Below are positions 1-64,000 of a stretch of 64,000 nucleotides of DNA, one piece after another (position 1 is the stretch's first letter; every line of letters starts with the position of its first letter). The notes below the pieces were generated by a model that searched no databases, was not told where the DNA came from, and saw only the letters and a program-made list of their open reading frames with translations. Source of the stretch: Candidatus Cloacimonadales bacterium (GTDB taxonomy: Bacteria > Cloacimonadota > Cloacimonadia > Cloacimonadales > JAIOQZ01); the NCBI GenBank assembly GCA_963674825.1, contig OY771587.1, forward strand, positions 2,464,001 to 2,528,000. The letters are read 5' to 3'. A program made the translations under genes and the position numbers.

Positions 1-210
1 GGGATCAATCGAATGGTGAACGAGGACGTTTATTGTGATGACATTCTGGTGCAGATATCAGCGATCCAGGCGGGATTAACCGCCGTGGCAACAAAACTGC
101 TGGAAGCGCACTTGAAGAGCTGCGTAGTCGAGCAGATACAAGAAGGTAAGCTCGATGTGATTGATGAGCTGATGCTTACGCTCCAAAAGCTGATGAAAAC
201 GATGAAATAG
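1..210 (+). CDS. csoR: CsoR/RcnR-family metal-sensing repressor (5' partial)
   Basis: Frame is open from base 1 (GINRMVNEDVYC...). Y-C-x-D-I-L-x-Q and H-L-x-x-C motifs; directly upstream of a Cu-ATPase. Confidence 0.9.
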   Translation, partial: GINRMVNEDVYCDDILVQISAIQAGLTAVATKLLEAHLKSCVVEQIQEGKLDVIDELMLTLQKLMKTMK

Positions 211-224
211 CAAAGGATAGCATT

Positions 225-2450
225 ATGATAAAGACGACACAATTGAAAGTTGGAGGCATGACATGTGCGTCGTGCTCCCGAGCGGTAGAGCTTGCGCTCA
301 ACCGCGTGAAGGGTGTCGAAGGCGCGAGTGTGAATCTGGCGACGGAGAAGGCGATGATTGGCTTTGACGACTCTGTTTCAGATGCTGAGATGTTCAAACG
401 GGCGATTGTCGATGTCGGATACAGCGTTGTTGATGACGAGATCAATCGCGAAGAAGAATGGGAGATGGCCCGAAAACGGATGTTGTTTGCATGGGCGATA
501 ACGATCCCCTCCATGGTGTGGATGTTCGCCTCGATGGCGATGGGATTCCACTGGCCGAGTCCGCTTGTGATGCGCATAGGGATGTTGATTCTGGTATTGC
601 CGGTGTTGGCTGTAAGCGGGAAGCAGACATTTATTTCCGCTTGGAAATCCGTGCGCCACGGAAGCGCTAACATGGATATGCTGATCGTCCTGGGCACCGT
701 TTCTGCTTATAGCACCGGGATACTGCAATTCTGGCTTCCGATCGGTAGTTTTACCGGTGTGGCAGCGATGATTATGGCATTTCACCTGACGGGTAGATAT
801 ATCGAGAAGAAGGCGCGCGGCAAGGCGTCACAGGAGATACGAAAACTGCTGGAACTGGGTGCGAAGACGGCTGTTGTCGATCGAGAAGGTATAGGGAAGG
901 AGATCCCGCTGTCGGAGGTGATTGTAGGTGATGTGATGCTGGTCAAACCTGGAGCGAGGATCCCTACGGATGGTGTAGTTGTGGATGGTGCGTCTGCTAT
1001 CGATGAATCGATGGTCACCGGTGAATCGATGCCGGTTGCCCGGATCGAGGGGGATCCGGTAATCGGAGCGACCATCAATGGCAGTGGATTTCTGAAGGTG
1101 CGTGCTACGAAGGTGGGGAAGGAGACGTTTCTTTCGCAAGTTATTCAGATGGTGGAACAGGCGCAGGGAAGCAAGGTTCCTATACAGCTTCTGGCGGACA
1201 GGATCACGGGCTGGTTTGTGCCGGTTGTGATCGTTCTGGCTGTTACCGCGCTTAGCGCTCATCTGATCTTTCCCGAGATCTTCGTGAAGATATCTGCCTG
1301 GCTTCCGTGGTCTGGTTCGGAAATGAGCGATCTGACCCGGGCGATTTACGCGATGGTAGCTGTGTTTGTTATCGCGTGTCCTTGCGCGCTCGGACTGGCT
1401 ACGCCTACTGCTTTAATGGTGGGTAGTGGATTAGGCGCGAAAAACGGTATTCTGATCCGCAATGGCGAAGCGATCCAGGCAATGAAGGATGTGCGTGCGA
1501 TCGTATTCGACAAAACTGGTACGGTAACTCAAGGCAAGCCGTCAGTGACAAGGATGCAGTCCATGGATATCGGCGATATCGAACTGATGACGATTGCCGG
1601 TGCACTGGAAAGCCGATCGGAACATCCTCTGGCTGCTGCGATCATAGATTTTATCAGTGAGTACGTGGAGCATCAATTACCGGAGGTGGAAAGCTTTGCC
1701 AGCTCGACGGGCAGCGGCGTACAGGCGACGGTCAGGGGCATAAATTACTATGCGGGAAACGCTGGATATATGGCGGAAAAAGGTGTGGATGTCGAATTGG
1801 TGCAAGATGATGTAAGGCAGCTCGAGAAGCATGCTAACACCATGATCTATGTTGCAGATTCCAAGCGATTACTGGGTTATTTCGCAGTCACTGATCATAT
1901 CAAAGACGATTCTTGGGCAGCGATCAAAGAACTCAAAGAGATGGGTTTTCACACGATGCTGCTGACCGGCGATAATCCCATCAGCGCCAAGGCGATCGCC
2001 GATGCCGCCGGTATTGACGAAGTGATTGCGCAGGTTAAACCCAGCGAAAAGGTGGAGGCTGTAAAGGGCCTGCAACTGCGCTATGGTAAGGTCGCGATGG
2101 TCGGCGACGGAATCAACGATGCTCCCGCTCTCAAGCAAGCGGATGTAGGTATCGCGATGGGATCCGGTACAGATATCGCCATTGAAAGCGCAGACATTAC
2201 GCTGATTCGCTCCGATTTATCGTCAGTCGTATCTGCTGTGCTGCTCTCCCGCGCGACATTTCGCAAGATCAAGCAAAACCTGTTCTGGGCGTTTTTCTAT
2301 AACCTGCTGGCAATTCCGCTGGCTTTCAGTGGCCTCTTGCATCCGGTTGTGGCGGAAATCGCGATGGCGGGTAGCTCAATCACGGTTGTGAGTAACGCGA
2401 ATCTTTTGAGAAATAAGAATATACGACTCAACCGAAACTTCGGAAGTTAG
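225..2450 (+). CDS. copA: P1B-1 copper-translocating P-type ATPase
   Basis: N-terminal GMTCASC HMA domain, TGES, CPCALGLATP, DKTGT, SEHP, GDGINDAP, YN and MxxSS Cu(I)-type transmembrane motifs. Confidence 0.95.
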   Translation: MIKTTQLKVGGMTCASCSRAVELALNRVKGVEGASVNLATEKAMIGFDDSVSDAEMFKRAIVDVGYSVVDDEINREEEWEMARKRMLFAWAITIPSMVWMFASMAMGFHWPSPLVMRIGMLILVLPVLAVSGKQTFISAWKSVRHGSANMDMLIVLGTVSAYSTGILQFWLPIGSFTGVAAMIMAFHLTGRYIEKKARGKASQEIRKLLELGAKTAVVDREGIGKEIPLSEVIVGDVMLVKPGARIPTDGVVVDGASAIDESMVTGESMPVARIEGDPVIGATINGSGFLKVRATKVGKETFLSQVIQMVEQAQGSKVPIQLLADRITGWFVPVVIVLAVTALSAHLIFPEIFVKISAWLPWSGSEMSDLTRAIYAMVAVFVIACPCALGLATPTALMVGSGLGAKNGILIRNGEAIQAMKDVRAIVFDKTGTVTQGKPSVTRMQSMDIGDIELMTIAGALESRSEHPLAAAIIDFISEYVEHQLPEVESFASSTGSGVQATVRGINYYAGNAGYMAEKGVDVELVQDDVRQLEKHANTMIYVADSKRLLGYFAVTDHIKDDSWAAIKELKEMGFHTMLLTGDNPISAKAIADAAGIDEVIAQVKPSEKVEAVKGLQLRYGKVAMVGDGINDAPALKQADVGIAMGSGTDIAIESADITLIRSDLSSVVSAVLLSRATFRKIKQNLFWAFFYNLLAIPLAFSGLLHPVVAEIAMAGSSITVVSNANLLRNKNIRLNRNFGS

Positions 2451-2487
2451 AGTCTGATAAATGTAATCGTAACTTTGGAGGATAATA

Positions 2488-2703
2488 ATGAGAAAGATAG
2501 AATACCTGGTGAAGGATATGCACTGCGCAATGTGCAAGAAGGCGATCGAAAAGGCATTGTCCAGGCTTTCGGGCGTGGTCGGTGTCATGATCGATCTTGA
2601 TAGGCAAACTGTGACGATCGACACCGGGGAGGGAGCCGATGAAGAGAAGCTCGAGAGGATGATCACGTACCTCGGCTATACGCCGGAGCGAATCGAGTCC
2701 TGA
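2488..2703 (+). CDS. copZ: HMA-domain copper chaperone
   Basis: 71 aa with MHCAMC; GGAGG RBS upstream; follows copA. Confidence 0.85.
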   Translation: MRKIEYLVKDMHCAMCKKAIEKALSRLSGVVGVMIDLDRQTVTIDTGEGADEEKLERMITYLGYTPERIES

Positions 2704-2710
2704 GGCCATT

Positions 2711-3616
2711 ATGCACGATCATGCGCATCATCACCATGATGTTCCCCGGAGGAAGCTGCTTTTCGTAATCCTGTTGAATCTGATCATCACGATCGCGGAA
2801 GTTGTTGGCGGACTTCTTTCGGGGAGCCTTGCTCTCCTTTCCGACGCAATTCATAATTTGAGTGATACCATGGCAATGGTGATCAGCTATCTGGCGATGC
2901 TGATCTCTCGCAAGCCGCGCAACGAACGGAAAACATATGGCTACAATCGTGCACAAACGCTGGCGGCCTTTATTAACGCCTCGTTTCTGCTGTTGATTTC
3001 GGCCTATCTAATCTACGAATCGATTATCCGTTTCCTGCATCCTGAGCCGATCAAGAGCGGTCTTATGATTGTGGTGGCAGCGATTGGTTTGGCATCCAAT
3101 TTTCTATCGGTGGTTCTGCTGCATTCCCACTCGAAGGCAAGCCTGAACTTGCGCTCCAGTTACCTGCATTTACTGGGGGACACGGTTTCATCTGTTGGCG
3201 TCATCGCTGGCGGTATTGCGATCCATCTGTGGCATGTTTACTGGCTGGATCCGTTGGTGACAGTTCTGATTGCGCTCTATATCCTGCGCGAGACATGGCA
3301 AATTCTCAGGGAGTCTATCGACGTATTTATGCAGAGCGCACCCGATATCGATTTCGACGACCTGCAAACCAGTCTTGAAGCACTTGAAGGTGTTCGTAAT
3401 ATCCATCATGTTCACATCTGGATGTACGACGAGCATAGCACATGCCTGGAAGCGCATGTGGAAGTCGACGATATGATGCTTTCCGAAACGACGGCTATTC
3501 GCTTGCGTATCGAGAAGATATTGCACGATCAGTATCACATCGAGCATGCGACGCTACAAATGGAGAATGGCTCGAAGTGTGAGAAAGAACTGATTGTCTC
3601 GACTGAGCATGAATAA
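2711..3616 (+). CDS. czcD: Cation diffusion facilitator (CzcD-like Zn/Cd/Co efflux)
   Basis: His-rich N-terminus, SLALLSDAIHNLSD, HLLGD, HHVHIW and HATLQ motifs. Confidence 0.88.
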   Translation: MHDHAHHHHDVPRRKLLFVILLNLIITIAEVVGGLLSGSLALLSDAIHNLSDTMAMVISYLAMLISRKPRNERKTYGYNRAQTLAAFINASFLLLISAYLIYESIIRFLHPEPIKSGLMIVVAAIGLASNFLSVVLLHSHSKASLNLRSSYLHLLGDTVSSVGVIAGGIAIHLWHVYWLDPLVTVLIALYILRETWQILRESIDVFMQSAPDIDFDDLQTSLEALEGVRNIHHVHIWMYDEHSTCLEAHVEVDDMMLSETTAIRLRIEKILHDQYHIEHATLQMENGSKCEKELIVSTEHE

Positions 3617-4087
3617 GCATTCGAATACGTTCAATCAGGCTCAGTTGGGAATTTCTTGATTTTTATGTAAAAAAAAGGTAAGGACTCAATGGGTGTCGCG
3701 AAATTATGTAAAGTGCTGATATTGAAGGGAATACGGTGAATGGAATGACGCGTCGTGCAATTTATCTATCTGAATAATGAAAATTTTTTCGAGAAATCCT
3801 GAGAATTTCATTGACGCCAATAGGTGTAAAACACGATAAACTAATTGAAATAAAACCGGGGCGGCTATCATCATAACAAGCCTTTATACGGTTTTATGGG
3901 TCGTGCAAAACTACGGTTTGCTATCAGAAATTTTGCGTATTCCGGTGAAACGCTTGCGCTGCAATTTCTCACAATGTTAAGGTGCTACAAAGCGCAATAT
4001 ACTTGGTATATGCAGGAGAATGCAAGTCGGGCAACAACGGCGGGAAGTCCAGTGTAGACCCGTCCTCTGGCAGGAACAGGAGGAATA

Positions 4088-7000
4088 ATGACCAAGCGCG
4101 TTCTAACAATTCTCATGATGTTTGCAGCTATCTATCTATCCGCCCAGATGTTACCTTTACGCAATTACGATACGCGGGATGGATTGACTCAGAATCAGGT
4201 AATATCATCCTTTCAAGATTCCAAGGGCTTTATCTGGCTACGGACGCACGGAGGAGTTTCACGATTCGATGGCTTCAATTTTACGAACTACACAGTCTCG
4301 AACGGGCTTGCGTCGAACAACCTCAAGGGGATGATGGAAGACGAGAATGTTGGAGACGGCGTGATTTATTTCTTTGGATTTGCCACTCTCACTGTGCTTG
4401 AGAACGAGAAGTTGTACGCGTTCGACAAGAAATGGTTCAGGGATAATCTTGACGACGAGATTATCACCGTTACCTGGGATGGCGATTCGCTGAATACGTG
4501 GATCCACGCAGTATCTGAGACATCTGTTTACTTATACAAAAATGAAACAAAGACTTTTGAAAAGACATACGATCTCACGACTCTTCCGATCAAGATCGAT
4601 AAGCAGCAGATCAGCATTACCTTCGAAGAATACAATTTCTTTGTAATCTGCTCAACTGACGCAGTGCTGCTTATCGACGAAAAGTACAACCGCATCACAA
4701 ACCTGACGGAGGAACTGAAAATCCCTACCGGACAGGATCTGTATACATCGCTTATTAATTTCGATGGCTTACCTGACGACTATTTCCTATATACATATGA
4801 TCTATTCCGGGAGCAGAGCTATCTCTATCATTACAGCAGGAGCAAAAACACGGCTTCGCTTATCCTTAAATCAAATTCCATCGACTTTATTTATGCCCGT
4901 GATGACGAAGACGATGTTTCCTTTCAGCGGGATGAAGATGGCGCATACTGGATGCTAACGAGTGACGGGACAATATACCGTTATGTTCCGGGCGCAGATA
5001 AAGCTGTTAAAACCGAATACCGTATCGATACAAAAATAATCAATCTCAAGGAGCATCAGGACAACGTACTCTTTGAGGATGAGCTATGGATTGCGACCAC
5101 CAATGGATTGGGACACTACGCGCTAGATACGGGAAAGACTGTACTTTATACGCAAAAGAACGGGCTTTCGTCCAATTCGATCGAATCGATCCTGCTGGAC
5201 AGGGAAGATAACCTGTGGTTTGGAACCAACGGAACCGGCGTCGATATGCTGATTCCGGGAAAGATAACCAACTATACAGAGCGTAACGGCTTGCCTCACC
5301 AATCGACTGCGAACACAGTGGAGACACCTGATGGCTCGATCTGGTTCAGCTGCGATCGTGGAATCGCCCGGCTTTACCCGAATGGAACGATGGAAAACTA
5401 TACCCATGAGAATGGCCTCGAGAACGACCATACTTGGGCGCTTTCGCTTGATGCAAAAGGGAATGTATGGGTTGGATGCCTTTACGGCGACATCTATCGC
5501 TTCGACGGTAAACGTTTTGTCAACATGGTTCCTCCGGGTGTTAAGAAAGACCCGTCTTACATCACAGAAATCTTGCTTGATAGCGATGGTAATCTCTGGG
5601 TTCCCCGTTACGAAGAACTTATCCGCTACAGTGGTGACCATGCGAAAGTGATCAAGTTTGACGAGCCGATTGCAATATATGAGATGATCGAAGATCACGA
5701 AGGGCATCTTTGGGCCGCAGCGGCTGACAGTGGGCTTCTTAAGCTCGACAAGATGGGGAATATTCTGGCTGAATACAAGCCGGACCCAGCTCTCTTCACC
5801 ACAAATGTGGTCGATCTTCTGCAATTTGACAACAATACGATCTGGTGTGCTACATATGGCGAGGGAATTGTCGTATTCGATATCTCGAAAGAGAAGTACG
5901 TCGAGAAGATCGTCGATGAGTTTAAAGACGCAGAGATTATTAAATCGTTGATCCGCGACAAGCTGGGCAATATCTGGATCGGTACGATCAATGGTATCTT
6001 CGAATACAGAGATGGTAAGTACCGGAAATATACGATGGTCGATGGGCTTGTCGCCAATTCAACCCGTGCGAATGGCTCATACGTAGACAGCAAGGGCAAT
6101 GTGTGGTTCAATTCCGCGTTTGGTGCCACGAAGATTGATCCCTACAAGTCGGATACTGATGAAGTTCCGCCGCTGCTTTACATCAGAAATTTCACGACCA
6201 AGGAGCAGCGCTACACCGAGCCTGGCAAGCAGACCTATGTGCTTCCGTATTTCGACAACGATGTGAATTTCTCCTATATCGGTCTTGATTTCCGCTATCC
6301 ACGACAAGTGGTGTATGAATACTATCTTGAAAATTACGATTCAGATTGGTCGGAACCGACAAGCGAGACGAAAATCCGCTATACCAACCTCGATCCGGGA
6401 GTATACACATTCAAGGTGAAGGCCAACGACCGTCACGGTAATATGAGTAAAACCGCGGAAGTCCAGTTCCAGATCAAGAAAGCGTTCTGGGAGACTTTCT
6501 GGTTTTACGGGCTCGAGATTATCGTCCTCGGTGGATTGATATGGCTGATTATCCGCTGGCGACTGACAATCCTGAAGATGCGTAATGCAGAGCTCGAACG
6601 GCTGGTTCAGGAACGCACGCACGAGTTGAATGAGAAGAACCAGCAGATCATGAGCAGCATTCGCTATTCGAAGAGAATTCAGGGTGCGATCCTGCCAAAC
6701 CTTGACAGCTTGAATAAGGTATTCGATGACGTCTTTATAATCTACAAGCCCCGCGATATCATCGCCGGTGACTTCTACTGGTTCACCATAGAAGATAAAT
6801 ACCGGTTTATCGCAGCTGCGGATTGTACGGGACACGGCGTCCCGGGCGCGCTGCTTTCGATCATCGGCAACATGCTGTTGAATGAAATTGTCAAGCAGCA
6901 CAAGACGTTTGATCCTTCAAAGATTCTAGGTGAACTGCACACGCAGATGCAGATCGTGCTGAAGCAGGAGAATCCCGACGCTTCGACACGTGACGGATTG

Positions 7001-7423
7001 GAAATATGCCTCTGTCGTCTGGAGAGTGGCTCTCCGCGGATGGTGTTTGCGGGTGCGGGGCGTCCGCTTTATATCGCCCGGAAACAGCCGGAACGCGATG
7101 CAGCGATTCTGCTTGAGATCAAGGGGGACACCAAGGGAATTGGTGGAAAGCAACGAGAAGACGAGCGGAAGTTTACCAACCACGAGATCGAACTGCTGGA
7201 TCAGGACATGGTTTACCTTACGACCGATGGGTATATCGATCAGAACGACCCCAAAGACAGGAAGTTTGGGTCGCGTCAGCTGAAAGAGCTTTTCAGCACA
7301 CTGAGCGTCAAGTCGACCGAGGAGCAGAAAAGGCTTCTGGAAAAAGCGCTGAAGGATCATCAGCAACATGAAGAGCAGCGCGACGATATTACCCTGATGG
7401 GATTCAGATTTGTGAGTAAATAA
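4088..7423 (+). CDS. SiaA-like sensor phosphatase: periplasmic beta-propeller + Y_Y_Y domain, TM helix, PP2C/SpoIIE domain
   Basis: Signal peptide, repeated DxxGNxWxGT propeller blades, YTNLDPGVYTFKVKA, then GDFYW, ADCTGHGVPGA, TDGYIDQ and RDDIT PP2C motifs. Confidence 0.88.
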   Translation: MTKRVLTILMMFAAIYLSAQMLPLRNYDTRDGLTQNQVISSFQDSKGFIWLRTHGGVSRFDGFNFTNYTVSNGLASNNLKGMMEDENVGDGVIYFFGFATLTVLENEKLYAFDKKWFRDNLDDEIITVTWDGDSLNTWIHAVSETSVYLYKNETKTFEKTYDLTTLPIKIDKQQISITFEEYNFFVICSTDAVLLIDEKYNRITNLTEELKIPTGQDLYTSLINFDGLPDDYFLYTYDLFREQSYLYHYSRSKNTASLILKSNSIDFIYARDDEDDVSFQRDEDGAYWMLTSDGTIYRYVPGADKAVKTEYRIDTKIINLKEHQDNVLFEDELWIATTNGLGHYALDTGKTVLYTQKNGLSSNSIESILLDREDNLWFGTNGTGVDMLIPGKITNYTERNGLPHQSTANTVETPDGSIWFSCDRGIARLYPNGTMENYTHENGLENDHTWALSLDAKGNVWVGCLYGDIYRFDGKRFVNMVPPGVKKDPSYITEILLDSDGNLWVPRYEELIRYSGDHAKVIKFDEPIAIYEMIEDHEGHLWAAAADSGLLKLDKMGNILAEYKPDPALFTTNVVDLLQFDNNTIWCATYGEGIVVFDISKEKYVEKIVDEFKDAEIIKSLIRDKLGNIWIGTINGIFEYRDGKYRKYTMVDGLVANSTRANGSYVDSKGNVWFNSAFGATKIDPYKSDTDEVPPLLYIRNFTTKEQRYTEPGKQTYVLPYFDNDVNFSYIGLDFRYPRQVVYEYYLENYDSDWSEPTSETKIRYTNLDPGVYTFKVKANDRHGNMSKTAEVQFQIKKAFWETFWFYGLEIIVLGGLIWLIIRWRLTILKMRNAELERLVQERTHELNEKNQQIMSSIRYSKRIQGAILPNLDSLNKVFDDVFIIYKPRDIIAGDFYWFTIEDKYRFIAAADCTGHGVPGALLSIIGNMLLNEIVKQHKTFDPSKILGELHTQMQIVLKQENPDASTRDGLEICLCRLESGSPRMVFAGAGRPLYIARKQPERDAAILLEIKGDTKGIGGKQREDERKFTNHEIELLDQDMVYLTTDGYIDQNDPKDRKFGSRQLKELFSTLSVKSTEEQKRLLEKALKDHQQHEEQRDDITLMGFRFVSK

Positions 7424-7437
7424 ACACATAGAATGGA

Positions 7438-8013
7438 GTGAATATGTATCATTCGATCCTGGTATCGAGCGATGACCTTTTCGAACTGTACTCGAAGAAG
7501 GGGCTCGAAAAATCGATACTGATGTTCAAAGGGGTGTTGACACAGGATATCCTTGTGTTGCTTGCAGAAATGCTGGCCAACAACCTGACGAACTTTTCGC
7601 ATTTGGGGTCAACGAAGAAGATGTTCTCGATCTTCGTTGAGCTGGCACAGAACATACACCGATATTCGGCCGAGCGTGTGGATGTTGATGGAAAAGAAGT
7701 TGGCTGCGGCATCGTTCTGGTGAATGAATATGACAGCTATTACAGTATCATCTCAGGGAATGTTATTTCCACAAATCAGATCGAAGCGCTTTCGAGCCAT
7801 CTGGAGCTGTTGAACAAAATGGATTCCGACGAGCTCAAGAAATTCCGCAAGGAGCTGCTTCGCAAAGATCGCGAGCAGGGCAAGAAAGGCGCCGGCATCG
7901 GTTTGATTGACATCGTTCGAAAAGCGAATGCGCAGATCAAGTACAAGATCAAGCCGATCCGTGACGGTGTATCGTTTATCAGTTTCTTTATTCAACTCGA
8001 TAAAGGGATATAA
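7438..8013 (+). CDS. siaB: SiaB-family protein kinase
   Basis: IFVELAQNIHRYS and GAGIGLIDIVRK motifs; lies between a PP2C gene and a SiaC-like gene. Confidence 0.8.
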   Translation: MNMYHSILVSSDDLFELYSKKGLEKSILMFKGVLTQDILVLLAEMLANNLTNFSHLGSTKKMFSIFVELAQNIHRYSAERVDVDGKEVGCGIVLVNEYDSYYSIISGNVISTNQIEALSSHLELLNKMDSDELKKFRKELLRKDREQGKKGAGIGLIDIVRKANAQIKYKIKPIRDGVSFISFFIQLDKGI

Positions 8014-8022
8014 GGAGTCAGC

Positions 8023-8397
8023 ATGGATCGTTATATAATAGAACCAACCAAATACACGATCGAAGTGGATCTCGATCCGGCAACCGGCGTGTTTAGCCTG
8101 TCGGGCAGCTCATATCCCGAAGACGCGATGAGTTTCTTTGAGCCCATCAACGAATGGATCGAGAATTATATCAATCAGGAAAAGCGCGGCATAACGCTCA
8201 ATATACGAATGAATTATATCAATAGCAGTTCGTCTAAATGCTTCATAGACATTTTCGAGATCCTCGAAAACTACGCAACCGAAGGTGGGCAAGTGATGGT
8301 CAACTGGTACTACATGGAAGATGACGACGATATCTACGATACCGGTGAAGAACTACTTGAGGACATGGACTTTCCCCATCAGCTGATAGCATACTGA
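8023..8397 (+). CDS. siaC: SiaC/DUF1987 phosphorylation-switch protein
   Basis: GSSYPED..FFEPI..W, YINSSSSK and VNWYY..DDDD..GEEL motifs. Confidence 0.85.
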   Translation: MDRYIIEPTKYTIEVDLDPATGVFSLSGSSYPEDAMSFFEPINEWIENYINQEKRGITLNIRMNYINSSSSKCFIDIFEILENYATEGGQVMVNWYYMEDDDDIYDTGEELLEDMDFPHQLIAY

Positions 8398-8418
8398 TAA
8401 ACTCAGAGGTCTTTTGCA

Positions 8419-11004
8419 TTGGAACATCGGAATATGAACGGATCTGATCAGGAAAACCCGACAGAAAAACAGGCGGTGCGGGACGATCAACTGCGGAAAT
8501 TTTACCGCAGGGAGTACGAGGTATTTCTCGATAATAAAGAAATCGAGAATCTCGACGAATTGAGCAACGAGCAGCTTAAAGACCGCTTACGGTCTCTGAG
8601 CAGAAACTACTACAAATTGCTCGTGAAGATGCTTAAGATCACCAATATCAACGACTCTGTTCAGAAGAAGCTGATCACGACACAAGATATCCTGAAAAAA
8701 CGCGATTTCGAGATCACACAGGCTATGGAAAAACTTCGTGACGAAGAAGAGAAGCTTCGCGTCGTTTTCGATAACGCGATTGTTGGTATCCTGATGATCG
8801 ATCGAGACAGCCGTATCGTATTCACAAACAGCAATTTCAATGACATGCTCGGTTACGAACTGGATGAGACGTCGGAGCTTTGCTACGATATGATCATCCA
8901 TAAAGACGATATAGAGCATAATCGCCTCTGCTTCCAGCAACTGCTGGAAGGAAAGCTGAGCAGGTTCCGTAACCAGAACCGCTTTGTTCGAAAGAACGGT
9001 ACGACATTCTGGGGTGATTTCTCGGTTTCACCGATTTTCGACGCCGAGCAGCGCTTCACGTCCGCAATCGGTATCATTGCCGATATCGATGAACGTGTGC
9101 GAGCAGAAGAACAGCTCAAAGAGTCGTATCGCAAGCTCAAGACCGCTCAGGAAGAGATCATCCAGCTCGAAAAGAAGAACTCTGCCTTCGCGATGGCGGT
9201 AACGGCCAACCATGAGATCAACCAGCCGTTGATGATCCTGCGTGGTAATCTCGAGATGCTGGAAATGAGCATTGCTCCGGGTAATATCGATCCCAAACAG
9301 AAGCGTTATATCGCACGGGTGCTCAGTTCGATGGAGCGCATCCAGTCGATCCTGGACAAATTCAAGCAATCGACGGCAATTCGGTTCGAAAACTACAGCG
9401 AGAATACACCGATGGTGGTGTTCTCAGATCAGGATGAGCAGAAAGAGGATCTGGACTGGCAGGATGTCCTACTGGAAAACAACAACCTCTTCTATTCGCT
9501 TGCGCAGAACGCACAGGCAATTTTCTTCCGGATGTCACTGCACGACGGCATGCTGGAATACATTAGCCCATCAGTGGAGGAAATGACTGGCTACTCACAG
9601 GAAGAATGCTATGAGAAGCCGTACTTCCTGAACAGCATCATCCACCCCGACTGGAAAGAGCACTTCAGCGTCATCTGGGCGAACATCATCATGGGTAAGA
9701 TCAATCCCTACGATGAATTCGCCATCCAGACCAAAGACGGTGATACCATATGGATACTCCTCTATCTCGCTGTGATCGACGACATTCTGTCCGATCCGGT
9801 GGCTGTCGAGGGTATCATCACGGATATTACGGAGAAGAAACGTGTGCTCCGGACGCTCTCGGAGGAACGGGATATCTTCATGGAAGGCCCGGTAACGACG
9901 TTCAAGTGGCGCTCGCTAGAAAGTGGGCTGTTCCTGGAATACGTCTCTCCCAATATCAGTAAATACGGCTATATGCCTGAAGATCTGGTTGGAAAAGACT
10001 ACGATGAATGGCTCAAGATTGTTCACCCGGACGATGTCGACAAGATCCCTGAGAAAAATTCGAGGGTCTTCGATATGGTGCGAAATATTCACTCTGCCGA
10101 GTATCGTATCGTAGGGCCGGCCGGACAGGTCAATTGGGTTTATGATCTCACGGGAGCAGTTCGCAGCAATCTGGATAGGGTCGAAGAGTTTTTTGGTTAC
10201 ATCTTGGATATTACAGACAGGAAGAACGCGGAGCTGGAGCTGCAACGAAACGAGCATCAGCTGCGTGAAGCAAATGCTGCCAAGGATAAATTCTTCTCAA
10301 TCATCGCCCACGACCTGCGAGGTCCATTCAGTTCACTAATGGGATCCGCAGAGCTTCTATATACCTTCTACGATCGGTTTGATGACGAAAAACGGAGCAA
10401 TCAGGCACGGAGGATCTTCACATCCGCCAGTCAGGTAAACAACCTGTTGGATAATCTTCTGGAGTGGTCTATCAGCCAGTCCGGCAACATCATTATCAAT
10501 GCTGAGCTTATCAAGGCACGAGGTGTTGCAGATGAGATTATCTCACTTCTGAACATCAATGCCGAGTCAAAGGGCATCATTCTACGCGCTGAAATACCGG
10601 AGTCCCAGACTGTATTCTGCGATCGCAATATGTTCCACACGATTCTGCGAAATCTGGTATCAAATGCGATTAAATTTACCTCTAAAGGTGGAAGCGTGAC
10701 GGTACGCTGCTGTGAGAATGGCGAGTTGGTCGAATTCTGTGTACAGGATACCGGCACCGGAATGCCACTCGAAAAGGTTGCGCAGCTATTTGATCCGGAA
10801 CGAACGCTTTCCACGGTGGGAACAGCCAAAGAAACCGGTACTGGATTGGGTTTGCTGCTCTGCAAAGAATTTGTGGAGAAAAACGGTGGTGCGATCCGGG
10901 TTGAGTCTGAGGAAGGAAAAGGAAGCGAATTTTGTTTCTCCCTGCCTCGGGAGAATCCACAACTTGCTATTGCTGAGAAAGATAGCGGGATAGCTGGCGA
11001 ATAA
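8419..11004 (+). CDS. Cytoplasmic multi-PAS histidine kinase with a SiaD-like N-terminal coil and two HisKA H-boxes
   Basis: Three PAS/PAC domains; H-boxes NHEINQPL and AHDLRGPF; C-terminal HATPase (NLVSNAIKF, DTGTG, GTGLGL). Start could be ATG 8434. Confidence 0.85.
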   Translation: MEHRNMNGSDQENPTEKQAVRDDQLRKFYRREYEVFLDNKEIENLDELSNEQLKDRLRSLSRNYYKLLVKMLKITNINDSVQKKLITTQDILKKRDFEITQAMEKLRDEEEKLRVVFDNAIVGILMIDRDSRIVFTNSNFNDMLGYELDETSELCYDMIIHKDDIEHNRLCFQQLLEGKLSRFRNQNRFVRKNGTTFWGDFSVSPIFDAEQRFTSAIGIIADIDERVRAEEQLKESYRKLKTAQEEIIQLEKKNSAFAMAVTANHEINQPLMILRGNLEMLEMSIAPGNIDPKQKRYIARVLSSMERIQSILDKFKQSTAIRFENYSENTPMVVFSDQDEQKEDLDWQDVLLENNNLFYSLAQNAQAIFFRMSLHDGMLEYISPSVEEMTGYSQEECYEKPYFLNSIIHPDWKEHFSVIWANIIMGKINPYDEFAIQTKDGDTIWILLYLAVIDDILSDPVAVEGIITDITEKKRVLRTLSEERDIFMEGPVTTFKWRSLESGLFLEYVSPNISKYGYMPEDLVGKDYDEWLKIVHPDDVDKIPEKNSRVFDMVRNIHSAEYRIVGPAGQVNWVYDLTGAVRSNLDRVEEFFGYILDITDRKNAELELQRNEHQLREANAAKDKFFSIIAHDLRGPFSSLMGSAELLYTFYDRFDDEKRSNQARRIFTSASQVNNLLDNLLEWSISQSGNIIINAELIKARGVADEIISLLNINAESKGIILRAEIPESQTVFCDRNMFHTILRNLVSNAIKFTSKGGSVTVRCCENGELVEFCVQDTGTGMPLEKVAQLFDPERTLSTVGTAKETGTGLGLLLCKEFVEKNGGAIRVESEEGKGSEFCFSLPRENPQLAIAEKDSGIAGE

Positions 11005-14000
11005 GCTCTTTCAGGGTAAACGGTTTCGCAAGACATCCATCGAATCCCATCTGAGAGAAACTCTCTGACGACATTCCAGGCATTGCGACTGTCATTGCGA
11101 TGATTTTCGTGTCCGCAAGTTTCGCTCTGATCTGGTCGATAACATTCTGAACATCCATTCCGGGCAGGTCGCTGCTGTACATAATGAGGTCAGGCTTTTT
11201 CTCGATCGCCAACCGAAGGGCTTCTTCCGCAACGATTGCTTCATACAGCACAATAGGCTGCTTTTCCAATGTATCATGGATGATGCGGCGGTTTTCGTCT
11301 GATTCATCAGCAACCAGGATAGTAGCAGGAACGAATCGGATGGTGTTTATATTATTCTCCTGTGACTCGATGAATCCCGGGATATCGGAGCATATTTCGA
11401 CTTCTTTGAACAGAATTTCGAATCTTGAGCCCTCTTCCTGTGTGCTTTGCACCTGAATCGTACCGTTCATGAGTTCAACGAATCTCTTGGTGATCGTCAA
11501 GCCTAATCCAGTGCCTTTCGATATATTATCAGAATAAACAAGTTCCTGGTAGAATGGGTCGAAAATTTTCTCCCGATTTTCTTCCTTGATTCCGATCCCT
11601 GTATCTTCCACTGAAATCGCGAGGTCAAAATGGTTGTCATTACGGCTGTGAACTCTGGCTTCGATGATTACCGATCCCCGTTGTGTGAATTTCACGGCAT
11701 TGCTGATCAGATTGAGCAATATCTGCCGCATCCTCGTAGCGTCCAGAACGATAAAGTCCGGAATATCCGGGTCAATGTTTGTAAGTATCTGTATATTCTT
11801 CTTGTGGGCTCGTATCGCGGAAAGCGTGACAACTTCCTTGATGAGATCGGGAATTGACAGAGGGCCATATTGAAGCGTGAAAAGCCCCGCTTCAATCTTC
11901 GAGAGATCCAGAACTTCATTGATGATTGTAAGCAGGCTATTACCTCCAATCTGGATTGCCTGAATATATTCCTGAAGATTTTCGTCATCGACAAGTGTGT
12001 TCAGAAGGTCTGCAAAGCCGAGTACGGCATGGAGTGGCGTCCTGATTTCATGGCTCATATTGGCAAGAAACTCGCTCTTGGCTTTGTTCGCCTGATCGGC
12101 CTTGTAACGAGCTTCCTGAAGGGCTTTAGCGATGCGCTTTGCTTCGGTGATGTCGCGCACTGTCGCCTGTAAAACCTCACGGTTTTCAAGCTGGAAACGG
12201 GTCAACCATATCTCGGCGGGGAATATCTCACCATTCAAGCGCTTATGAACCCATTCGAATTTGGCATAACCGTTCGTGAAGGCTTCTTCTATTCGCTTCA
12301 TGGACAGGGGATAGGAATCCTCCCCATTCGGTTGCTGAGGTGGAGAGAAATCAGCCGGATGCGTACCGATGAAGTGGTTCTTATCATCTGTGCCGTAAAT
12401 CGTCACGGTCTGTTGATTACAGTCGAAGAATCCGTTTCGGTCAAGGAGCATGATCGCATCCATGGATGATTCAAACAGCGTGCGATACTTGACTTCGTTT
12501 TCGGAGATATCCTGCATGAGCTTGCGGATATCTGAAACGTCTTCCAGCTTCACAAGGATGTCGTCTGAGTTAGAGCCATCGCTGAATCTGAGCAAAGTAT
12601 ATTCAAACCAGCGTTTTTCTCCGGAGTGCAGTGTCTCCAAGACTGGTTGTTTGATGACGGGCTTACGTTCTTCTTTCAGAATTTTGACCAGCGTGACAAA
12701 GTGCTCAAATTCCTGGAAAGGCCAGATATTCTCGATCGTTGTTTTTTTATCGATTCTGGACGGTAGAGATGCCAGGCTGCTGAATGCCTGATTACAGCCG
12801 AGAAGGTTGCTATTCGAGTCTTGCCAAAAAATGTTGATAGGCAGCATGTTGATGATGCTTTTCATCAACGACTGTGTCTGCTGAAAGCGGTTTTTTATAT
12901 CTTGCTGATCACTGATATCGCGAATCATAAAGAATGCGTTTCCGCTTTCCTGGTTATAGACCGCGTTGACGGTGAGGAATCGATCGGTGTTCTCCCAATA
13001 TATTTCCTCTTCTTCCAAATGATGGCTGGTGATGAGTTCCTGGACGAGATTTCTGTCTTTTGGGTGCAGGAAATCCTCGAGATTGAACCATTTATTCATC
13101 TCCGTATGCGAGCTATACCCCAGGATCATGAAGAGTTTGGGATTCTGCTTGATAATCGTGAGTGTATCTACCCGGGCAGTAAGGAACCCATAATGTTCGG
13201 ATGTGAAAAGTAAGTCCTCCTGCATGTCCACTTCAGTTTCATGCAGGAATACTTTACGGTCTTCATCACATGAATTCGTAGTTTTCGTGTCATCCTCTGA
13301 TTCGCGAATGAGCTCCAGAAATTGCTGATCGTTCTTGCGTTTGTTTAGTGCCTCAAGTTGCTCATATATATCAAGATAAGCCTTCAGGTAGCGGTAGGCC
13401 TTCGCGGGATTATCGATCTTCTCGTAGGCTTTGGAGAGGATTTTATGGATCTCCATCATGCGCGGCATAGCAATACTGTCGTCGTTACTCTGAATGAATG
13501 CCTGAAGCAAGCTGATACTGCGTAACGGGTGATAGCCGCTATAATGTGGATCGAGAAAAAGCTTTGCCATGGCAATGGTGATGAGCTGCTCACCGCTGTG
13601 ATTCTGGATTGCTTTGAACATGGAAAGGCTTTTGTTGTACTGCTCCATTGCCTGATCGTATTGCTTCATCTCGTGCAGTAGTCTGCCGATGTTACCATTC
13701 ATGAGGGCGATACTTTCGGGTTGATTGACCCGGGATGCCTCCTCGACAGCAAGTTCGTAATATCGCATGGCGAGTTTGTACTGCTGTTGTTGATGATAAA
13801 CGATCCCGAGGTTCCCTGTAGCGCTTGCAATCATTCTGCCATCGGAAACCTCTTGAGCGATAGAGAGCGCTTCCTTGTGGTAGGCGATTGCTTTTTCATA
13901 TTCGCCCAATTTCTGATACGCGACACCAGTGTTGTTTAATAGCTGGCTGGTGCATTTCCGTTGTTTTTGTTCGCGGCAAAGAGCCAGGCAGCGCAGGAAA

Positions 14001-14515
14001 ATGATCAGCCCAGACTCGATGTCACCTTTATTGGTAGCAAGGATGCCGATCTTCTTCATATGCTCGATCTGCTCAGGTATGAGGTTATTGCGTTGGTACA
14101 ATTCGAGCGCGGCATAGTAGTCATTGATTGCCTGCGTGAAGTTCGAGCTTATGTAATTGAGCCGAGACGAGAGGGACAGAATATTGGCTCGAAGTTCGTC
14201 GTCGAGGCGATCGCTATCGAGCTTGCGAAGCTGCACCATGGCTTGAATTGCTTCCGATTCGAGTCCTTGGAGGATTTTCGCTTCGATGATAAGCATAAGG
14301 GCGTTGGCGAGGCATTTGATGCGATTATACTGTAATGATAAATCACGCGCTTCGGAAGCGTATTGCAGCGAAATGCTCGTGTAGCTCCCATATTCTTTGG
14401 CCAGTAGCAAAAGAATTGGTATTCGGTCAGCGCCCTGCTTGTTTTCGAGATCGCCCGTCAGATTCTGGATATTGACCTGATCAGGATTGATGTCGCATTG
14501 CTCGAATGTTGACAT
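10967..14515 (-). CDS. TPR-repeat, multi-PAS hybrid histidine kinase with a degenerate receiver domain
   Basis: TPR repeats (NNTGVAY, GNLGIVY), PAS domains, FLANMSHEIRTPL, NLISNAVKF, GTGLGL; C-terminal REC-like fold with KP. Confidence 0.88.
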   Translation of the reverse strand: MSTFEQCDINPDQVNIQNLTGDLENKQGADRIPILLLLAKEYGSYTSISLQYASEARDLSLQYNRIKCLANALMLIIEAKILQGLESEAIQAMVQLRKLDSDRLDDELRANILSLSSRLNYISSNFTQAINDYYAALELYQRNNLIPEQIEHMKKIGILATNKGDIESGLIIFLRCLALCREQKQRKCTSQLLNNTGVAYQKLGEYEKAIAYHKEALSIAQEVSDGRMIASATGNLGIVYHQQQQYKLAMRYYELAVEEASRVNQPESIALMNGNIGRLLHEMKQYDQAMEQYNKSLSMFKAIQNHSGEQLITIAMAKLFLDPHYSGYHPLRSISLLQAFIQSNDDSIAMPRMMEIHKILSKAYEKIDNPAKAYRYLKAYLDIYEQLEALNKRKNDQQFLELIRESEDDTKTTNSCDEDRKVFLHETEVDMQEDLLFTSEHYGFLTARVDTLTIIKQNPKLFMILGYSSHTEMNKWFNLEDFLHPKDRNLVQELITSHHLEEEEIYWENTDRFLTVNAVYNQESGNAFFMIRDISDQQDIKNRFQQTQSLMKSIINMLPINIFWQDSNSNLLGCNQAFSSLASLPSRIDKKTTIENIWPFQEFEHFVTLVKILKEERKPVIKQPVLETLHSGEKRWFEYTLLRFSDGSNSDDILVKLEDVSDIRKLMQDISENEVKYRTLFESSMDAIMLLDRNGFFDCNQQTVTIYGTDDKNHFIGTHPADFSPPQQPNGEDSYPLSMKRIEEAFTNGYAKFEWVHKRLNGEIFPAEIWLTRFQLENREVLQATVRDITEAKRIAKALQEARYKADQANKAKSEFLANMSHEIRTPLHAVLGFADLLNTLVDDENLQEYIQAIQIGGNSLLTIINEVLDLSKIEAGLFTLQYGPLSIPDLIKEVVTLSAIRAHKKNIQILTNIDPDIPDFIVLDATRMRQILLNLISNAVKFTQRGSVIIEARVHSRNDNHFDLAISVEDTGIGIKEENREKIFDPFYQELVYSDNISKGTGLGLTITKRFVELMNGTIQVQSTQEEGSRFEILFKEVEICSDIPGFIESQENNINTIRFVPATILVADESDENRRIIHDTLEKQPIVLYEAIVAEEALRLAIEKKPDLIMYSSDLPGMDVQNVIDQIRAKLADTKIIAMTVAMPGMSSESFSQMGFDGCLAKPFTLKELIRQLSRYLSQQ

Positions 14516-14601
14516 AATCCACCCCTTGTCACAAGGTGATATTAATGGACTGTCATAAAACTGTCAAAGAAAAAAAGCCGAGACGCAATTTGTGACAAAT
14601 A

Positions 14602-15438
14602 CTATTCCAGCAATTCCTCAATAGCTTTGATCTTGTCGATCACGTTGTGCAGGATTCGATCCAGGTCGTTACTGTGGATTTTGTAACGCATGAGCAGCTT
14701 CTGGTGGCCTTTGTAGTGTAATCCGTCTTTCTGGGACGATTTACCGATGATCATCGATAGGTAATCGGCAAGAGCGGTGAGATTAACGTATGGGTTGTCG
14801 AGCTTTTCTGGCGCGTGATGATGGCGTGCGGCAAGAACGACATCTTCTGGGAAATTCCAGTCGCGCAGTACCTTGGCGCTGACATCGGAGTGGGTAAATC
14901 CAAGGACTTTTCGTTCGGCGGTAAGGAAATCGACGTGTTCTTCCTGTATCATTTTGAGCATTGTTTTATATTCTTCATGAACGTACTGGCTCAGTACAAT
15001 TTTGCCGATATCGTGAAGGAGATTGGCTGTATATAGAACCGAGGTGTCAATTTGTGGCTCCAGAAATTGCAATTCGATGCCCAGAATTGCCACCGCTAAG
15101 CTGTGCTCCCAGAGTTCTCCAGGATAGGATTCGTATCCATCGATCATTTCGTTGAAGTAAGGTTTCGCAGCAGATTTCATGATGATTTCGTTCATCTCTT
15201 CCAAGCCGATGATACTCATGGCGAGGCGAAGATCGGTGATGGTGCGTGCGGTTGTGTACTTGGCAGAATTAGCCACGCGCAGGATATTCGCCGTCAGGGA
15301 GGCATCAACATGAACGATATCCGCAAGTTCCTGCATTGTAAAGTCTTGCTTCTTCAGTATCTCGGTCGCTTTATTAGCTACCTTGCTGAAAGGCGGTAGC
15401 ATTTCGATTTTAGACATCATATCTTTGATCGATATCAT
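14602..15438 (-). CDS. HDOD-domain signalling protein
   Basis: LPPF, DASLTANILRVANS, LWEHS, LLHDIGK, H..V...L..WNFP motifs. Confidence 0.9.
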   Translation of the reverse strand: MISIKDMMSKIEMLPPFSKVANKATEILKKQDFTMQELADIVHVDASLTANILRVANSAKYTTARTITDLRLAMSIIGLEEMNEIIMKSAAKPYFNEMIDGYESYPGELWEHSLAVAILGIELQFLEPQIDTSVLYTANLLHDIGKIVLSQYVHEEYKTMLKMIQEEHVDFLTAERKVLGFTHSDVSAKVLRDWNFPEDVVLAARHHHAPEKLDNPYVNLTALADYLSMIIGKSSQKDGLHYKGHQKLLMRYKIHSNDLDRILHNVIDKIKAIEELLE

Positions 15439-15539
15439 GGGTTCTCCTTCACCTCGTGGTATCTATAGTGACAATATAAAGGATGTTTCAGGCATGTAAA
15501 TCACGAATCAATATTTTTTTTTCGTCAAATCTTTTTCTT

Positions 15540-15568
15540 TTGACAAATCCTGATACATATCTTATCAT
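15540..15568 (+). promoter_or_regulatory. sigma70-type promoter
   Basis: TTGACA-17 nt-TATCAT upstream of the 15604 gene. Confidence 0.65.
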
Positions 15569-15603
15569 CTGTACCAAGAACCTTTTCCTTCGGAGGCCGC
15601 GTC

Positions 15604-16455
15604 ATGAGACCTTTACTTATAGCTTTTCTGCTGATACTTACGCTTGCTTTTACATCATGTACGATCAAGTTTGAAAACAGTGATGGCGATTCAAAAACAG
15701 ATTTCTGGAAAGGCAATTACTTTGTACAGGAGAACGTGAAGACTGTTCCGGAAAACCAGGATCACGTAGAAGCTGAGATCGAAGACGAATGGCACTCGTA
15801 TGATCTTCAGAATTTCACTGAAAGCTTCATGGCCTGGAATCTCAAGAGTCGCAAGGAGACACTGGAAGGATTCATGATGCATCCCCCCAAGCCACCGAGA
15901 CTCGCCGGACCGCACAATGGAATGGTGGCCACATGGGGCAACCGAAGGGATGACAGCCAGTTCAGCCTCAATAACGCTGTAAAAGGTATGGGATTCTGTC
16001 CGAAAGAATCAACCATCGAAGCCATGATCCAAAAAATGAATGACACCATGCAGGCGCCGTTTCAAGAGAAACTCGACGTGCTGATGGATTTCTATAACAA
16101 CGCAGATTCGCTCTTCTACCTCGATCGACAGATCTCTCTCGAACTCTACTCCACGCCCGAATTCGAAACGCAATCCTTTCTCAACCAGATGACCTATCCT
16201 GTCTCAACTGTCGTATTTCTGGACATCCCATCCTACAAACTGAAAACGATTACACGTCTACTGCATCCGCAAGATCCCAACCTGACCAGGCAAGAGAAGC
16301 TGCTGGTCGATTACGTCAATATCATTCACAGCTATTTCCATGGCGAATTCGACAAGGAATTCTCCGCTGTGATCTACTATGTCGTCGAAATCTACGATAA
16401 CTCACCCGGTAAACCCGACGCGCGCGGAACGCGCCTGATGCCTCCTCTGCCATAA
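15604..16455 (+). CDS. Hypothetical lipoprotein
   Basis: Signal peptide ending in FTSC lipobox; GGAGG RBS; function not recognised. Confidence 0.7.
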   Translation: MRPLLIAFLLILTLAFTSCTIKFENSDGDSKTDFWKGNYFVQENVKTVPENQDHVEAEIEDEWHSYDLQNFTESFMAWNLKSRKETLEGFMMHPPKPPRLAGPHNGMVATWGNRRDDSQFSLNNAVKGMGFCPKESTIEAMIQKMNDTMQAPFQEKLDVLMDFYNNADSLFYLDRQISLELYSTPEFETQSFLNQMTYPVSTVVFLDIPSYKLKTITRLLHPQDPNLTRQEKLLVDYVNIIHSYFHGEFDKEFSAVIYYVVEIYDNSPGKPDARGTRLMPPLP

Positions 16456-16656
16456 ATTGATCGATCCGGAGTAACGGAAAAGCGAAAAAAGTTAGATTCT
16501 GGTAATTAGCACTGGCAAAAGCGCTTGGCAAGCGCACTGAGGCTTAAATTGAATAGTATTAAATATTGACGCTATAAAATATTTTTGTTGACAAATAGTT
16601 TTGCATATATTGTCGTTTGAATGAACGATTACAAATGACAATACAACGGAGGTGAG

Positions 16657-17154
16657 ATGCAGCGATTGAAAGCGTTCATCCTGCTTTTTCTGTTTCTCTA
16701 TCTTGTGTGGATGCTGCTTACCGATTTCCATTCAGAGCAGGAGTGGATCGCGGGAGGGGTCGTATCGCTTGTATTGGCGGCGATTTTTGCGGCACGTGCA
16801 CAGGCGATCGGCAGGATCCATTTGAATCCCAAAGCGTTGGTTTATGGGATTCTGTATATTTTTGTGTTTGTATGGGAGCTGGTCCGATCGAATCTTGATG
16901 TTGCACACCGCGTGGTGATGCCCTCTCTTCCGATCAATCCCGGTATCGTCAAAGTGAAGACCAAGCTTCAGTCGCCACTTGGACGGACAGTTCTGGCCAA
17001 TTCGATCACGCTGACACCCGGCACGCTGACGGTAGAGGCTAAAGAGGATACGCTATACATCCACTGGATCGACGTAAGTGCTGGAGACATCAATGCCCAC
17101 ACACAGGCAATCGTGTCGAAATTCGAAAAGTACCTGGAGGTGATCTTTGGCTGA
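16657..17154 (+). CDS. mnhE: Mrp/Mnh antiporter subunit E (MbxA-like)
   Basis: INPGIV, LANSITLTPGTLTV and LYIHWID motifs. Confidence 0.9.
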   Translation: MQRLKAFILLFLFLYLVWMLLTDFHSEQEWIAGGVVSLVLAAIFAARAQAIGRIHLNPKALVYGILYIFVFVWELVRSNLDVAHRVVMPSLPINPGIVKVKTKLQSPLGRTVLANSITLTPGTLTVEAKEDTLYIHWIDVSAGDINAHTQAIVSKFEKYLEVIFG

Positions 17155-17407
17155 AATAATATACCAGGTTGCGGCGTTGATCGCGCTGAGCGCACTAGCG
17201 CTGGCGATGATCCGCATGTTCAAAGGGCCCACGATTGCTGACCGCGTTGTGGCGCTCGATGCCATGACCATTATATCCATCTCGCTTCTGGCCTTTATAT
17301 CAGCGAGCGCATTGCGCATCGTTTACCTCGATGTGGCGCTGGTCTATGGGCTGATCAGCTTTGTTGGAGTTGTTGCGGTCGCGAGATATCTCGAGAGGGG
17401 GCTGTGA
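17147..17407 (+). CDS. mnhF: Mrp/Mnh subunit F
   Basis: GPTIADRVVALD, YLDVALVY and ARYLE motifs. Confidence 0.9.
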   Translation: MAEIIYQVAALIALSALALAMIRMFKGPTIADRVVALDAMTIISISLLAFISASALRIVYLDVALVYGLISFVGVVAVARYLERGL

Positions 17408-17742
17408 TGGCGATTATTGGCTCATTGATGACCCTATTCGGATCGATTTTCCTGCTTCTGGGAGCGCTTGGGCTGCTGCGTATGCCCGACGTTTATAATC
17501 GGATGCAGGCCGGAACCAAGGCGACGACTTTAGGTAGTATGCTGTTTTTAATCGGACTCAGCCTGGGCCGAGTGGAATGTATCTGCATCGGTCGTATGAT
17601 CCTCCTGATCGTGTTCTTGATCTTTACTAATCCGCTTTCTTCGCACGCGCTGGCACGGGCCGCCCATTACCTGGGCATTCCGCTGACGAAAAAGAGCGTT
17701 CGCGACGAGCTCGCTGAAGACGAGCAGGGAGAGCAGGCATGA
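17404..17742 (+). CDS. mnhG: Mrp/Mnh subunit G
   Basis: GLLRMPDVYNRMQAGTKATTLG and SHALARAA motifs. Confidence 0.9.
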   Translation: MMAIIGSLMTLFGSIFLLLGALGLLRMPDVYNRMQAGTKATTLGSMLFLIGLSLGRVECICIGRMILLIVFLIFTNPLSSHALARAAHYLGIPLTKKSVRDELAEDEQGEQA

Positions 17743-17999
17743 CGACGATGAATTTGATCCTGTTGGTCGGGCTGGGTGTGTTGATGCTGGCAGCGGCCGT
17801 GTTTGCCGTTATATCAAAGAAAGTGCTCTCCGCAATTATCGCAGCGGGGGTTGTCAGCCTTCTGGCGAGTGTGATCTACCTGCTTCTGGCGTCACCGGAT
17901 GTGGCGATGACAGAAGCGGCCATAGGCAGCGGACTTACGACAGTGGTGTTTCTTTACGCCTACAGTAGAATGAAATCGGACAAGGAGGACAGACGGTGA
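17739..17999 (+). CDS. DUF4040/MbhD-like membrane subunit
   Basis: PDVAMTEAAIGSG motif; 3 TM helices. Confidence 0.85.
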   Translation: MTTMNLILLVGLGVLMLAAAVFAVISKKVLSAIIAAGVVSLLASVIYLLLASPDVAMTEAAIGSGLTTVVFLYAYSRMKSDKEDRR

Positions 18000-18691
18000 T
18001 AACCCGAATACTCGCATTTTTGGCGGTAATCGGCTTTGCGCTGATGCTGCTTCCATTAATCCATCAGATACTGCCCATGCAGGAACTGACGCCTGTGGCT
18101 GGAAGCTATGTGGCGAAGGGGCCGGACGAACTGGGCACACAGAATATTGTAACGGCTGTGGTGGTTACCTACCGTGGTCTGGATACGTTGGGAGAGGTTA
18201 CGGTGCTTTTCATCGCGACTGCCGGCGTGGGATTCCTCTTGGGTAGACGCAAAGAGAAGAAGCCGAAAAGAAAGTCGTCCGAAATCCTTCAGACGGGTGC
18301 GTCATTTCTGATCGCGCTCATCTTCATGTATGGCGTGTACGTGTTCATGCACGGGCATCTGACGCCGGGTGGCGGATTTCAGGGCGGCGTGGTAATCGCA
18401 ACGGGGATCCTCCTGATCATGCTTGCTGATGTGAACATGAAGTTCAACCACGGTCTGCTCCATTTTGTGGAGTCGATCTCGGGCGTGGGGTACGTGGTTT
18501 TGGGGCTTCTGGGGCTTTTGATGGCTTCCACAACGACCGGACTTGGCGACGGATTCCTCAACAACCGCTTCCTTCCGCTTGGAACATACGGCAGCCTCTT
18601 CAGCGCCGGAGCGATACCGCTTATCTACTCGCTGGTCGGGCTCAAGGTGGGTTCTGAACTCACCGGAATTCTGGACAACATGCAGGAATAG
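17996..18691 (+). CDS. mnhB: Mrp/Mnh subunit B-like protein
   Basis: NIVTAVVVTYRGLDTLGE and HGHLTPGGGFQGG motifs. Confidence 0.88.
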   Translation: MITRILAFLAVIGFALMLLPLIHQILPMQELTPVAGSYVAKGPDELGTQNIVTAVVVTYRGLDTLGEVTVLFIATAGVGFLLGRRKEKKPKRKSSEILQTGASFLIALIFMYGVYVFMHGHLTPGGGFQGGVVIATGILLIMLADVNMKFNHGLLHFVESISGVGYVVLGLLGLLMASTTTGLGDGFLNNRFLPLGTYGSLFSAGAIPLIYSLVGLKVGSELTGILDNMQE

Positions 18692-18700
18692 GATGATCTT

Positions 18701-19054
18701 ATGAATATAACCATACTTTTCGGAGCTATGCTGCTGATCATCGGGATCTGGGCGATGCTTACGCACAAGAACCTGATACGCATGATCATCGGATTCTCGC
18801 TGATGGACACCGGCATCCATGTAATCATGGTATCGGTAGGCTACATTGGTGGCAGGACAGCGCCCATTATCGACAAAGCGGTCAGCAAGGCCAATGCGCT
18901 TCACGAGGTGGTCGATCCCATCCCGTCAGCGCTGGTTCTCACCGCGATCGTTATCGGCCTGGCCGTGACGGCGCTAATGCTATCCTACGCCGTTCGCATG
19001 TATCAAAAAGGAAAATCACTCTCCATAGACGATTATCAGGAGACAAGATGGTGA
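18701..19054 (+). CDS. mnhC: Mrp/Mnh subunit C (NuoK-like)
   Basis: DPIPSALVLTAIVIG motif. Confidence 0.88.
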   Translation: MNITILFGAMLLIIGIWAMLTHKNLIRMIIGFSLMDTGIHVIMVSVGYIGGRTAPIIDKAVSKANALHEVVDPIPSALVLTAIVIGLAVTALMLSYAVRMYQKGKSLSIDDYQETRW

Positions 19055-22000
19055 ATCCCATATACATATTCGTAATTGCATTGGGTGGCGCATTCCTGAT
19101 CGGACCGGCTGATCGTCTGGGCAAGCAAGCGTCGGTCTGGCTGACAACCTTGATCCTGGCGCTCATGACCTGGATTGCCGGATCGTGGTTCTTCGCGATT
19201 TCCGGTGGTGCCGAATCCCAGCAAATATTTACCGCCGGGCTACGTCCACCCGTATCTATCAACCTATTTATGGGCTACAAAGAGGCTCTGATTCTGTTTC
19301 TATCCAACGCTGCCGGTCTCCTGGGCGTTTTTGCGCTGCGTAAGCGGTTCAATGAGCTGCCTGCCTACGCGATGATGCTCTATGTGGCGATGCTCGCCGG
19401 TGTGAACGGTATCGTGATGACGCGCGACCTCTTCAACCTGTTCGTGTTCATCGAGATCAACTCGATCGCGACCTATGCTTTGATCGCGCTGGAGCCAAGC
19501 CGCAAAGCGCTCTCTGCCGGATTCAAGTATATGATTGCCGGTGGAATCGCTTCCATCCTCTTCCTGCTTGGTACGGTGTACATCTATCGCTTGAGTGGTA
19601 CGCTGAATATCGACCAGCTCTCCGGGATGAACATCGCGCTTCTTGGAAAGGCTGGTTGGCTGGCGATTTTCATGCTACTGATGTCGATTCTGATCGAACT
19701 GAAGCCTTTCCCCGCTAACGGGTGGGCGCTGGATGTCTATCAGAGCGCGCATGGTGGTGTATTAGCGCTGATCTCGTCCGCAAACGCGGGTGCAATGTTC
19801 TACGCGCTCTACAAGCTTATGCCCGTGATTGGCGATGGCTTTCTGAATCTGATTGCGGTCGTGGGATTGGTGACGTTCTTTTTCTCGAATTTGTTGGGAA
19901 CGCGACAATTCAATTTCAAGCGATTGCTAGGCTATAGCTCCGTGGGGCAGATTGGCCTTATGATGGGCGTTTATGCTCTGATGACCAGACTCGGTTACGA
20001 TGAGGGCTTGATCCTGATCATCACGGGTGCGATCTTCATCAACCACTTCCTGGCAAAGGCCGGACTATTCTGGCTTTCCGAGACAATCGAGGGTGAGAAT
20101 CTCTCCGATTGGAGTGCCATCCGGGAGCGTCCCGAGAAGTTGTTTGGCTTTGGTGCGCTGCTCATCGCGCTGGCCGGTTTTCCGCCGTTCCCCACATTCT
20201 GGGCGAAGTGGAACCTTGTGCTGCGCCTGATGGACAGTGGCTCCTATGTAGCGCTGGTGGCGATTCTGCTCGGGTCGCTGTTCGAGATCTTCATGTTGTT
20301 GCGGTGGTTTGGACTTGCACTCAAGATCGATACTGCAAAACAGGCGGAGGATAACCACGGACTTGAAATCCCTGCCCGGCTCTTCATGCTAGCGCTGGTG
20401 GTTGTGGGACTTCGTGCGAGTTGCTACTTCATCCACGGTAATTTCGTGATCGACACCATCGCGCTTCCGTCTTGCGTGCCAGTGATGGCTCCACTGGTGG
20501 TGGGTGCGTTCCTCTATCTGGTCGATTGGTTGCCAATGAAGATGAAGGCAGGCCTGACGATTGTCCTGACGGGAATATACTTCTATTTTGTGCTCCCCGC
20601 GATCCAGCCGCTTCCGATGCTATTCGCGGCGATCTTCGCGCTGGGTGGCATGCTGATAACCTTTGCGAGTATGAATCGCGAGATCAATTCGCGCGGTTTC
20701 TACCCACTTCTCATCATGATGATCACCTCGCTGATCAACCTCACGATTTCCGAATCCACGTTGGAGTTCTTCACCGCGTGGGAGTTTATGACGCTGAGCT
20801 CGTATCTGCTACTGATTCGCGGCAAGAATGCAGGTGAACACGCGCTTCGCTACGTGATGTTTTCCATGGGAGCCGCGTTCCTCATCATGAGCGGTTTTGC
20901 CGTGATGTACTCGACGACGGGCGTTACCGACTTCTACAGTCTGTTGCTTGGTCGCTATGGTTTCAGTTGGGGCTTTGTCCTGGTTGGACTCGGCATGTTG
21001 ATCAAGATGGGCGGCATAGGATTCCACGTGTGGTTACCGGGTGCTTACGCGGAAGCCGAGGACGATATTTCGACATTCTTTTCCGCGATCCTCAGCAAGG
21101 CCGCGGTTTACGGTCTTATGCTGGTGGCGCTTATCTACACGATCAACTACCACGGTGGATTCGACTTCCGCAATGTTCTGGGATGGCTGGGTGTGCTGAC
21201 GGCTGTTTTCGGCGCGCTGATGGCAGTTTTCCAGGAAGATATCAAGCGACTATTGGCCTACTCGAGCATGAGCCAGTTGGGATACATCGTACTGGCGCTG
21301 GCGATGGCGGATCATCTGGGCTGGGTGACGGCACTTTACATAACCGTATTGCACGTGATGTTCAAAGGGATGCTCTTCCTTGCGGTTGCCGGTATCGTGC
21401 AGGCAACAGGTACGCACCTTATGTACCGCATGGGCGGACTGATCAAGAAAATGCCGCTGAGCTTCATTTCGGTGCTGATCGCGATTATTGCTGTCTCGGG
21501 CGTACCGCCGTTGGCTGGATTCGGGGCCAAGTGGATGCTCTATACGAGTCTGATCCAGAAGGGATGGTATCTGCAAGCGGGTGTTGCGTTCTTCTCGAGC
21601 GCGATCGCGTTCCTGTACCTATTCCGGCTGATCCACAGCATGTTCCTGGGGCAGCTCAAGTATGAGAACCGCGAGGTGAAAGAAGCTTCTCCGTGGTTGA
21701 TCGCACCGCAGTTTGTGCTGCTGATGGCAATCATGGCGGTCTCGACGTTCCCGTCGCTCCTGCTCAAGCCGCTGAGCGCGATGCTTCCTGAGTCGATTCC
21801 GGGAACGATCGTCTGGCAGGGCGGCACGATGCTCTCGAGCCTGGGCTACTGGAATGGAACGCTGGTCATGTGGGTGACGATGGGTGTGTTTGGCCTGGTG
21901 CTGCTGTGGCTGATCCTCTGGCTACGAAATGTGAAGAAAGTCGGACAATTTAACATCGTGTATTCTGCCGAGAAGCCCATGCTTCCCGAGACGACCCACT

Positions 22001-22209
22001 ATGCATATAACTTCTTCCCCTTCTATCAGAAGGCGTTGGGTGGACTGGTCAAGCCGCGTGCGACATCGTTCTGGAATGGTGTGACGGAGTGGACGGCGTC
22101 GACAGCCGGCGTGATTCGTCAGCTTTACACCGGTAACGCACAGACGTACGCGATGCAGATATTCCTCTATATTATCGTACTTTATCTCGTGTTTGGAGTT
22201 GGATTATGA
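19048..22209 (+). CDS. Fused tandem MrpD/NuoL-M-N-type proton-translocating subunit (MbxH-H'-like)
   Basis: Two antiporter repeats (DLFNLFVFIE...KRLLGYSS and FFTAWEFM...HVWLP...KRLLAYSS) in one 1053-aa ORF. Confidence 0.85.
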   Translation: MVNPIYIFVIALGGAFLIGPADRLGKQASVWLTTLILALMTWIAGSWFFAISGGAESQQIFTAGLRPPVSINLFMGYKEALILFLSNAAGLLGVFALRKRFNELPAYAMMLYVAMLAGVNGIVMTRDLFNLFVFIEINSIATYALIALEPSRKALSAGFKYMIAGGIASILFLLGTVYIYRLSGTLNIDQLSGMNIALLGKAGWLAIFMLLMSILIELKPFPANGWALDVYQSAHGGVLALISSANAGAMFYALYKLMPVIGDGFLNLIAVVGLVTFFFSNLLGTRQFNFKRLLGYSSVGQIGLMMGVYALMTRLGYDEGLILIITGAIFINHFLAKAGLFWLSETIEGENLSDWSAIRERPEKLFGFGALLIALAGFPPFPTFWAKWNLVLRLMDSGSYVALVAILLGSLFEIFMLLRWFGLALKIDTAKQAEDNHGLEIPARLFMLALVVVGLRASCYFIHGNFVIDTIALPSCVPVMAPLVVGAFLYLVDWLPMKMKAGLTIVLTGIYFYFVLPAIQPLPMLFAAIFALGGMLITFASMNREINSRGFYPLLIMMITSLINLTISESTLEFFTAWEFMTLSSYLLLIRGKNAGEHALRYVMFSMGAAFLIMSGFAVMYSTTGVTDFYSLLLGRYGFSWGFVLVGLGMLIKMGGIGFHVWLPGAYAEAEDDISTFFSAILSKAAVYGLMLVALIYTINYHGGFDFRNVLGWLGVLTAVFGALMAVFQEDIKRLLAYSSMSQLGYIVLALAMADHLGWVTALYITVLHVMFKGMLFLAVAGIVQATGTHLMYRMGGLIKKMPLSFISVLIAIIAVSGVPPLAGFGAKWMLYTSLIQKGWYLQAGVAFFSSAIAFLYLFRLIHSMFLGQLKYENREVKEASPWLIAPQFVLLMAIMAVSTFPSLLLKPLSAMLPESIPGTIVWQGGTMLSSLGYWNGTLVMWVTMGVFGLVLLWLILWLRNVKKVGQFNIVYSAEKPMLPETTHYAYNFFPFYQKALGGLVKPRATSFWNGVTEWTASTAGVIRQLYTGNAQTYAMQIFLYIIVLYLVFGVGL

Positions 22210-23153
22210 GTCATGTTCTGATCCTTATTGGCAATGCCCTTCTAACCCTGTTTGTCGTGATGAACTGGGGCCTGATCATGGGCGGTATGGTGCGCAAGAT
22301 CGTCGGTCGAGTGCACGGTAGATACGGCCCACCCATCTGGCAGCCGTACATCGATATTATCAAGACGCTCGGAAAACGTACCAGCGTGATCCACGGCGTG
22401 ATGTTTTTCCTTGGACCGGTCTTCCGTCTGGCCGGCGGTATCGGAACGCTGATGTTTATTCCGGTACTGTTCCATTCATCGGTATTTGCGAACTTTAGCT
22501 TTTCTGGCGACCTTCTACTGGTGATGTATTTCATTTTCTTCGGTCAGCTCGGAATGGCGCTGGGAGCTGGCGAAAGTGGGCACCCATACAGCGCGATGGC
22601 CGTGGGAAGAGGTCTGGCGCAGATGACCGCATTCGAAGTGCCATTTGCACTTTCAGTGATCTCGCTGGCCATCCAGTACAAGACGCTTTCCGTGACCGGT
22701 ATCGTGGCAGCGCAGCAGGGTGGATTGCTCCACTGGACGCTGTTTACCAACCCGGTTGCGACCATCACCGCGATCATTGCCATGCTGGGGATGAATATGC
22801 ATTCCCCGTTCGATATCGTGCTTGCACCGCAAGAGATTCCCATCGGGCCGCCGACGGAGTTCCAGAGCAGTTTCCTGGGCCTTTTGCAGACCAACCGTGC
22901 TATTTTCACAGGCGCGAAACTGGTGCTGTTCATGAACCTCTATCTGGGTGGTTCGTCGATCGGAAACGGTGGCTTCGCAGGCTATGCGATGGCGATTATC
23001 ACCATGATGGCGAAGACGTTCGGGCTGTATATGATCTCGGTGTTTGTCGGCGTGGCATACCCGAGGTTCCGCACCGAGCAATCGATCCGGTTCTTCCTCG
23101 GCGTGCCGACCGTATTGGGCATTCTCGCCATACTGATTTTCTGGATCTGGTAG
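22206..23153 (+). CDS. NuoH/MbxM-like membrane subunit
   Basis: RYGPPIWQPYIDIIK, PFDI...EI..GP.TE and YPRFR motifs. Confidence 0.88.
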   Translation: MSHVLILIGNALLTLFVVMNWGLIMGGMVRKIVGRVHGRYGPPIWQPYIDIIKTLGKRTSVIHGVMFFLGPVFRLAGGIGTLMFIPVLFHSSVFANFSFSGDLLLVMYFIFFGQLGMALGAGESGHPYSAMAVGRGLAQMTAFEVPFALSVISLAIQYKTLSVTGIVAAQQGGLLHWTLFTNPVATITAIIAMLGMNMHSPFDIVLAPQEIPIGPPTEFQSSFLGLLQTNRAIFTGAKLVLFMNLYLGGSSIGNGGFAGYAMAIITMMAKTFGLYMISVFVGVAYPRFRTEQSIRFFLGVPTVLGILAILIFWIW

Positions 23154-23162
23154 GAGTATAAC

Positions 23163-23804
23163 ATGGACGAAGAAATCAAGAAACCTTACGAAGAAATGGA
23201 CATAGACGAGCTGATCAAATCACAGCCGACAGATCCGGTGCTGTACTGTCAGGATTTACCCAAACCGAGTAAACCGCTGGGCATATATATGGAGAAGTTT
23301 CTCAACTGGGCGCGCGCGAATTCGCTGTGGTTCCTGGGATTTGGAACCGGTTGCGGCGCGGTGGAGCTGCGTCCGCTGATGACAGCACGTTTCGATGTGT
23401 ATCGCTACGGAATCGCCGGAAGACCTACGCCAAGGCAGTCGTCGGTATTCGTCATCGGCGGGTACGCTTCGGTGAAGACGATCAAGCGCATTGTGCGTAG
23501 CTACGAGCAGATGCAGGGGCCCAAGTTCGTGATCGGACTAGGAAGCTGCACGATTAACGGCGGTATGTATTGGGACAGCTACAACACCATCAACCGCCTG
23601 GATCACTATATCCCGGTGGATGTATATATCGCGGGATGTATGCCACGTCCTGAAGCGCTTATCGCGGGATTCGAGAAGCTCAAGCAACTGATAAAAGAAG
23701 GGAAGGCTGAAGGCGCGAACCATTACGCCGAGAACTTCGAGTGGTACAAAGCGAATCAGAAGAAAATCATAAAAGACTGGAATATGCCAGACTACAATTG
23801 GTAA
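23163..23804 (+). CDS. NuoB/MbxJ-like Fe-S subunit
   Basis: GTGCGAVE, GSCTINGG and DVYIAGCMPRPE motifs. Confidence 0.9.
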   Translation: MDEEIKKPYEEMDIDELIKSQPTDPVLYCQDLPKPSKPLGIYMEKFLNWARANSLWFLGFGTGCGAVELRPLMTARFDVYRYGIAGRPTPRQSSVFVIGGYASVKTIKRIVRSYEQMQGPKFVIGLGSCTINGGMYWDSYNTINRLDHYIPVDVYIAGCMPRPEALIAGFEKLKQLIKEGKAEGANHYAENFEWYKANQKKIIKDWNMPDYNW

Positions 23805-23809
23805 AGACT

Positions 23810-24340
23810 ATGCAAAGATTGATTGAAGAGATTTCTCAGCGCTATCCGGTAACCGATTCGAAGGTATCGCGTCCGGATCAGTCGTGGATCACCGTTCCGA
23901 AGGAGAAGCTGGTGGATATCCTGACGTGGCTCAAGAGCCAGAAGGAATTTACGCACCTTGCATTTTTCACCGTGGTGGACTACCTCGAGCAGGGCAAATT
24001 CCAGCTAACCTACATGCTTCACAACTACAAGACCCACAAAGACCTGGGTGTGCGGGTGCTAATCGACCGCGAGAACGCGACGATGGAATCGATCCATCAC
24101 CTATGGGAGCACGCCCATACGTTCCAGCGCGAATGGCGGGAGATGTTCGGGATCGATTTCCCGGGCAGTCCGCGTGTGCATGAACCGATGATTTTGGAAG
24201 GATGGGACGGACCACCGCCTTATCGCAGAGACTTCGACACGAAGAAGTACTCGGAAGAGACCTACTTTCCGCGTCCTGGCCGGGAAACGCACGATCCGCG
24301 CGAGCACATGAAAAAGAAGCTTTATCCGGAGGAATCATGA
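23810..24340 (+). CDS. NuoC/MbxK-like subunit
   Basis: REWREMFGIDFPG and PPYRRDF motifs; start moved to ATG 23810, just after the NuoB-like stop. Confidence 0.88.
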   Translation: MQRLIEEISQRYPVTDSKVSRPDQSWITVPKEKLVDILTWLKSQKEFTHLAFFTVVDYLEQGKFQLTYMLHNYKTHKDLGVRVLIDRENATMESIHHLWEHAHTFQREWREMFGIDFPGSPRVHEPMILEGWDGPPPYRRDFDTKKYSEETYFPRPGRETHDPREHMKKKLYPEES

Positions 24341-25473
24341 TCAGGCCGAAACAGGATATCGATCTCAGGTCTGGAAAATACCTGAAGATCTGGCAAGGAC
24401 CGAATCATCCGGGTATCACCGGTAACATGTCGCTTGAACTGACGGTTTGCGGTGACGAGATTGTGGAAGCGACCACGCATGTGGGCTATCTGCATCGCGG
24501 ATTCGAAAAGCTCATGGAACGCAGAACGTACATCCAGTGCTTTCCGATCGTGTGTCGTATCGCGGTTCCGGAGCCCGATTACAACGAGTATTGCTTCACC
24601 GCCGCAACGGAAGAATTGGGCGGTATCGAAATCCCCGAGAGGGCTGTCTGGCTTCGTATGCTGATTCTGGAGATGTCGCGTCTGGCGAGTTTCCTGATGT
24701 GGATCGGCGGTCAGGCAGGAGCTTTCGGAATGGGAACGATCGGGCAGTGGGCGGTTGCACATCGCGACTTCATGCTGGATCTCTTCGAAGAGCTGACAGG
24801 TGGCCGCGTGTACCATATGTACATTATTCCCGGTGGCGTTCGCGGACCGCTTCCCGAAGGGTTCGAAGGGCGCGCTCGCAAGGTGCTGGACAAGGTGGAA
24901 AAGCTTCTCGCCGAGATCGAGATCGTAATGTTCCACAGCGTTGTTTTCAAGATGCGCGCGAAGGATTTAGGCATCATTACGCAGGACATGGTCGATCAAT
25001 ATGGGCTTGTCGGCCCTAACGCCCGTGCTACGGGCCTGGCGCGTGATATTCGCAAGGATCAACCGTACCTGTACTACGACCAGCTTGATTTCGAGGTGGT
25101 GACCGATACCAAGTCGGATGCCTACAACCGTGCGTATCTGCGTTGGCGCGAGATGCATCAGGCAGTCGGATTGATTCGCCAGATTCTGGATCGGATACCT
25201 GATAAGGGTGACTTCCACGTGAAGGTTCCGAACGTGCTGCACTGGAAGATTCCGGCAGGTGAGGCATACGTCAAGGCTGAGAGCACGCGCGGCGAATATG
25301 GATTCTACATTGCCGCCGACGGAACGGAGTACCCCAGACGCGTCTATGTGCGCGGACCAAGCTATTCAACGGCGATACCCTTCATGGAAGACCTTCTGCG
25401 GGGTGTCAACATTGCGGATGTGGCGGGACTGAACGTATCGCTGCACACCTATCCGCCCGAAATAGAACGATAA
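24337..25473 (+). CDS. NuoD/MbxL-like large subunit without NiFe-binding motifs
   Basis: GPNHP, GYLHRGFEK, ESTRGE and RGPS motifs; no RxCGxC or DPCxxC. Start ATG 24337 overlaps the upstream stop (ATGA). Confidence 0.9.
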   Translation: MIRPKQDIDLRSGKYLKIWQGPNHPGITGNMSLELTVCGDEIVEATTHVGYLHRGFEKLMERRTYIQCFPIVCRIAVPEPDYNEYCFTAATEELGGIEIPERAVWLRMLILEMSRLASFLMWIGGQAGAFGMGTIGQWAVAHRDFMLDLFEELTGGRVYHMYIIPGGVRGPLPEGFEGRARKVLDKVEKLLAEIEIVMFHSVVFKMRAKDLGIITQDMVDQYGLVGPNARATGLARDIRKDQPYLYYDQLDFEVVTDTKSDAYNRAYLRWREMHQAVGLIRQILDRIPDKGDFHVKVPNVLHWKIPAGEAYVKAESTRGEYGFYIAADGTEYPRRVYVRGPSYSTAIPFMEDLLRGVNIADVAGLNVSLHTYPPEIER

Positions 25474-25484
25474 CGGGAGTCGAA

Positions 25485-27257
25485 ATGAGTTTACGAGATA
25501 TACTGTCACCGTTTTACGTCTGGAAACGCGCGTTTTCCAAGCCGTTTGTCGTAGATAAACCGCTGGATGAACGTCCCGGCGCACCGCGCTACCGTGGATT
25601 TCACAAGAACGACATGGAGAAGTGCATTGGCTGCGGAACCTGCTCGGATATCTGCCAGAATGCGGCGATCGATATGGTGCCCGTGGAAGGACAGGAAACC
25701 ACCAAAGGCGACAGCGGACTGCGTCCGATGATCGATTACGGTCGTTGCTGCTGGTGCGCGCTGTGTGTTGATGTCTGCACGACCGGTTCGCTGACGATGT
25801 CCAACGAATATACCTGGGTGGATACGGACGCGGACGTTTTCCGGTTTGTCCCTGGTGCTGAAGAAAAGCCGTGGGATAGCGCGGAGCTTGGTTACCAACG
25901 GGCTGATAATTATTCATTATTGCATCATGACCGCATTTCGATGCCAATGGAAGATTTCGATGAGGGGATTCATTCATTCGTGGAGATGGTCAAGGGCTAT
26001 TCCAGAGAACAGGCGCAGAAAGAAGCAGATCGGTGCGTGCAGTGCGGAATTTGCGTAGCTGCCTGCCCTGCCCATATGGATATCCCGGACTATATCAAGG
26101 CAGTGCGGGAGGGTGATCTGGAGGAGGGGCTCCGGTTACTCTACCGCACCAATCCGATGAGTGCAACCTGTGGTCGTATATGTACGCATAAGTGCGAAGA
26201 AAGCTGCGCGATGGGGCATCTGGGCGATCCGATCTCCATTCGCTGGCTCAAACGCTACATCATCGACCAGATTCCCGATAACGAGTTCGGCAGGATTTTG
26301 AACGAGGAATTTGCGCCCAACGGCAAGAAAGTCTCCATTATCGGTGGCGGTCCCGGCGGTTTAGCGGCCGCGTACTACCTCATCCTGATGGGATACGAAG
26401 TCACGATCTACGAGTCACGTTCGAAGGCCGGCGGTATGCTGCGTTACGGCGTTCCGGAGTACCGGCTTCCCGAGCTTCAGCTCGACAGAGACATCGACCA
26501 TGTCGTGAAGCTGGGCGTGAAGATGATGTACAATACACGCGTCGGCAAGGATATTGACTTCAAGAAACTGCATGAGGAATCAGACGCGATTTTCATCGCG
26601 ATCGGATTGGATCAGCCTTATTACATGGGCATCGAAGGCGAGGACCTGCCGGGTGTGATTCCCGGACTGAAGCTTCTGGACGACGTAACCGAAGGACGTG
26701 ACCCGGATATCGGAAAACGAGTGGCTGTCATCGGTGGCGGTAATGTGGCGATGGATGCCTGTCGGGTGTCACGGCGTCTGGGCTGCGATGTGACGCTGCT
26801 CTACCGCAGACGTGAGGAAGATATGCCGGCGGACGAAGAGGAAATCCACGATTCGAAGATGGAAGGCGTGAACATCGTCACGCAGGCTATCCCCATCAAA
26901 ATCGAGAAGGGCGACCCGCTGACGTTCGTATGGGGCGAGGCAAAGATGGTCGATCAGGGTCCCGGTAAACGGCCGAATCCCGAGCTGATGGAAGACCGAA
27001 TCCACAACGATCCGTTCGATACGATTATCAGTGCGATTGGTCAAGGTGGCGATTTCCGATTTATACCCGAGAATCTCGCAGAATCCGTGAAGGTCAAGCG
27101 CGGTAAGATATTCACTTATGAATGGAACCAGACCGGCGATGCAAAAGTCTTCGCTGGTGGGGATATCGCCAACAGTACCGCCGACGCGATCAGCGCGATC
27201 GCGGATGGTCATCGTGCTGCCAAGGGCATTGACATGCTACTGAAAGGCAAATTATAG
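25485..27257 (+). CDS. NuoI/MbxN 2x[4Fe-4S] domain fused to a GltD/NfnB-like FAD/NAD(P)H oxidoreductase
   Basis: YRGFH..CIGCGTC..C and CCWCALC..C, then RCVQCGICVAACP, CGRICTHKCE, GGGPGG, GGGNVAMD..R and YRR. Confidence 0.88.
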   Translation: MSLRDILSPFYVWKRAFSKPFVVDKPLDERPGAPRYRGFHKNDMEKCIGCGTCSDICQNAAIDMVPVEGQETTKGDSGLRPMIDYGRCCWCALCVDVCTTGSLTMSNEYTWVDTDADVFRFVPGAEEKPWDSAELGYQRADNYSLLHHDRISMPMEDFDEGIHSFVEMVKGYSREQAQKEADRCVQCGICVAACPAHMDIPDYIKAVREGDLEEGLRLLYRTNPMSATCGRICTHKCEESCAMGHLGDPISIRWLKRYIIDQIPDNEFGRILNEEFAPNGKKVSIIGGGPGGLAAAYYLILMGYEVTIYESRSKAGGMLRYGVPEYRLPELQLDRDIDHVVKLGVKMMYNTRVGKDIDFKKLHEESDAIFIAIGLDQPYYMGIEGEDLPGVIPGLKLLDDVTEGRDPDIGKRVAVIGGGNVAMDACRVSRRLGCDVTLLYRRREEDMPADEEEIHDSKMEGVNIVTQAIPIKIEKGDPLTFVWGEAKMVDQGPGKRPNPELMEDRIHNDPFDTIISAIGQGGDFRFIPENLAESVKVKRGKIFTYEWNQTGDAKVFAGGDIANSTADAISAIADGHRAAKGIDMLLKGKL

Positions 27258-27282
27258 ATTCGTACAAATCCACTCAAAAAGA

Positions 27283-27312
27283 AAAACGGCTCCTAGCACT
27301 GGGAGCCGTTTT
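27283..27312. terminator. Bidirectional intrinsic terminator
   Basis: AAAACGGCTCCTAG-CAC-TGGGAGCCGTTTT hairpin between convergent genes. Confidence 0.8.
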
Positions 27313-27329
27313 CTATGAAGGTTGAATAA

Positions 27330-27950
27330 TTATGATTGGATGCGGGTTCCGTAGCGAATAATGTCGATCGCCTGCTTTTTCAGATCTTCAAGCGAGACAG
27401 TATCGCGGTGGATGGACCACAGAGTCAGGAAAAAATCGACAGTACCGAAGATGATGTAAGTTAACGCCTGAGTCTTCATTGGGCGAATTACTCCGGCTTC
27501 AACGGCATCATCGCAGAGCTTTTGCAGGAAATTCAGATAGCCCTGTAACGGCCAGTAGTCGGGATAGCGTTCGTAGAACTCTGGACTTTGCCGGAGTTCG
27601 ACCGCCATGAACTTGGCGATGTGCGGGTTTTCTGTGAACAGCTCGATATGGAGATCAAAGAACTTATCGAGCCTTGCAGCCGGGCTGTCTTCCTGGTTCA
27701 CGCGGGTAGTGATACTTTTAAGCTTGTCTTCGAATAGGTGCTCAAACGCCTTCATGAGCAGTTCGTCTTTGTTTTTAAAATACAGATAAACTGTTCCATC
27801 TGCGACCCGCGCCTGTTTGGCTATTTCAGAAATTTTCGCGCGGTGGAATCCTTTCTTCGCAAATGTCTCAATCGCCGCTTCAATAATTGCTTTCCGTTTC
27901 TTCTCTTGTTTCTTCGTCATTCGTTCCGAATGTTTGGTGATTTTACGCAC
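27330..27950 (-). CDS. TetR/AcrR-family regulator
   Basis: AAIETFAKKGFH..ISEIA...VADGTVYLYFKNKDEL helix-turn-helix. Confidence 0.92.
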   Translation of the reverse strand: MRKITKHSERMTKKQEKKRKAIIEAAIETFAKKGFHRAKISEIAKQARVADGTVYLYFKNKDELLMKAFEHLFEDKLKSITTRVNQEDSPAARLDKFFDLHIELFTENPHIAKFMAVELRQSPEFYERYPDYWPLQGYLNFLQKLCDDAVEAGVIRPMKTQALTYIIFGTVDFFLTLWSIHRDTVSLEDLKKQAIDIIRYGTRIQS

Positions 27951-28136
27951 GACTTACCTCCTCAACCTTACCGGTACAACACTTGAGATAACTATTAATC
28001 AGTCAATGCATTTGTTTCCGGTTAAGGAAATATTAACATTTTATTGTCTGCCACTTTCGTGGCCTTGCTTTCCGTAACAGAGTCTCCATACTAAATATAT
28101 AGCTGAATTACAATTCAGTCAATCTCAAATCCTATA

Positions 28137-29045
28137 TTATTCTGTGATAATATCGCTGCTTTCCCGTAGCTTCTCTTTATTAATATCTTCCCTAAGTTTG
28201 CCATTATGGATAATACTGGTTATTTCCGCACCAATGAAAATTATCTGGATCGTATAGTAGAGCCAAAATAACATCAGGAGGATAGAACCTGCTGTTCCGT
28301 AAAGAGATCCGATCATGCTCCTGGACAGGTAAAAGCCGATGAGATGCTGGCCGATAAGGAAAAGGATTGTTGTTGTGATCGCCCCTGGAATAACCTCGCG
28401 CCATCGTGTGCTGGAGGAGGGAAGATAGTGGAATATCACAACGAATAGCAGGGTAATGATCAGGAATCCACCGGCAACGTTCAGCGTTTCAAGCATACCG
28501 GGGAAGCCCGGCAGAAGCCTGTCGAGATAATGAACGATGGTCGTGATGAACGTGCTTACAAAGATTACCAGAACTACCAGAAAGCCGATGCCGACAACGA
28601 TGAGAATCGAATAGAAACGTTCGATGAGCCCGTGCATGATGGGATTGCGTGATTTGGCTGGAACCTCGAGGATTGTGTTCATGGCGTCACGGAGTTGGAA
28701 AAAGACCCGTGATGCACCGAATAGCAAGATAATGAACCCGAAGAAAGCCGCCAGGAGATTTGGGAAACTGGCTGTCTGCTTGCTCAGGAAGTATTTGATA
28801 ACTTCTTCCGATTGCGGTCCGAGTGTGCCTCTGATTCTCTCGAGTAGTGCGATACGTGCAGATTCCTCGCCGTAGAAAAATCCGGCGATTGAAATGGCGA
28901 TAAGCGCGAGCGGAGCCAGGGAGAACAGGGTGTAAAACGAGACTGCCGCTGCAATGGCGGAGTTCTTGTGTTTGGCCCAGTTATCCAGGATTCGGTTGAG
29001 CATATGCCACGTGTTATTCAGTTTATGCTTTAGATTCAGTCTCAT
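28137..29045 (-). CDS. YihY/BrkB-family inner-membrane protein
   Basis: AAAVSFYTLFSLAP, YGTAGS..L.L.W.YY...I..GAE motifs. Confidence 0.88.
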   Translation of the reverse strand: MRLNLKHKLNNTWHMLNRILDNWAKHKNSAIAAAVSFYTLFSLAPLALIAISIAGFFYGEESARIALLERIRGTLGPQSEEVIKYFLSKQTASFPNLLAAFFGFIILLFGASRVFFQLRDAMNTILEVPAKSRNPIMHGLIERFYSILIVVGIGFLVVLVIFVSTFITTIVHYLDRLLPGFPGMLETLNVAGGFLIITLLFVVIFHYLPSSSTRWREVIPGAITTTILFLIGQHLIGFYLSRSMIGSLYGTAGSILLMLFWLYYTIQIIFIGAEITSIIHNGKLREDINKEKLRESSDIITE

Positions 29046-29093
29046 ACTAAAATCGTGGTATTGGACTGAAACTCGTCAAGGAAAACGATATAG

Positions 29094-29381
29094 TCAAGTG
29101 AGATAGTCGTTAGAGGTTGCTCCTGATGAATCAGGTAGTGGACGATTTAGGGCCAGATAATCCTGGATGCGTTGATGGATTCGCATGACTTCCTGGTGAA
29201 TTTTCCCGCGATCAGCTTTCGAGTATTCCTGCAGTACGTTGATTATCTCGCGGTCTTTCATGTTGATGGTGAAGCATAGCATGCGGATGTTGTTCTGCTG
29301 GATATCGAGAATTTCGCTAACATCATCGATATCGCACAAGTTCACTATTCGGTCTTCTGACAGGTTGATAGATTCATACAT
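29094..29381 (-). CDS. Small hypothetical protein (95 aa), probable sigma54 target
   Basis: ORF from ATG 29381 (MYESINL...) with AAGGA RBS, downstream of a -24/-12 promoter. Confidence 0.6.
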   Translation of the reverse strand: MYESINLSEDRIVNLCDIDDVSEILDIQQNNIRMLCFTINMKDREIINVLQEYSKADRGKIHQEVMRIHQRIQDYLALNRPLPDSSGATSNDYLT

Positions 29382-29414
29382 TGATTCGTTCCGTTTCCTT
29401 TTATTGCTGTGTAA

Positions 29415-29430
29415 TGCATACATAATGCCA
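29415..29430 (-). promoter_or_regulatory. sigma54 (-24/-12) promoter
   Basis: Minus strand reads TGGCAT-TATGT-ATGCA (GG-N10-GC). Confidence 0.65.
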
Positions 29431-29520
29431 GAAGTTGACAAGGGTTAACGTGTTCGTAAATGCAAAAGATATAGGCGATTAGCTTGATCGCCATTGTGGG
29501 GGAACACTATCTGCAATCCT

Positions 29521-29561
29521 TCAAAATGCACGACCCGATCAAAATGACCGATCAAAATGAC
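29521..29561. repeat. Triple TCAAAATG direct repeat, candidate enhancer (UAS)
   Basis: TCAAAATG at 29521, 29539 and 29552; CCGATCAAAATGAC occurs twice in tandem. Confidence 0.55.
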
Positions 29562-29598
29562 GCAAGGGGATCTAGGTTATCTTACTATGAGTGAATTA

Positions 29599-31731
29599 TC
29601 AAGACAGGTTACTCGTATCGATTCCCCGAAGCTTACGCTGTATGGTGGAGTACGATATGCCGAGTAGCTTAGCGGCATTGGTCTGGTTGTTGTCAGTACG
29701 CCGAAGCGCTTCCAGGATCAGCCGTTTTTCCATCTCTTCCATAGTCCCAAAGAAAGTTCCCTGCACCTCGGCTTCGGCTGCCGGTGCGCATTCGAGGTTG
29801 AAAAGTTCCGGTTCAAGCGTATCGCCCTTGAGCATGATCATGGCTTTTTCGACCATATTGCGAAGCTCGCGGACGTTTCCTGGGAAATGGTATGCTTTCA
29901 GCTTTTCGAGCAACAACGGTGAGTAGTTGGGAGTGGGCTTTCTGAGGATACGTGCGTAGTCTTCGATGTAGAACTGAAGGAGCGGTTCGATGTCGTCCTT
30001 GCGTTCACGGAGTGGAGGAATATGGATTTCGATGGTATTGATGCGGTAGAGGAGATCGGCGCGGAAGATATTGTCCTTGATCAGCCGTGTGATATCTTTA
30101 TTGGTAGCAGCGATCAGCCTGAAATCAATCTGAATCTCCTGGTTGGAACCGACTTTTTTGACGCGTTTATTCTCAAGTACACGAAGGAATTTGGCTTGGA
30201 GGGCAGGCGGAGTATCAGCGATTTCATCGAGGAACAGCGTGCCGCTATTTGCCTCTTCGATGTATCCGGTTTTTTCGGTAATTGCGCCTGTAAACGCGCC
30301 TTTCACATGCCCGAAGAATTCGCTTTCGACAAGCCCGTCCGGGATTGCGCTGCAATTTACAGGTACAATGAGGTAATCTTTGCGCTTGCTGGCGTAGTGG
30401 ATGATGTGCGCAATGATTTCTTTACCCGTTCCGCTTTCACCGGTAATCAGGACGCTGGTTTCCGGATGACTGGCTGCGGTCATGGCAAGATCGAGCACTT
30501 GGCGGATAGCCTGGCTGCATCCGATGAAATTCATCTTCATACTGCGCTTGAGCGCGTCGGAGATAAGGGAGTTGTGCTTGCGAGTTTCTTGCAATTCCCG
30601 GTTTGTCTGCTCGAATTTCTGCTGAAGGGATGTAAGTTTATCTGTGAGATCTTTGCTGAAAGTCTCTTCCCGGTAACCTACGTATTGTTTGTAGAGGTCG
30701 AGAGCCTTGCTGTAGTCTTCTTGCAGCTCGCTTATTTCGCTGAGCAATTTGTACGATTCCTGAATGGTGTCTTTCTCGCCGATTTCAAGTGCGAGCTTCA
30801 AGCTCTGATTGAGATGTCTTTCAGCATGCTCGAAATCCTTTATTTTTTTATACACGGTTCCGATGTGTTTGTGAAACACCGGCAAGTAACGGGTGAACTT
30901 GAATTTGTGGCAGAGCTTCTGTGCTTGGAGGTATTGTTTCAGCGCTTGTGGGTAGTCTTCGAGGTCTTCATATACACCGCCGATGTTATTCGTCAGGACG
31001 GTGATCATCGTGTGATCGTTGATGCGCTCAGCGTAATGGAGTGCTTCCTGGTAATATTCGAGTGTTTTTCGTGGATCTTCCTGACTGTACGAAACCCCGA
31101 GATTATTCAACCCCTGTATGATACCGATATCGTGGCCGGCTTCCTTCATGATCTCGATTGCCTTGGTAAGATGCTCGCGCGATTTATCGACTTGATTCAG
31201 GATTCCGTAGATAACGCCGAGCGATTCGAATGTGCTGCCGTAATCGATGAAACAGCTGGAACCTTTGACGAGCATTCCCTTTTCGCGCAAGCGTTCGAAA
31301 TATTCCATAGCCTCCATGAAGCAGTTTAGCGCTTCCGTGTGATTGCCGCGGAAGCGATTGATCGCGCCGCGCGTAATCAGCGCATTTGAGATACCTTCGA
31401 GATGATTCATCTGCTTGTAGATAGCATATGCTTCATCGATATCGCTGAAAGCCATCTCGAAATTCCCCATACGGTTATATAGCTTGCCGCGGAGCAGGAT
31501 CACCTCTGCATATTTCAACATCTTGCCAAGCTGCTTTTGCAGCTCCATGTTTATATCCAGATAACGAATCGCTTCGTCGTTTTTACTTCGGCGATATAGG
31601 AAAATGACAATGTCGTCATAGGCTTTGGTCAGGCGCACATTGTCTTTAGCACGCTTGGCGAGAGTAATCTCGTTTTCGAACGATTCGAGCGTTGGTTGCT
31701 TATTTATATTCTGCTGATTCATGATTATCAC
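29599..31731 (-). CDS. TPR-domain sigma54-dependent transcriptional activator (bEBP)
   Basis: N-terminal TPR repeats, GESGTGKE, GAFTGA, LFLDEI, PGNVREL and a C-terminal Fis-type HTH. Confidence 0.92.
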   Translation of the reverse strand: MIIMNQQNINKQPTLESFENEITLAKRAKDNVRLTKAYDDIVIFLYRRSKNDEAIRYLDINMELQKQLGKMLKYAEVILLRGKLYNRMGNFEMAFSDIDEAYAIYKQMNHLEGISNALITRGAINRFRGNHTEALNCFMEAMEYFERLREKGMLVKGSSCFIDYGSTFESLGVIYGILNQVDKSREHLTKAIEIMKEAGHDIGIIQGLNNLGVSYSQEDPRKTLEYYQEALHYAERINDHTMITVLTNNIGGVYEDLEDYPQALKQYLQAQKLCHKFKFTRYLPVFHKHIGTVYKKIKDFEHAERHLNQSLKLALEIGEKDTIQESYKLLSEISELQEDYSKALDLYKQYVGYREETFSKDLTDKLTSLQQKFEQTNRELQETRKHNSLISDALKRSMKMNFIGCSQAIRQVLDLAMTAASHPETSVLITGESGTGKEIIAHIIHYASKRKDYLIVPVNCSAIPDGLVESEFFGHVKGAFTGAITEKTGYIEEANSGTLFLDEIADTPPALQAKFLRVLENKRVKKVGSNQEIQIDFRLIAATNKDITRLIKDNIFRADLLYRINTIEIHIPPLRERKDDIEPLLQFYIEDYARILRKPTPNYSPLLLEKLKAYHFPGNVRELRNMVEKAMIMLKGDTLEPELFNLECAPAAEAEVQGTFFGTMEEMEKRLILEALRRTDNNQTNAAKLLGISYSTIQRKLRGIDTSNLS

Positions 31732-31832
31732 ATCCTGGATTGACTTTGATTCACAACGCGAACGATTTACAAGATTTCATAATCTGTCAAGCCGGATATT
31801 GTGAATTTTCGCAGAATGAGTGGTTTGGGCGA

Positions 31833-34800
31833 TTAGAACTCGGCTCGTATTTCTAGAGTCATCTCGTGAGTGGTTTCGTCATCAGGATAGGAATCACCGG
31901 AATACTGGAAGCTGGCACTGGTGAACTGGTTGACCTTGTAGGAGAGGTTCAGGCTCCACTCGAAGATATCGCCTTCGCGTTTATCCGCGAGATAGACAAG
32001 GTAATCGGAACCGGAACGGTCATTGTGTTTGTAGGATATCTTCGAGAATACGCGATATTTACTCAGCAGGTATAGCGTGAGGCTTTCGGAGAGGCCCATG
32101 CTTTTTATCGAGTACTGGTTGTCTGAAAGGCGTTTATTACCATCTTCTGTTGTGTAGCTCAGCTCCGTCTGCAGGAGGAGGTTTCGGCTGGTGCGGGTGG
32201 TTATTTCCAACGTGTAGATATCACTTTCTGTTCTTGAATCGTAGTAAGAATCCTCTTCTATCAGATTTTCCCAGGAAACCTCGACGTCATTGTTTTTGAT
32301 CTTCGTATAGCGTGCGGAGTAAAACCACGACTCTTCCATATAGTCCGATGTTTCCTGGTAACGATTGTCCAGACTCATATCTTTTCCATACTGGCCTTTG
32401 AACAACAGCGTTTTGGGAATGAGATCGTACCAGAGTGTTTGCCGAAATGAGTTTTGCCCATAGATCGTATATTTGCTGTCCATTACGCGATCGGAGGAGA
32501 GGAGATAGACTTTCCATTTGTCTTTGGAACGAGAGTTTTCGGTAATAGCGACATAGCTTTCGGACTGGAGCCGGTTGAGGATCGGCGTATCGGGCAGCAG
32601 GGACTTTGGGTTGAGAAAGAGCGAGCCGTCGGTCGTGACTTCGATGGATAGCTCCGATTCGCCGGATGTGATGTAAACCCAGTCGAAATCGCCTTCTTCG
32701 ACATAGACGCCGGTGCTGTCATATTCGCCGAGGCCTTCGCCGATGTACTCCAGCTCTCTGACCTTCGGGTAGAATTCGAGGTTTTGGAGGGAGTAATTTA
32801 GGTTGAGCGAAATGGCGTCTCTAAGGAAATTGCTGACGCTGGTGATCTCCGCGACGTCGTAATTATCCTCGTCCCCCATGTTATCTACGATGCGATGCAA
32901 GTACCGTAATTTGAGTCGGTGGCGACTATAGTTCATGAGGTAGTCGAGTTGCCATGTGTCGGTGTCTTGCTCGTAGTCTGAGGTGTCGATGCGATATTCG
33001 TCACGAGAATAGGAGACTTGCGCGGCAACTTGCCGGGTATCGTGTGTTCCTGTATATACTTTCCAGGTAAGGTTTTGGTCGCGGTAATCGGCTTCGCTCC
33101 GGTACTTCTCATCAAACTGGTTGTGGTAATATTCCCCACCGAATTTATAGTTGCGGATGATGTAGTACGAATTCAGGTTCAGCCTTCGGATGGATGCGAA
33201 ATCCTGTTCCAGCGAGGGATCGAGGTAATCCTGATCCGAGTTCATATATCGAAGATAGATATAGGGGATCAGGCTGAACTGATCGAGTGTGCCGGTGTAA
33301 ATGCTTTGCCGGAAAGCTGCGTAGTCCTTGTATTCCTTTTCAGTGTAGGTGACGGACGGTGTGAAAAGATCGAACAGTCGCATTGTGTAGTTTCCGAAAA
33401 ACTCGGTTCGACTCACAGTGTCGTTTCTTGCGAATTCATAGGTCTGATAGCTCGATTCCGGATTGTCAATCTCCGCGAGTGGCTCCAAGCCTTTACGGAA
33501 ATAGCGGTAATAACCTATCAAGCGTGGCTGTAGGAGTTCAAATCCCGGATCGATCTCGAATCCGGCGTGGGTTGCCCAGGAATCGTTATCGCTGTCGTCC
33601 TTGGATGACCATGTGTTCTTGTCGAGGGTGGTAACCAGGGTTTCTGTCTCGAGCTTGAGGAAATCGCCGCGCCAACCTGCTGCGAAGTCGTAGTTGATCT
33701 GACGTTGGGGAGAGGCGAGCTTGCGCACGGGTTCGTAGCGGCCTTGTCCTTCGCCGACGTAGTAATATACGGATGGTGACTGCTGTTCGTAGGAGCCTTC
33801 GCCGCTTCCGACATAGGAAAATGAGAGGACGTAGGTTCCTGTGCTGTCGTACCCGACGTACTCGTAGTAGCTTTCATCGCCTTCTGTGATGAGAATGTAG
33901 TTTCCGTTGCCTACTTCGGTTTCAGTGATGCCATTACCCCAGGCGATATTATCACCTGCGGCGCGCAGAATGGCTTTGTCCTCGTCGCTGAGGGATTCCT
34001 GGAGCGGATTACTCTTATCGTCGTTCTGCACGATTGCGTGGGCGTCGAGGTAGAATCTGCCGACAGGTTTGGTCTCAGTAGAGGCCATGTAGAGATTTTT
34101 GCGGTAATCTTCGTCGGAATACTGATAGACGACCATGATGTAGCTCTCGTCGTCGATGAAATGGTTGTTGGTGAAGGTGATGGTTCCTTCTTCGTAGTCG
34201 ATGGTGTAATCGCTACCTCGCTGCATGGATACGCCGTTTAGATATACGGTCTCAGAGCCGGAGACGACCTGTATGGTGAAGCCGTCGGTGTTGAGATAAT
34301 AGGGCCCCTGTTTGGCTTGCTCACCGTTGAACTCGACGGTTTGCGTTTGAGCTCGTGAAACCGCGAGTGCACCGCGAAAAGTGTTTTTTCCGTACCATCC
34401 GGCACGGAGACCTTCGAATTGCAGATCGACGTTCATAAACTGGGTGTCCTCGATGGGAAAATCAAGATCACCAAACGCCACCTCGTAGTTATTGCCGTAA
34501 AGCTTGATGAAAACCTGGTCGAGGTTGCTGATTTCACGGGAATCGCCTTCGGGCGTAATGGGCGAACTGTTGTCCGATAACTGAGCCTGGACTTTCATGC
34601 CGGGCGAAAGCTCACCGTCCATCTTCACGAAGAGCGATTGATCGATGCTGACATCGTCCTGGCTTCCGACAGTGAGCGATATCGATTTACTACCTGTGAT
34701 GTTGAGGTCGGTGCGGGTACCGAGATCCCAAGTCTTGCGTTTGCGCATTGGCGGCACGGCAGTTGAATCTCCACGTTGCAGGGTGTAGTAGTAGAATCGT

Positions 34801-35129
34801 TCGCGCAGTGCTTCCGGGTAGATTCGGTAGCTTAGGGTCAGGAAGCGCACGCCTTCAGGCAGCTTCAGTATGCTGAGGATACCATTCTGGAAATCGAGGG
34901 TGTAGTCGGTATTCCGCCGGAAGGTGACGTTCGTTGAATCTTGCGGGTTCATCACAAAGAGCGAATCGCTGCCGACGATGATGTTGCGATGTTCGAGCCG
35001 GATTGCCTCACGTTGCGTGGTCAGGTCGATAGTCGCCTCGCGCTGGATGGGGGAGAAAAAGTTGTAGGCTGCGAGATTGACCGCCGAAAGCAGTAGCAGG
35101 ATCAGCAAAACGGGCCGAGTGGATGTCAT
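31833..35129 (-). CDS. Large exported/outer-membrane beta-rich hypothetical protein
   Basis: Signal peptide, GSDYTIDY repeats, alternating beta-strand pattern, C-terminal Phe (IRAEF). Confidence 0.7.
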   Translation of the reverse strand: MTSTRPVLLILLLLSAVNLAAYNFFSPIQREATIDLTTQREAIRLEHRNIIVGSDSLFVMNPQDSTNVTFRRNTDYTLDFQNGILSILKLPEGVRFLTLSYRIYPEALRERFYYYTLQRGDSTAVPPMRKRKTWDLGTRTDLNITGSKSISLTVGSQDDVSIDQSLFVKMDGELSPGMKVQAQLSDNSSPITPEGDSREISNLDQVFIKLYGNNYEVAFGDLDFPIEDTQFMNVDLQFEGLRAGWYGKNTFRGALAVSRAQTQTVEFNGEQAKQGPYYLNTDGFTIQVVSGSETVYLNGVSMQRGSDYTIDYEEGTITFTNNHFIDDESYIMVVYQYSDEDYRKNLYMASTETKPVGRFYLDAHAIVQNDDKSNPLQESLSDEDKAILRAAGDNIAWGNGITETEVGNGNYILITEGDESYYEYVGYDSTGTYVLSFSYVGSGEGSYEQQSPSVYYYVGEGQGRYEPVRKLASPQRQINYDFAAGWRGDFLKLETETLVTTLDKNTWSSKDDSDNDSWATHAGFEIDPGFELLQPRLIGYYRYFRKGLEPLAEIDNPESSYQTYEFARNDTVSRTEFFGNYTMRLFDLFTPSVTYTEKEYKDYAAFRQSIYTGTLDQFSLIPYIYLRYMNSDQDYLDPSLEQDFASIRRLNLNSYYIIRNYKFGGEYYHNQFDEKYRSEADYRDQNLTWKVYTGTHDTRQVAAQVSYSRDEYRIDTSDYEQDTDTWQLDYLMNYSRHRLKLRYLHRIVDNMGDEDNYDVAEITSVSNFLRDAISLNLNYSLQNLEFYPKVRELEYIGEGLGEYDSTGVYVEEGDFDWVYITSGESELSIEVTTDGSLFLNPKSLLPDTPILNRLQSESYVAITENSRSKDKWKVYLLSSDRVMDSKYTIYGQNSFRQTLWYDLIPKTLLFKGQYGKDMSLDNRYQETSDYMEESWFYSARYTKIKNNDVEVSWENLIEEDSYYDSRTESDIYTLEITTRTSRNLLLQTELSYTTEDGNKRLSDNQYSIKSMGLSESLTLYLLSKYRVFSKISYKHNDRSGSDYLVYLADKREGDIFEWSLNLSYKVNQFTSASFQYSGDSYPDDETTHEMTLEIRAEF

Positions 35130-35563
35130 GCGATGGAAACCGATTCGATCCAGGGTTGATTGCCTTCCAGGGTTACTTTGCGATGTTGATCACGGTATTC
35201 GAAATTCAGATGGATGGTGTTCCGGGGGAGGATGGACTCCGCAAGACTTGGCCACTCGATCAGGAGTGTTTTACGACCGAATATCTCGTGCAGACCCAGT
35301 TCCCAGACTTCCTCTTCACTATCCAGACGGTAGAGGTCGAGATGGACGACATCGTCGCCGTACTCGTGCATTAGAACGTAGCTCGGGCTGCTGACGATCT
35401 CTTGAACGCCCAGCGCAGCGCAGAATTCGCGTGTGAAGAAGGTCTTGCCGGCTCCAAGTGGACCGGACAGCGCTATGACATCGCCCCTCTGGATGTACTT
35501 GGCTAGCTCCCGTGCAAAGCTGCGCGAGGCTGCTTCATCGATAAGTTCAAACTCTTTTCGCAC
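35126..35563 (-). CDS. tsaE: tRNA threonylcarbamoyladenosine biosynthesis ATPase
   Basis: GPLGAGKT, SPSY, HLDLYRL and IEW motifs. Confidence 0.95.
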   Translation of the reverse strand: MRKEFELIDEAASRSFARELAKYIQRGDVIALSGPLGAGKTFFTREFCAALGVQEIVSSPSYVLMHEYGDDVVHLDLYRLDSEEEVWELGLHEIFGRKTLLIEWPSLAESILPRNTIHLNFEYRDQHRKVTLEGNQPWIESVSIA

Positions 35564-35838
35564 ATTGACTCCACATAGTGTAACACTCGAAACACGAAAT
35601 GTTTCGCTTGGATCAGATTGTCAATCAATATTGCGAGGAGGCTGTTACGCGAGCTCGATGCCTTTCGTTGCAGATGGTCATCCACCGGCCTATTCGTCCT
35701 ATTGCTCCCTCTAGCGGGGATATACCGCGACTTTCTGACTATCGGACATGGGTGTTAAGTCGCGGAACACCACGCTTGCGGTCGCAAACGAACGAATATG
35801 CTCGTTGGAGCATGCTGGTTGCAATTCATCTTTTTCTT

Positions 35839-35867
35839 TTGACAGCGATACCCGGGTGGGGTAAATT
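35839..35867 (+). promoter_or_regulatory. sigma70-type promoter
   Basis: TTGACA-17 nt-TAAATT upstream of the 35896 gene. Confidence 0.55.
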
Positions 35868-35895
35868 TCGTCCAATCGAGAAACAGGAGATGTAC

Positions 35896-36609
35896 ATGAA
35901 ACGTATCGCATTAACGATGATCATTTTATGCGTTGCTTTTTTTCTTATCGCTGAAGAAAAAGAACCGCTTCAGGTCTATCAGGAAAATCCCAGCAACGAG
36001 ACTTTTAACAGCGCGGTTGGAGCTTACCGTATGCAAATTGAAGCCGAACCGGACAACTTCCGTCCGCGGCTTATGCTTTCGTATATGTTGCTGATGGAGC
36101 TTGAGCGTAACAACGAATATTTCGCCACCAATATCGATTCGCTTCCACTTCCGGCTAAGTTCCAGTATGCGAACATGTTGCTCGAACTCGGCAAGAACGA
36201 AGAAGCAATCGAGATTTACGCGATGCTCAACGAAGCCTCACCCAAGTGGAGCTGCCCGTGGCGTCATCGCGGCGAAGCGAACATGAATCTCAAGAATTAC
36301 GAAGCTGCAGAAGAAGCGTTGCTCATGGCGATCGAAACCCGCAAAGAGCACTACGACGCCTATGTATGGCTCGCACAGACGCAGCAAGCTCTCGGCAAGA
36401 ACGCCGAAGCGCTGGCGACACTTGAGACTGGTCTCACCTATAAAGGCGAGGATATCGAGGATCCCGATAAGGAAACTGACTCGCTGGACGTCTCGTTCCT
36501 CCATCTTGAACTGCTGAAAGCAAATGGAAAGACGGACGAATTTAAGAAGCTTGCTGAGAAAATCAAAGCGATCGCACCCGATGACGAACGCTGGGAATCA
36601 CTCCAGTAG
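35896..36609 (+). CDS. Exported TPR-repeat protein
   Basis: Start reassigned to ATG 35896 (AGGAG RBS; signal peptide MKRIALT...); TPR-like helices. Confidence 0.75.
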   Translation: MKRIALTMIILCVAFFLIAEEKEPLQVYQENPSNETFNSAVGAYRMQIEAEPDNFRPRLMLSYMLLMELERNNEYFATNIDSLPLPAKFQYANMLLELGKNEEAIEIYAMLNEASPKWSCPWRHRGEANMNLKNYEAAEEALLMAIETRKEHYDAYVWLAQTQQALGKNAEALATLETGLTYKGEDIEDPDKETDSLDVSFLHLELLKANGKTDEFKKLAEKIKAIAPDDERWESLQ

Positions 36610-36657
36610 CGATAAATTGTTGACAGGTTTGTCCGGGGTGTAAATTCCGGTACACGC

Positions 36658-36734
36658 GTCCCCGTAGCTCAGCTGGATAGAGCGCTTGCCTCCGGAGCAA
36701 GAGGCCGTGCGTTCGAATCGCGCCGGGGACGCCA
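36658..36734 (+). tRNA. tRNA-Arg(CCG)
   Basis: GTCCCCG/CGGGGAC acceptor stem, D-arm AGCTCAGCTGGATAGAGC, anticodon arm CTTGC-CTCCGGA-GCAAG, GTTCGAATC T-loop, encoded CCA. Confidence 0.97.
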
Positions 36735-36740
36735 TTTTTT

Positions 36741-37349
36741 TTAATATCTAAGCGACATCCCGATATATTCACCATCAGAATAGACCTGTACCGGTTCTTG
36801 ATCAAGAGCGAATGCCGTGTTCACGATTGCCACGATTGTGCAGATGCCCCCCATGATATACTTACGGGTACGTTTTTCCTTCAAGTCGCTGCGAGTTTCG
36901 CCTTCCGCGTGGGCGATTGACAAATCAAGGTCGCTAGCATCTATGAAATAATCGACAGCGAGCGCTCCGCTCAATAGGCTGATGGGAATCAGATAGGAAC
37001 GGCGGAGCTGGGGATGTGATGCTGCTTTCTCGATTGCTTTTCTGGCGTCATTATGCTTATCGCGTTGGAGGGATTCGTAGGTAACTGCCTCCTGGCACTC
37101 GGGATCGATAAAATCCTCCTGACGGAATACTCCGAAGGTAATAGGGTGATTCTCGCGAATGACATCGGAGACTTGGCTGCGATGAAACGATATCACTGTG
37201 TTTTTGGCTTGTAGAAAGATTACATCACCCTGTTTTCCAATGATCTCACCATAGAACCTGACGTGGTCCTTGGTTCTGACTTCGACGACTTCCGCGAGGG
37301 CTGTCACGACTGCGAGAGAGAATAGGAGAATGCTGAGTATCCACTTCAT
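36741..37349 (-). CDS. Hypothetical exported/membrane protein
   Basis: Signal peptide, AGGAG RBS, two C-terminal hydrophobic segments. Confidence 0.65.
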   Translation of the reverse strand: MKWILSILLFSLAVVTALAEVVEVRTKDHVRFYGEIIGKQGDVIFLQAKNTVISFHRSQVSDVIRENHPITFGVFRQEDFIDPECQEAVTYESLQRDKHNDARKAIEKAASHPQLRRSYLIPISLLSGALAVDYFIDASDLDLSIAHAEGETRSDLKEKRTRKYIMGGICTIVAIVNTAFALDQEPVQVYSDGEYIGMSLRY

Positions 37350-37429
37350 GAAACCAACTCCTTGAAAAGTTAATTCTATTATCTTATTTTCATGCGCGAG
37401 AAGTCATGGAGAAATAGTAGCTATCTAAA

Positions 37430-39297
37430 TTACTTCTTCTGTTTCACTTTGTCCCGGTAACCGCAGCTGATCAGCCCATTCGTGATATTTTCTTTCGCTT
37501 TCTGGAGATCATCAAGATAGCCATTCACCTTTTCGAATTCGTCAAGGATTTCCCGGTTGGGGTTGCCGTGGCTGAGCCCAAGCTGGCGCAACGCGTCGAT
37601 ACCCCTTTTAAGGCCCGAAATCGCGGTCATCATGTTACGGCATTCCTGGGCAACGAACTGACAACCAACCTCCTTCTCGATTAAGAGTGAGGCCTGGTGC
37701 AGATGTTCGTGGGCGATATCCAGTTCCTCTAAACATTTATCCACGTAATATTTGAGGTTCTTCCAGTTGGTGTCGTAGTTCAGGTTGTTCTTGTCGTCGC
37801 GAATGTACTCAGAATGGATGAGGGCGAAGTCTTGGTTATCGCTAAAAAGGTTCAGCTGATAAATGGCCTTGTTGAAATAAGCATAAATCGGATCGTATAA
37901 CTCGACTGCGTTATCGAGGATAGATGGTGCGACGCCGTTTCTCAGCATCTTCCCGTTAACAATCTCGTAAAGCGAGAGGTCCCTTCGTAGGAGTAAATTT
38001 CCCCTGAGTAGGGCAGGTCTGAGTTGAGGATACCCTTGAACCAGAAACCATCCGCCCACAGGTAATCCATCACGTTGTGGTCAACTGCGCCTGTCGGGTA
38101 TATGCCGAATGTGCTGTCGAATTTGAAATCTTCAGGGTGAAGAGGGCTGAATCCGATGCGGGTGATTTTGTCGGCATCGTAATTGAAGGTAGCTCCGATC
38201 GACATATGGTGATGCTTATCTGGGTCTTTTTCCGGTCCGCCGATAAAAAAGTAGGATGATTTGGCGCGGATGTAGTTAGGCCCGTAGCGTGCTTCCAGTT
38301 CATCGTATGTCATCTGTTCTCCGAAACCGAAGGCTTTCAGGATAGATTCATTCGTTACTTTGATGCCGATAGATTTGATGATGGTGTCGTAGTTGCCTGT
38401 CTCGATGACGACCGACTGGTCTTTCGATTTTACGTACTCGTCGTCCTTGGTGAAGCCGTATTTTTCCTGAATCACCTTCCAGTCGTTGCTGCAATAGTCC
38501 TTTTTGTTGAATAGGTAAAGCATGCTTTTTGTCTTGCTACCGAAGTACGGTTCCCAGATATCGGGAAGTGGCTCTTCGACGACCGGTTTCGATTGCGGGG
38601 GCTTCGTCGCGGCATTCAGGCTGTTGTTTTGCTGGCTGGTCTGAGCGATTCCTCCACGTGCTTTTGCCATGACGTCTTTGATCGACTGACGTTGGTCGGT
38701 GACCATATATTGCACGTAATCATCGGCGTCCCCCCACCATGTGTTCAGAGGGAATTTATTGAAGTCGCCGGAAATGGCAATATAGTGGATAACGTATTTA
38801 CCATCTTCGCGATATTGATATAGTAGCTTCACTTTCGCATCCAGTTCACTTCCCTTTGGGTAGAACACCATTTTTGAAGCTTCTGGATTTTCTTCCGTAG
38901 CGTTATCTTTGTATTGCCAGATATCCCGAAGTGAAGCGTTATTATTATAGGCTTCGAGAAAATCCTGAAAATGCGATGGCAGGCCGTAAAATGATGTCAG
39001 CTCAGAGAAAAATTGTTCGGATTGACTATCTTTATAATGTGCTATCTCAGCCCTGCGGAAGCCTTCATTGAGCAACAGGCTGATCGATACCATGTAATCG
39101 CCTTTGTAGATGGTTTCAGACGAGGAGTTCAAGAACTTATCAAGTGTGAAGCCGGTATTTGCAAGATAATATAGGACAAGCGGATCGTCGGCGGGTTTAC
39201 CGATCAGGAGGTGCAAATTTGGCGACGCGGGATTGAAATCGGTGGCAGCGATGGATAGCGCAAGGCACAAGAATAGAAGCGATAGCAAGGTTTTCAT
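37430..39297 (-). pseudogene. Probably one exported hypothetical gene split by a frameshift near 37975
   Basis: ORFs 37942-39297 (signal peptide) and 37430-38059 overlap in different frames; removing one CT from ACCTCTCG fuses them as ...YEGTS-LYEIVNGK... Confidence 0.5.
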
Positions 39298-39359
39298 AGT
39301 CGATCCTCGAAGATTTTCCGAAAGCTATGAGGTGCATTCAAGATCGTCAAGACAAAAAG

Positions 39360-39385
39360 AAAAGGGCGAATGTCTTCGCCCTTTC
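39360..39385 (-). terminator. Intrinsic terminator downstream of amtB
   Basis: AAAGGGCGAA-TGTC-TTCGCCCTTT hairpin; A-run on the plus strand gives a U-tract on the minus strand. Confidence 0.75.
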
Positions 39386-39402
39386 CAATAGCCGATGCTT
39401 TA

Positions 39403-40620
39403 TTACAGCACGCCTTCCTGATAAGCCACTTCTTCATGAAGCGCTGCGTCGAGTCCCTTGAGCTCTTCTTCTTCAGACACGCGAACTTTCGTGATCTTGT
39501 TGATAACGAAAAGCATGATGTAGGTGAAGAGGAAGGCATAGACGCTAGCGCCGATAACGGCAACCACCTGCTTCACGAAGAAGCCGGTTCCGCCGAATAC
39601 CAGCCCAGCCGGTGCATTGGGATTGACTGCTGTGGATGCGAAGACGCCAAGCATGATGGTTCCGACCACACCGCCGACACCGTGAACGCCCCATACGTCG
39701 AGTGCGTCATCCCAGCCCTTCTTGTTCTTGAGCTGAACGGCAAGGTAGCAGACCACACTCGCGGCGATACCGATGATTGCGGCAGCCCATACCGGAACGA
39801 ATCCGGCAGCGGGTGTAATGGTGGCCAGACCGGCGACAGCGCCAGTGAGAAGGCCGACGAGTTTTGGTTTGCGAGCGTGCATCCACTCGATGAAGAGCCA
39901 TGTCACGGTTGCGAAGGATGCTGCGATATCAGTATTAACGAATGCCTGGACGGTGATTTCGTCCACGGCGAGTTCGCTACCGGCGTTGAAGCCGTACCAG
40001 CCGAACCAAAGGAGGCCGGTTCCGATTGCCACGAGCGGAATGCTGTTAGGTGTAGAAGTTTGTTCTTTTCGAGCTCCGACATAGAAGACCGAAGCGAGTG
40101 CTGCGAAACCGGCTGTTGCGTGAACGACGATACCGCCTGCGAAGTCAAGAACGCCCCATTGTGCAAGGATTCCACCACCCCAGACCATGTGGACAAACGG
40201 GTAATAAACGAAGATTTGCCACATGCAAAGGAAGATAAGATAGGATTTGAACGAGACACGGTTTACGAATGCGCCGGTAATCAGCGCAGGCGTGATGATC
40301 GCGAACATCATCTGATACGCGAAGAACAGGTATTCCGGGATATGATCGACCGGAGGTGCAAGGACGGAATGGATCGTGACGCCGTTTAGAAACGCCTTGT
40401 CCAGGTTTCCGATGATTGCTCCGTCGCCGCTGAAGCACAGCGAGTAACCGATAGCGAACCAGAGAATCGTAGTGATACCCAAAGAAACAAAACTCTGGAT
40501 CATGATTCCGAGGATGTTGCGCTTGTGGGCAAGTCCACCATAGAAGAATGCCAGACCTGGAGTCATGAGCATTACGAGACTGGTTGCCAGTAGCATGAAT
40601 GCAATTGATGCGTAGTCCAT
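39403..40620 (-). CDS. amtB: Ammonium transporter
   Basis: MTPGLAFFYGG, YQMMFAIIT, DFAGGIVVH, GWYGFNAGS, DDALDVWGVHGVGG motifs. Confidence 0.95.
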   Translation of the reverse strand: MDYASIAFMLLATSLVMLMTPGLAFFYGGLAHKRNILGIMIQSFVSLGITTILWFAIGYSLCFSGDGAIIGNLDKAFLNGVTIHSVLAPPVDHIPEYLFFAYQMMFAIITPALITGAFVNRVSFKSYLIFLCMWQIFVYYPFVHMVWGGGILAQWGVLDFAGGIVVHATAGFAALASVFYVGARKEQTSTPNSIPLVAIGTGLLWFGWYGFNAGSELAVDEITVQAFVNTDIAASFATVTWLFIEWMHARKPKLVGLLTGAVAGLATITPAAGFVPVWAAAIIGIAASVVCYLAVQLKNKKGWDDALDVWGVHGVGGVVGTIMLGVFASTAVNPNAPAGLVFGGTGFFVKQVVAVIGASVYAFLFTYIMLFVINKITKVRVSEEEELKGLDAALHEEVAYQEGVL

Positions 40621-40670
40621 ATATTCACCCCTGAATGTACTTTTCTCTGGCTGGAACCAGAGGATGGTGC

Positions 40671-40699
40671 ATATTGAGAAAATTGAATAAAGGTGTCAA
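40671..40699 (-). promoter_or_regulatory. sigma70-type promoter of amtB
   Basis: Minus strand TTGACA-17 nt-CAATAT. Confidence 0.5.
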
Positions 40700-40732
40700 A
40701 CTGAATATTCAGTCTTGAATGAGATTTTCCAT

Positions 40733-40748
40733 TGGTCGCGTAATTGCT
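40733..40748 (+). promoter_or_regulatory. sigma54 promoter of pilin-like gene 1
   Basis: TGGTCG-CGTAA-TTGCT (GG-N10-GC). Confidence 0.55.
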
Positions 40749-40784
40749 TCATAGTTTCGTCAGGAAATAATATAAAGGGATAAT

Positions 40785-41186
40785 ATGGGACAGCAACAGA
40801 TACTTCTTATCGTTATCGGGGTAATCCTGATTGCCGTAGCGGTTGGCGTGGGAGCGCAGCTATTCCGCGATCAGACACTCGATGCGAACCGTGACGATCT
40901 GCGTGCTGATCTCGTGTGGCTTGCCGAAAAAGCCTACAAATATCGCATGATGACATCTGTAATGGGTGGTGGAAGCGGCTCCTATAACAATCTAGTAGAA
41001 GATGACCTTGGGATCGCAGATGCGCTCGATAATGATCACGGTACTTTCGAATTAGTCTCCGTCGATGCTGATGAAGTGGTTCTGCAGGCGACCGGCAAAA
41101 TTGGGGAGACCCCGTGGATCCTCCAGTGTGTGATGGATGGCAGCGGTAATAAAACGATCACGGTTGTTCAAGACGCAGCGTTCTGA
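40785..41186 (+). CDS. Pilin-like protein (MGQQQ family), paralog 1
   Basis: MGQQQILLIVIGVILIAVAVGVG: very short leader plus hydrophobic helix, then a small acidic domain. Confidence 0.65.
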   Translation: MGQQQILLIVIGVILIAVAVGVGAQLFRDQTLDANRDDLRADLVWLAEKAYKYRMMTSVMGGGSGSYNNLVEDDLGIADALDNDHGTFELVSVDADEVVLQATGKIGETPWILQCVMDGSGNKTITVVQDAAF

Positions 41187-41352
41187 TCTTTGACTTCGAA
41201 TATGTGTAAGATTTAATATACAGATTGTAAGATATCTGTGACAGATTTTCGGTGTAGCAGATGGCAGGGCCAATTCATCAATGCCAATTTTTACGCCGAT
41301 AATAACGTAACTTGCTGATATGTGGTTGTATATAAATATTCGGCCAATTATT

Positions 41353-41368
41353 TGGCACAGGCATTGCA
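41353..41368 (+). promoter_or_regulatory. Consensus sigma54 promoter of pilin-like gene 2
   Basis: TGGCAC-AGGCA-TTGCA; IHF-like site (minus strand TATCAGCAAGTTA) at 41308-41320. Confidence 0.8.
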
Positions 41369-41404
41369 AAGTAAAATGACAAATCACAAAACAAGGAGAT
41401 TACA

Positions 41405-41806
41405 ATGGGACAACAACAAATTCTGCTCATCGTGCTTAGCGTTATCCTCGTCGGTGTCGCTGTAGCAGTCGGTATTACCATGTTCAGAGACCATGCTCTT
41501 AACTCGAACAAGGATGCGATCATCGCTGACCTTACCAACCTTTCCGCAAAGGTTTACAAGTTCAGAATCACCCCGACCGGCATGGACGGTGGTGGCGGAT
41601 CATACGCTGACCTCGAAGATGGCGACCTCGGTACTGCCGAAGCGCTTGACAACGACAACGCGACCTATGAAATTATCTCCGCAGACGCTGATGAAGTTGT
41701 TCTTCAGGCGACCGGTACTCAGGGTGCTACTCCCTGGATTATCCAGTGCACAATCGACGCAAGCGGAAACAACACATTCACGACGACACAGCAGGCAGCT
41801 TATTAA
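41405..41806 (+). CDS. Pilin-like protein (MGQQQ family), paralog 2
   Basis: Same 133-aa length as paralog 1, with shared GGGGSY, DADEVVLQATG and TPWI motifs; AGGAG RBS. Confidence 0.7.
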   Translation: MGQQQILLIVLSVILVGVAVAVGITMFRDHALNSNKDAIIADLTNLSAKVYKFRITPTGMDGGGGSYADLEDGDLGTAEALDNDNATYEIISADADEVVLQATGTQGATPWIIQCTIDASGNNTFTTTQQAAY

Positions 41807-41826
41807 TCGTAATGTGACTTGATATT

Positions 41827-41859
41827 AGCGGGGACTGATTGCAGTCCCCGCTTTTTTTT
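41827..41859 (+). terminator. Intrinsic terminator
   Basis: AGCGGGGACTG-ATTG-CAGTCCCCGCT followed by a T-run. Confidence 0.9.
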
Positions 41860-42185
41860 ACCCAAACAGCCATTTACGAATGAGGTCCAAACGCGCTCGT
41901 CCAATGGGTGGGTGGGCTGATTCGCTTTCTATGGAAGGGAATTTGCCCGGAATTTCCATTGCTCTCATGCTTGTTGCTGGGAGGGTTTCGGATGAGGCCC
42001 TCGGTATTTTAGCAAATTCCATTACATAGAAAGCGGATCGGGACCGCAATCTCTCGAGCGCGTTTCAACGAATACCTTCAATGTCTCTCATTCAACAAAA
42101 ACAACCTTAATCCATACTCAAGAGCTTTAACTTGCGGAAAGTAATCTTCATGTATAACATGAGATATAAAGTTTTAACTTTTTGC

Positions 42186-42214
42186 TTGACAACTAATTGG
42201 GTTTTCCGTATAGT
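42186..42214 (+). promoter_or_regulatory. Near-consensus sigma70 promoter of the virion-gene operon
   Basis: TTGACA-17 nt-TATAGT. Confidence 0.75.
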
Positions 42215-42360
42215 GTTCACGAATATCAAGTGAGTGATCCCGGTGCCATACACCGTAAAAAATGAAGCGTTACAACTTACGATCCGATGAGGATCAACAC
42301 ATCCAAACAAAATCAAACAATTCCAAGCTGACAGAACAGCGACACAAAATGGAGGGAACA

Positions 42361-42927
42361 ATGTCATTACAGGAATTATTCGAGAAGTATTCCGTGGATA
42401 ATCAAGAGCTCATAACCGAAATGCAGGCATTCATCGATCAAGCGCTGACAGACAAAGGTGAGAACCATATCCCGAAATCCCGTCTGGATGAAGTGATCGC
42501 GCAGCGCAACGAGCTTCGTGAGGAACTTCAAATGAAAGAGCGGGAGCTCAATGGTTACGTTAACAGGCTGGGGCAGTTCGAACAGATCGATATCCAGTCG
42601 CTTCAGGAAGAGAAAGCGAAGCTTCAAGCTGTAGTGGACGAAATCCGCCGTAAAGAATGGGAACAGTACAGCCGATTCCTCGATGTTCCAGAAAACCACC
42701 CGCACTATGACAGGATGCTGCGTATTCGCGATGATTTCAAGTTCGGAACCGATACTGAACCGCTCACAGGAGAGGATATCCACCACAATCTGCAGGCAAT
42801 CAAGCCCTATCTCAAAGCAGGATACTTCACGAATGGACACGACTTCGACAACACCCGTCCAGTCCAGGGGATCAAGCCCCGCAAGCGGACGGATCTAACC
42901 GACATGTTCAAGGCATTTGGAGGGTAA
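42361..42927 (+). CDS. Phage capsid scaffolding protein
   Basis: IPKSRLDEVIAQRNE motif plus coiled coil; immediately before the capsid gene. Start ATG 42361 follows a GGAGG RBS. Confidence 0.7.
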   Translation: MSLQELFEKYSVDNQELITEMQAFIDQALTDKGENHIPKSRLDEVIAQRNELREELQMKERELNGYVNRLGQFEQIDIQSLQEEKAKLQAVVDEIRRKEWEQYSRFLDVPENHPHYDRMLRIRDDFKFGTDTEPLTGEDIHHNLQAIKPYLKAGYFTNGHDFDNTRPVQGIKPRKRTDLTDMFKAFGG

Positions 42928-43887
42928 ATGGCAAGTGCAACACTCATGAAGCTGGCTGCTGCGTATAACGTACCAAACCAGACAGCGATCATCGATTCGC
43001 TCATTCGCGAATCCGGAATTCTGGAAACCATGCCGTTCATCAAGGCGACCCACGGCATATACCACAAGTACAAACTCAAGCAGGAGCTCCCGGGCGGAGG
43101 ATTCCGCAGCGTGAATGGCTCCATAATCCCGCACACTACCGAAGACGTGGTGCTTCAGGAAGATCTCAAGATACTCACCGACATCCAGCAGGAAGACAAA
43201 GCGATCTGTGAGAGCTACCCTGGTGGAGTCGAAAAATACTTCGCTGACGAACTTCCTGCATTCGTAGAGGGACTCGGGCAAACTGCCGCACGCCAACTCG
43301 TATACGGCACCGACTCGACTTTCGGTGACGAAGAGGGCTTCAAGGGCCTCCGTCAGCATGCGGTTAAGAACGGCAACACCATCGACGCCACCGGTACATC
43401 GGGCAACAGAACCACCATCCTGGCAGTTCGCTGGAAAGCTGGAAGCTGCTGCGGTCTGTTCAATGAAAACGCCTTCTCGGATGGCAACCTGATCACCGTA
43501 CGTCCGCTTAACAACGGCAACCCGGTAATGGTTGTGGTCAATACAGCTACCGGCGCAGTCAAGCCTGTCTATCAGGCACTCTACGAAGCGTATATGGGAC
43601 TCCTGTGCGCGACCAGCGACAATGTCGCAGCATACGTCTCCATTCAGGACGCTACAGGCAAGAAGCCGACTGCGGGTAACATGGACAAGCTGATAGACAT
43701 GGTTCGCGGAAGCGTTAGCGATACCTTCATCTACTGCAACCGCACCGGTCGCAGACTGCTTTGGGAACTCAAGGAAAGCAAGATGCAGGTTTCCAGCGCC
43801 GACACAGACTACAACCGCCTGATCGAACGCTGGAACGGAATCCCGGTCGTTCTCGAAGAAAACATCTCATCCACCGAAACCATTTAG
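42928..43887 (+). CDS. Major capsid protein, BPP-1 Bbp17/epsilon15 gp7-like
   Basis: IIDSL..ESGILETMPF, LPGGGFRSVNG, DKAI, FVEGLGQ...LVYG...FKGL, FIYCNRT and WNGIPV..ENISSTE match the pattern I recall for this family. Confidence 0.8.
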   Translation: MASATLMKLAAAYNVPNQTAIIDSLIRESGILETMPFIKATHGIYHKYKLKQELPGGGFRSVNGSIIPHTTEDVVLQEDLKILTDIQQEDKAICESYPGGVEKYFADELPAFVEGLGQTAARQLVYGTDSTFGDEEGFKGLRQHAVKNGNTIDATGTSGNRTTILAVRWKAGSCCGLFNENAFSDGNLITVRPLNNGNPVMVVVNTATGAVKPVYQALYEAYMGLLCATSDNVAAYVSIQDATGKKPTAGNMDKLIDMVRGSVSDTFIYCNRTGRRLLWELKESKMQVSSADTDYNRLIERWNGIPVVLEENISSTETI

Positions 43888-43896
43888 GAGTAAACC

Positions 43897-44352
43897 ATGA
43901 GCAAATACTACGGCTATCAGGTAGATGAAAACATGATCCTTTCGGATGCTCAGGCGGTATTCGACGGGACGGGAATGGATTCAAGCAACATCCGCTACGC
44001 AGGCAACAGCGGCGGTTTGGTGGAAATTCGCGTTTATGCGAACACCGCGATCACGATCGCTACAGACGAGATCCTCAAAATCGAACTCGAGTGCTACTCG
44101 TCTCAGACCGCTGCCAGCGCGGCGCCACCGTTCAAAAACAGCGCCAGCGGCTGGGTCGATGACGCCCATTTCTATATGCTGTATAAAGATGCCAGCGATG
44201 ACGGGCTGTCGTTCAGCGCAGGTGACCTCATCACCGCAATGGTGATTCCCGAAGGTCTGCTGCGGGATCGACCTTACGTGCAGCTCAAGTACGCGACCAC
44301 CACCAGCGACTCATCTCAGAAAGTCGACGCGTTCCTGCACGTTCTCGCGTAG
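43897..44352 (+). CDS. Capsid cement/decoration protein, Bbp16-like
   Basis: VDENMILSDAQAV...SSNI N-terminus, YVQLKY near the C-terminus, beta-rich; directly after the capsid gene. Confidence 0.65.
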   Translation: MSKYYGYQVDENMILSDAQAVFDGTGMDSSNIRYAGNSGGLVEIRVYANTAITIATDEILKIELECYSSQTAASAAPPFKNSASGWVDDAHFYMLYKDASDDGLSFSAGDLITAMVIPEGLLRDRPYVQLKYATTTSDSSQKVDAFLHVLA

Positions 44353-44359
44353 CAAATCC

Positions 44360-44381
44360 GGGGAGGGGGAAACCTCTCCCC
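44360..44381 (+). terminator. GAAA-tetraloop hairpin after the capsid/cement genes (partial terminator or mRNA stabiliser)
   Basis: GGGGAGGGG-GAAA-CCTCTCCCC with only a weak U-tract. Confidence 0.6.
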
Positions 44382-44406
44382 ATATCTTGATAAAAGGAGA
44401 CATATA

Positions 44407-45144
44407 ATGGCTTGGGCAAATGCTGTGCTTTCAACACCAAATTCAATCGCGCGGATCGACGCTGAGGTGAATATTCTCGCCGGTGGGACCGTTCATCAGT
44501 GCTATAAAGGCGACGGCGCTAGCAGCATCGATTTCCCGGACGAAGTTGCCCGTATCGAGTGGTACGATCCCGATGGCAACGTGACCAGCGTCGACTTGTC
44601 AGTAACCTGGATCGTTCCCGAAGACACATACGTCTTTCGCATCGTGGGCTACGGGATTGACGACACCAGAATTAGCGAATACAATTGCGACGAAGGCGTA
44701 GAATTGGTTGCACTGGATGTCAGCGGAAACGGCTATCATGCAGAGCTTGATTCCACCTCGCTTCACGCGACCTACACAGTTCCTGCCAACTGGCTCGATA
44801 AGATCGCTATGGCGAAGAAGATCATCGGAAGGAGACTGGAAAATCAGCTCTCATCGCAGGGGTATAACGTCGATGAAAGCTCGGGAAAGGCACTACTCGA
44901 TATCGTGGCCAACCCCGAATTGTTCGACATCTGCAGCGACTACCTTACCCTTCACCTGATTTACACCGACCTGGCAAATGCGATGGGACGTGAGATGTAT
45001 TGGACCAAAGCTGAATTCTACCATCGTGTCTTCAAAGACCACTTCGATGTCGCTTCAAAAGCGGTTAATCTGGATACAACGCTCGACGGCGCGGTAGACC
45101 GCTATCGCGCCAATGTTTTCTCGACCACCCGGCACAAACGATAG
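44407..45144 (+). CDS. Putative head-tail adaptor/neck protein
   Basis: Position after the head genes; helical C-terminal half (YLTLHLIY..L...YWTKAEFY). Assignment rests mainly on synteny. Confidence 0.5.
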   Translation: MAWANAVLSTPNSIARIDAEVNILAGGTVHQCYKGDGASSIDFPDEVARIEWYDPDGNVTSVDLSVTWIVPEDTYVFRIVGYGIDDTRISEYNCDEGVELVALDVSGNGYHAELDSTSLHATYTVPANWLDKIAMAKKIIGRRLENQLSSQGYNVDESSGKALLDIVANPELFDICSDYLTLHLIYTDLANAMGREMYWTKAEFYHRVFKDHFDVASKAVNLDTTLDGAVDRYRANVFSTTRHKR

Positions 45145-45153
45145 GACAACACT

Positions 45154-45606
45154 ATGCACGTATATCAAAATGAAGTACTCAACTGGATGAAAGATACCCT
45201 GAAAAGCGGCGACCAATTCGCATACGTGGGCGATTTCCCGGATGACATCGATCGCTTCGGCAGAAACCTCCCGGCTATCCTGGTTCAAGACGGCGACCAG
45301 CCGGAGTTTGTCATGATGTCAGGCGGACAGATTCGCTACACCTACGAAGTCAACGTCTGGCTTTACCACAAACCGGGGCAGAATCGCGTCATCAACATGA
45401 ATGTTCTGAGCGACCTGGTGATCGAGAAGATCCTCGGTGCGGCTGGCATCGCAGACTATGTTTTCAACCTTGAAACCGTGTCAGTCGAGAAAGGCGAAGC
45501 CCATGGAGAATCGACTGACTACCTGGCCCCGGGAATCTATAACAACCTTACCATTCGGAAGATCGGGTTCAGAATGCAAATCCTCGACACCCGAACCGAT
45601 GACTGA
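45154..45606 (+). CDS. Putative tail terminator/completion protein
   Basis: 150 aa, acidic, LPAILV motif, immediately before the tail tube gene. Confidence 0.5.
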   Translation: MHVYQNEVLNWMKDTLKSGDQFAYVGDFPDDIDRFGRNLPAILVQDGDQPEFVMMSGGQIRYTYEVNVWLYHKPGQNRVINMNVLSDLVIEKILGAAGIADYVFNLETVSVEKGEAHGESTDYLAPGIYNNLTIRKIGFRMQILDTRTDD

Positions 45607-45620
45607 CAACTGGAGGACGT

Positions 45621-46577
45621 ATGTGCGCATATCGATATGGATATAAATATCTGGTGACACTGTTCAAGGAGCAGGACTCAGGCACGGGCAGCGGCTACGG
45701 CAACTATGCCGGTGACTACAGCTCAGCCGACAGAATTCTGGCCAGCGCAATCGAGATGAAACCGACACGTGAAGCGATCACCGTTCGCGCCAAGACCGAC
45801 ACCCTGGAGCCACGAGGTTCCGAGATGCTGGCTGGTCGCAAAGGCGGTACAGTTACACTGCGTGGGGAATTGACCTATCTTCACGATATCATGTTGCAGG
45901 GGCTCTTCTCAAAGAACACCTCGCCTTATCAGGTTCAGAATGTGAAGAATCCCTATTCCTATGAAATCCATCAGTTTTTCACCGACGACAAGAAGGGGAA
46001 TGTCGCTACCGGCTGTGTGCTGGAGAGTCTCAACATCTCCGGCGAGAGCAGCGGTGCGGTGAACTTCGAGGCTGTCTTCCGCGCTCGTACCATTGAAACG
46101 GAAGTTGATCTGGCAACCGGCGATTATGCTGCTTACGGAATTATTGCAACGCCTTCCGCGAAGACATTCCTGGTCGGTGATATTCAGTCGATTAACCTGT
46201 TCGACTCCTCATACAGTTCGTTTAACACGTTCAGCCTGGCACTTTCGAATCGTTTTGTGAACGACAACGCATTGTACCAGAATTCCTTCGTTAAGCAACG
46301 TGAGTTGCTCGAGGCGTTCAGCGGCGAAGCGACCTTTGATACCAACTACGATTCCACGAATGGCTGGTTTGAAGACGAACTGATCTCTCCGGATGTGGCG
46401 GTGGGCAATATCGATTTCACCATGTCCGACGGAACGCATCACTGGGCGGTGGAGACCAACGGTAAGATCACCGGCGTCAATCCAGCAGATCCCGAGCGGC
46501 AGATCTTCAACATGTCGGCAACGGTACAATTGATGGCGGATAACACCAATCCGTCAGTCAAGATCACCATCTCGTGA
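45621..46577 (+). CDS. Putative tail tube (major tail) protein, non-contractile
   Basis: Beta-rich; GRKGGTVTLRGEL, ATGCVLESLNISG and FSLALSN patterns; precedes chaperone and TMP; no sheath gene. Confidence 0.65.
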   Translation: MCAYRYGYKYLVTLFKEQDSGTGSGYGNYAGDYSSADRILASAIEMKPTREAITVRAKTDTLEPRGSEMLAGRKGGTVTLRGELTYLHDIMLQGLFSKNTSPYQVQNVKNPYSYEIHQFFTDDKKGNVATGCVLESLNISGESSGAVNFEAVFRARTIETEVDLATGDYAAYGIIATPSAKTFLVGDIQSINLFDSSYSSFNTFSLALSNRFVNDNALYQNSFVKQRELLEAFSGEATFDTNYDSTNGWFEDELISPDVAVGNIDFTMSDGTHHWAVETNGKITGVNPADPERQIFNMSATVQLMADNTNPSVKITIS

Positions 46578-46584
46578 GGACACG

Positions 46585-46986
46585 ATGAGCGATAAAATCA
46601 AGAACTGCTTCGAAGATCATGGCGCGGCGTTGACCCGTGAGGTCTTTTTCGACGGTGAGCGAATCGCAACAATTCGCGCGCTGAGGCCACTCGACCGTGA
46701 CGCGTTGCTTCCGTTCATGGGTAAGCTCAGCTTCAACGGTGAAGAACCTGTCTACGAGGGCATTCAGCCCGAAGCGCTACGCCTGGCAAAGATCGTTCTG
46801 GCGTTGGGCGGAGAGCTCGACGGAAGAAGACACCAGGTGGATCGTGAAGGATGGATATTCGAGCGATCCGTTACACTGGAGAGCGTAAATCTGCTTCGGG
46901 AAGACATCCGGGATGCGCTCTGGCATGAGATTGTCGCGATGGAAGAAGATTTCAGGCAGAACCGCGAGGCGATCCGAAAAAACTGA
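46585..46986 (+). CDS. Tail assembly chaperone (lambda gpG-like)
   Basis: Between tube and TMP; ends in slippery heptamer A-AAA-AAC followed by TGA. Confidence 0.7.
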   Translation: MSDKIKNCFEDHGAALTREVFFDGERIATIRALRPLDRDALLPFMGKLSFNGEEPVYEGIQPEALRLAKIVLALGGELDGRRHQVDREGWIFERSVTLESVNLLREDIRDALWHEIVAMEEDFRQNREAIRKN

Positions 46987-47330
46987 CACGCGCCCTCCGG
47001 TTGATGATCTATTCGGGTGATCGCTGGGAGGGCATGATTCAAGGGTATGCGGGTGAGAGAACATTCTGCGGTTATTGCCGGATGCATCGGACGTGCAGAA
47101 GGGAGCGCGCCGGAAATCCGTTTCCGAAGGTTTTACCGGGAGTGCGGATGGTGCTGGATTACCTGATTGAAAACGCCCGTGGCGTGGTGCACTATCCCTG
47201 GGATGGCGATCACCGCCGGCAACCACAGTGGTTTATGGAACTCTACGCACTCGCGGAGAGATTGCAGCGAGAAACGATGACAGAGAAGCTTCAACGGGGG
47301 CAAAATGAAACGAAACACAACATGGGATAA
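46983..47330 (+). CDS. -1 frameshift extension of the chaperone (gpT-like)
   Basis: The -1 frame is open from the slippery site (LTRALRLMIYSGDRW...) and contains CGYC and QPQWF; no evident RBS of its own. Confidence 0.65.
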   Translation: MTRALRLMIYSGDRWEGMIQGYAGERTFCGYCRMHRTCRRERAGNPFPKVLPGVRMVLDYLIENARGVVHYPWDGDHRRQPQWFMELYALAERLQRETMTEKLQRGQNETKHNMG

Positions 47331-48390
47331 CCAGACGTTCACCGATGCGAATCGTAACGTCAGTACGCTCAATGGCGCGCTGGGCAATACCGATCAGCTT
47401 CTGAAAACCCTTCAGAAGACAATCGATTCGGCGCGAAGCTCGATGGATTCCTTCGGTAGCTCGTCGCGAAAAATGCTGCCCGGGAAATCGGCGATGGCGA
47501 CCTTGCGCGAAAACCACCAGCAAAATCTGGATTGGATGCACGAAGAAGCCAGAACCCGCGAAGAACTCGATTTGAGCGCGATGGAGAGCCAGAAACAGCA
47601 ACAGCAGGTGATGCTTGATACCTTGCGTAACTCGCTGGATCTGAGCTCCGATATGCAGTATTCGGAGTATCTGAAGTTGCAGGAAATGGCGATCGAGCAC
47701 CAGAGCGCCAGCACCGCCATCATGGAATATTACACCAAGGAGCGCAACGACATTCGCCAGAAGGAGCTCAAGCGAGAGTTGGCACGTCAGAAAGAGCTAC
47801 TTTCCGGTACAGCGGATATGTTTGGCGATATGGCCGACATCGCCCGGGCATACGGGCGAGACGGATTCGAGGCGTGGAAACGGCTCTCGATGGTACAAGC
47901 GGTTTTGGATGGCTTGCAAGCCGTGCAGTCCGCATACGCCTGGGGAATGAAATACGGTGGCGCGGCAGCTCCGTTCGTGGCAGCAGCTGCGGCTGCTGTG
48001 GCGACAGCCAAGACAGCGGCAAACGTCGCGGAGATAGAGGCCCAAACATACGCTTATGGTGGCTATGTGTCAGGCCCCGGTAGCGGGACATCCGATTCGA
48101 TTCCGGCTTTCTTGAGCAACGGTGAGTACGTGGTTAACGCGCAAGCGGCAAGCGGGAATCTCGATCTGCTGCACGCGATCAACCACGGCAGCACTGGCAG
48201 CCTCGGAGAAAAGCTCGACCGGATATCATCACAGCTTCGTGCGCTCAACATCAACCTGATCAAGAAAGAATTCAGCGTCCGTACAGGCAGCGGTCGCGAC
48301 AGCGAAACCATTGTCGCGCAAATCGATGCGGTCAGGCAACGACTCACCCTTGGAGGCTACGATGGCTCAGGTGAAAATCTGGCATTATAG
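47305..48390 (+). CDS. Short tail tape measure protein
   Basis: Helical and Ala-rich; C-terminal AYGGYVSGPGSGTSDSIPAFLSNGEYVVNA motif typical of TMPs. Confidence 0.8.
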   Translation: MKRNTTWDNQTFTDANRNVSTLNGALGNTDQLLKTLQKTIDSARSSMDSFGSSSRKMLPGKSAMATLRENHQQNLDWMHEEARTREELDLSAMESQKQQQQVMLDTLRNSLDLSSDMQYSEYLKLQEMAIEHQSASTAIMEYYTKERNDIRQKELKRELARQKELLSGTADMFGDMADIARAYGRDGFEAWKRLSMVQAVLDGLQAVQSAYAWGMKYGGAAAPFVAAAAAAVATAKTAANVAEIEAQTYAYGGYVSGPGSGTSDSIPAFLSNGEYVVNAQAASGNLDLLHAINHGSTGSLGEKLDRISSQLRALNINLIKKEFSVRTGSGRDSETIVAQIDAVRQRLTLGGYDGSGENLAL

Positions 48391-50134
48391 AGACCACCAC
48401 AACGGCGCGAAGTTTGATGGCAATGTCTATGTCAATAGCAACGTCGCGCTTGATGCAGCCGATCTCATCACGCCGGTTCGGTGCCGATTTCGCTTTGCCG
48501 AGTTCGGGATGGGTGTCAGCGTGAAAAGCGTGTGGGGTGTTGGCAACGGAGACGATGCCTGGTCGCTGAAAGTATATTCGACGGGTGGAAAGTATCATCT
48601 GCGTATCCGCTTTCTGGATACGGATTACGATTATACGGATTTGGACCTTAACACCGACGAGATCTACAATGTGAGTATCTATCTGATTGCGACACCGGCA
48701 ATCGTTCTGGATGTACGCGACCGGTACAATAATCCTGTTTACAGCGAAACGCGTGCATCTACATCGTCAGGTACGCTGACAACATCGAATTTGTTTATTG
48801 GCGCGACCAGCGACAGCTCCGGCAATCCGCAGCAGAAGTTCACGGGTACACTGTTCGATTTCTGGTACTACAAGTCTTCAACGCACCGTAAGTTGGTGTT
48901 TTACAAGAACTACGGCGGAGTTGGCGACGCCACGATCAAGGATTTCTTTGGAAACAGGAACGCGGCTGTCTGTGGGACAATTCCAATCGATTTCTGGTCT
49001 GCAAAGACGGATATCTCCGGGGGTATCACCGATATCTCGCCGCTCAAGCACGAGACGGACAGCTATCGCACGCCGGTTCTCACGGATATGTCGTTTACCT
49101 GGTACGGCGAGCAGGACATCCGAATCAACGACACCATCGGAATCGAGGATCCAGTCTCCGGTAAGCAGAACTGGTTTTACCGTGTCTATCGAACCGAGGA
49201 GCAGGATCAAGGATTGATGCGGATCTACTGTGAGAGCATCTTCACCGCGCTCGATCAGGTTCGTTCTGATAGTTTTCTGAACAGCACCAATACATTCACC
49301 ACCACGCGTATCGACTGGTGGAGCAACTACTCTCCGGAATTCTTTACGGGCTCGAATTACGATTCAACAGAATACTATTACGATGCTGGAGTGAGCTCAC
49401 GAAGATGGATTACTCCGATCTTTATCTTCAAGAGCGTGCTGCATTTTCTGCAATACGACAACCTCCTTGCCGTTGACGTAACACAGATTGCAAACACGCT
49501 GTCGGACTTCAGCGATTCCGCATACACGCTCTACTACAAGTGGTTTGCTATTAGCCACTACTCTGTGCGCTTCGCAGGACGGGCAAACAAGGACGACAAT
49601 GACAGCGCCGATATGTCGACGCTACTGCGGGAACTGCTTCTCGTGCTACGGCTGACGTTCTTCATCAATGATGCTGTGGTGACCTATCGTAAGGTGAGTT
49701 ATGGAACAACCGCAATCGCAAACGACGAAAGTTTCGATTACCGGCAGAACATCGAGACGCAGAGAAAGTTCTTCCAGATCAATCAGACTCGGCTGGCAAC
49801 AGGGACGGATTATTGGGATAGCTGGACATCGGACGACTCTGAGGAAATCTCAGTCAGCAATATCAGTAGCTCCTACAAGGTACGGAATTCCGTCATCGAT
49901 GTGAACCTGACAGATCACTTCATCATCCAACGTCACGGTAGCACCAGTAATGCGATTGCGGAGATTGTACCATCGTTTTTAGAGCAGTTGGCCAATACGA
50001 TGGATTGTTCGTTTCGACGCGATATCGCTTACCGCAACGTGAAGACAGGCCTCACTGTAGATATGAACGAAACCTACGTCAGAAAAATCGACGACCTTGT
50101 GAACCAGACATCAGAAATCAAGCAGGAGGTTTGA
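48362..50134 (+). CDS. Tail tip/hub protein with N-terminal LamG/ConA-like domain
   Basis: Start ATG 48362 after GGAGG; NLFIGA...KFTGTLFDFWYY resembles the LamG C-terminal strand motif; follows the TMP. Confidence 0.5.
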   Translation: MAQVKIWHYRDHHNGAKFDGNVYVNSNVALDAADLITPVRCRFRFAEFGMGVSVKSVWGVGNGDDAWSLKVYSTGGKYHLRIRFLDTDYDYTDLDLNTDEIYNVSIYLIATPAIVLDVRDRYNNPVYSETRASTSSGTLTTSNLFIGATSDSSGNPQQKFTGTLFDFWYYKSSTHRKLVFYKNYGGVGDATIKDFFGNRNAAVCGTIPIDFWSAKTDISGGITDISPLKHETDSYRTPVLTDMSFTWYGEQDIRINDTIGIEDPVSGKQNWFYRVYRTEEQDQGLMRIYCESIFTALDQVRSDSFLNSTNTFTTTRIDWWSNYSPEFFTGSNYDSTEYYYDAGVSSRRWITPIFIFKSVLHFLQYDNLLAVDVTQIANTLSDFSDSAYTLYYKWFAISHYSVRFAGRANKDDNDSADMSTLLRELLLVLRLTFFINDAVVTYRKVSYGTTAIANDESFDYRQNIETQRKFFQINQTRLATGTDYWDSWTSDDSEEISVSNISSSYKVRNSVIDVNLTDHFIIQRHGSTSNAIAEIVPSFLEQLANTMDCSFRRDIAYRNVKTGLTVDMNETYVRKIDDLVNQTSEIKQEV

Positions 50135-50168
50135 CGGATGAAACGCTATCCGGGAGAAGGAGGATTCT

Positions 50169-50618
50169 ATGGCATATTGGGGTAACGAAGCTCCCGTCAT
50201 ATACTACGGGACAGCGTATGGTTCCAGCTGGGACCTCGCTGAAGAAGACTGCAACTTCGAATATTCATGGTTGAAAGACCGGGTATTTCACACATCGGTG
50301 ATCACGGGTAAGGTCTCGGTTTATGAGAAGGCATCCAGTGCTAATTACGGCAGGATGCAGGCCGAGATCGTCATCTACAACCTCGATCGCGACTCAATGA
50401 ACATCTTTAAAGCATTACGGGATCAGGAGACGCTCAAGCTGTGTATCCACGGGGACGTAACCGGTACCAACGGATGGGATGTAATCTTCGTTGTGGAAAA
50501 ATACCAATCGTTCGCAACAGGTGAAAGTGGCCTTCCGTATCCACAATACGACAGCGTCTATCTCAAGTTGATCAGTCAGGACTATATAGATCTGAAAAAT
50601 ATCGCGTTAACCACTTGA
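50169..50618 (+). CDS. Putative distal tail/minor tail protein
   Basis: Strong AGGAGG RBS; size and position in the tail module only. Confidence 0.4.
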   Translation: MAYWGNEAPVIYYGTAYGSSWDLAEEDCNFEYSWLKDRVFHTSVITGKVSVYEKASSANYGRMQAEIVIYNLDRDSMNIFKALRDQETLKLCIHGDVTGTNGWDVIFVVEKYQSFATGESGLPYPQYDSVYLKLISQDYIDLKNIALTT

Positions 50619-50647
50619 TATCAATCATAAAAAAAGCAGGAGGGAAC

Positions 50648-50902
50648 ATGGACCGAATTGAAAAGAGTATGCGAATGGTGCCGGAGGATTTCGACATCAT
50701 CAGCGATACTTCCACGCATACCGGAGACTGGTATGCAATCCAGAGCTATAACGCATCGTTTCCGTCTTCCGGTAACACCGTGGGCGGAGCGGACAAGGAT
50801 CTCTCGTCGCTTAATGGCGAGCTTCCTTACGGCGACATCACCTACGGTCACTTCACGCAGATCAGACTCAGCGGCGGGAAGATCAAAGCCTACAAGGGTT
50901 GA
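50648..50902 (+). CDS. Small beta-sandwich virion protein (spike-base-like)
   Basis: 84 aa from ATG 50648 (AGGAGG RBS); C-terminal PYGDITYGHFTQIRLSGGKIKAY. Confidence 0.4.
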   Translation: MDRIEKSMRMVPEDFDIISDTSTHTGDWYAIQSYNASFPSSGNTVGGADKDLSSLNGELPYGDITYGHFTQIRLSGGKIKAYKG

Positions 50903-50905
50903 GCC

Positions 50906-51805
50906 ATGCGTAACGTAGCAATCAACATCCTCACCGATTCTCCGCCCGAGCCGATGGTTGTCATCAAGGCATTCATCACGAATTTCGCCAGCCAGACAGT
51001 GACGATAACCATTCGTGGTATCAGCGGGGCATCATCGAGGATCGACTGGGGCGACGGATGCGCAACCGAATGCAGCCACAACGATCTGGATATCGAATAT
51101 ACGCATACCTATGCCGACAACGGTACATTCACGATCAATATCACAGGTAAACTAAATCTTATCAAGCGCTTCTACGCGTACAACCAGAGCTATATCGGCG
51201 TCAAGATCGAGACGCTCCGCTTTATGAAATCGGTTGATAATCTGTATTGCCATTACACGGCCAGCTACGGCGACATTTCGGTAGGACTGGCTCCCCTGAA
51301 ATCGCTCAAGATTCTCTATCTGAAGCAGACGAATCCTGATAATATCTACGGCGATCTCTCGGTGTTCAATGGTAAGACGTCGACCCTTATTATCGATCTC
51401 AGCGGTAATATCAGGCTGACCGGATCGCTCTCAAACTTCTCGGGACTGGCCGGCATGACGAAGTTGTCTTGCTCGGGAGTGAAGGTCGATGGCGAAATAT
51501 CGGATCTTGCCGATAAACCGCTCGAACTTCTGAGGCTGGACAATACGGGCATTACCGGCTACACCTCAACCGCTCTCTCCTGGAATGTGATCCAGGCGAA
51601 TTTCGACAACCTGTACGGTCTGACAACTCACGAAATCTCGCAGATACTTGTGGATGTGGAAGCTATCGGTAACAGCGGCGGTTCGCTCGATTTCGGTGGG
51701 TGCGGAACCGGATATTCCGACCTCGACTTGGATGGACAGACTGCACACGATATCCTTCTTTCCAGAAGCTGGGATATTACTCTGGATTCTGCGGAGGTAT
51801 TATGA
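50906..51805 (+). CDS. Fibre/receptor-binding protein with PKD-like and leucine-rich-repeat domains
   Basis: IDWGDG...YTHTYADNGTFTI followed by LxxLxL and GDLS/GEISDL repeats. Confidence 0.6.
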   Translation: MRNVAINILTDSPPEPMVVIKAFITNFASQTVTITIRGISGASSRIDWGDGCATECSHNDLDIEYTHTYADNGTFTINITGKLNLIKRFYAYNQSYIGVKIETLRFMKSVDNLYCHYTASYGDISVGLAPLKSLKILYLKQTNPDNIYGDLSVFNGKTSTLIIDLSGNIRLTGSLSNFSGLAGMTKLSCSGVKVDGEISDLADKPLELLRLDNTGITGYTSTALSWNVIQANFDNLYGLTTHEISQILVDVEAIGNSGGSLDFGGCGTGYSDLDLDGQTAHDILLSRSWDITLDSAEVL

Positions 51806-51996
51806 CTGAACTGACACTGCGCTACAGGCTGATCTGGGAAGGGTCAACCAATGTGGTCCGCTGTTGCAAAGAGTTCAATAACGGAACCGTCACTCGCACC
51901 AATCATCCGTGTTTCGAGACCGATACTGCGTCGGAGATCGCAAGCTGGGTCGAACAGGAGAACCTGATCGTACCTGATACGATACAACTTCCATAG
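51802..51996 (+). CDS. Small hypothetical protein (possible fibre chaperone)
   Basis: ATGA overlap with the upstream stop; GGAGG RBS; 64 aa. Confidence 0.5.
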   Translation: MTELTLRYRLIWEGSTNVVRCCKEFNNGTVTRTNHPCFETDTASEIASWVEQENLIVPDTIQLP

Positions 51997-52017
51997 GGTG
52001 TTCAACAGGAGGGCAAT

Positions 52018-52194
52018 ATGGATTGGAAAGTCATACTAAGACATGTAATGAACGTGCTGCCGGTCAAGGTGATCGTCGATGCGTTTATTGACTGGCTCGA
52101 TGAAATGGCGGAAAAGACCGAAAACAAACTCGACGACCACTCAGTTGAAGTCCTGCAACTGATTCTCTACAACGCGTTCGGATGGGCTCGCTGA
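52018..52194 (+). CDS. 58-aa amphipathic protein in the holin position (absent from the ORF track)
   Basis: AGGAGG RBS; MDWKVILRHVMNVLPVKVIVDAFIDWLDEMAEKTENKLDDHSVEVLQLILYNAFGWAR. Confidence 0.6.
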   Translation: MDWKVILRHVMNVLPVKVIVDAFIDWLDEMAEKTENKLDDHSVEVLQLILYNAFGWAR

Positions 52195-52619
52195 TGTCGT
52201 CAAACAGACATTCTCCCCTTTCATCTGAAAGGGGAGTCTTTTTATCGGAAGAAGGCTGGTGTGCGATCAACTTCTTCGTGCGGGAGGAGTTTCTATGTCG
52301 GTGTTGCGGTGAGGAAAGGATTGCTCGGGAACTTGTCTTGAAGCTCGATGATGCACGGCGTATTGCCGGGATTCCCATGATCGTCAATTCGGGATATCGT
52401 TGCCCGAAGCACAACCGGGAAGTCGACGGCTTCGCCACGTCGAGTCATCTCAGGGGCTATGCGGCCGATATATCAACGCCGGATCATCAAACGCGGTTCA
52501 AGATCGTCCGTGCGCTAGTTCTTGCTGGTTTCCAGCGCATTATCATCTACCGGGACAAACGGTTTGTACACGTCGATGTCGATCCCGAAAAACCACAGAA
52601 TATTATGCCGATCGTCTAA
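52194..52619 (+). CDS. Peptidase M15-family endolysin
   Basis: EFLCRCCG, SGYRCPKHN, SSHLRGYAADI (SxHxxGxAxD) and FVHVD motifs; start uncertain (TGATG overlap at 52194). Confidence 0.85.
   Translation: MSSNRHSPLSSERGVFLSEEGWCAINFFVREEFLCRCCGEERIARELVLKLDDARRIAGIPMIVNSGYRCPKHNREVDGFATSSHLRGYAADISTPDHQTRFKIVRALVLAGFQRIIIYRDKRFVHVDVDPEKPQNIMPIV
52213..52243 (+). terminator. Terminator-like hairpin inside the 5' end of the endolysin ORF
   Basis: CTCCCCTTTC-ATCT-GAAAGGGGAG followed by TCTTTTT. Confidence 0.7.
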
Positions 52620-53428
52620 TTGACAGGCAGAAATCCGGTATCTTTAACGATTGCCTGGCCACGCTCGGAAAGGACGAAGCGGACGAAATCGCCGATATGA
52701 CCTCGCGGTTTTCCGTTGGTGTACATGTATAGCTTTCTGGAAAGGGCGTATTCTCCTGAAGATATGGTTTGACTTGAAGGCTCAACTTTTTCTATCGAGA
52801 GAGCTTTCAGGTGGCTTTGCAGGAAACCGATGCCGATATAACCGATAGCGGATTCGGTCATAGCCACAGCATCCGCGACCGATTGATTGCCCTGAACCAG
52901 GATGGCTGTAAGGGTCAGTTCTTCGTCTTTCAGCACGATGTGATTGAACACCTCAAAAGTGCCAGACGAGGGGTCGCGCGAGATAACCAGGATGGGTTTA
53001 TCTGCTCCACCAACTTCCTTCCACGAGGTGATCTTCCCTGTGTAGATATCCTTGAGCTGCTGGAGAGATAAGGTGTTTACTTTGTTGTTGGGATGCACGA
53101 CTACTGCGACACCATCCAGCGCGACCACGGTTCCGTGGAGGTCGATCCCTTTGCTTCTGGCTTTATCGATCTCTATTTTCTTTGCTGCTCGGGAGGCGTT
53201 CCCAACATCCGTTGTTCCATCGATAATGGATGATATTCCCACGCTCGAGCCGGTGGAAGCAAGTTCGATCTCCACGCCTGGATTCTCATCCTCGAAAATC
53301 TGAGCGCACTTTTCGGTAATGGGAAAGACAGTTGTTGAGCCGGTTATATTAATCAGATCGGCTGCAACAAGAGTCGAACCGAGTATAGCGAGTATCGCGA
53401 GACAGAATAACTTCTGATACATGATCAC
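52616..53428 (-). CDS. pstS: Phosphate ABC transporter substrate-binding protein
   Basis: GSTTVFP, TGSSVGI, ASR, SRDPSSGTFE, AIGYIG and LSRKLYMYT motifs. Confidence 0.9.
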   Translation of the reverse strand: MIMYQKLFCLAILAILGSTLVAADLINITGSTTVFPITEKCAQIFEDENPGVEIELASTGSSVGISSIIDGTTDVGNASRAAKKIEIDKARSKGIDLHGTVVALDGVAVVVHPNNKVNTLSLQQLKDIYTGKITSWKEVGGADKPILVISRDPSSGTFEVFNHIVLKDEELTLTAILVQGNQSVADAVAMTESAIGYIGIGFLQSHLKALSIEKVEPSSQTISSGEYALSRKLYMYTNGKPRGHIGDFVRFVLSERGQAIVKDTGFLPVN

Positions 53429-53507
53429 CTCCGGGCCACTATTTGTATGACCTTTACGGGCAGGATGTTATTTGAGGATAATGATTTGAATAAAGACGCA
53501 TGAACCA

Positions 53508-55526
53508 TCAGACGCTTTCGTCTTCTTCCTCGAATGGATCCGCGTTTGCGCAGCCGAGTTTGACCATCGACGTTCCTTCCGTGTAGTCGCCGTATTGCAC
53601 CCGGTCGAGCTTTTCAATGTGCTCCATGATCCCCATAATTCGTTCAAGCGAGGTTTGAATACGGAAAACGAATCGAAGTTGATCGTCGTCTGCGTCACGT
53701 TTTTCGATATTGATACGCAGCATGTCCAGGTTCCCCTGAATGATCATCAATGGCTGATTGATTTCGTGATTCATGGTTACCGCCATTGCGGACATCGATT
53801 TGAGCCGCTCGAATTCGATAAGCTCTTGCTGCGCTTTTTCGAGCTGTCCGTAAGCGTCGGTGAGCGCTTCATGCTGTTCGCTGATCTTCATGTGTAGGCT
53901 TCGTTCGCGCCGTAACCGCGCGATAATATACCAAAGAAAAACGATCGCGCCGATCACCAGCAGTGCCATGGAGATCATCACGACCCGCTGATTGCGCGAT
54001 TTCAAGTTTTCTAGCTCCAACTGTGTTTCGTAGTAGAATTTATCGTGTTCAGCCTGTAAACGCTGCGCCGCCAGGTTGTTTTCCAGTTTCTCGATCTCTT
54101 TTTCCTTCTGAAAGCTCTCGAAAAGGATTTCCATCTCGGCCAGCTTCTGGTGTGAAAGATCGTCGTAGAGCTTATCCTGGAGGTTCATCGCCTGACGGTA
54201 ATGGGTGATAGCACTGTGAATGTTGCCCTGCTTCTCTTTCAATTCGGCGATGCTCTTCTCGATCTGAAGCTGATATTCCTTGTTGCCGCCACCTTCACGC
54301 AATACCACTGACGCCTCGCTAAGTGCAGAGATGGCTTCTGTGCTGTTTCCGGCCATGGCCTGAACGTCGCTGAGGTCGATCAGAAGTGCGGTGAGGAGTC
54401 GTGTGAGGCCTTTATCTTTCGCGATCTCAATCGATTTCTGGCTGTAGCGGATTGCGTCCTGAAATTCTCCTGATTCTGCCAGCGAAAGTCCGATCTTGCT
54501 ATTAGAAAGCGCCATACCTTCAAAGTTCTCGACCTTTGTGTAGGTCGAAAGCGCTTTTTTGAAGTACGTCAGGGCTGTATTGTCCTGCTTAAGATCGTTA
54601 TAGAGTAGGCCGAGATTCATGTAGTTGTCGCCCACATTCGCCCAGTTTTGCAGGCTGATATTCAGTATCTGCGCGTTGGTCATGTATTCGATTGCTTTAG
54701 GGATCTCGCCCAACTTCCGGTAGATAGTGGCCACGCGATCATAGACCACAGCCAGCATATCCTTTCTGTTAGCTTTGGAAAAACTGTCGATCGCCTCGAA
54801 GTACGCTGCCAGCGCTAAATCGAATTCTCCTTTACGCTGATGCGCGTTACCGACATTGATTGCCAGTTCCGCCGAAAGCAGTGGATCGTCGAGTTCCTGC
54901 GAGAGGATGTACGCTTTATCGTAGTATTCCAAGCTGTTGATGATCATCCCCTGGCGGTCGAAATATTGTCCCAACTGCCGGTACGCGCGAATCATAAGCG
55001 TGCGATCGGAGAGGGCGTTGATCTCCAGCACGGCTTCCATTGCCTCGCGAGAAGCAGCACGCATCAGGTTCTGCTGTTCGAAGAAAGTGGCGATTTCAAG
55101 GTGCAGGACAGCGATGAAATGCGAGGGGAGGGTCAATTTGGCATGCTTGATGGCATTTCGATAGAGCTTCTGGGCTTCTTCCTGATCACCGGCTTTGTTT
55201 TCCAACCGCGCGAGTTCCCATTCCGCGAAGGCCTCGGCAGAGTGCATATCGTGCCTTCGGCTGAGTTCCAGCGCTTTGCGGATATAGCGCGTAACCGCTT
55301 TGCTGTCGATGCCGGCGACATTGCTGCTGAGAAGCAAGTAGCTGACTCTGCGCTGTACTGGCAAAGGGCTGTCCTCGTTGATTGCGTCGAGTAGTTCAGA
55401 TTTCCAGCTGACCGGATCGCTCCGAACCGAATCGGCAAGTTCAAGATAGTCGTCAAGCCAGGCTCCGAAGAGCAGATTTCCAATCAAAAAGAGAAGACCG
55501 ATAAGCGACAGCCTCTTTATGATCAT
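53508..55526 (-). CDS. Membrane TPR sensor with a HisKA domain and no HATPase domain
   Basis: Signal peptide from ATG 55526, TPR repeats, TM helix, AMAVTMNHEINQPL; the ORF ends about 80 aa later. Confidence 0.75.
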   Translation of the reverse strand: MIIKRLSLIGLLFLIGNLLFGAWLDDYLELADSVRSDPVSWKSELLDAINEDSPLPVQRRVSYLLLSSNVAGIDSKAVTRYIRKALELSRRHDMHSAEAFAEWELARLENKAGDQEEAQKLYRNAIKHAKLTLPSHFIAVLHLEIATFFEQQNLMRAASREAMEAVLEINALSDRTLMIRAYRQLGQYFDRQGMIINSLEYYDKAYILSQELDDPLLSAELAINVGNAHQRKGEFDLALAAYFEAIDSFSKANRKDMLAVVYDRVATIYRKLGEIPKAIEYMTNAQILNISLQNWANVGDNYMNLGLLYNDLKQDNTALTYFKKALSTYTKVENFEGMALSNSKIGLSLAESGEFQDAIRYSQKSIEIAKDKGLTRLLTALLIDLSDVQAMAGNSTEAISALSEASVVLREGGGNKEYQLQIEKSIAELKEKQGNIHSAITHYRQAMNLQDKLYDDLSHQKLAEMEILFESFQKEKEIEKLENNLAAQRLQAEHDKFYYETQLELENLKSRNQRVVMISMALLVIGAIVFLWYIIARLRRERSLHMKISEQHEALTDAYGQLEKAQQELIEFERLKSMSAMAVTMNHEINQPLMIIQGNLDMLRINIEKRDADDDQLRFVFRIQTSLERIMGIMEHIEKLDRVQYGDYTEGTSMVKLGCANADPFEEEDESV

Positions 55527-55808
55527 CGTTTTCCCCGTACGTGTTTTACTATTCTTACGGTCCCGGTGCAAGACGGTGATAAATTTTCCGTTAAGGCACA
55601 TTGCAGGAGATTAAGACTGCTCTTTTGCGGTGTTGATGAGGACTCCGGACAAAACGTTAACAATCTTCAAGATAGATCAGCTCACAAATGAATATCGTTC
55701 GGCGCATTCTACATGGCCAGGGTAAAATGTTGGTTAGTTTTATACGTGAAGATTGCTTGGGCAATTGTTGAGCTTGACAGCTTCACGAGCGCACGTCATT
55801 GATGCATA

Positions 55809-56360
55809 ATGAAGAAAGAAGAACTCATCCGGATATCCAAAGCGGAAGCGCTCCAGAACTACCAGGCCGTGATGCCGTCCAACAGCGGTGAGGCGATTGA
55901 AAAATACCTGGCGCCGTTTCGCGAGCTGCTGAATAAAAACGGCAACACCACCATGTTTCAAAACTGCGAGAACGGCTACGCGTGGTGCGCTGTGTTCGTT
56001 CACTACTGCATGCTTCAGGCAGGCTACAATATCCCGTTCCAACCAATCCCCGGAAAACCGACGATGGCACTGGTCAGGACATGGTACGACTGGGCGATTC
56101 TGCCCGAAAACAACTTCTGGCGCGAACCATCCTCCTACCTGCCTCAGCCCGGCGATCTGGTGGTGTTCCGGCAGTTGCTCGAAGGCCAGAAAGACTACTG
56201 CCACATCGGCGTTGTGATCGAAGTCGATGCACAGGCGAAAGCGCTGCTTTCTGCAGAAGGAAACGTCGTATTCACGCTCCCTGACGGCTCTACAGGACGC
56301 CGCACCGAGCTCAAACAGCGTGCCATGAATCACACCATACAGGGATATATCGTGTTCTGA
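55809..56360 (+). CDS. CHAP-domain amidase/peptidase
   Basis: AWCAVFV, PQPGDLVVF, HIGVV and EGN motifs. Confidence 0.8.
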   Translation: MKKEELIRISKAEALQNYQAVMPSNSGEAIEKYLAPFRELLNKNGNTTMFQNCENGYAWCAVFVHYCMLQAGYNIPFQPIPGKPTMALVRTWYDWAILPENNFWREPSSYLPQPGDLVVFRQLLEGQKDYCHIGVVIEVDAQAKALLSAEGNVVFTLPDGSTGRRTELKQRAMNHTIQGYIVF

Positions 56361-56455
56361 TCGGTTCGATCGTGAGTGTATTTCAGGAATTCATTGACGA
56401 AACGCGTACATGATGCCACCATTGCTTATCGAATCATCTGATAAAAGGAAACGGT

Positions 56456-57742
56456 ATGCGCATCGAACTACGGAATTGCACACGAATCCATCCCGGGAAG
56501 ACGGGCTTGACGCTCGTTCAAGGTCCAATTTATATCAAAGACGGCAATATCGTCGAGCAACTCGATACCGTCGATCGGATCATCGATTGCGGCGGACGAA
56601 TCTTGCTGCCAGGGCTGGTCAACGCGCATCATCATATCTATTCCGCACTCGCGAAGGGTATTCCCTCTACCGGGCCGCTCAACGACTTCCAGGGCATCCT
56701 GGATAAGCTCTGGTGGCGGTTAGACCGTACCTTGAACGAAGAAGACATCATCCTCTCCACCGCTCAGACGATGGAAGACTGTATCCGATGCGGCGTTACC
56801 ACCGTATTCGATCACCACATCTCCAGCTCGTTTATCGACGGTTCATTGGAGCGCATGGGCGAGGTTTTCGACGCCTACGGACTCAACGGTGTGCTCTGCT
56901 TCGAGATCTCGGGGCGCAACGGTCGTGAGGTATTCCGGCAATCACTTGAAGAGAACATCCGGTTTCGTGCAAACGCCAAGGGCAATCTGCGCGGCATAAT
57001 CGGGCTGCATGCATCTTTCACCCTGACGGATGAGCAACTCGACGAGATTTCCTCCCGGATCGACGGCGCCCCCATCCACATCCACGTAGCCGAAGCCGCG
57101 GACGATATTCGCATTACCCGCGAGATAAGCGATATGGGGATCATCGAACGGCTCGAGAAACATGGACTGCTGACACCCAATTCGCTTCTCGTCCACTGCA
57201 ATTTACTGGATGAAAGCGAGATGCGCAAGCTGGCAGAGCTGCCATTATTCGTTGTGCACAACATCGAATCCGCCATGAACAACGCGCTCGATATCGGCAA
57301 TATCCACAAGATGATCGCGCTGGGCATGCATGTGGCGGCAGGAACCGACGGCATGAGCTCGAACATCCTGAAAGCGTTACGCACGAGCTTCCTCTATACC
57401 AGACAGCTAAACCGCAATCCCGACATCGGATACGCCGAATTCCAGTCCATGCTTCTCGAGAGCTGGCGCATGAAAGAGGCCTATGGTTTCCAACTCGGCG
57501 TAAATCCGGGCGAGAAAGCCGATCTGGCAGTCTTCGATTACATCCCGGTAACGCCGGTGCACGAAGGCAACCTGGTGGGGCATCTGCTCTTTGGCGTGGC
57601 GGAATCAGCAGCGCGCTGGGTGATCAAGGATCGTGATATTCTGCTGGATGACGGCAGGCTGGTTTGCGACTTCTGCGAAGACCGCCTGGAGAAGAATCGC
57701 ACCATCGCGGAACGATTACACGAACGATTTACAACACAATAA
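56456..57742 (+). CDS. ssnA: SsnA-like amidohydrolase (purine/nucleoside deaminase family)
   Basis: PGLVNAHHHIYSALA, WWRLDR, GVTTVFDHH, GLHASFTL, HIHVAE and GTDG motifs. Confidence 0.8.
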   Translation: MRIELRNCTRIHPGKTGLTLVQGPIYIKDGNIVEQLDTVDRIIDCGGRILLPGLVNAHHHIYSALAKGIPSTGPLNDFQGILDKLWWRLDRTLNEEDIILSTAQTMEDCIRCGVTTVFDHHISSSFIDGSLERMGEVFDAYGLNGVLCFEISGRNGREVFRQSLEENIRFRANAKGNLRGIIGLHASFTLTDEQLDEISSRIDGAPIHIHVAEAADDIRITREISDMGIIERLEKHGLLTPNSLLVHCNLLDESEMRKLAELPLFVVHNIESAMNNALDIGNIHKMIALGMHVAAGTDGMSSNILKALRTSFLYTRQLNRNPDIGYAEFQSMLLESWRMKEAYGFQLGVNPGEKADLAVFDYIPVTPVHEGNLVGHLLFGVAESAARWVIKDRDILLDDGRLVCDFCEDRLEKNRTIAERLHERFTTQ

Positions 57743-57757
57743 CATTAGGATAAAGCT

Positions 57758-60700
57758 ATGATAGGAGAACGAGTTATACGAATTGACGGCGAAGCGAAGG
57801 TACGGGGACGAGCCCAATTTGGCGACGACCTGAATCTTCCCGGTATGCTATATGCAAGCTGCCGTTTTGCCGATATCACCTGCGGGAAAATCACCCGGAT
57901 CGATCTTTCCAAAGCAAAGGAAGTCCCCGGTGTGGTGCGAATCGCGATGCACGACGATGTCCCGGGAAAACCAACAATCGGGCTCATCCGGCAGGATCAA
58001 TACCCGCTCGTAGACGACCGCGTCTATTACCAGGGTGATGTGATCGCGATTGTGGCCGCGACAACCCTCGAAGCCGCGCGTAAGGCGGCGGAGGCGATTG
58101 AAGTCGAATACGAGGCAGAAGAAGGTATCTACGATATCGAAGAAGCCTACAAGCCTGGTGCAAAGCTGATCCATCCCGAATACGAGACCAACGTCGTGGT
58201 GCACTATCCGCTGCGGAAGGGCGATGTGGAGAAGGGTTTTGCAGAGTCTGATCGCGTAATGGAACGGACCTACCGCACCGGCTATCACGAGCACGCCTAC
58301 ATCGAGCCGGAGACAGTCGCGGCCGAGTCTGATATCAATTCGGGCGGCGTTCGGGTCTATGGCTCGATCCAGAATCCATATAATACGCGCGGAATTCTCG
58401 CTGGGTTCCTCGGCGTCCCGCTGAATCGCGTGAACGTTCTCGCTTCGGTTCTGGGCGGAAGCTTTGGCGGCAAAGACGACACAGCCACCGCGATGGCATG
58501 TCGTGTAGCGCTACTGGCGCTCCTTACCGAGAGGCCCGTCAAGCTTACTTATCGCCGCGAAGAATCCTTCCGCGAAAGCTACAAGCGTCATCCCTACATT
58601 TTACGCTATAAGGTGGGCTACAACACCGACGGCAAGCTCACCGCCATGAAAATCGACATCCTTGCCGATTCAGGCGCGTACTCCTCACAGACTTTCTTTG
58701 TCAACTGGCGTTCCGTCGTTCAGGCGACAGGTCCCTATGTGGTCCCCAATGTCCACACAGATATCCGCGGAGTCTACACCAACAATGTATACACTGGTGC
58801 GTACCGTGGCTTCGGTTCGCCGCAGATCATTTTTGCGCAGGAGACGCTCATGGACGAGATCGCCGCCGAATGCGGACTGAGCCCGACGGAGATTCGCGAG
58901 ATCAACGGCTTCAAAAACGGCTCCAAGACAGCTTCCGGTCAAGCGCTGGATGGTCATGAAGTGTCCGTGCTTCAGGTGATGAAGCGCGCTGTGGAGAAAT
59001 CGGATTTCCAGCGGAAACGCGAACAATACATCCAGAAGGAAGACGACCGCTATCGTTACGGTATCGGGCTGGCTATCAGCCATCGTGGATGCTCGCTAGG
59101 CGCTGAAGGCACCGATGCCGCAGCCGCAGTAGTTTCCATGCAGCCCGACGGCTCGGTGTATGTCATCACTGGACTTACCGAGAACGGGCAGGGCCTAAAG
59201 ACCACGTACTGCATGATCGCGGCGAAGGAACTGGGCGTAGAGCTCTCCGATATCGTTTTTCTGGATCCTGAGACAGCAACCGTCACCGATAGTGGCGCGA
59301 CGGTCGCGTCGCGCGGAACGCTCATGGGGGGTAAGGCGGTGGAAGTCGCGGCCAAAGAGGTCAAGAAGCGGCTCTTCGGTTCCGTGAAGGAGCACTTCGA
59401 AGCGGAGACTCCGGACGATCTCGTCTGGAAGGACGGCATGATTCACCGCGAAGGCTATGAATCGCTGGCAATGAAAGACGTCGCGAAAAAGACAGCCTTC
59501 TCTGGTGTGAATCTCTCGGCCTATGGCTGGTACCGTATGCCGGACGCCGAATGGCACCATCATACCGGCCAGGGACGCGCCTATAACACGTTTGTCTATG
59601 GCTGCCAGGTAGCGGAAATCCGCGTGGAGAAATCAACCGGCAAGCTCGAAGTATTGAAAATCACCGCCGTGCACGATGCTGGCACGATCGTGAACCGAAC
59701 CGGTGCCGAAGGCCAGGTCTATGGCGGTGTCGCGCAAGGTATGGGCTATGGTATGCTGGAGGACTACAACGTCCAGAACGGCGTGCTGAAATCCGAGAAC
59801 CTCGACGAATACCTCATTCCTACAGCAATGGATGTTCCCGATATCGATGCGGAGTTCATCGAAAATCCGGACGACTACGGTCCTTCAGGCGCGAAATCGC
59901 TGGGCGAGCCAACCCTCGAACTGACTGCAGCCGCCGTGAACAACGCCTTTGCTCACGCCATGGGAAGGCCGAGTGATTCCATTCCCATCAACCTTGAGAA
60001 AGCACTTATCGGCAAGCCCCTCAATAAACCGCATCGCAGCAGCGAGACTGGCGAAGCGAAGAAGCTCAGGCTGGGTAATCTGAGCGTCGAGCAACCCGCG
60101 ACCATCGCAGAGGCACTCGATATGAACCGTGACCAGGCAGCACGCTATCTTGCAGGTGGAACAGACCTGCTCGTACAACTGCGAAACTCCGCGAAGTCCG
60201 CAAGGCTGATCGACCTGAGTCGCATCCCAGAACTAACCACCTTTACACATAAAAGGATCGGGTCGGGCGTTACATTCACGAAGCTGTTGCAAGATACGGA
60301 ATTGATGGCTAAATATCCCGTGCTGCGGGAAGCGATCAGCCGTATCGGCGCGTTGCAGATCAGAAACCGTGCCACCATCGGCGGAAACATCGTCAACGCT
60401 GCGCCTTGTGCCGACTCCGTGCCGCCGTTGATTCTCTACGATGCAAAGCTGCGCATCGTTGGCCACGATGGTGAAAGGGAGGTAAACGCGGCAGATTTCG
60501 TGCGAGGAGCATACAGAACCGCGCTCAAGCGAGGTGAAATTCTGGAATCGATTCTGCTACCTGAGCCTGAGGGGAATTTCCTCTGGGCGTACTACCAACT
60601 TGGCCGGCGCAACGCCATGAACATCACGCGCATGAGCTGTGCAATCACGGCGAAGCTCGATTCGAGTGGCATCATCGAAGGTTGCCGGATCGTGCAAGGA

Positions 60701-60919
60701 TCGCTTCTGGCGAGGCCGGGAAGGTTGCTCGAGGTAGAGAAGGCGATGACAGGCCAAAGCCCGATTCATGGCCTCACAGATGATGCCGAAGCAGTGCTCA
60801 GAAAGATTCTGGAGAACGAGATTGGCGGACGCTGGTCGTCAGAATACAAGATCCCGGCGTTCATAGGGATGGTAAACGATCTCTTCCGCGAACTGGCAGT
60901 GAAAGGAGGGCTGAGATGA
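57758..60919 (+). CDS. Xanthine dehydrogenase-family Mo-binding subunit fused to the FAD-binding subunit
   Basis: HAYIEPE, GGSFGGK, AYRGFG, ASRGT and KSLGEP (Mo part), then LAGGTDL, QIRNRATIGGN and APCADS (FAD part). Confidence 0.88.
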   Translation: MIGERVIRIDGEAKVRGRAQFGDDLNLPGMLYASCRFADITCGKITRIDLSKAKEVPGVVRIAMHDDVPGKPTIGLIRQDQYPLVDDRVYYQGDVIAIVAATTLEAARKAAEAIEVEYEAEEGIYDIEEAYKPGAKLIHPEYETNVVVHYPLRKGDVEKGFAESDRVMERTYRTGYHEHAYIEPETVAAESDINSGGVRVYGSIQNPYNTRGILAGFLGVPLNRVNVLASVLGGSFGGKDDTATAMACRVALLALLTERPVKLTYRREESFRESYKRHPYILRYKVGYNTDGKLTAMKIDILADSGAYSSQTFFVNWRSVVQATGPYVVPNVHTDIRGVYTNNVYTGAYRGFGSPQIIFAQETLMDEIAAECGLSPTEIREINGFKNGSKTASGQALDGHEVSVLQVMKRAVEKSDFQRKREQYIQKEDDRYRYGIGLAISHRGCSLGAEGTDAAAAVVSMQPDGSVYVITGLTENGQGLKTTYCMIAAKELGVELSDIVFLDPETATVTDSGATVASRGTLMGGKAVEVAAKEVKKRLFGSVKEHFEAETPDDLVWKDGMIHREGYESLAMKDVAKKTAFSGVNLSAYGWYRMPDAEWHHHTGQGRAYNTFVYGCQVAEIRVEKSTGKLEVLKITAVHDAGTIVNRTGAEGQVYGGVAQGMGYGMLEDYNVQNGVLKSENLDEYLIPTAMDVPDIDAEFIENPDDYGPSGAKSLGEPTLELTAAAVNNAFAHAMGRPSDSIPINLEKALIGKPLNKPHRSSETGEAKKLRLGNLSVEQPATIAEALDMNRDQAARYLAGGTDLLVQLRNSAKSARLIDLSRIPELTTFTHKRIGSGVTFTKLLQDTELMAKYPVLREAISRIGALQIRNRATIGGNIVNAAPCADSVPPLILYDAKLRIVGHDGEREVNAADFVRGAYRTALKRGEILESILLPEPEGNFLWAYYQLGRRNAMNITRMSCAITAKLDSSGIIEGCRIVQGSLLARPGRLLEVEKAMTGQSPIHGLTDDAEAVLRKILENEIGGRWSSEYKIPAFIGMVNDLFRELAVKGGLR

Positions 60920-61383
60920 AACGTATCCAATTGAATGTGAACAGTATAGATCATGTAATCGAAGTAGAGGACAATCGCAGATTACTGGATGTTCTGCGCG
61001 AAGACTTGGGTCTCACCGGTACCAAGGAAGGCTGCGGCATCGGCGAATGCGGAGCCTGCACGGTGATTCTGAACGGTGAAGCGGTTAATTCATGCCTGGT
61101 CCTGGCGGTTCAAGCCGATGGCGGAACCATACTCACGGTGGAAGGGCTGGAGCAGGAGGGCGAGATGAGCCGCCTGCAGAAAGCGTTTCTGGAGCATGGG
61201 GCGGTTCAGTGCGGCTTTTGCACACCTGGCATGTTGATGTCTTCCAAAGCACTTCTTGACCGCAATCCGCATCCCTCCGAAGCGGAGATTCGCGAGGCGA
61301 TCGCCGGTAACCTTTGTCGCTGTACTGGCTACAAGCAGATTGTGGAAGCTGTCGGGGCTGCCGCGAACGAGCTGGACGCATGA
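60916..61383 (+). CDS. xdhC: Xanthine dehydrogenase-family 2x[2Fe-2S] subunit
   Basis: GCGIGECGAC, QCGFCTPG and GNLCRCTGY motifs. Confidence 0.88.
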   Translation: MKRIQLNVNSIDHVIEVEDNRRLLDVLREDLGLTGTKEGCGIGECGACTVILNGEAVNSCLVLAVQADGGTILTVEGLEQEGEMSRLQKAFLEHGAVQCGFCTPGMLMSSKALLDRNPHPSEAEIREAIAGNLCRCTGYKQIVEAVGAAANELDA

Positions 61384-62720
61384 AACTGCTAAAGCGGGTG
61401 CGTATCCCGCGAAACAATCGCACGAAAGTCGTGCATATTGCTTATGACCGGATTATTCATGCAATATATAGCGAGCTCCCGGACGAATCCGAATTCGAAG
61501 AGGTTATCGATCTCAATGGAAAGATCGTATTACCCGGCTGCATAGACGCGCATGTCCATTTCAACGATCCCGGTTTCACCGAGCGTGAGGATTTCACGAC
61601 CGGTACCGCTGCCGCAGCGGCAGGTGGTATCACCACGGTCATCGACATGCCGTGCACATCGCTGCCGCCTGTGACCGATATCTCCGCGCTGCGAATCAAG
61701 CTTGAGGCAATCTCCGAGAAAGCTGTTGTCGATTACGCGCTCTGGGGCGGAATTCGTGCTAACGATTCATTCTCTGAAATGCGCATTGAGCGACTCTGGG
61801 ATGAAGGTGTTACCGGATTTAAGATCTACACCGTTTCCGGTATGGATACCTTCGCGGCACTCTCCTATCGCCAGATCGACCGAATCTTCCGTGTTTTCAA
61901 CAATTCCAGCCTGCTGTTCGCATTCCATGCGGAGGACACGGAAATCATCGGGGACGCAATCTGTGATCCCTCTGACTGGCGTAATTTCATCAAGATCCGT
62001 AGTGTCGAGGCAGAATGTGAAGCGATACGAAAGATTCTTCTCACGCAACATGATAACAGAATTCATTTCGTGCATGTCAGCTCGAAGGCCGGTGCGGAAA
62101 TGATCCTCGAAGCCAGACGCAATGAGCATGATGTAACCTTCGAGACCTGTCCGCACTATCTGGAATTTATATGGAAGGATTACGCGCAACTCAAAGGTAA
62201 GCTAAAGACGGTTCCGCCGGTCAAGCGGGATACCGATCGCAGGGCTTTACGGCAGATGGTAGCCAGCGGAGACGTCGATTTCATCACCACCGATCACGCT
62301 GGTGTCGATTATGCGCAGGGCAAGGATATGGTGCGGTTTGAGGACATCTATTGCGGTATTCCCGGAACGCAGACGATGGTGCCGTATATCGTCTCGGAAT
62401 ACTACGTCCGGCGAGGTGTGCCGCTTCAAACAGTGGCAAATCTGCTATCCACGAATGCGGCGAAACGTCATGGACTCTATCCGCGCAAGGGAGCTCTGGA
62501 AGTGGGATCGGATGCGGATTTCACGGTTATCGAGCTGGATGTGGATGAGGTATTCGACGAATCAAGCCTGCGCAGTAAAGGCAGATACAGTCCTTTCAAC
62601 GGCAGGAAATTCCCGGCAGTAGTTGACCAGACCATTGTTCGAGGTAGAACAGTCTATTCCCGCGCGAATCCAGAGCGGATCAAACCCGGTTACGGGGAGT
62701 GGATCCGTCGAACTACGTAG
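61380..62720 (+). CDS. Allantoinase/dihydroorotase-family cyclic amidohydrolase
   Basis: PGCIDAHVHFNDPG, GGITTVIDMP, FK, HAED, ETCPHYL and TDHA motifs; start ATG 61380. Confidence 0.8.
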   Translation: MKLLKRVRIPRNNRTKVVHIAYDRIIHAIYSELPDESEFEEVIDLNGKIVLPGCIDAHVHFNDPGFTEREDFTTGTAAAAAGGITTVIDMPCTSLPPVTDISALRIKLEAISEKAVVDYALWGGIRANDSFSEMRIERLWDEGVTGFKIYTVSGMDTFAALSYRQIDRIFRVFNNSSLLFAFHAEDTEIIGDAICDPSDWRNFIKIRSVEAECEAIRKILLTQHDNRIHFVHVSSKAGAEMILEARRNEHDVTFETCPHYLEFIWKDYAQLKGKLKTVPPVKRDTDRRALRQMVASGDVDFITTDHAGVDYAQGKDMVRFEDIYCGIPGTQTMVPYIVSEYYVRRGVPLQTVANLLSTNAAKRHGLYPRKGALEVGSDADFTVIELDVDEVFDESSLRSKGRYSPFNGRKFPAVVDQTIVRGRTVYSRANPERIKPGYGEWIRRTT

Positions 62721-62725
62721 TCTCT

Positions 62726-62959
62726 GAGCAACTCTCTATTGGATCGCCAAGCTCCTGCTTGGCATTCCCCTTGAGCAACTCTCTTTTGGATCGCCAAGCT
62801 CCAGCTTGGCATTTCCCTTGAGCAACACTCTATTGGATCGCCAAGCCCCAGCCTGGCATTCCCCTTGAGCAACCCTCTATTGAAGCGCCAAGCTCCAGCC
62901 TGCATTCCCCTTGAGCAACTCTCTTTTGGATCGCCAAATTCCAGCTTGGCATTTTCTTG
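62726..62959. repeat. Five tandem ~47-bp REP-like palindromic repeats
   Basis: Units start at 62726, 62773, 62820, 62867 and 62913; consensus GAGCAACTCTCTATTGGATCGCCAAGCTCCAGCTTGGCATTCCCCTT. Confidence 0.9.
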
Positions 62960-63018
62960 AAGTAACCAAGCGTACATATCTCTCATGTACGCCGGCACCT
63001 CGCCAATTCTACCCTCTA

Positions 63019-63459
63019 TTATTGATCGATCTTGTAGTCGAGTGCCTTGAGCGTCAGGCTGATATCCTTGATGTAGAACAACAGAGAAATGATCAGCGAG
63101 ACCAGGCAGAGGAAGAACTCAACCACGATGATGATGGTAATGGGCAGCCTGTAGAGCTGAGAGATGAACAACGTGATGATAATAAGCGCCGCCATCAACA
63201 CCGAACCAATCATCAATATAATGCCCGACCTCAGATTTTTTGCCCGTTTGTATAAATTTTCAATCTGCATGTGCAGTACGCGCTCCATTTCTGGTTCTAC
63301 GACCTTTTTCTCGTCGGTCAGTTGCCGAACGCGGTCAATCACACGAGCAATGCGGTTTGTCATGGAAAGCAGTAACAGCCCGATACCGGAAATCAACACC
63401 ACCGGCGAAATGGACGACTGCATGAGTGACGAAAGTTCCTGAATGCTATCGACGTTCAT
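63019..63459 (-). CDS. DUF2721-like membrane protein
   Basis: ISPVVLISGIGLLLLSMTNRIARVIDRVR motif; 3 TM helices. Confidence 0.75.
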   Translation of the reverse strand: MNVDSIQELSSLMQSSISPVVLISGIGLLLLSMTNRIARVIDRVRQLTDEKKVVEPEMERVLHMQIENLYKRAKNLRSGIILMIGSVLMAALIIITLFISQLYRLPITIIIVVEFFLCLVSLIISLLFYIKDISLTLKALDYKIDQ

Positions 63460-64000
63460 CGATCCTCCTCTTTATGGCGCGAATCGTTTCGGCGTCCGTT
63501 CCGCAACAGCCACCGACCATTCTCGCTCCCAGTTCGATCGCTTTTTCTACCCATTCCGCGAATTGTCCAGCCGAAAATGGGTAAATCCCTCTCTGAGGTA
63601 TTCCCGCGTTGGGTTTGTACACGATTGGAGTATTGGGAAAAAGTTTGCAGAGCGATTCCACATAGCGTAGCATCTCCTGTGGACCGTTTCCGCAATTAAC
63701 GCCGATCGCTGTTACACCGGCGTCCAGCGCTGCTTGCGCACACCGAATCAGGTTCTTTTCAACAGGTGAGAAGGTGCAAACGATGGGCAATGTTGACGCG
63801 TTACGGCATGCTTTTACGGCGATAGCTGCCTCGTCAGGATCGCGCAAGGTTTCGATAGTGAGTATATCCGCGCCGCTTTCGCTGAGGATCAATGCTTGTT
63901 CGTGCCAGGCGTCGAAGCTGATTTCGGGATCAAGACAGGTAGGGCCTATTGTTCCGCTGACCAGCCGGCTGGGTCCTGCAGCATTCCGGGAGATCTCAAC
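63446..64000 (-). CDS. Homocysteine S-methyltransferase domain protein (5' partial)
   Basis: Frame is open to the window end; GTIGPT, IET, GVNC, PNAG and GGCCGT motifs. Confidence 0.88.
   Translation of the reverse strand, partial: VEISRNAAGPSRLVSGTIGPTCLDPEISFDAWHEQALILSESGADILTIETLRDPDEAAIAVKACRNASTLPIVCTFSPVEKNLIRCAQAALDAGVTAIGVNCGNGPQEMLRYVESLCKLFPNTPIVYKPNAGIPQRGIYPFSAGQFAEWVEKAIELGARMVGGCCGTDAETIRAIKRRIDERR

Follow-up and report, generated by a model that had tools for sequence, protein, structure and literature searches.

The phage-like cluster described here probably constitutes one half, that for head, tail and lysis, of a viriform resembling gene transfer agents (GTAs), which derives from a siphovirus, has been domesticated and is inherited vertically in its Cloacimonadales family. 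It lies in a window of 64,000 nucleotides (the whole stretch of DNA analysed) of genome G000, a single 3.89-Mb contig (C1), and is a good candidate for a new GTA-like particle in uncultured Cloacimonadales, with genes inherited like ordinary chromosomal ones. A preliminary description of the window had left three options: a multi-locus GTA with packaging genes elsewhere, a DNA-free capsid-plus-tail device, and a module that parasitises or interferes with a helper phage. Our tests support the first, through a TerS-TerL-portal locus, conserved synteny, divergence that tracks the host and low dN/dS. A DNA-free device is hard to reconcile with the conservation of terminase and portal, and a helper-phage parasite fits poorly with an element that shows no mobility and has no integrase or replication genes.

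A virion and lysis cluster between host genes

The cluster comprises 16 phage virion and lysis ORFs, all on the + strand at positions 42262-52619 of the window, and in the ORF list neighbours mostly abut or overlap (Table 1). Pfam scans of 60 ORFs over the window returned no portal, terminase, integrase or replication families, and a search for direct repeats bracketing the cluster found none, as the preliminary description had held for both gene content and att repeats. Upstream, a hairpin kept in G002 and G003 looks like an intrinsic terminator and would mark the end of the host gene p133b and the left boundary of the element. The TTGACA-17-TATAGT site, a predicted promoter, is the best of a 13-kb scan, and the block TTTTTGCTTGACAA at this site is conserved in G001, G002, G003 and genus g2 (G007). 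An assembly break near the left junction, once a concern, is excluded because G000 is a single contig and the amt-p133a-p133b-g01 junction is the same in G002 and G003. Among the proposed flanking genes, the pstS-like gene is borne out (PF12849, 2.3e-45) and the pilin-like genes are not: the two 133-aa ORFs, p133a and p133b, had zero matches in Pfam, PHROGs and NCBIfam.

Table 1. Features of the cluster and its upstream region, in window coordinates
Feature	Coordinates	Strand	Basis or remark	dN/dS
Terminator-like intrinsic hairpin	41827..41852	+	11-pair stem, 8 GC pairs, then T run	
Promoter-like site TTGACA-17-TATAGT	42186..42214	+	in front of g01; 11/12 matches	
g01, scaffold-like, 221 aa	42262..42927	+	weak: phrog_194 0.004, PF06810 0.0083	0.13-0.19
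g02, major capsid protein, epsilon15 gp7 type, 319 aa	42928..43887	+	PF20911 GP7 1e-23	0.03-0.05
g03, virion protein, 151 aa	43897..44352	+	decoration/cement by position only	0.08-0.09
g04, probable head-to-tail adaptor, 245 aa	44407..45144	+	VIA-align of model, pLDDT 62	
g05, tail terminator, 150 aa	45154..45606	+	Foldseek of model, pLDDT 85.7, pTM 0.83	
g06, probable tail tube protein, 318 aa	45621..46577	+	phrog_290 3.8e-7; between terminator and chaperones	0.04-0.06
g07, tail assembly chaperone G	46585..46986	+	-1 slippery heptamer AAAAAAC at 46977-46983	
g08, T part of G-T frameshift product	46929..47330	+	-1 frame open from 46929	
g09, short tape measure protein, 361 aa	47305..48390	+	15 PHROG families, best 2.5e-17	
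g10, distal tail/tip protein by position, 607 aa	48311..50134	+	true start may be later	0.09-0.13
g11, tail-end protein, 149 aa	50169..50618	+	conserved across genomes; no role assigned	0.03-0.06
g12, 95-aa protein, no role assigned	50615..50902	+	orthologues in G002, G003, G006	
g13, fibre or receptor-binding candidate, 299 aa	50906..51805	+	weak PKD and LRR matches	0.22-0.31
g14, small g13 partner, ~64 aa	51802..51996	+	counted from ATG overlapping g13 stop (ATGA)	
g15, holin-position protein, 58 aa	52018..52194	+	phrog_402 (function-less family) 5.7e-5	0.06-0.11
g16, M15 peptidase endolysin, 145 aa	52182..52619	+	PF08291 4.5e-19; phrog_894 1.8e-29	0.16-0.20

The preliminary gene roles stand for the capsid, tape measure, M15 peptidase, G/GT chaperones, terminator and adaptor; scaffold and tube have weak matches, and the labels cement, tip, fibres and holin-position are positional. 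The capsid protein scores 142 bits against NCBIfam MCP_gp7_epsi_15 (NF045672; cut-off 75), its gene is single-copy in G000, and the HK97-type capsid family PF05065 has no match anywhere in that genome. The virion protein g03 has neither protein-family nor PDB sequence matches and is conserved in 8/8 family genomes and a viral relative (31-96% identity). From its structural model, g04 is a probable head-to-tail adaptor: a wide VIA-align search gave middling scores (Z 6-8.8), and its leading rows, with few exceptions, come from phage necks or adaptors, such as HK97 gp6 and the Mu neck subunit; Foldseek returned nothing at E <= 0.001. The model of g05 confirms a predicted tail terminator, its best Foldseek matches being siphophage terminators (8gtf_k, 9e-6, TM 0.68/0.72; lambda gpU, 1e-5; T5 p142, 1e-5).

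By sequence and position, g06 is probably the tail tube protein; it also matches PF18906 (Phage_tube_2) at 7e-4, under the Pfam cut-off. The slippery heptamer sits directly before the g07 stop, across which the -1 frame of g08 runs open, and is kept in 8/8 Cloacimonadales genomes checked; g08 orthologues in the genus are 65-77% identical. No HMM matched g10, and its Atlas neighbours (score 0.97), which are viral, 608-646 aa long and in some cases carry Laminin_G_3 domains, are a lead only. Towards the end of the cluster, g11 is conserved in G001-G004, G006 and G007 (41-83% identity), and g12, g13 and g14 are missing from the G001 locus. A truncated g13 paralogue at C1:3599616-3600284 is accompanied by a g14 paralogue (51% identity); g14 itself is 58% identical in G002 and has no match in the G003 or G001 loci. 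The sequence of g15 is not clearly that of a membrane protein, and an endolysin was not recognised in the genus g2 locus.

Packaging genes at a second locus

The preliminary description had proposed searching the genome for orphan terminase and portal genes, and that search recovered an intact three-gene module, TerS-TerL-portal, at G000:C1:188055-191274, between host genes and 2.3 Mb off in contig coordinates. TerS matches phrog_309 (8.4e-15), and TerL matches PF03237, PF17289 and phrog_2 (1.1e-39) and is the sole match in G000 in a whole-genome search with five Pfam TerL families. The TerL translation holds GGGKT and FDE, which we take to be the Walker A and Walker B-like motifs of the enzyme. 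Judged by sequence homology, the portal is SPP1-type: it matches phrog_533 (6.6e-7), and its G007 orthologue, 53% identical, passes Pfam SPP1_portal (28.7 vs a cut-off of 25.5 bits). The locus is preceded by its own conserved promoter-like site, a putative promoter, and G001 and G003 share the order TerS-TerL-portal-u285-MORN. Protein and PF03237 searches did not find TerL or portal in G002, which is 90% complete, has frameshifted genes and carries the full head-tail cluster; nor were they found in G005 (81% complete).

A complete phage with both halves

The viral relative is an IMG/VR phage (locus L042) of 38,308 bp, with direct terminal repeats and a CheckV completeness of 100%. Because this complete phage carries homologues of both modules in canonical order, with TerS-TerL-portal directly upstream of g01-g06 and g08 homologues, sequence comparison indicates that the cluster and the packaging module descend from one siphovirus lineage. 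Identities with G000 are 33% for TerL, 28% for portal, 30% for scaffold (the ORF directly 5' of the capsid gene), 44% for capsid, 38% for g03, 36% for g04, 26% for g05, 33% for tube and 27% for g08, and the slippery heptamer is the same; epsilon15 and BPP-1-type capsids are more distant relatives. The phage differs from the G000 element in its contiguous order, a DNA methyltransferase, an 899-aa tape measure (361 aa in G000 and 317 aa in G007) and three extra genes between portal and tube, which encode proteins of 245 aa (protease-like), 157 aa and 149 aa (Neck1 or tail completion). These three head/neck genes were not found in G000, and the neck of its element may therefore be incomplete. In G000 the packaging genes have moved away, and the element is chromosomal with host-like composition.

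Vertical descent and purifying selection

All sampled genomes of the family (f1), only 8 in number and not independent of one another, carry the cluster, and within the genus its synteny is conserved. Excluding G000 itself, the capsid gene was found in 7/7 other f1 genomes, so close relatives do not lack it, as well as in 1/1 genome of f5 and 1/98 of f3 (36% identity); ten remaining families of the order gave 0/96, which leaves 1/194 genomes outside f1 and f5. The order amt-p133a-p133b-[g01-g16] is kept in G002 and G003, and the pstS-TPR kinase flank in G001 and G003. Congruence between capsid and species, another proposed check, is likewise seen: capsid identities with G000 follow taxonomy (95, 95, 89 / 78, 77 / 65, 65 / 54%), alongside those of host DnaX (82, 81 / 57, 53 / 51, 51 / 53%) and a NuoD-like host protein (90, 85 / 72, 72 / 66%), and the capsid and DnaX trees have genus clades in common. 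In the capsid tree G011 and the virus nest among the family members; support for this placement is weak (64/90), and long branches may be its cause. Family monophyly is not rejected by an AU test (p 0.217).

Selection has kept the genes far below neutrality, as had been predicted of a host-maintained particle. NG86 dN/dS is 0.03-0.20 for g01-g12, g15, g16, TerS, TerL and portal and 0.035-0.15 for flanking host genes; all scorable genes are at <=0.41 and most at <=0.2, ratios that are rough because dS is saturated at ~1-3, several pairs giving no estimate. Reading frames are intact over four genera despite this saturation. Composition is host-like as well: the cluster has a GC of 0.520 and the packaging locus 0.531 (genome 0.496), with tetranucleotide distances at the 68th and 55th percentiles among random genome windows.

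There is no integrase near either locus, the three PF00589 matches in G000 lying at 0.316, 1.80 and 2.72 Mb. A second, unrelated and genuinely mobile phage-like element of this genome (C1:2871276-2882639), with its own portal and capsid and no recognised TerL, serves as an internal control and is the opposite of the cluster in copy number, fit to taxonomy, synteny, dN/dS and composition: it is multi-copy, its identities ignore taxonomy, its truncated copies show real decay, and its composition (GC 0.604) falls outside all 300 random windows.

Alternative explanations

The same gene content would serve a PBSX-like particle whose selected role is killing or competing with related strains, or lytic release of cell contents. 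The rapid evolution of g13, 44-45% identical in G002/G003 where neighbouring genes share 80-95% (dN/dS 0.22-0.31), together with the spare g13-g14 cassette, is the pattern expected for strain-specific targeting. However, neither locus has a recognisable immunity or repressor gene beside it, and the sequence holds nothing that separates killing from transfer; we consider such a role rather unlikely, and find it similarly improbable that DNA is packaged merely for head completion, without useful transfer. Quite unlikely, too, is that the host uses some genes, such as capsid or lysis, and that the rest are linked passengers that build no complete tailed particle. The three missing neck/head genes, the gap in G001 and the undetected TerL and portal of G002 would suit such partial exaptation, but genes that were merely linked would be decayed at dS above 1, whereas every scorable gene, tail genes included, has low dN/dS and the chaperone frameshift site is kept throughout.

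An old, functionless prophage remnant, split by rearrangement and with decay still to come, would explain an element in two pieces that lacks integrase, replication and lysogeny genes. Yet intact frames at saturated dS, dN/dS like that of host genes, host-like composition and a capsid gene in 8/8 family genomes make this very improbable, particularly as these genomes do show true decay where the other element has truncated copies. We find it most unlikely that the cluster is a helper-dependent satellite, or a module hijacking or interfering with a co-resident phage in the manner of capsid-forming islands. The other phage-like element, with portal and capsid and no recognised TerL, could be cast in the partner's role, but the cluster has no integrase, primase, replication gene or att repeats, is single-copy, syntenic and taxonomy-following unlike mobile satellites, and belongs to an element whose own portal and terminase stem from the viral lineage that also gave its capsid.

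A proposed GTA-like particle and its known counterparts

Under the GTA-like reading that we prefer, both loci would be transcribed upon a host signal, and the scaffold and epsilon15-type capsid protein would build procapsids on the portal that TerS and TerL would fill with DNA. A short tail, made of the tube protein and tape measure with the G/GT chaperones, would be joined via the adaptor and terminator; the M15 peptidase would aid lysis of the producer cell, and the fast-evolving g13 fibre would bind related cells. With no replication or integration genes and halves that lie far apart in this genus, the element cannot spread itself, and the DNA in its particles should therefore be mostly host DNA. 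Such particles would likely be produced under regulation, package DNA at random, and carry and transfer it between cells.

PBSX of Bacillus subtilis is chromosomal and non-propagating and forms tailed particles with host DNA; it occupies one locus, encodes its own repressor and has a contractile tail. The G000 element, known from its genes, is likewise chromosomal, non-propagating and phage-like, but is spread over two loci, has a tail of siphovirus type and lacks a recognised repressor. RcGTA particles have a short tail and are released by lysis, as we would expect here, and the RcGTA head-tail cluster itself holds terminase and portal, unlike the cluster in G000. According to a published account, RcGTA-type elements (Rhodogtaviriformidae, Alphaproteobacteria) are phage-derived, endogenised over several loci and vertically inherited (PMC9662315), traits that the G000 element shares. 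It falls outside Rhodogtaviriformidae because its capsid is of epsilon15 gp7 type and G000 has zero PF05065 matches.

Compared by description, the closest layout is that of BhGTA (VSH-1) of Brachyspira hyodysenteriae (Brachygtaviriformidae), which in the same account has a head-tail-lysis structural cluster, a non-contractile tail, co-diversification with its host and one identifiable terL in the genome, outside the structural cluster and conserved in the genus (PMC9662315). There, only the BhGTA endolysin is said to have phage homologues and synteny among Brachyspira is lacking, whereas in Cloacimonadales the phage homologues of the genes are clear and synteny holds within the genus. BhGTA particles, with 7.5 kb packaging and transfer, are demonstrated experimentally in that account (PMC9662315), while those of the Cloacimonadales element are predicted.

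A head too small for its element is a GTA hallmark, and with the nearest phage genome at 38 kb the head here would not be too small if its size is unchanged. In genus g2, the entire 12.5-kb locus could fit one head.

The packaging genes lie at a second locus

The head-tail-lysis cluster, g01 to g16, had been proposed to be part of a domesticated, multi-locus virion system with its packaging genes elsewhere in the chromosome. A genome-wide search for orphan terminase and portal genes finds them: a TerS-TerL-portal trio lies 2.3 Mb from the cluster, and each locus sits between host genes. The window's contig is a single sequence of 3.89 Mb from a genome rated 99.6% complete, and five Pfam TerL families run against that whole genome return one match in total, PF03237 in this TerL. 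The trio's neighbors to one side are dnaX and a glycosyltransferase gene; to the other side lie genes for a MORN-repeat protein and for a host family with several copies. Its portal has an orthologue in G007, a genome of genus g2 (53% identical), that passes the Pfam SPP1_portal threshold.

In a complete phage from IMG/VR (38,308 bp, direct terminal repeats, CheckV 100% complete), TerS, TerL (33% identity) and portal (28% identity, E 7e-56) immediately precede homologues of the scaffold, capsid (44%), g03, g04, g05, tube and g08. Because both sets are contiguous in this viral relative, each bacterial locus is one half of a morphogenesis module inherited from a single phage ancestor. The virus also encodes a 245-aa protease-like, a 157-aa and a 149-aa Neck1-like protein that have no tblastn match in the source genome at E <= 1e-3, and its tape measure is 899 aa long, as against 361 aa in the bacterial element. 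Among 5.8 billion proteins, relatives of the capsid fall into 20 clusters at E <= 1e-10 that are named 'hypothetical protein' only. Distant extra copies of the capsid family are found in G004, a family member (34%), and in G119, a genome of another family (36%), and these probably belong to ordinary prophages of the related phage lineage.

Both genomes of genus g2 (G004 and G007) have a different layout, in which one 12.5-kb locus with cellular flanks runs from scaffold and capsid to the tape measure, g10 and g11, followed by four small genes, TerL and the portal. This TerL belongs to phrog_979, versus phrog_2 in the source genome, which points to a putative terminase replacement. No endolysin is recognized at the g2 locus, and blastp of the 153-aa and 143-aa proteins of G007 against the neck proteins of the source genome and the virus found nothing.

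Gene content of the cluster

The listing of sixteen co-oriented, tightly packed ORFs is borne out, and Pfam scans that cover 60 ORFs of the window find no portal, terminase, integrase or replication gene, as had been stated. Outside the cluster, these scans recognize cellular genes only: a P-type ATPase, sensor kinases, an Mrp/Mbx-like complex, TsaE, an ammonium transporter, a PstS-like protein and xanthine dehydrogenase-like genes.

Features of the two loci, their surroundings and related elements. Positions without a prefix are in the window; C1 is the contig of the source genome, G000. Percentiles rank tetranucleotide distance to the genome among 300 random genome windows.
Feature	Location	Strand	Assignment, evidence or composition
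Source genome			GC 0.496; reference for tetranucleotide distance
Head-tail-lysis cluster	42262-52619	+	GC 0.520; 68th percentile
g02	42928-43887	+	Major capsid protein, epsilon15 gp7 type; PF20911 1e-23; NF045672 142 bits (cut-off 75)
g05	45154-45606	+	Tail-terminator fold; model pLDDT 85.7
g07/g08	46977-46983 (slippery heptamer AAAAAAC)	+	G/GT chaperone pair; canonical -1 heptamer just 5' of g07 stop
g09	47305-48390	+	Tape measure, 361 aa; 15 PHROG families match, best 2.5e-17
g16	52182-52619	+	M15 peptidase; PF08291 4.5e-19
Packaging locus	C1:188055-191274		GC 0.531; 55th percentile
TerS	before TerL		phrog_309 8.4e-15
TerL	C1:188561-189169 (match)		411 aa; PF03237 and PF17289; phrog_2 1.1e-39
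Portal	after TerL		457 aa; phrog_533 6.6e-7
Terminator	41827-41852	+	Strong; closes upstream gene
Promoter-like site	42186-42214	+	TTGACA-17-TATAGT; best of region scanned
tRNA-Arg	36658-36734
133-aa ORFs upstream of g01	40785-41186; 41405-41806		59% identical
Third 133-aa copy	C1:3662720-3663118
PstS-like and TPR-HisKA genes	52616-55601	-
g13-g14 paralogue pair	C1:3599430-3600284 (L072:7401-8243)	-	57% over 223 aa; 51%
Second phage-like element	C1:2871276-2882639 (L068)		GC 0.604; beyond all 300 windows
Its decayed copy	~C1:1011585-1018865 (L067)
Genus g2 single locus	L027:4863-17322 (G007); L028 (G004)
Extra capsid-family copies	G004:C13:74983-75879 (L010); G119:C138:591-1493

The roles given to these ORFs in the preliminary description hold up unevenly. 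Those of capsid, tape measure, chaperones, terminator and endolysin are confirmed by HMM matches, fold or frameshift signal. The g05 model finds siphophage terminators, lambda gpU and T5 p142 as its best Foldseek matches (E ~1e-5, TM 0.6-0.7), and at g07/g08 the -1 frame is open across the slippery heptamer, which the viral relative shares with all eight of the Cloacimonadales genomes compared. The adaptor call fares moderately: g04 is probably the head-tail adaptor, as chains from phage necks or adaptors fill nearly all the top VIA-align rows for its model (pLDDT 62), with Z of 6-8.8, a range that helical folds can also reach by chance. Foldseek gave no match to the g04 model at E <= 0.001, ESM Atlas gave no usable one, and PDB sequence profile searches with alignments of g03, g04, g05 and g06 returned nothing meaningful at E <= 1. 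The scaffold (g01) and tube (g06) have weak matches, and the roles of g03, g10 to g12 and g15 are weak or positional assignments from gene position. Atlas neighbors of g10 include viral lectin-domain proteins.

The fibre candidate g13 has weak PKD and LRR matches. The gene after it, g14, is real and shorter than the listed ORF, with an ATG that shares bases with the g13 stop (ATGA). Elsewhere in the genome a truncated g13 paralogue and a g14 paralogue again occur together. This second pair adjoins genes for an SNF2 helicase, a DUF6119 protein, a methylase fragment and SIR2_2, and may represent a receptor-binding cassette that is kept in reserve or has been discarded.

Distribution, descent and selection

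We surveyed the capsid gene in 203 genomes of the order, a number that includes the source genome, which is left out of the counts that follow. The gene is present in 7/7 other genomes of the window's family, in the one genome of family f5 and in 1/98 genomes of family f3 (36% identity); none of 96 genomes in ten further families has it. Capsid identity to the source genome falls in step with taxonomy, from 95, 95 and 89% within the genus to 78 and 77% in genera g3 and g4, 65% in both g2 genomes and 54% in f5. The corresponding values are 82 and 81%, 57 and 53%, 51 and 51%, and 53% for host DnaX, and 90 and 85% (genus), 72 and 72% (g2) and 66% (f5) for a NuoD-like protein not found in g3/g4. 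The eight related family genomes are a small sample, and these bacteria are known only from metagenome-assembled genomes. Congruence between capsid and host phylogeny, named earlier as a mark of a host-maintained system, is seen for the genera: the capsid and DnaX trees contain the same genus clades. The capsid tree also places genome G011 and the virus within the family, a weakly supported position at a meeting point of long branches. Monophyly of the family is not rejected by an AU test (p 0.217).

Synteny, another expectation for such a system, is likewise found, with chromosomal context kept within the genus. The ammonium transporter gene amt and the two 133-aa ORFs precede g01-g16 in G002 and G003, the pstS-TPR kinase flank is kept in G001 and G003, and the order TerS-TerL-portal-u285-MORN (u285 being the ORF downstream of the portal) is kept in G001 and G003 apart from the capsid gene, at a distance of 382 kb in G001 and on separate contigs in G003. 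In G006, of genus g4, the packaging trio is likewise apart from the head-tail cluster. TerL and portal were not found in G002 (90% complete; dnaX is among its frameshifted genes) or G005 (81% complete), both of which have the capsid cluster. G001 is without g12-g14.

Purifying selection had also been anticipated, and pairwise NG86 comparisons with G001, G002 and G003 agree: at dS of ~1-3, where ratios are approximate, and with some pairs giving no value, dN/dS is 0.03-0.20 for g01-g12, g15, g16, TerS, TerL and portal, 0.22-0.41 for g13 and g14, and 0.035-0.15 for flanking host genes. Frames are intact at such dS, so neutral decay is excluded.

An unrelated second phage-like element outside the window shows what mobile DNA looks like in this group, and the head-tail-lysis and packaging system looks the opposite. 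The mobile element encodes a PF04860 portal, a 578-aa protease and capsid fusion, an 887-aa tape measure and an M15 peptidase paralogue, with a DNA methyltransferase inside the structural genes; no TerL is recognized in it. Truncated copies have been left behind, among them a decayed one in the source genome, and G001 has 4-5 copies that are 97-98% identical. Its identities ignore taxonomy, at 70% in another family versus 57-59% in two species of the same genus.

Relation to gene transfer agents

Kogay et al. 2022 (PMC9662315) define gene transfer agents (GTAs) by six features: caudoviricete-derived tailed particles; mostly random host DNA inside; full endogenization, often at multiple loci; a head too small for its own genome; mostly vertical co-diversification; and delivery of DNA to other cells. 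As judged from genes alone, the system is caudoviricete-derived, as its capsid, tape measure, terminator, adaptor, TerS, TerL, portal and endolysin are recognized and it has a complete phage relative. Endogenization is seen in two loci of host-like composition between host genes, with no integrase, replication gene or att repeat. Vertical co-diversification is seen in presence in 8/8 family genomes, a small sample, with identity ranks that parallel DnaX and the NuoD-like protein, shared genus clades and synteny. On head size, the nearest phage packs 38.3 kb, and the single g2 locus could fit in one head; in the source genus the two halves cannot be packaged together, because the loci are split. 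The closest architecture is that of BhGTA/VSH-1, for which the same paper describes a structural cluster with a single conserved terL outside it.

Other classes fit poorly. Membership in the Rhodogtaviriformidae is rejected: PF05065, the HK97-type capsid family, has 0 matches in the source genome, where the capsid is of the PF20911/NF045672 type, and since no HK97-type capsid is encoded the element is not RcGTA-like. A functional temperate prophage would be expected to carry an integrase gene, att sites and replication and lysogeny genes alongside its structural genes, and we find none of these at either locus, in the flanks or at the single locus of G007. A tailocin would have tail genes but neither capsid nor packaging genes, and this system is not one: it has conserved genes for capsid, scaffold, portal and terminase. 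A capsid-forming, PICI-like satellite, for which mobility and a patchy distribution would be expected, is disfavored by a single-copy, syntenic system that follows taxonomy and has no integrase or replication module. We favor a multi-locus domesticated virion system, supported by the second locus, descent, synteny and dN/dS. Against it count G002 and G005, where no TerL or portal was found, the lack of g12-g14 in G001, of a recognized endolysin in g2 and of three neck or head genes of the viral relative, the 38-kb genome of the nearest phage, and the small sample of related genomes. That it functions as a GTA is about an even call. The fuller reading, to which we give slightly less than an even chance, is of an independently domesticated GTA lineage, the first in Cloacimonadota, with an epsilon15-type capsid on a siphovirus tail and heads that may still be of the ~38-kb class, far above known GTA cargo. 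In genera g1 and g4 its packaging module would have moved to another place, in g2 it would have been re-joined downstream of the tail genes with a TerL that is not an orthologue, and its fibre cassette would be undergoing exchange between species.

A handful of GTA lineages have been characterized so far, so each independent domestication tests GTA generalities. In this system the terminase is unlinked, as in BhGTA, the tape measure has been shortened, the fibre evolves fast, and composition has fully ameliorated to that of the host. One ancestral phage genome appears here in three arrangements: the virus has the canonical one, two genera have it split, and another genus has it permuted. This makes the system useful for asking how packaging genes uncouple from structural genes, and the truly mobile phage-like element in the same genomes provides a built-in contrast. 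If the GTA reading is true, a whole family of uncultured Cloacimonadales would be able to exchange large pieces of chromosome through a channel of its own. In the full-text literature searched, no paper combines 'gene transfer agent' with 'Cloacimon' and no GTA is on record for Cloacimonadota; one pangenome preprint on the phylum mentions prophages, in a COG legend only. Three sequencing runs from one study are listed with the stretch, none of them recorded as RNA.

Flanking genes and control signals

The core block of the promoter-like site before g01 is conserved in G001, G002, G003 and even G007. The packaging locus has a similar site, TTGACA-17-TACATT, conserved in G001 and G003 despite different upstream genes. 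With TTGACA-type sites at both loci, we considered a shared regulon and rejected it: the extended block TTTTTGCTTGACAA occurs twice exactly in the genome and 10 times with one mismatch, and no association of these occurrences with phage genes is seen. The cluster is not bracketed by direct repeats, in agreement with the earlier remark that no att repeats were seen, and the tRNA-Arg gene, 5.5 kb upstream with amt and other ORFs between, is not taken as an integration site.

The 'pilin-like' label given to flanking genes is not substantiated, as the 133-aa ORFs have no match in Pfam, PHROGs or NCBIfam; u285 and three ORFs at 36741-39297 likewise have none in these databases. The two 133-aa ORFs are paralogous, each with a hydrophobic N-terminus, and a third copy lies elsewhere in the genome. 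They have no match in the G001 locus compared; in G002 and G003 they are kept ahead of the cluster. At its 3' end the cluster borders directly on genes for a PstS-like phosphate-binding protein and a TPR-HisKA protein; the pair is missing in G002 and holds the same position in G001 and G003.
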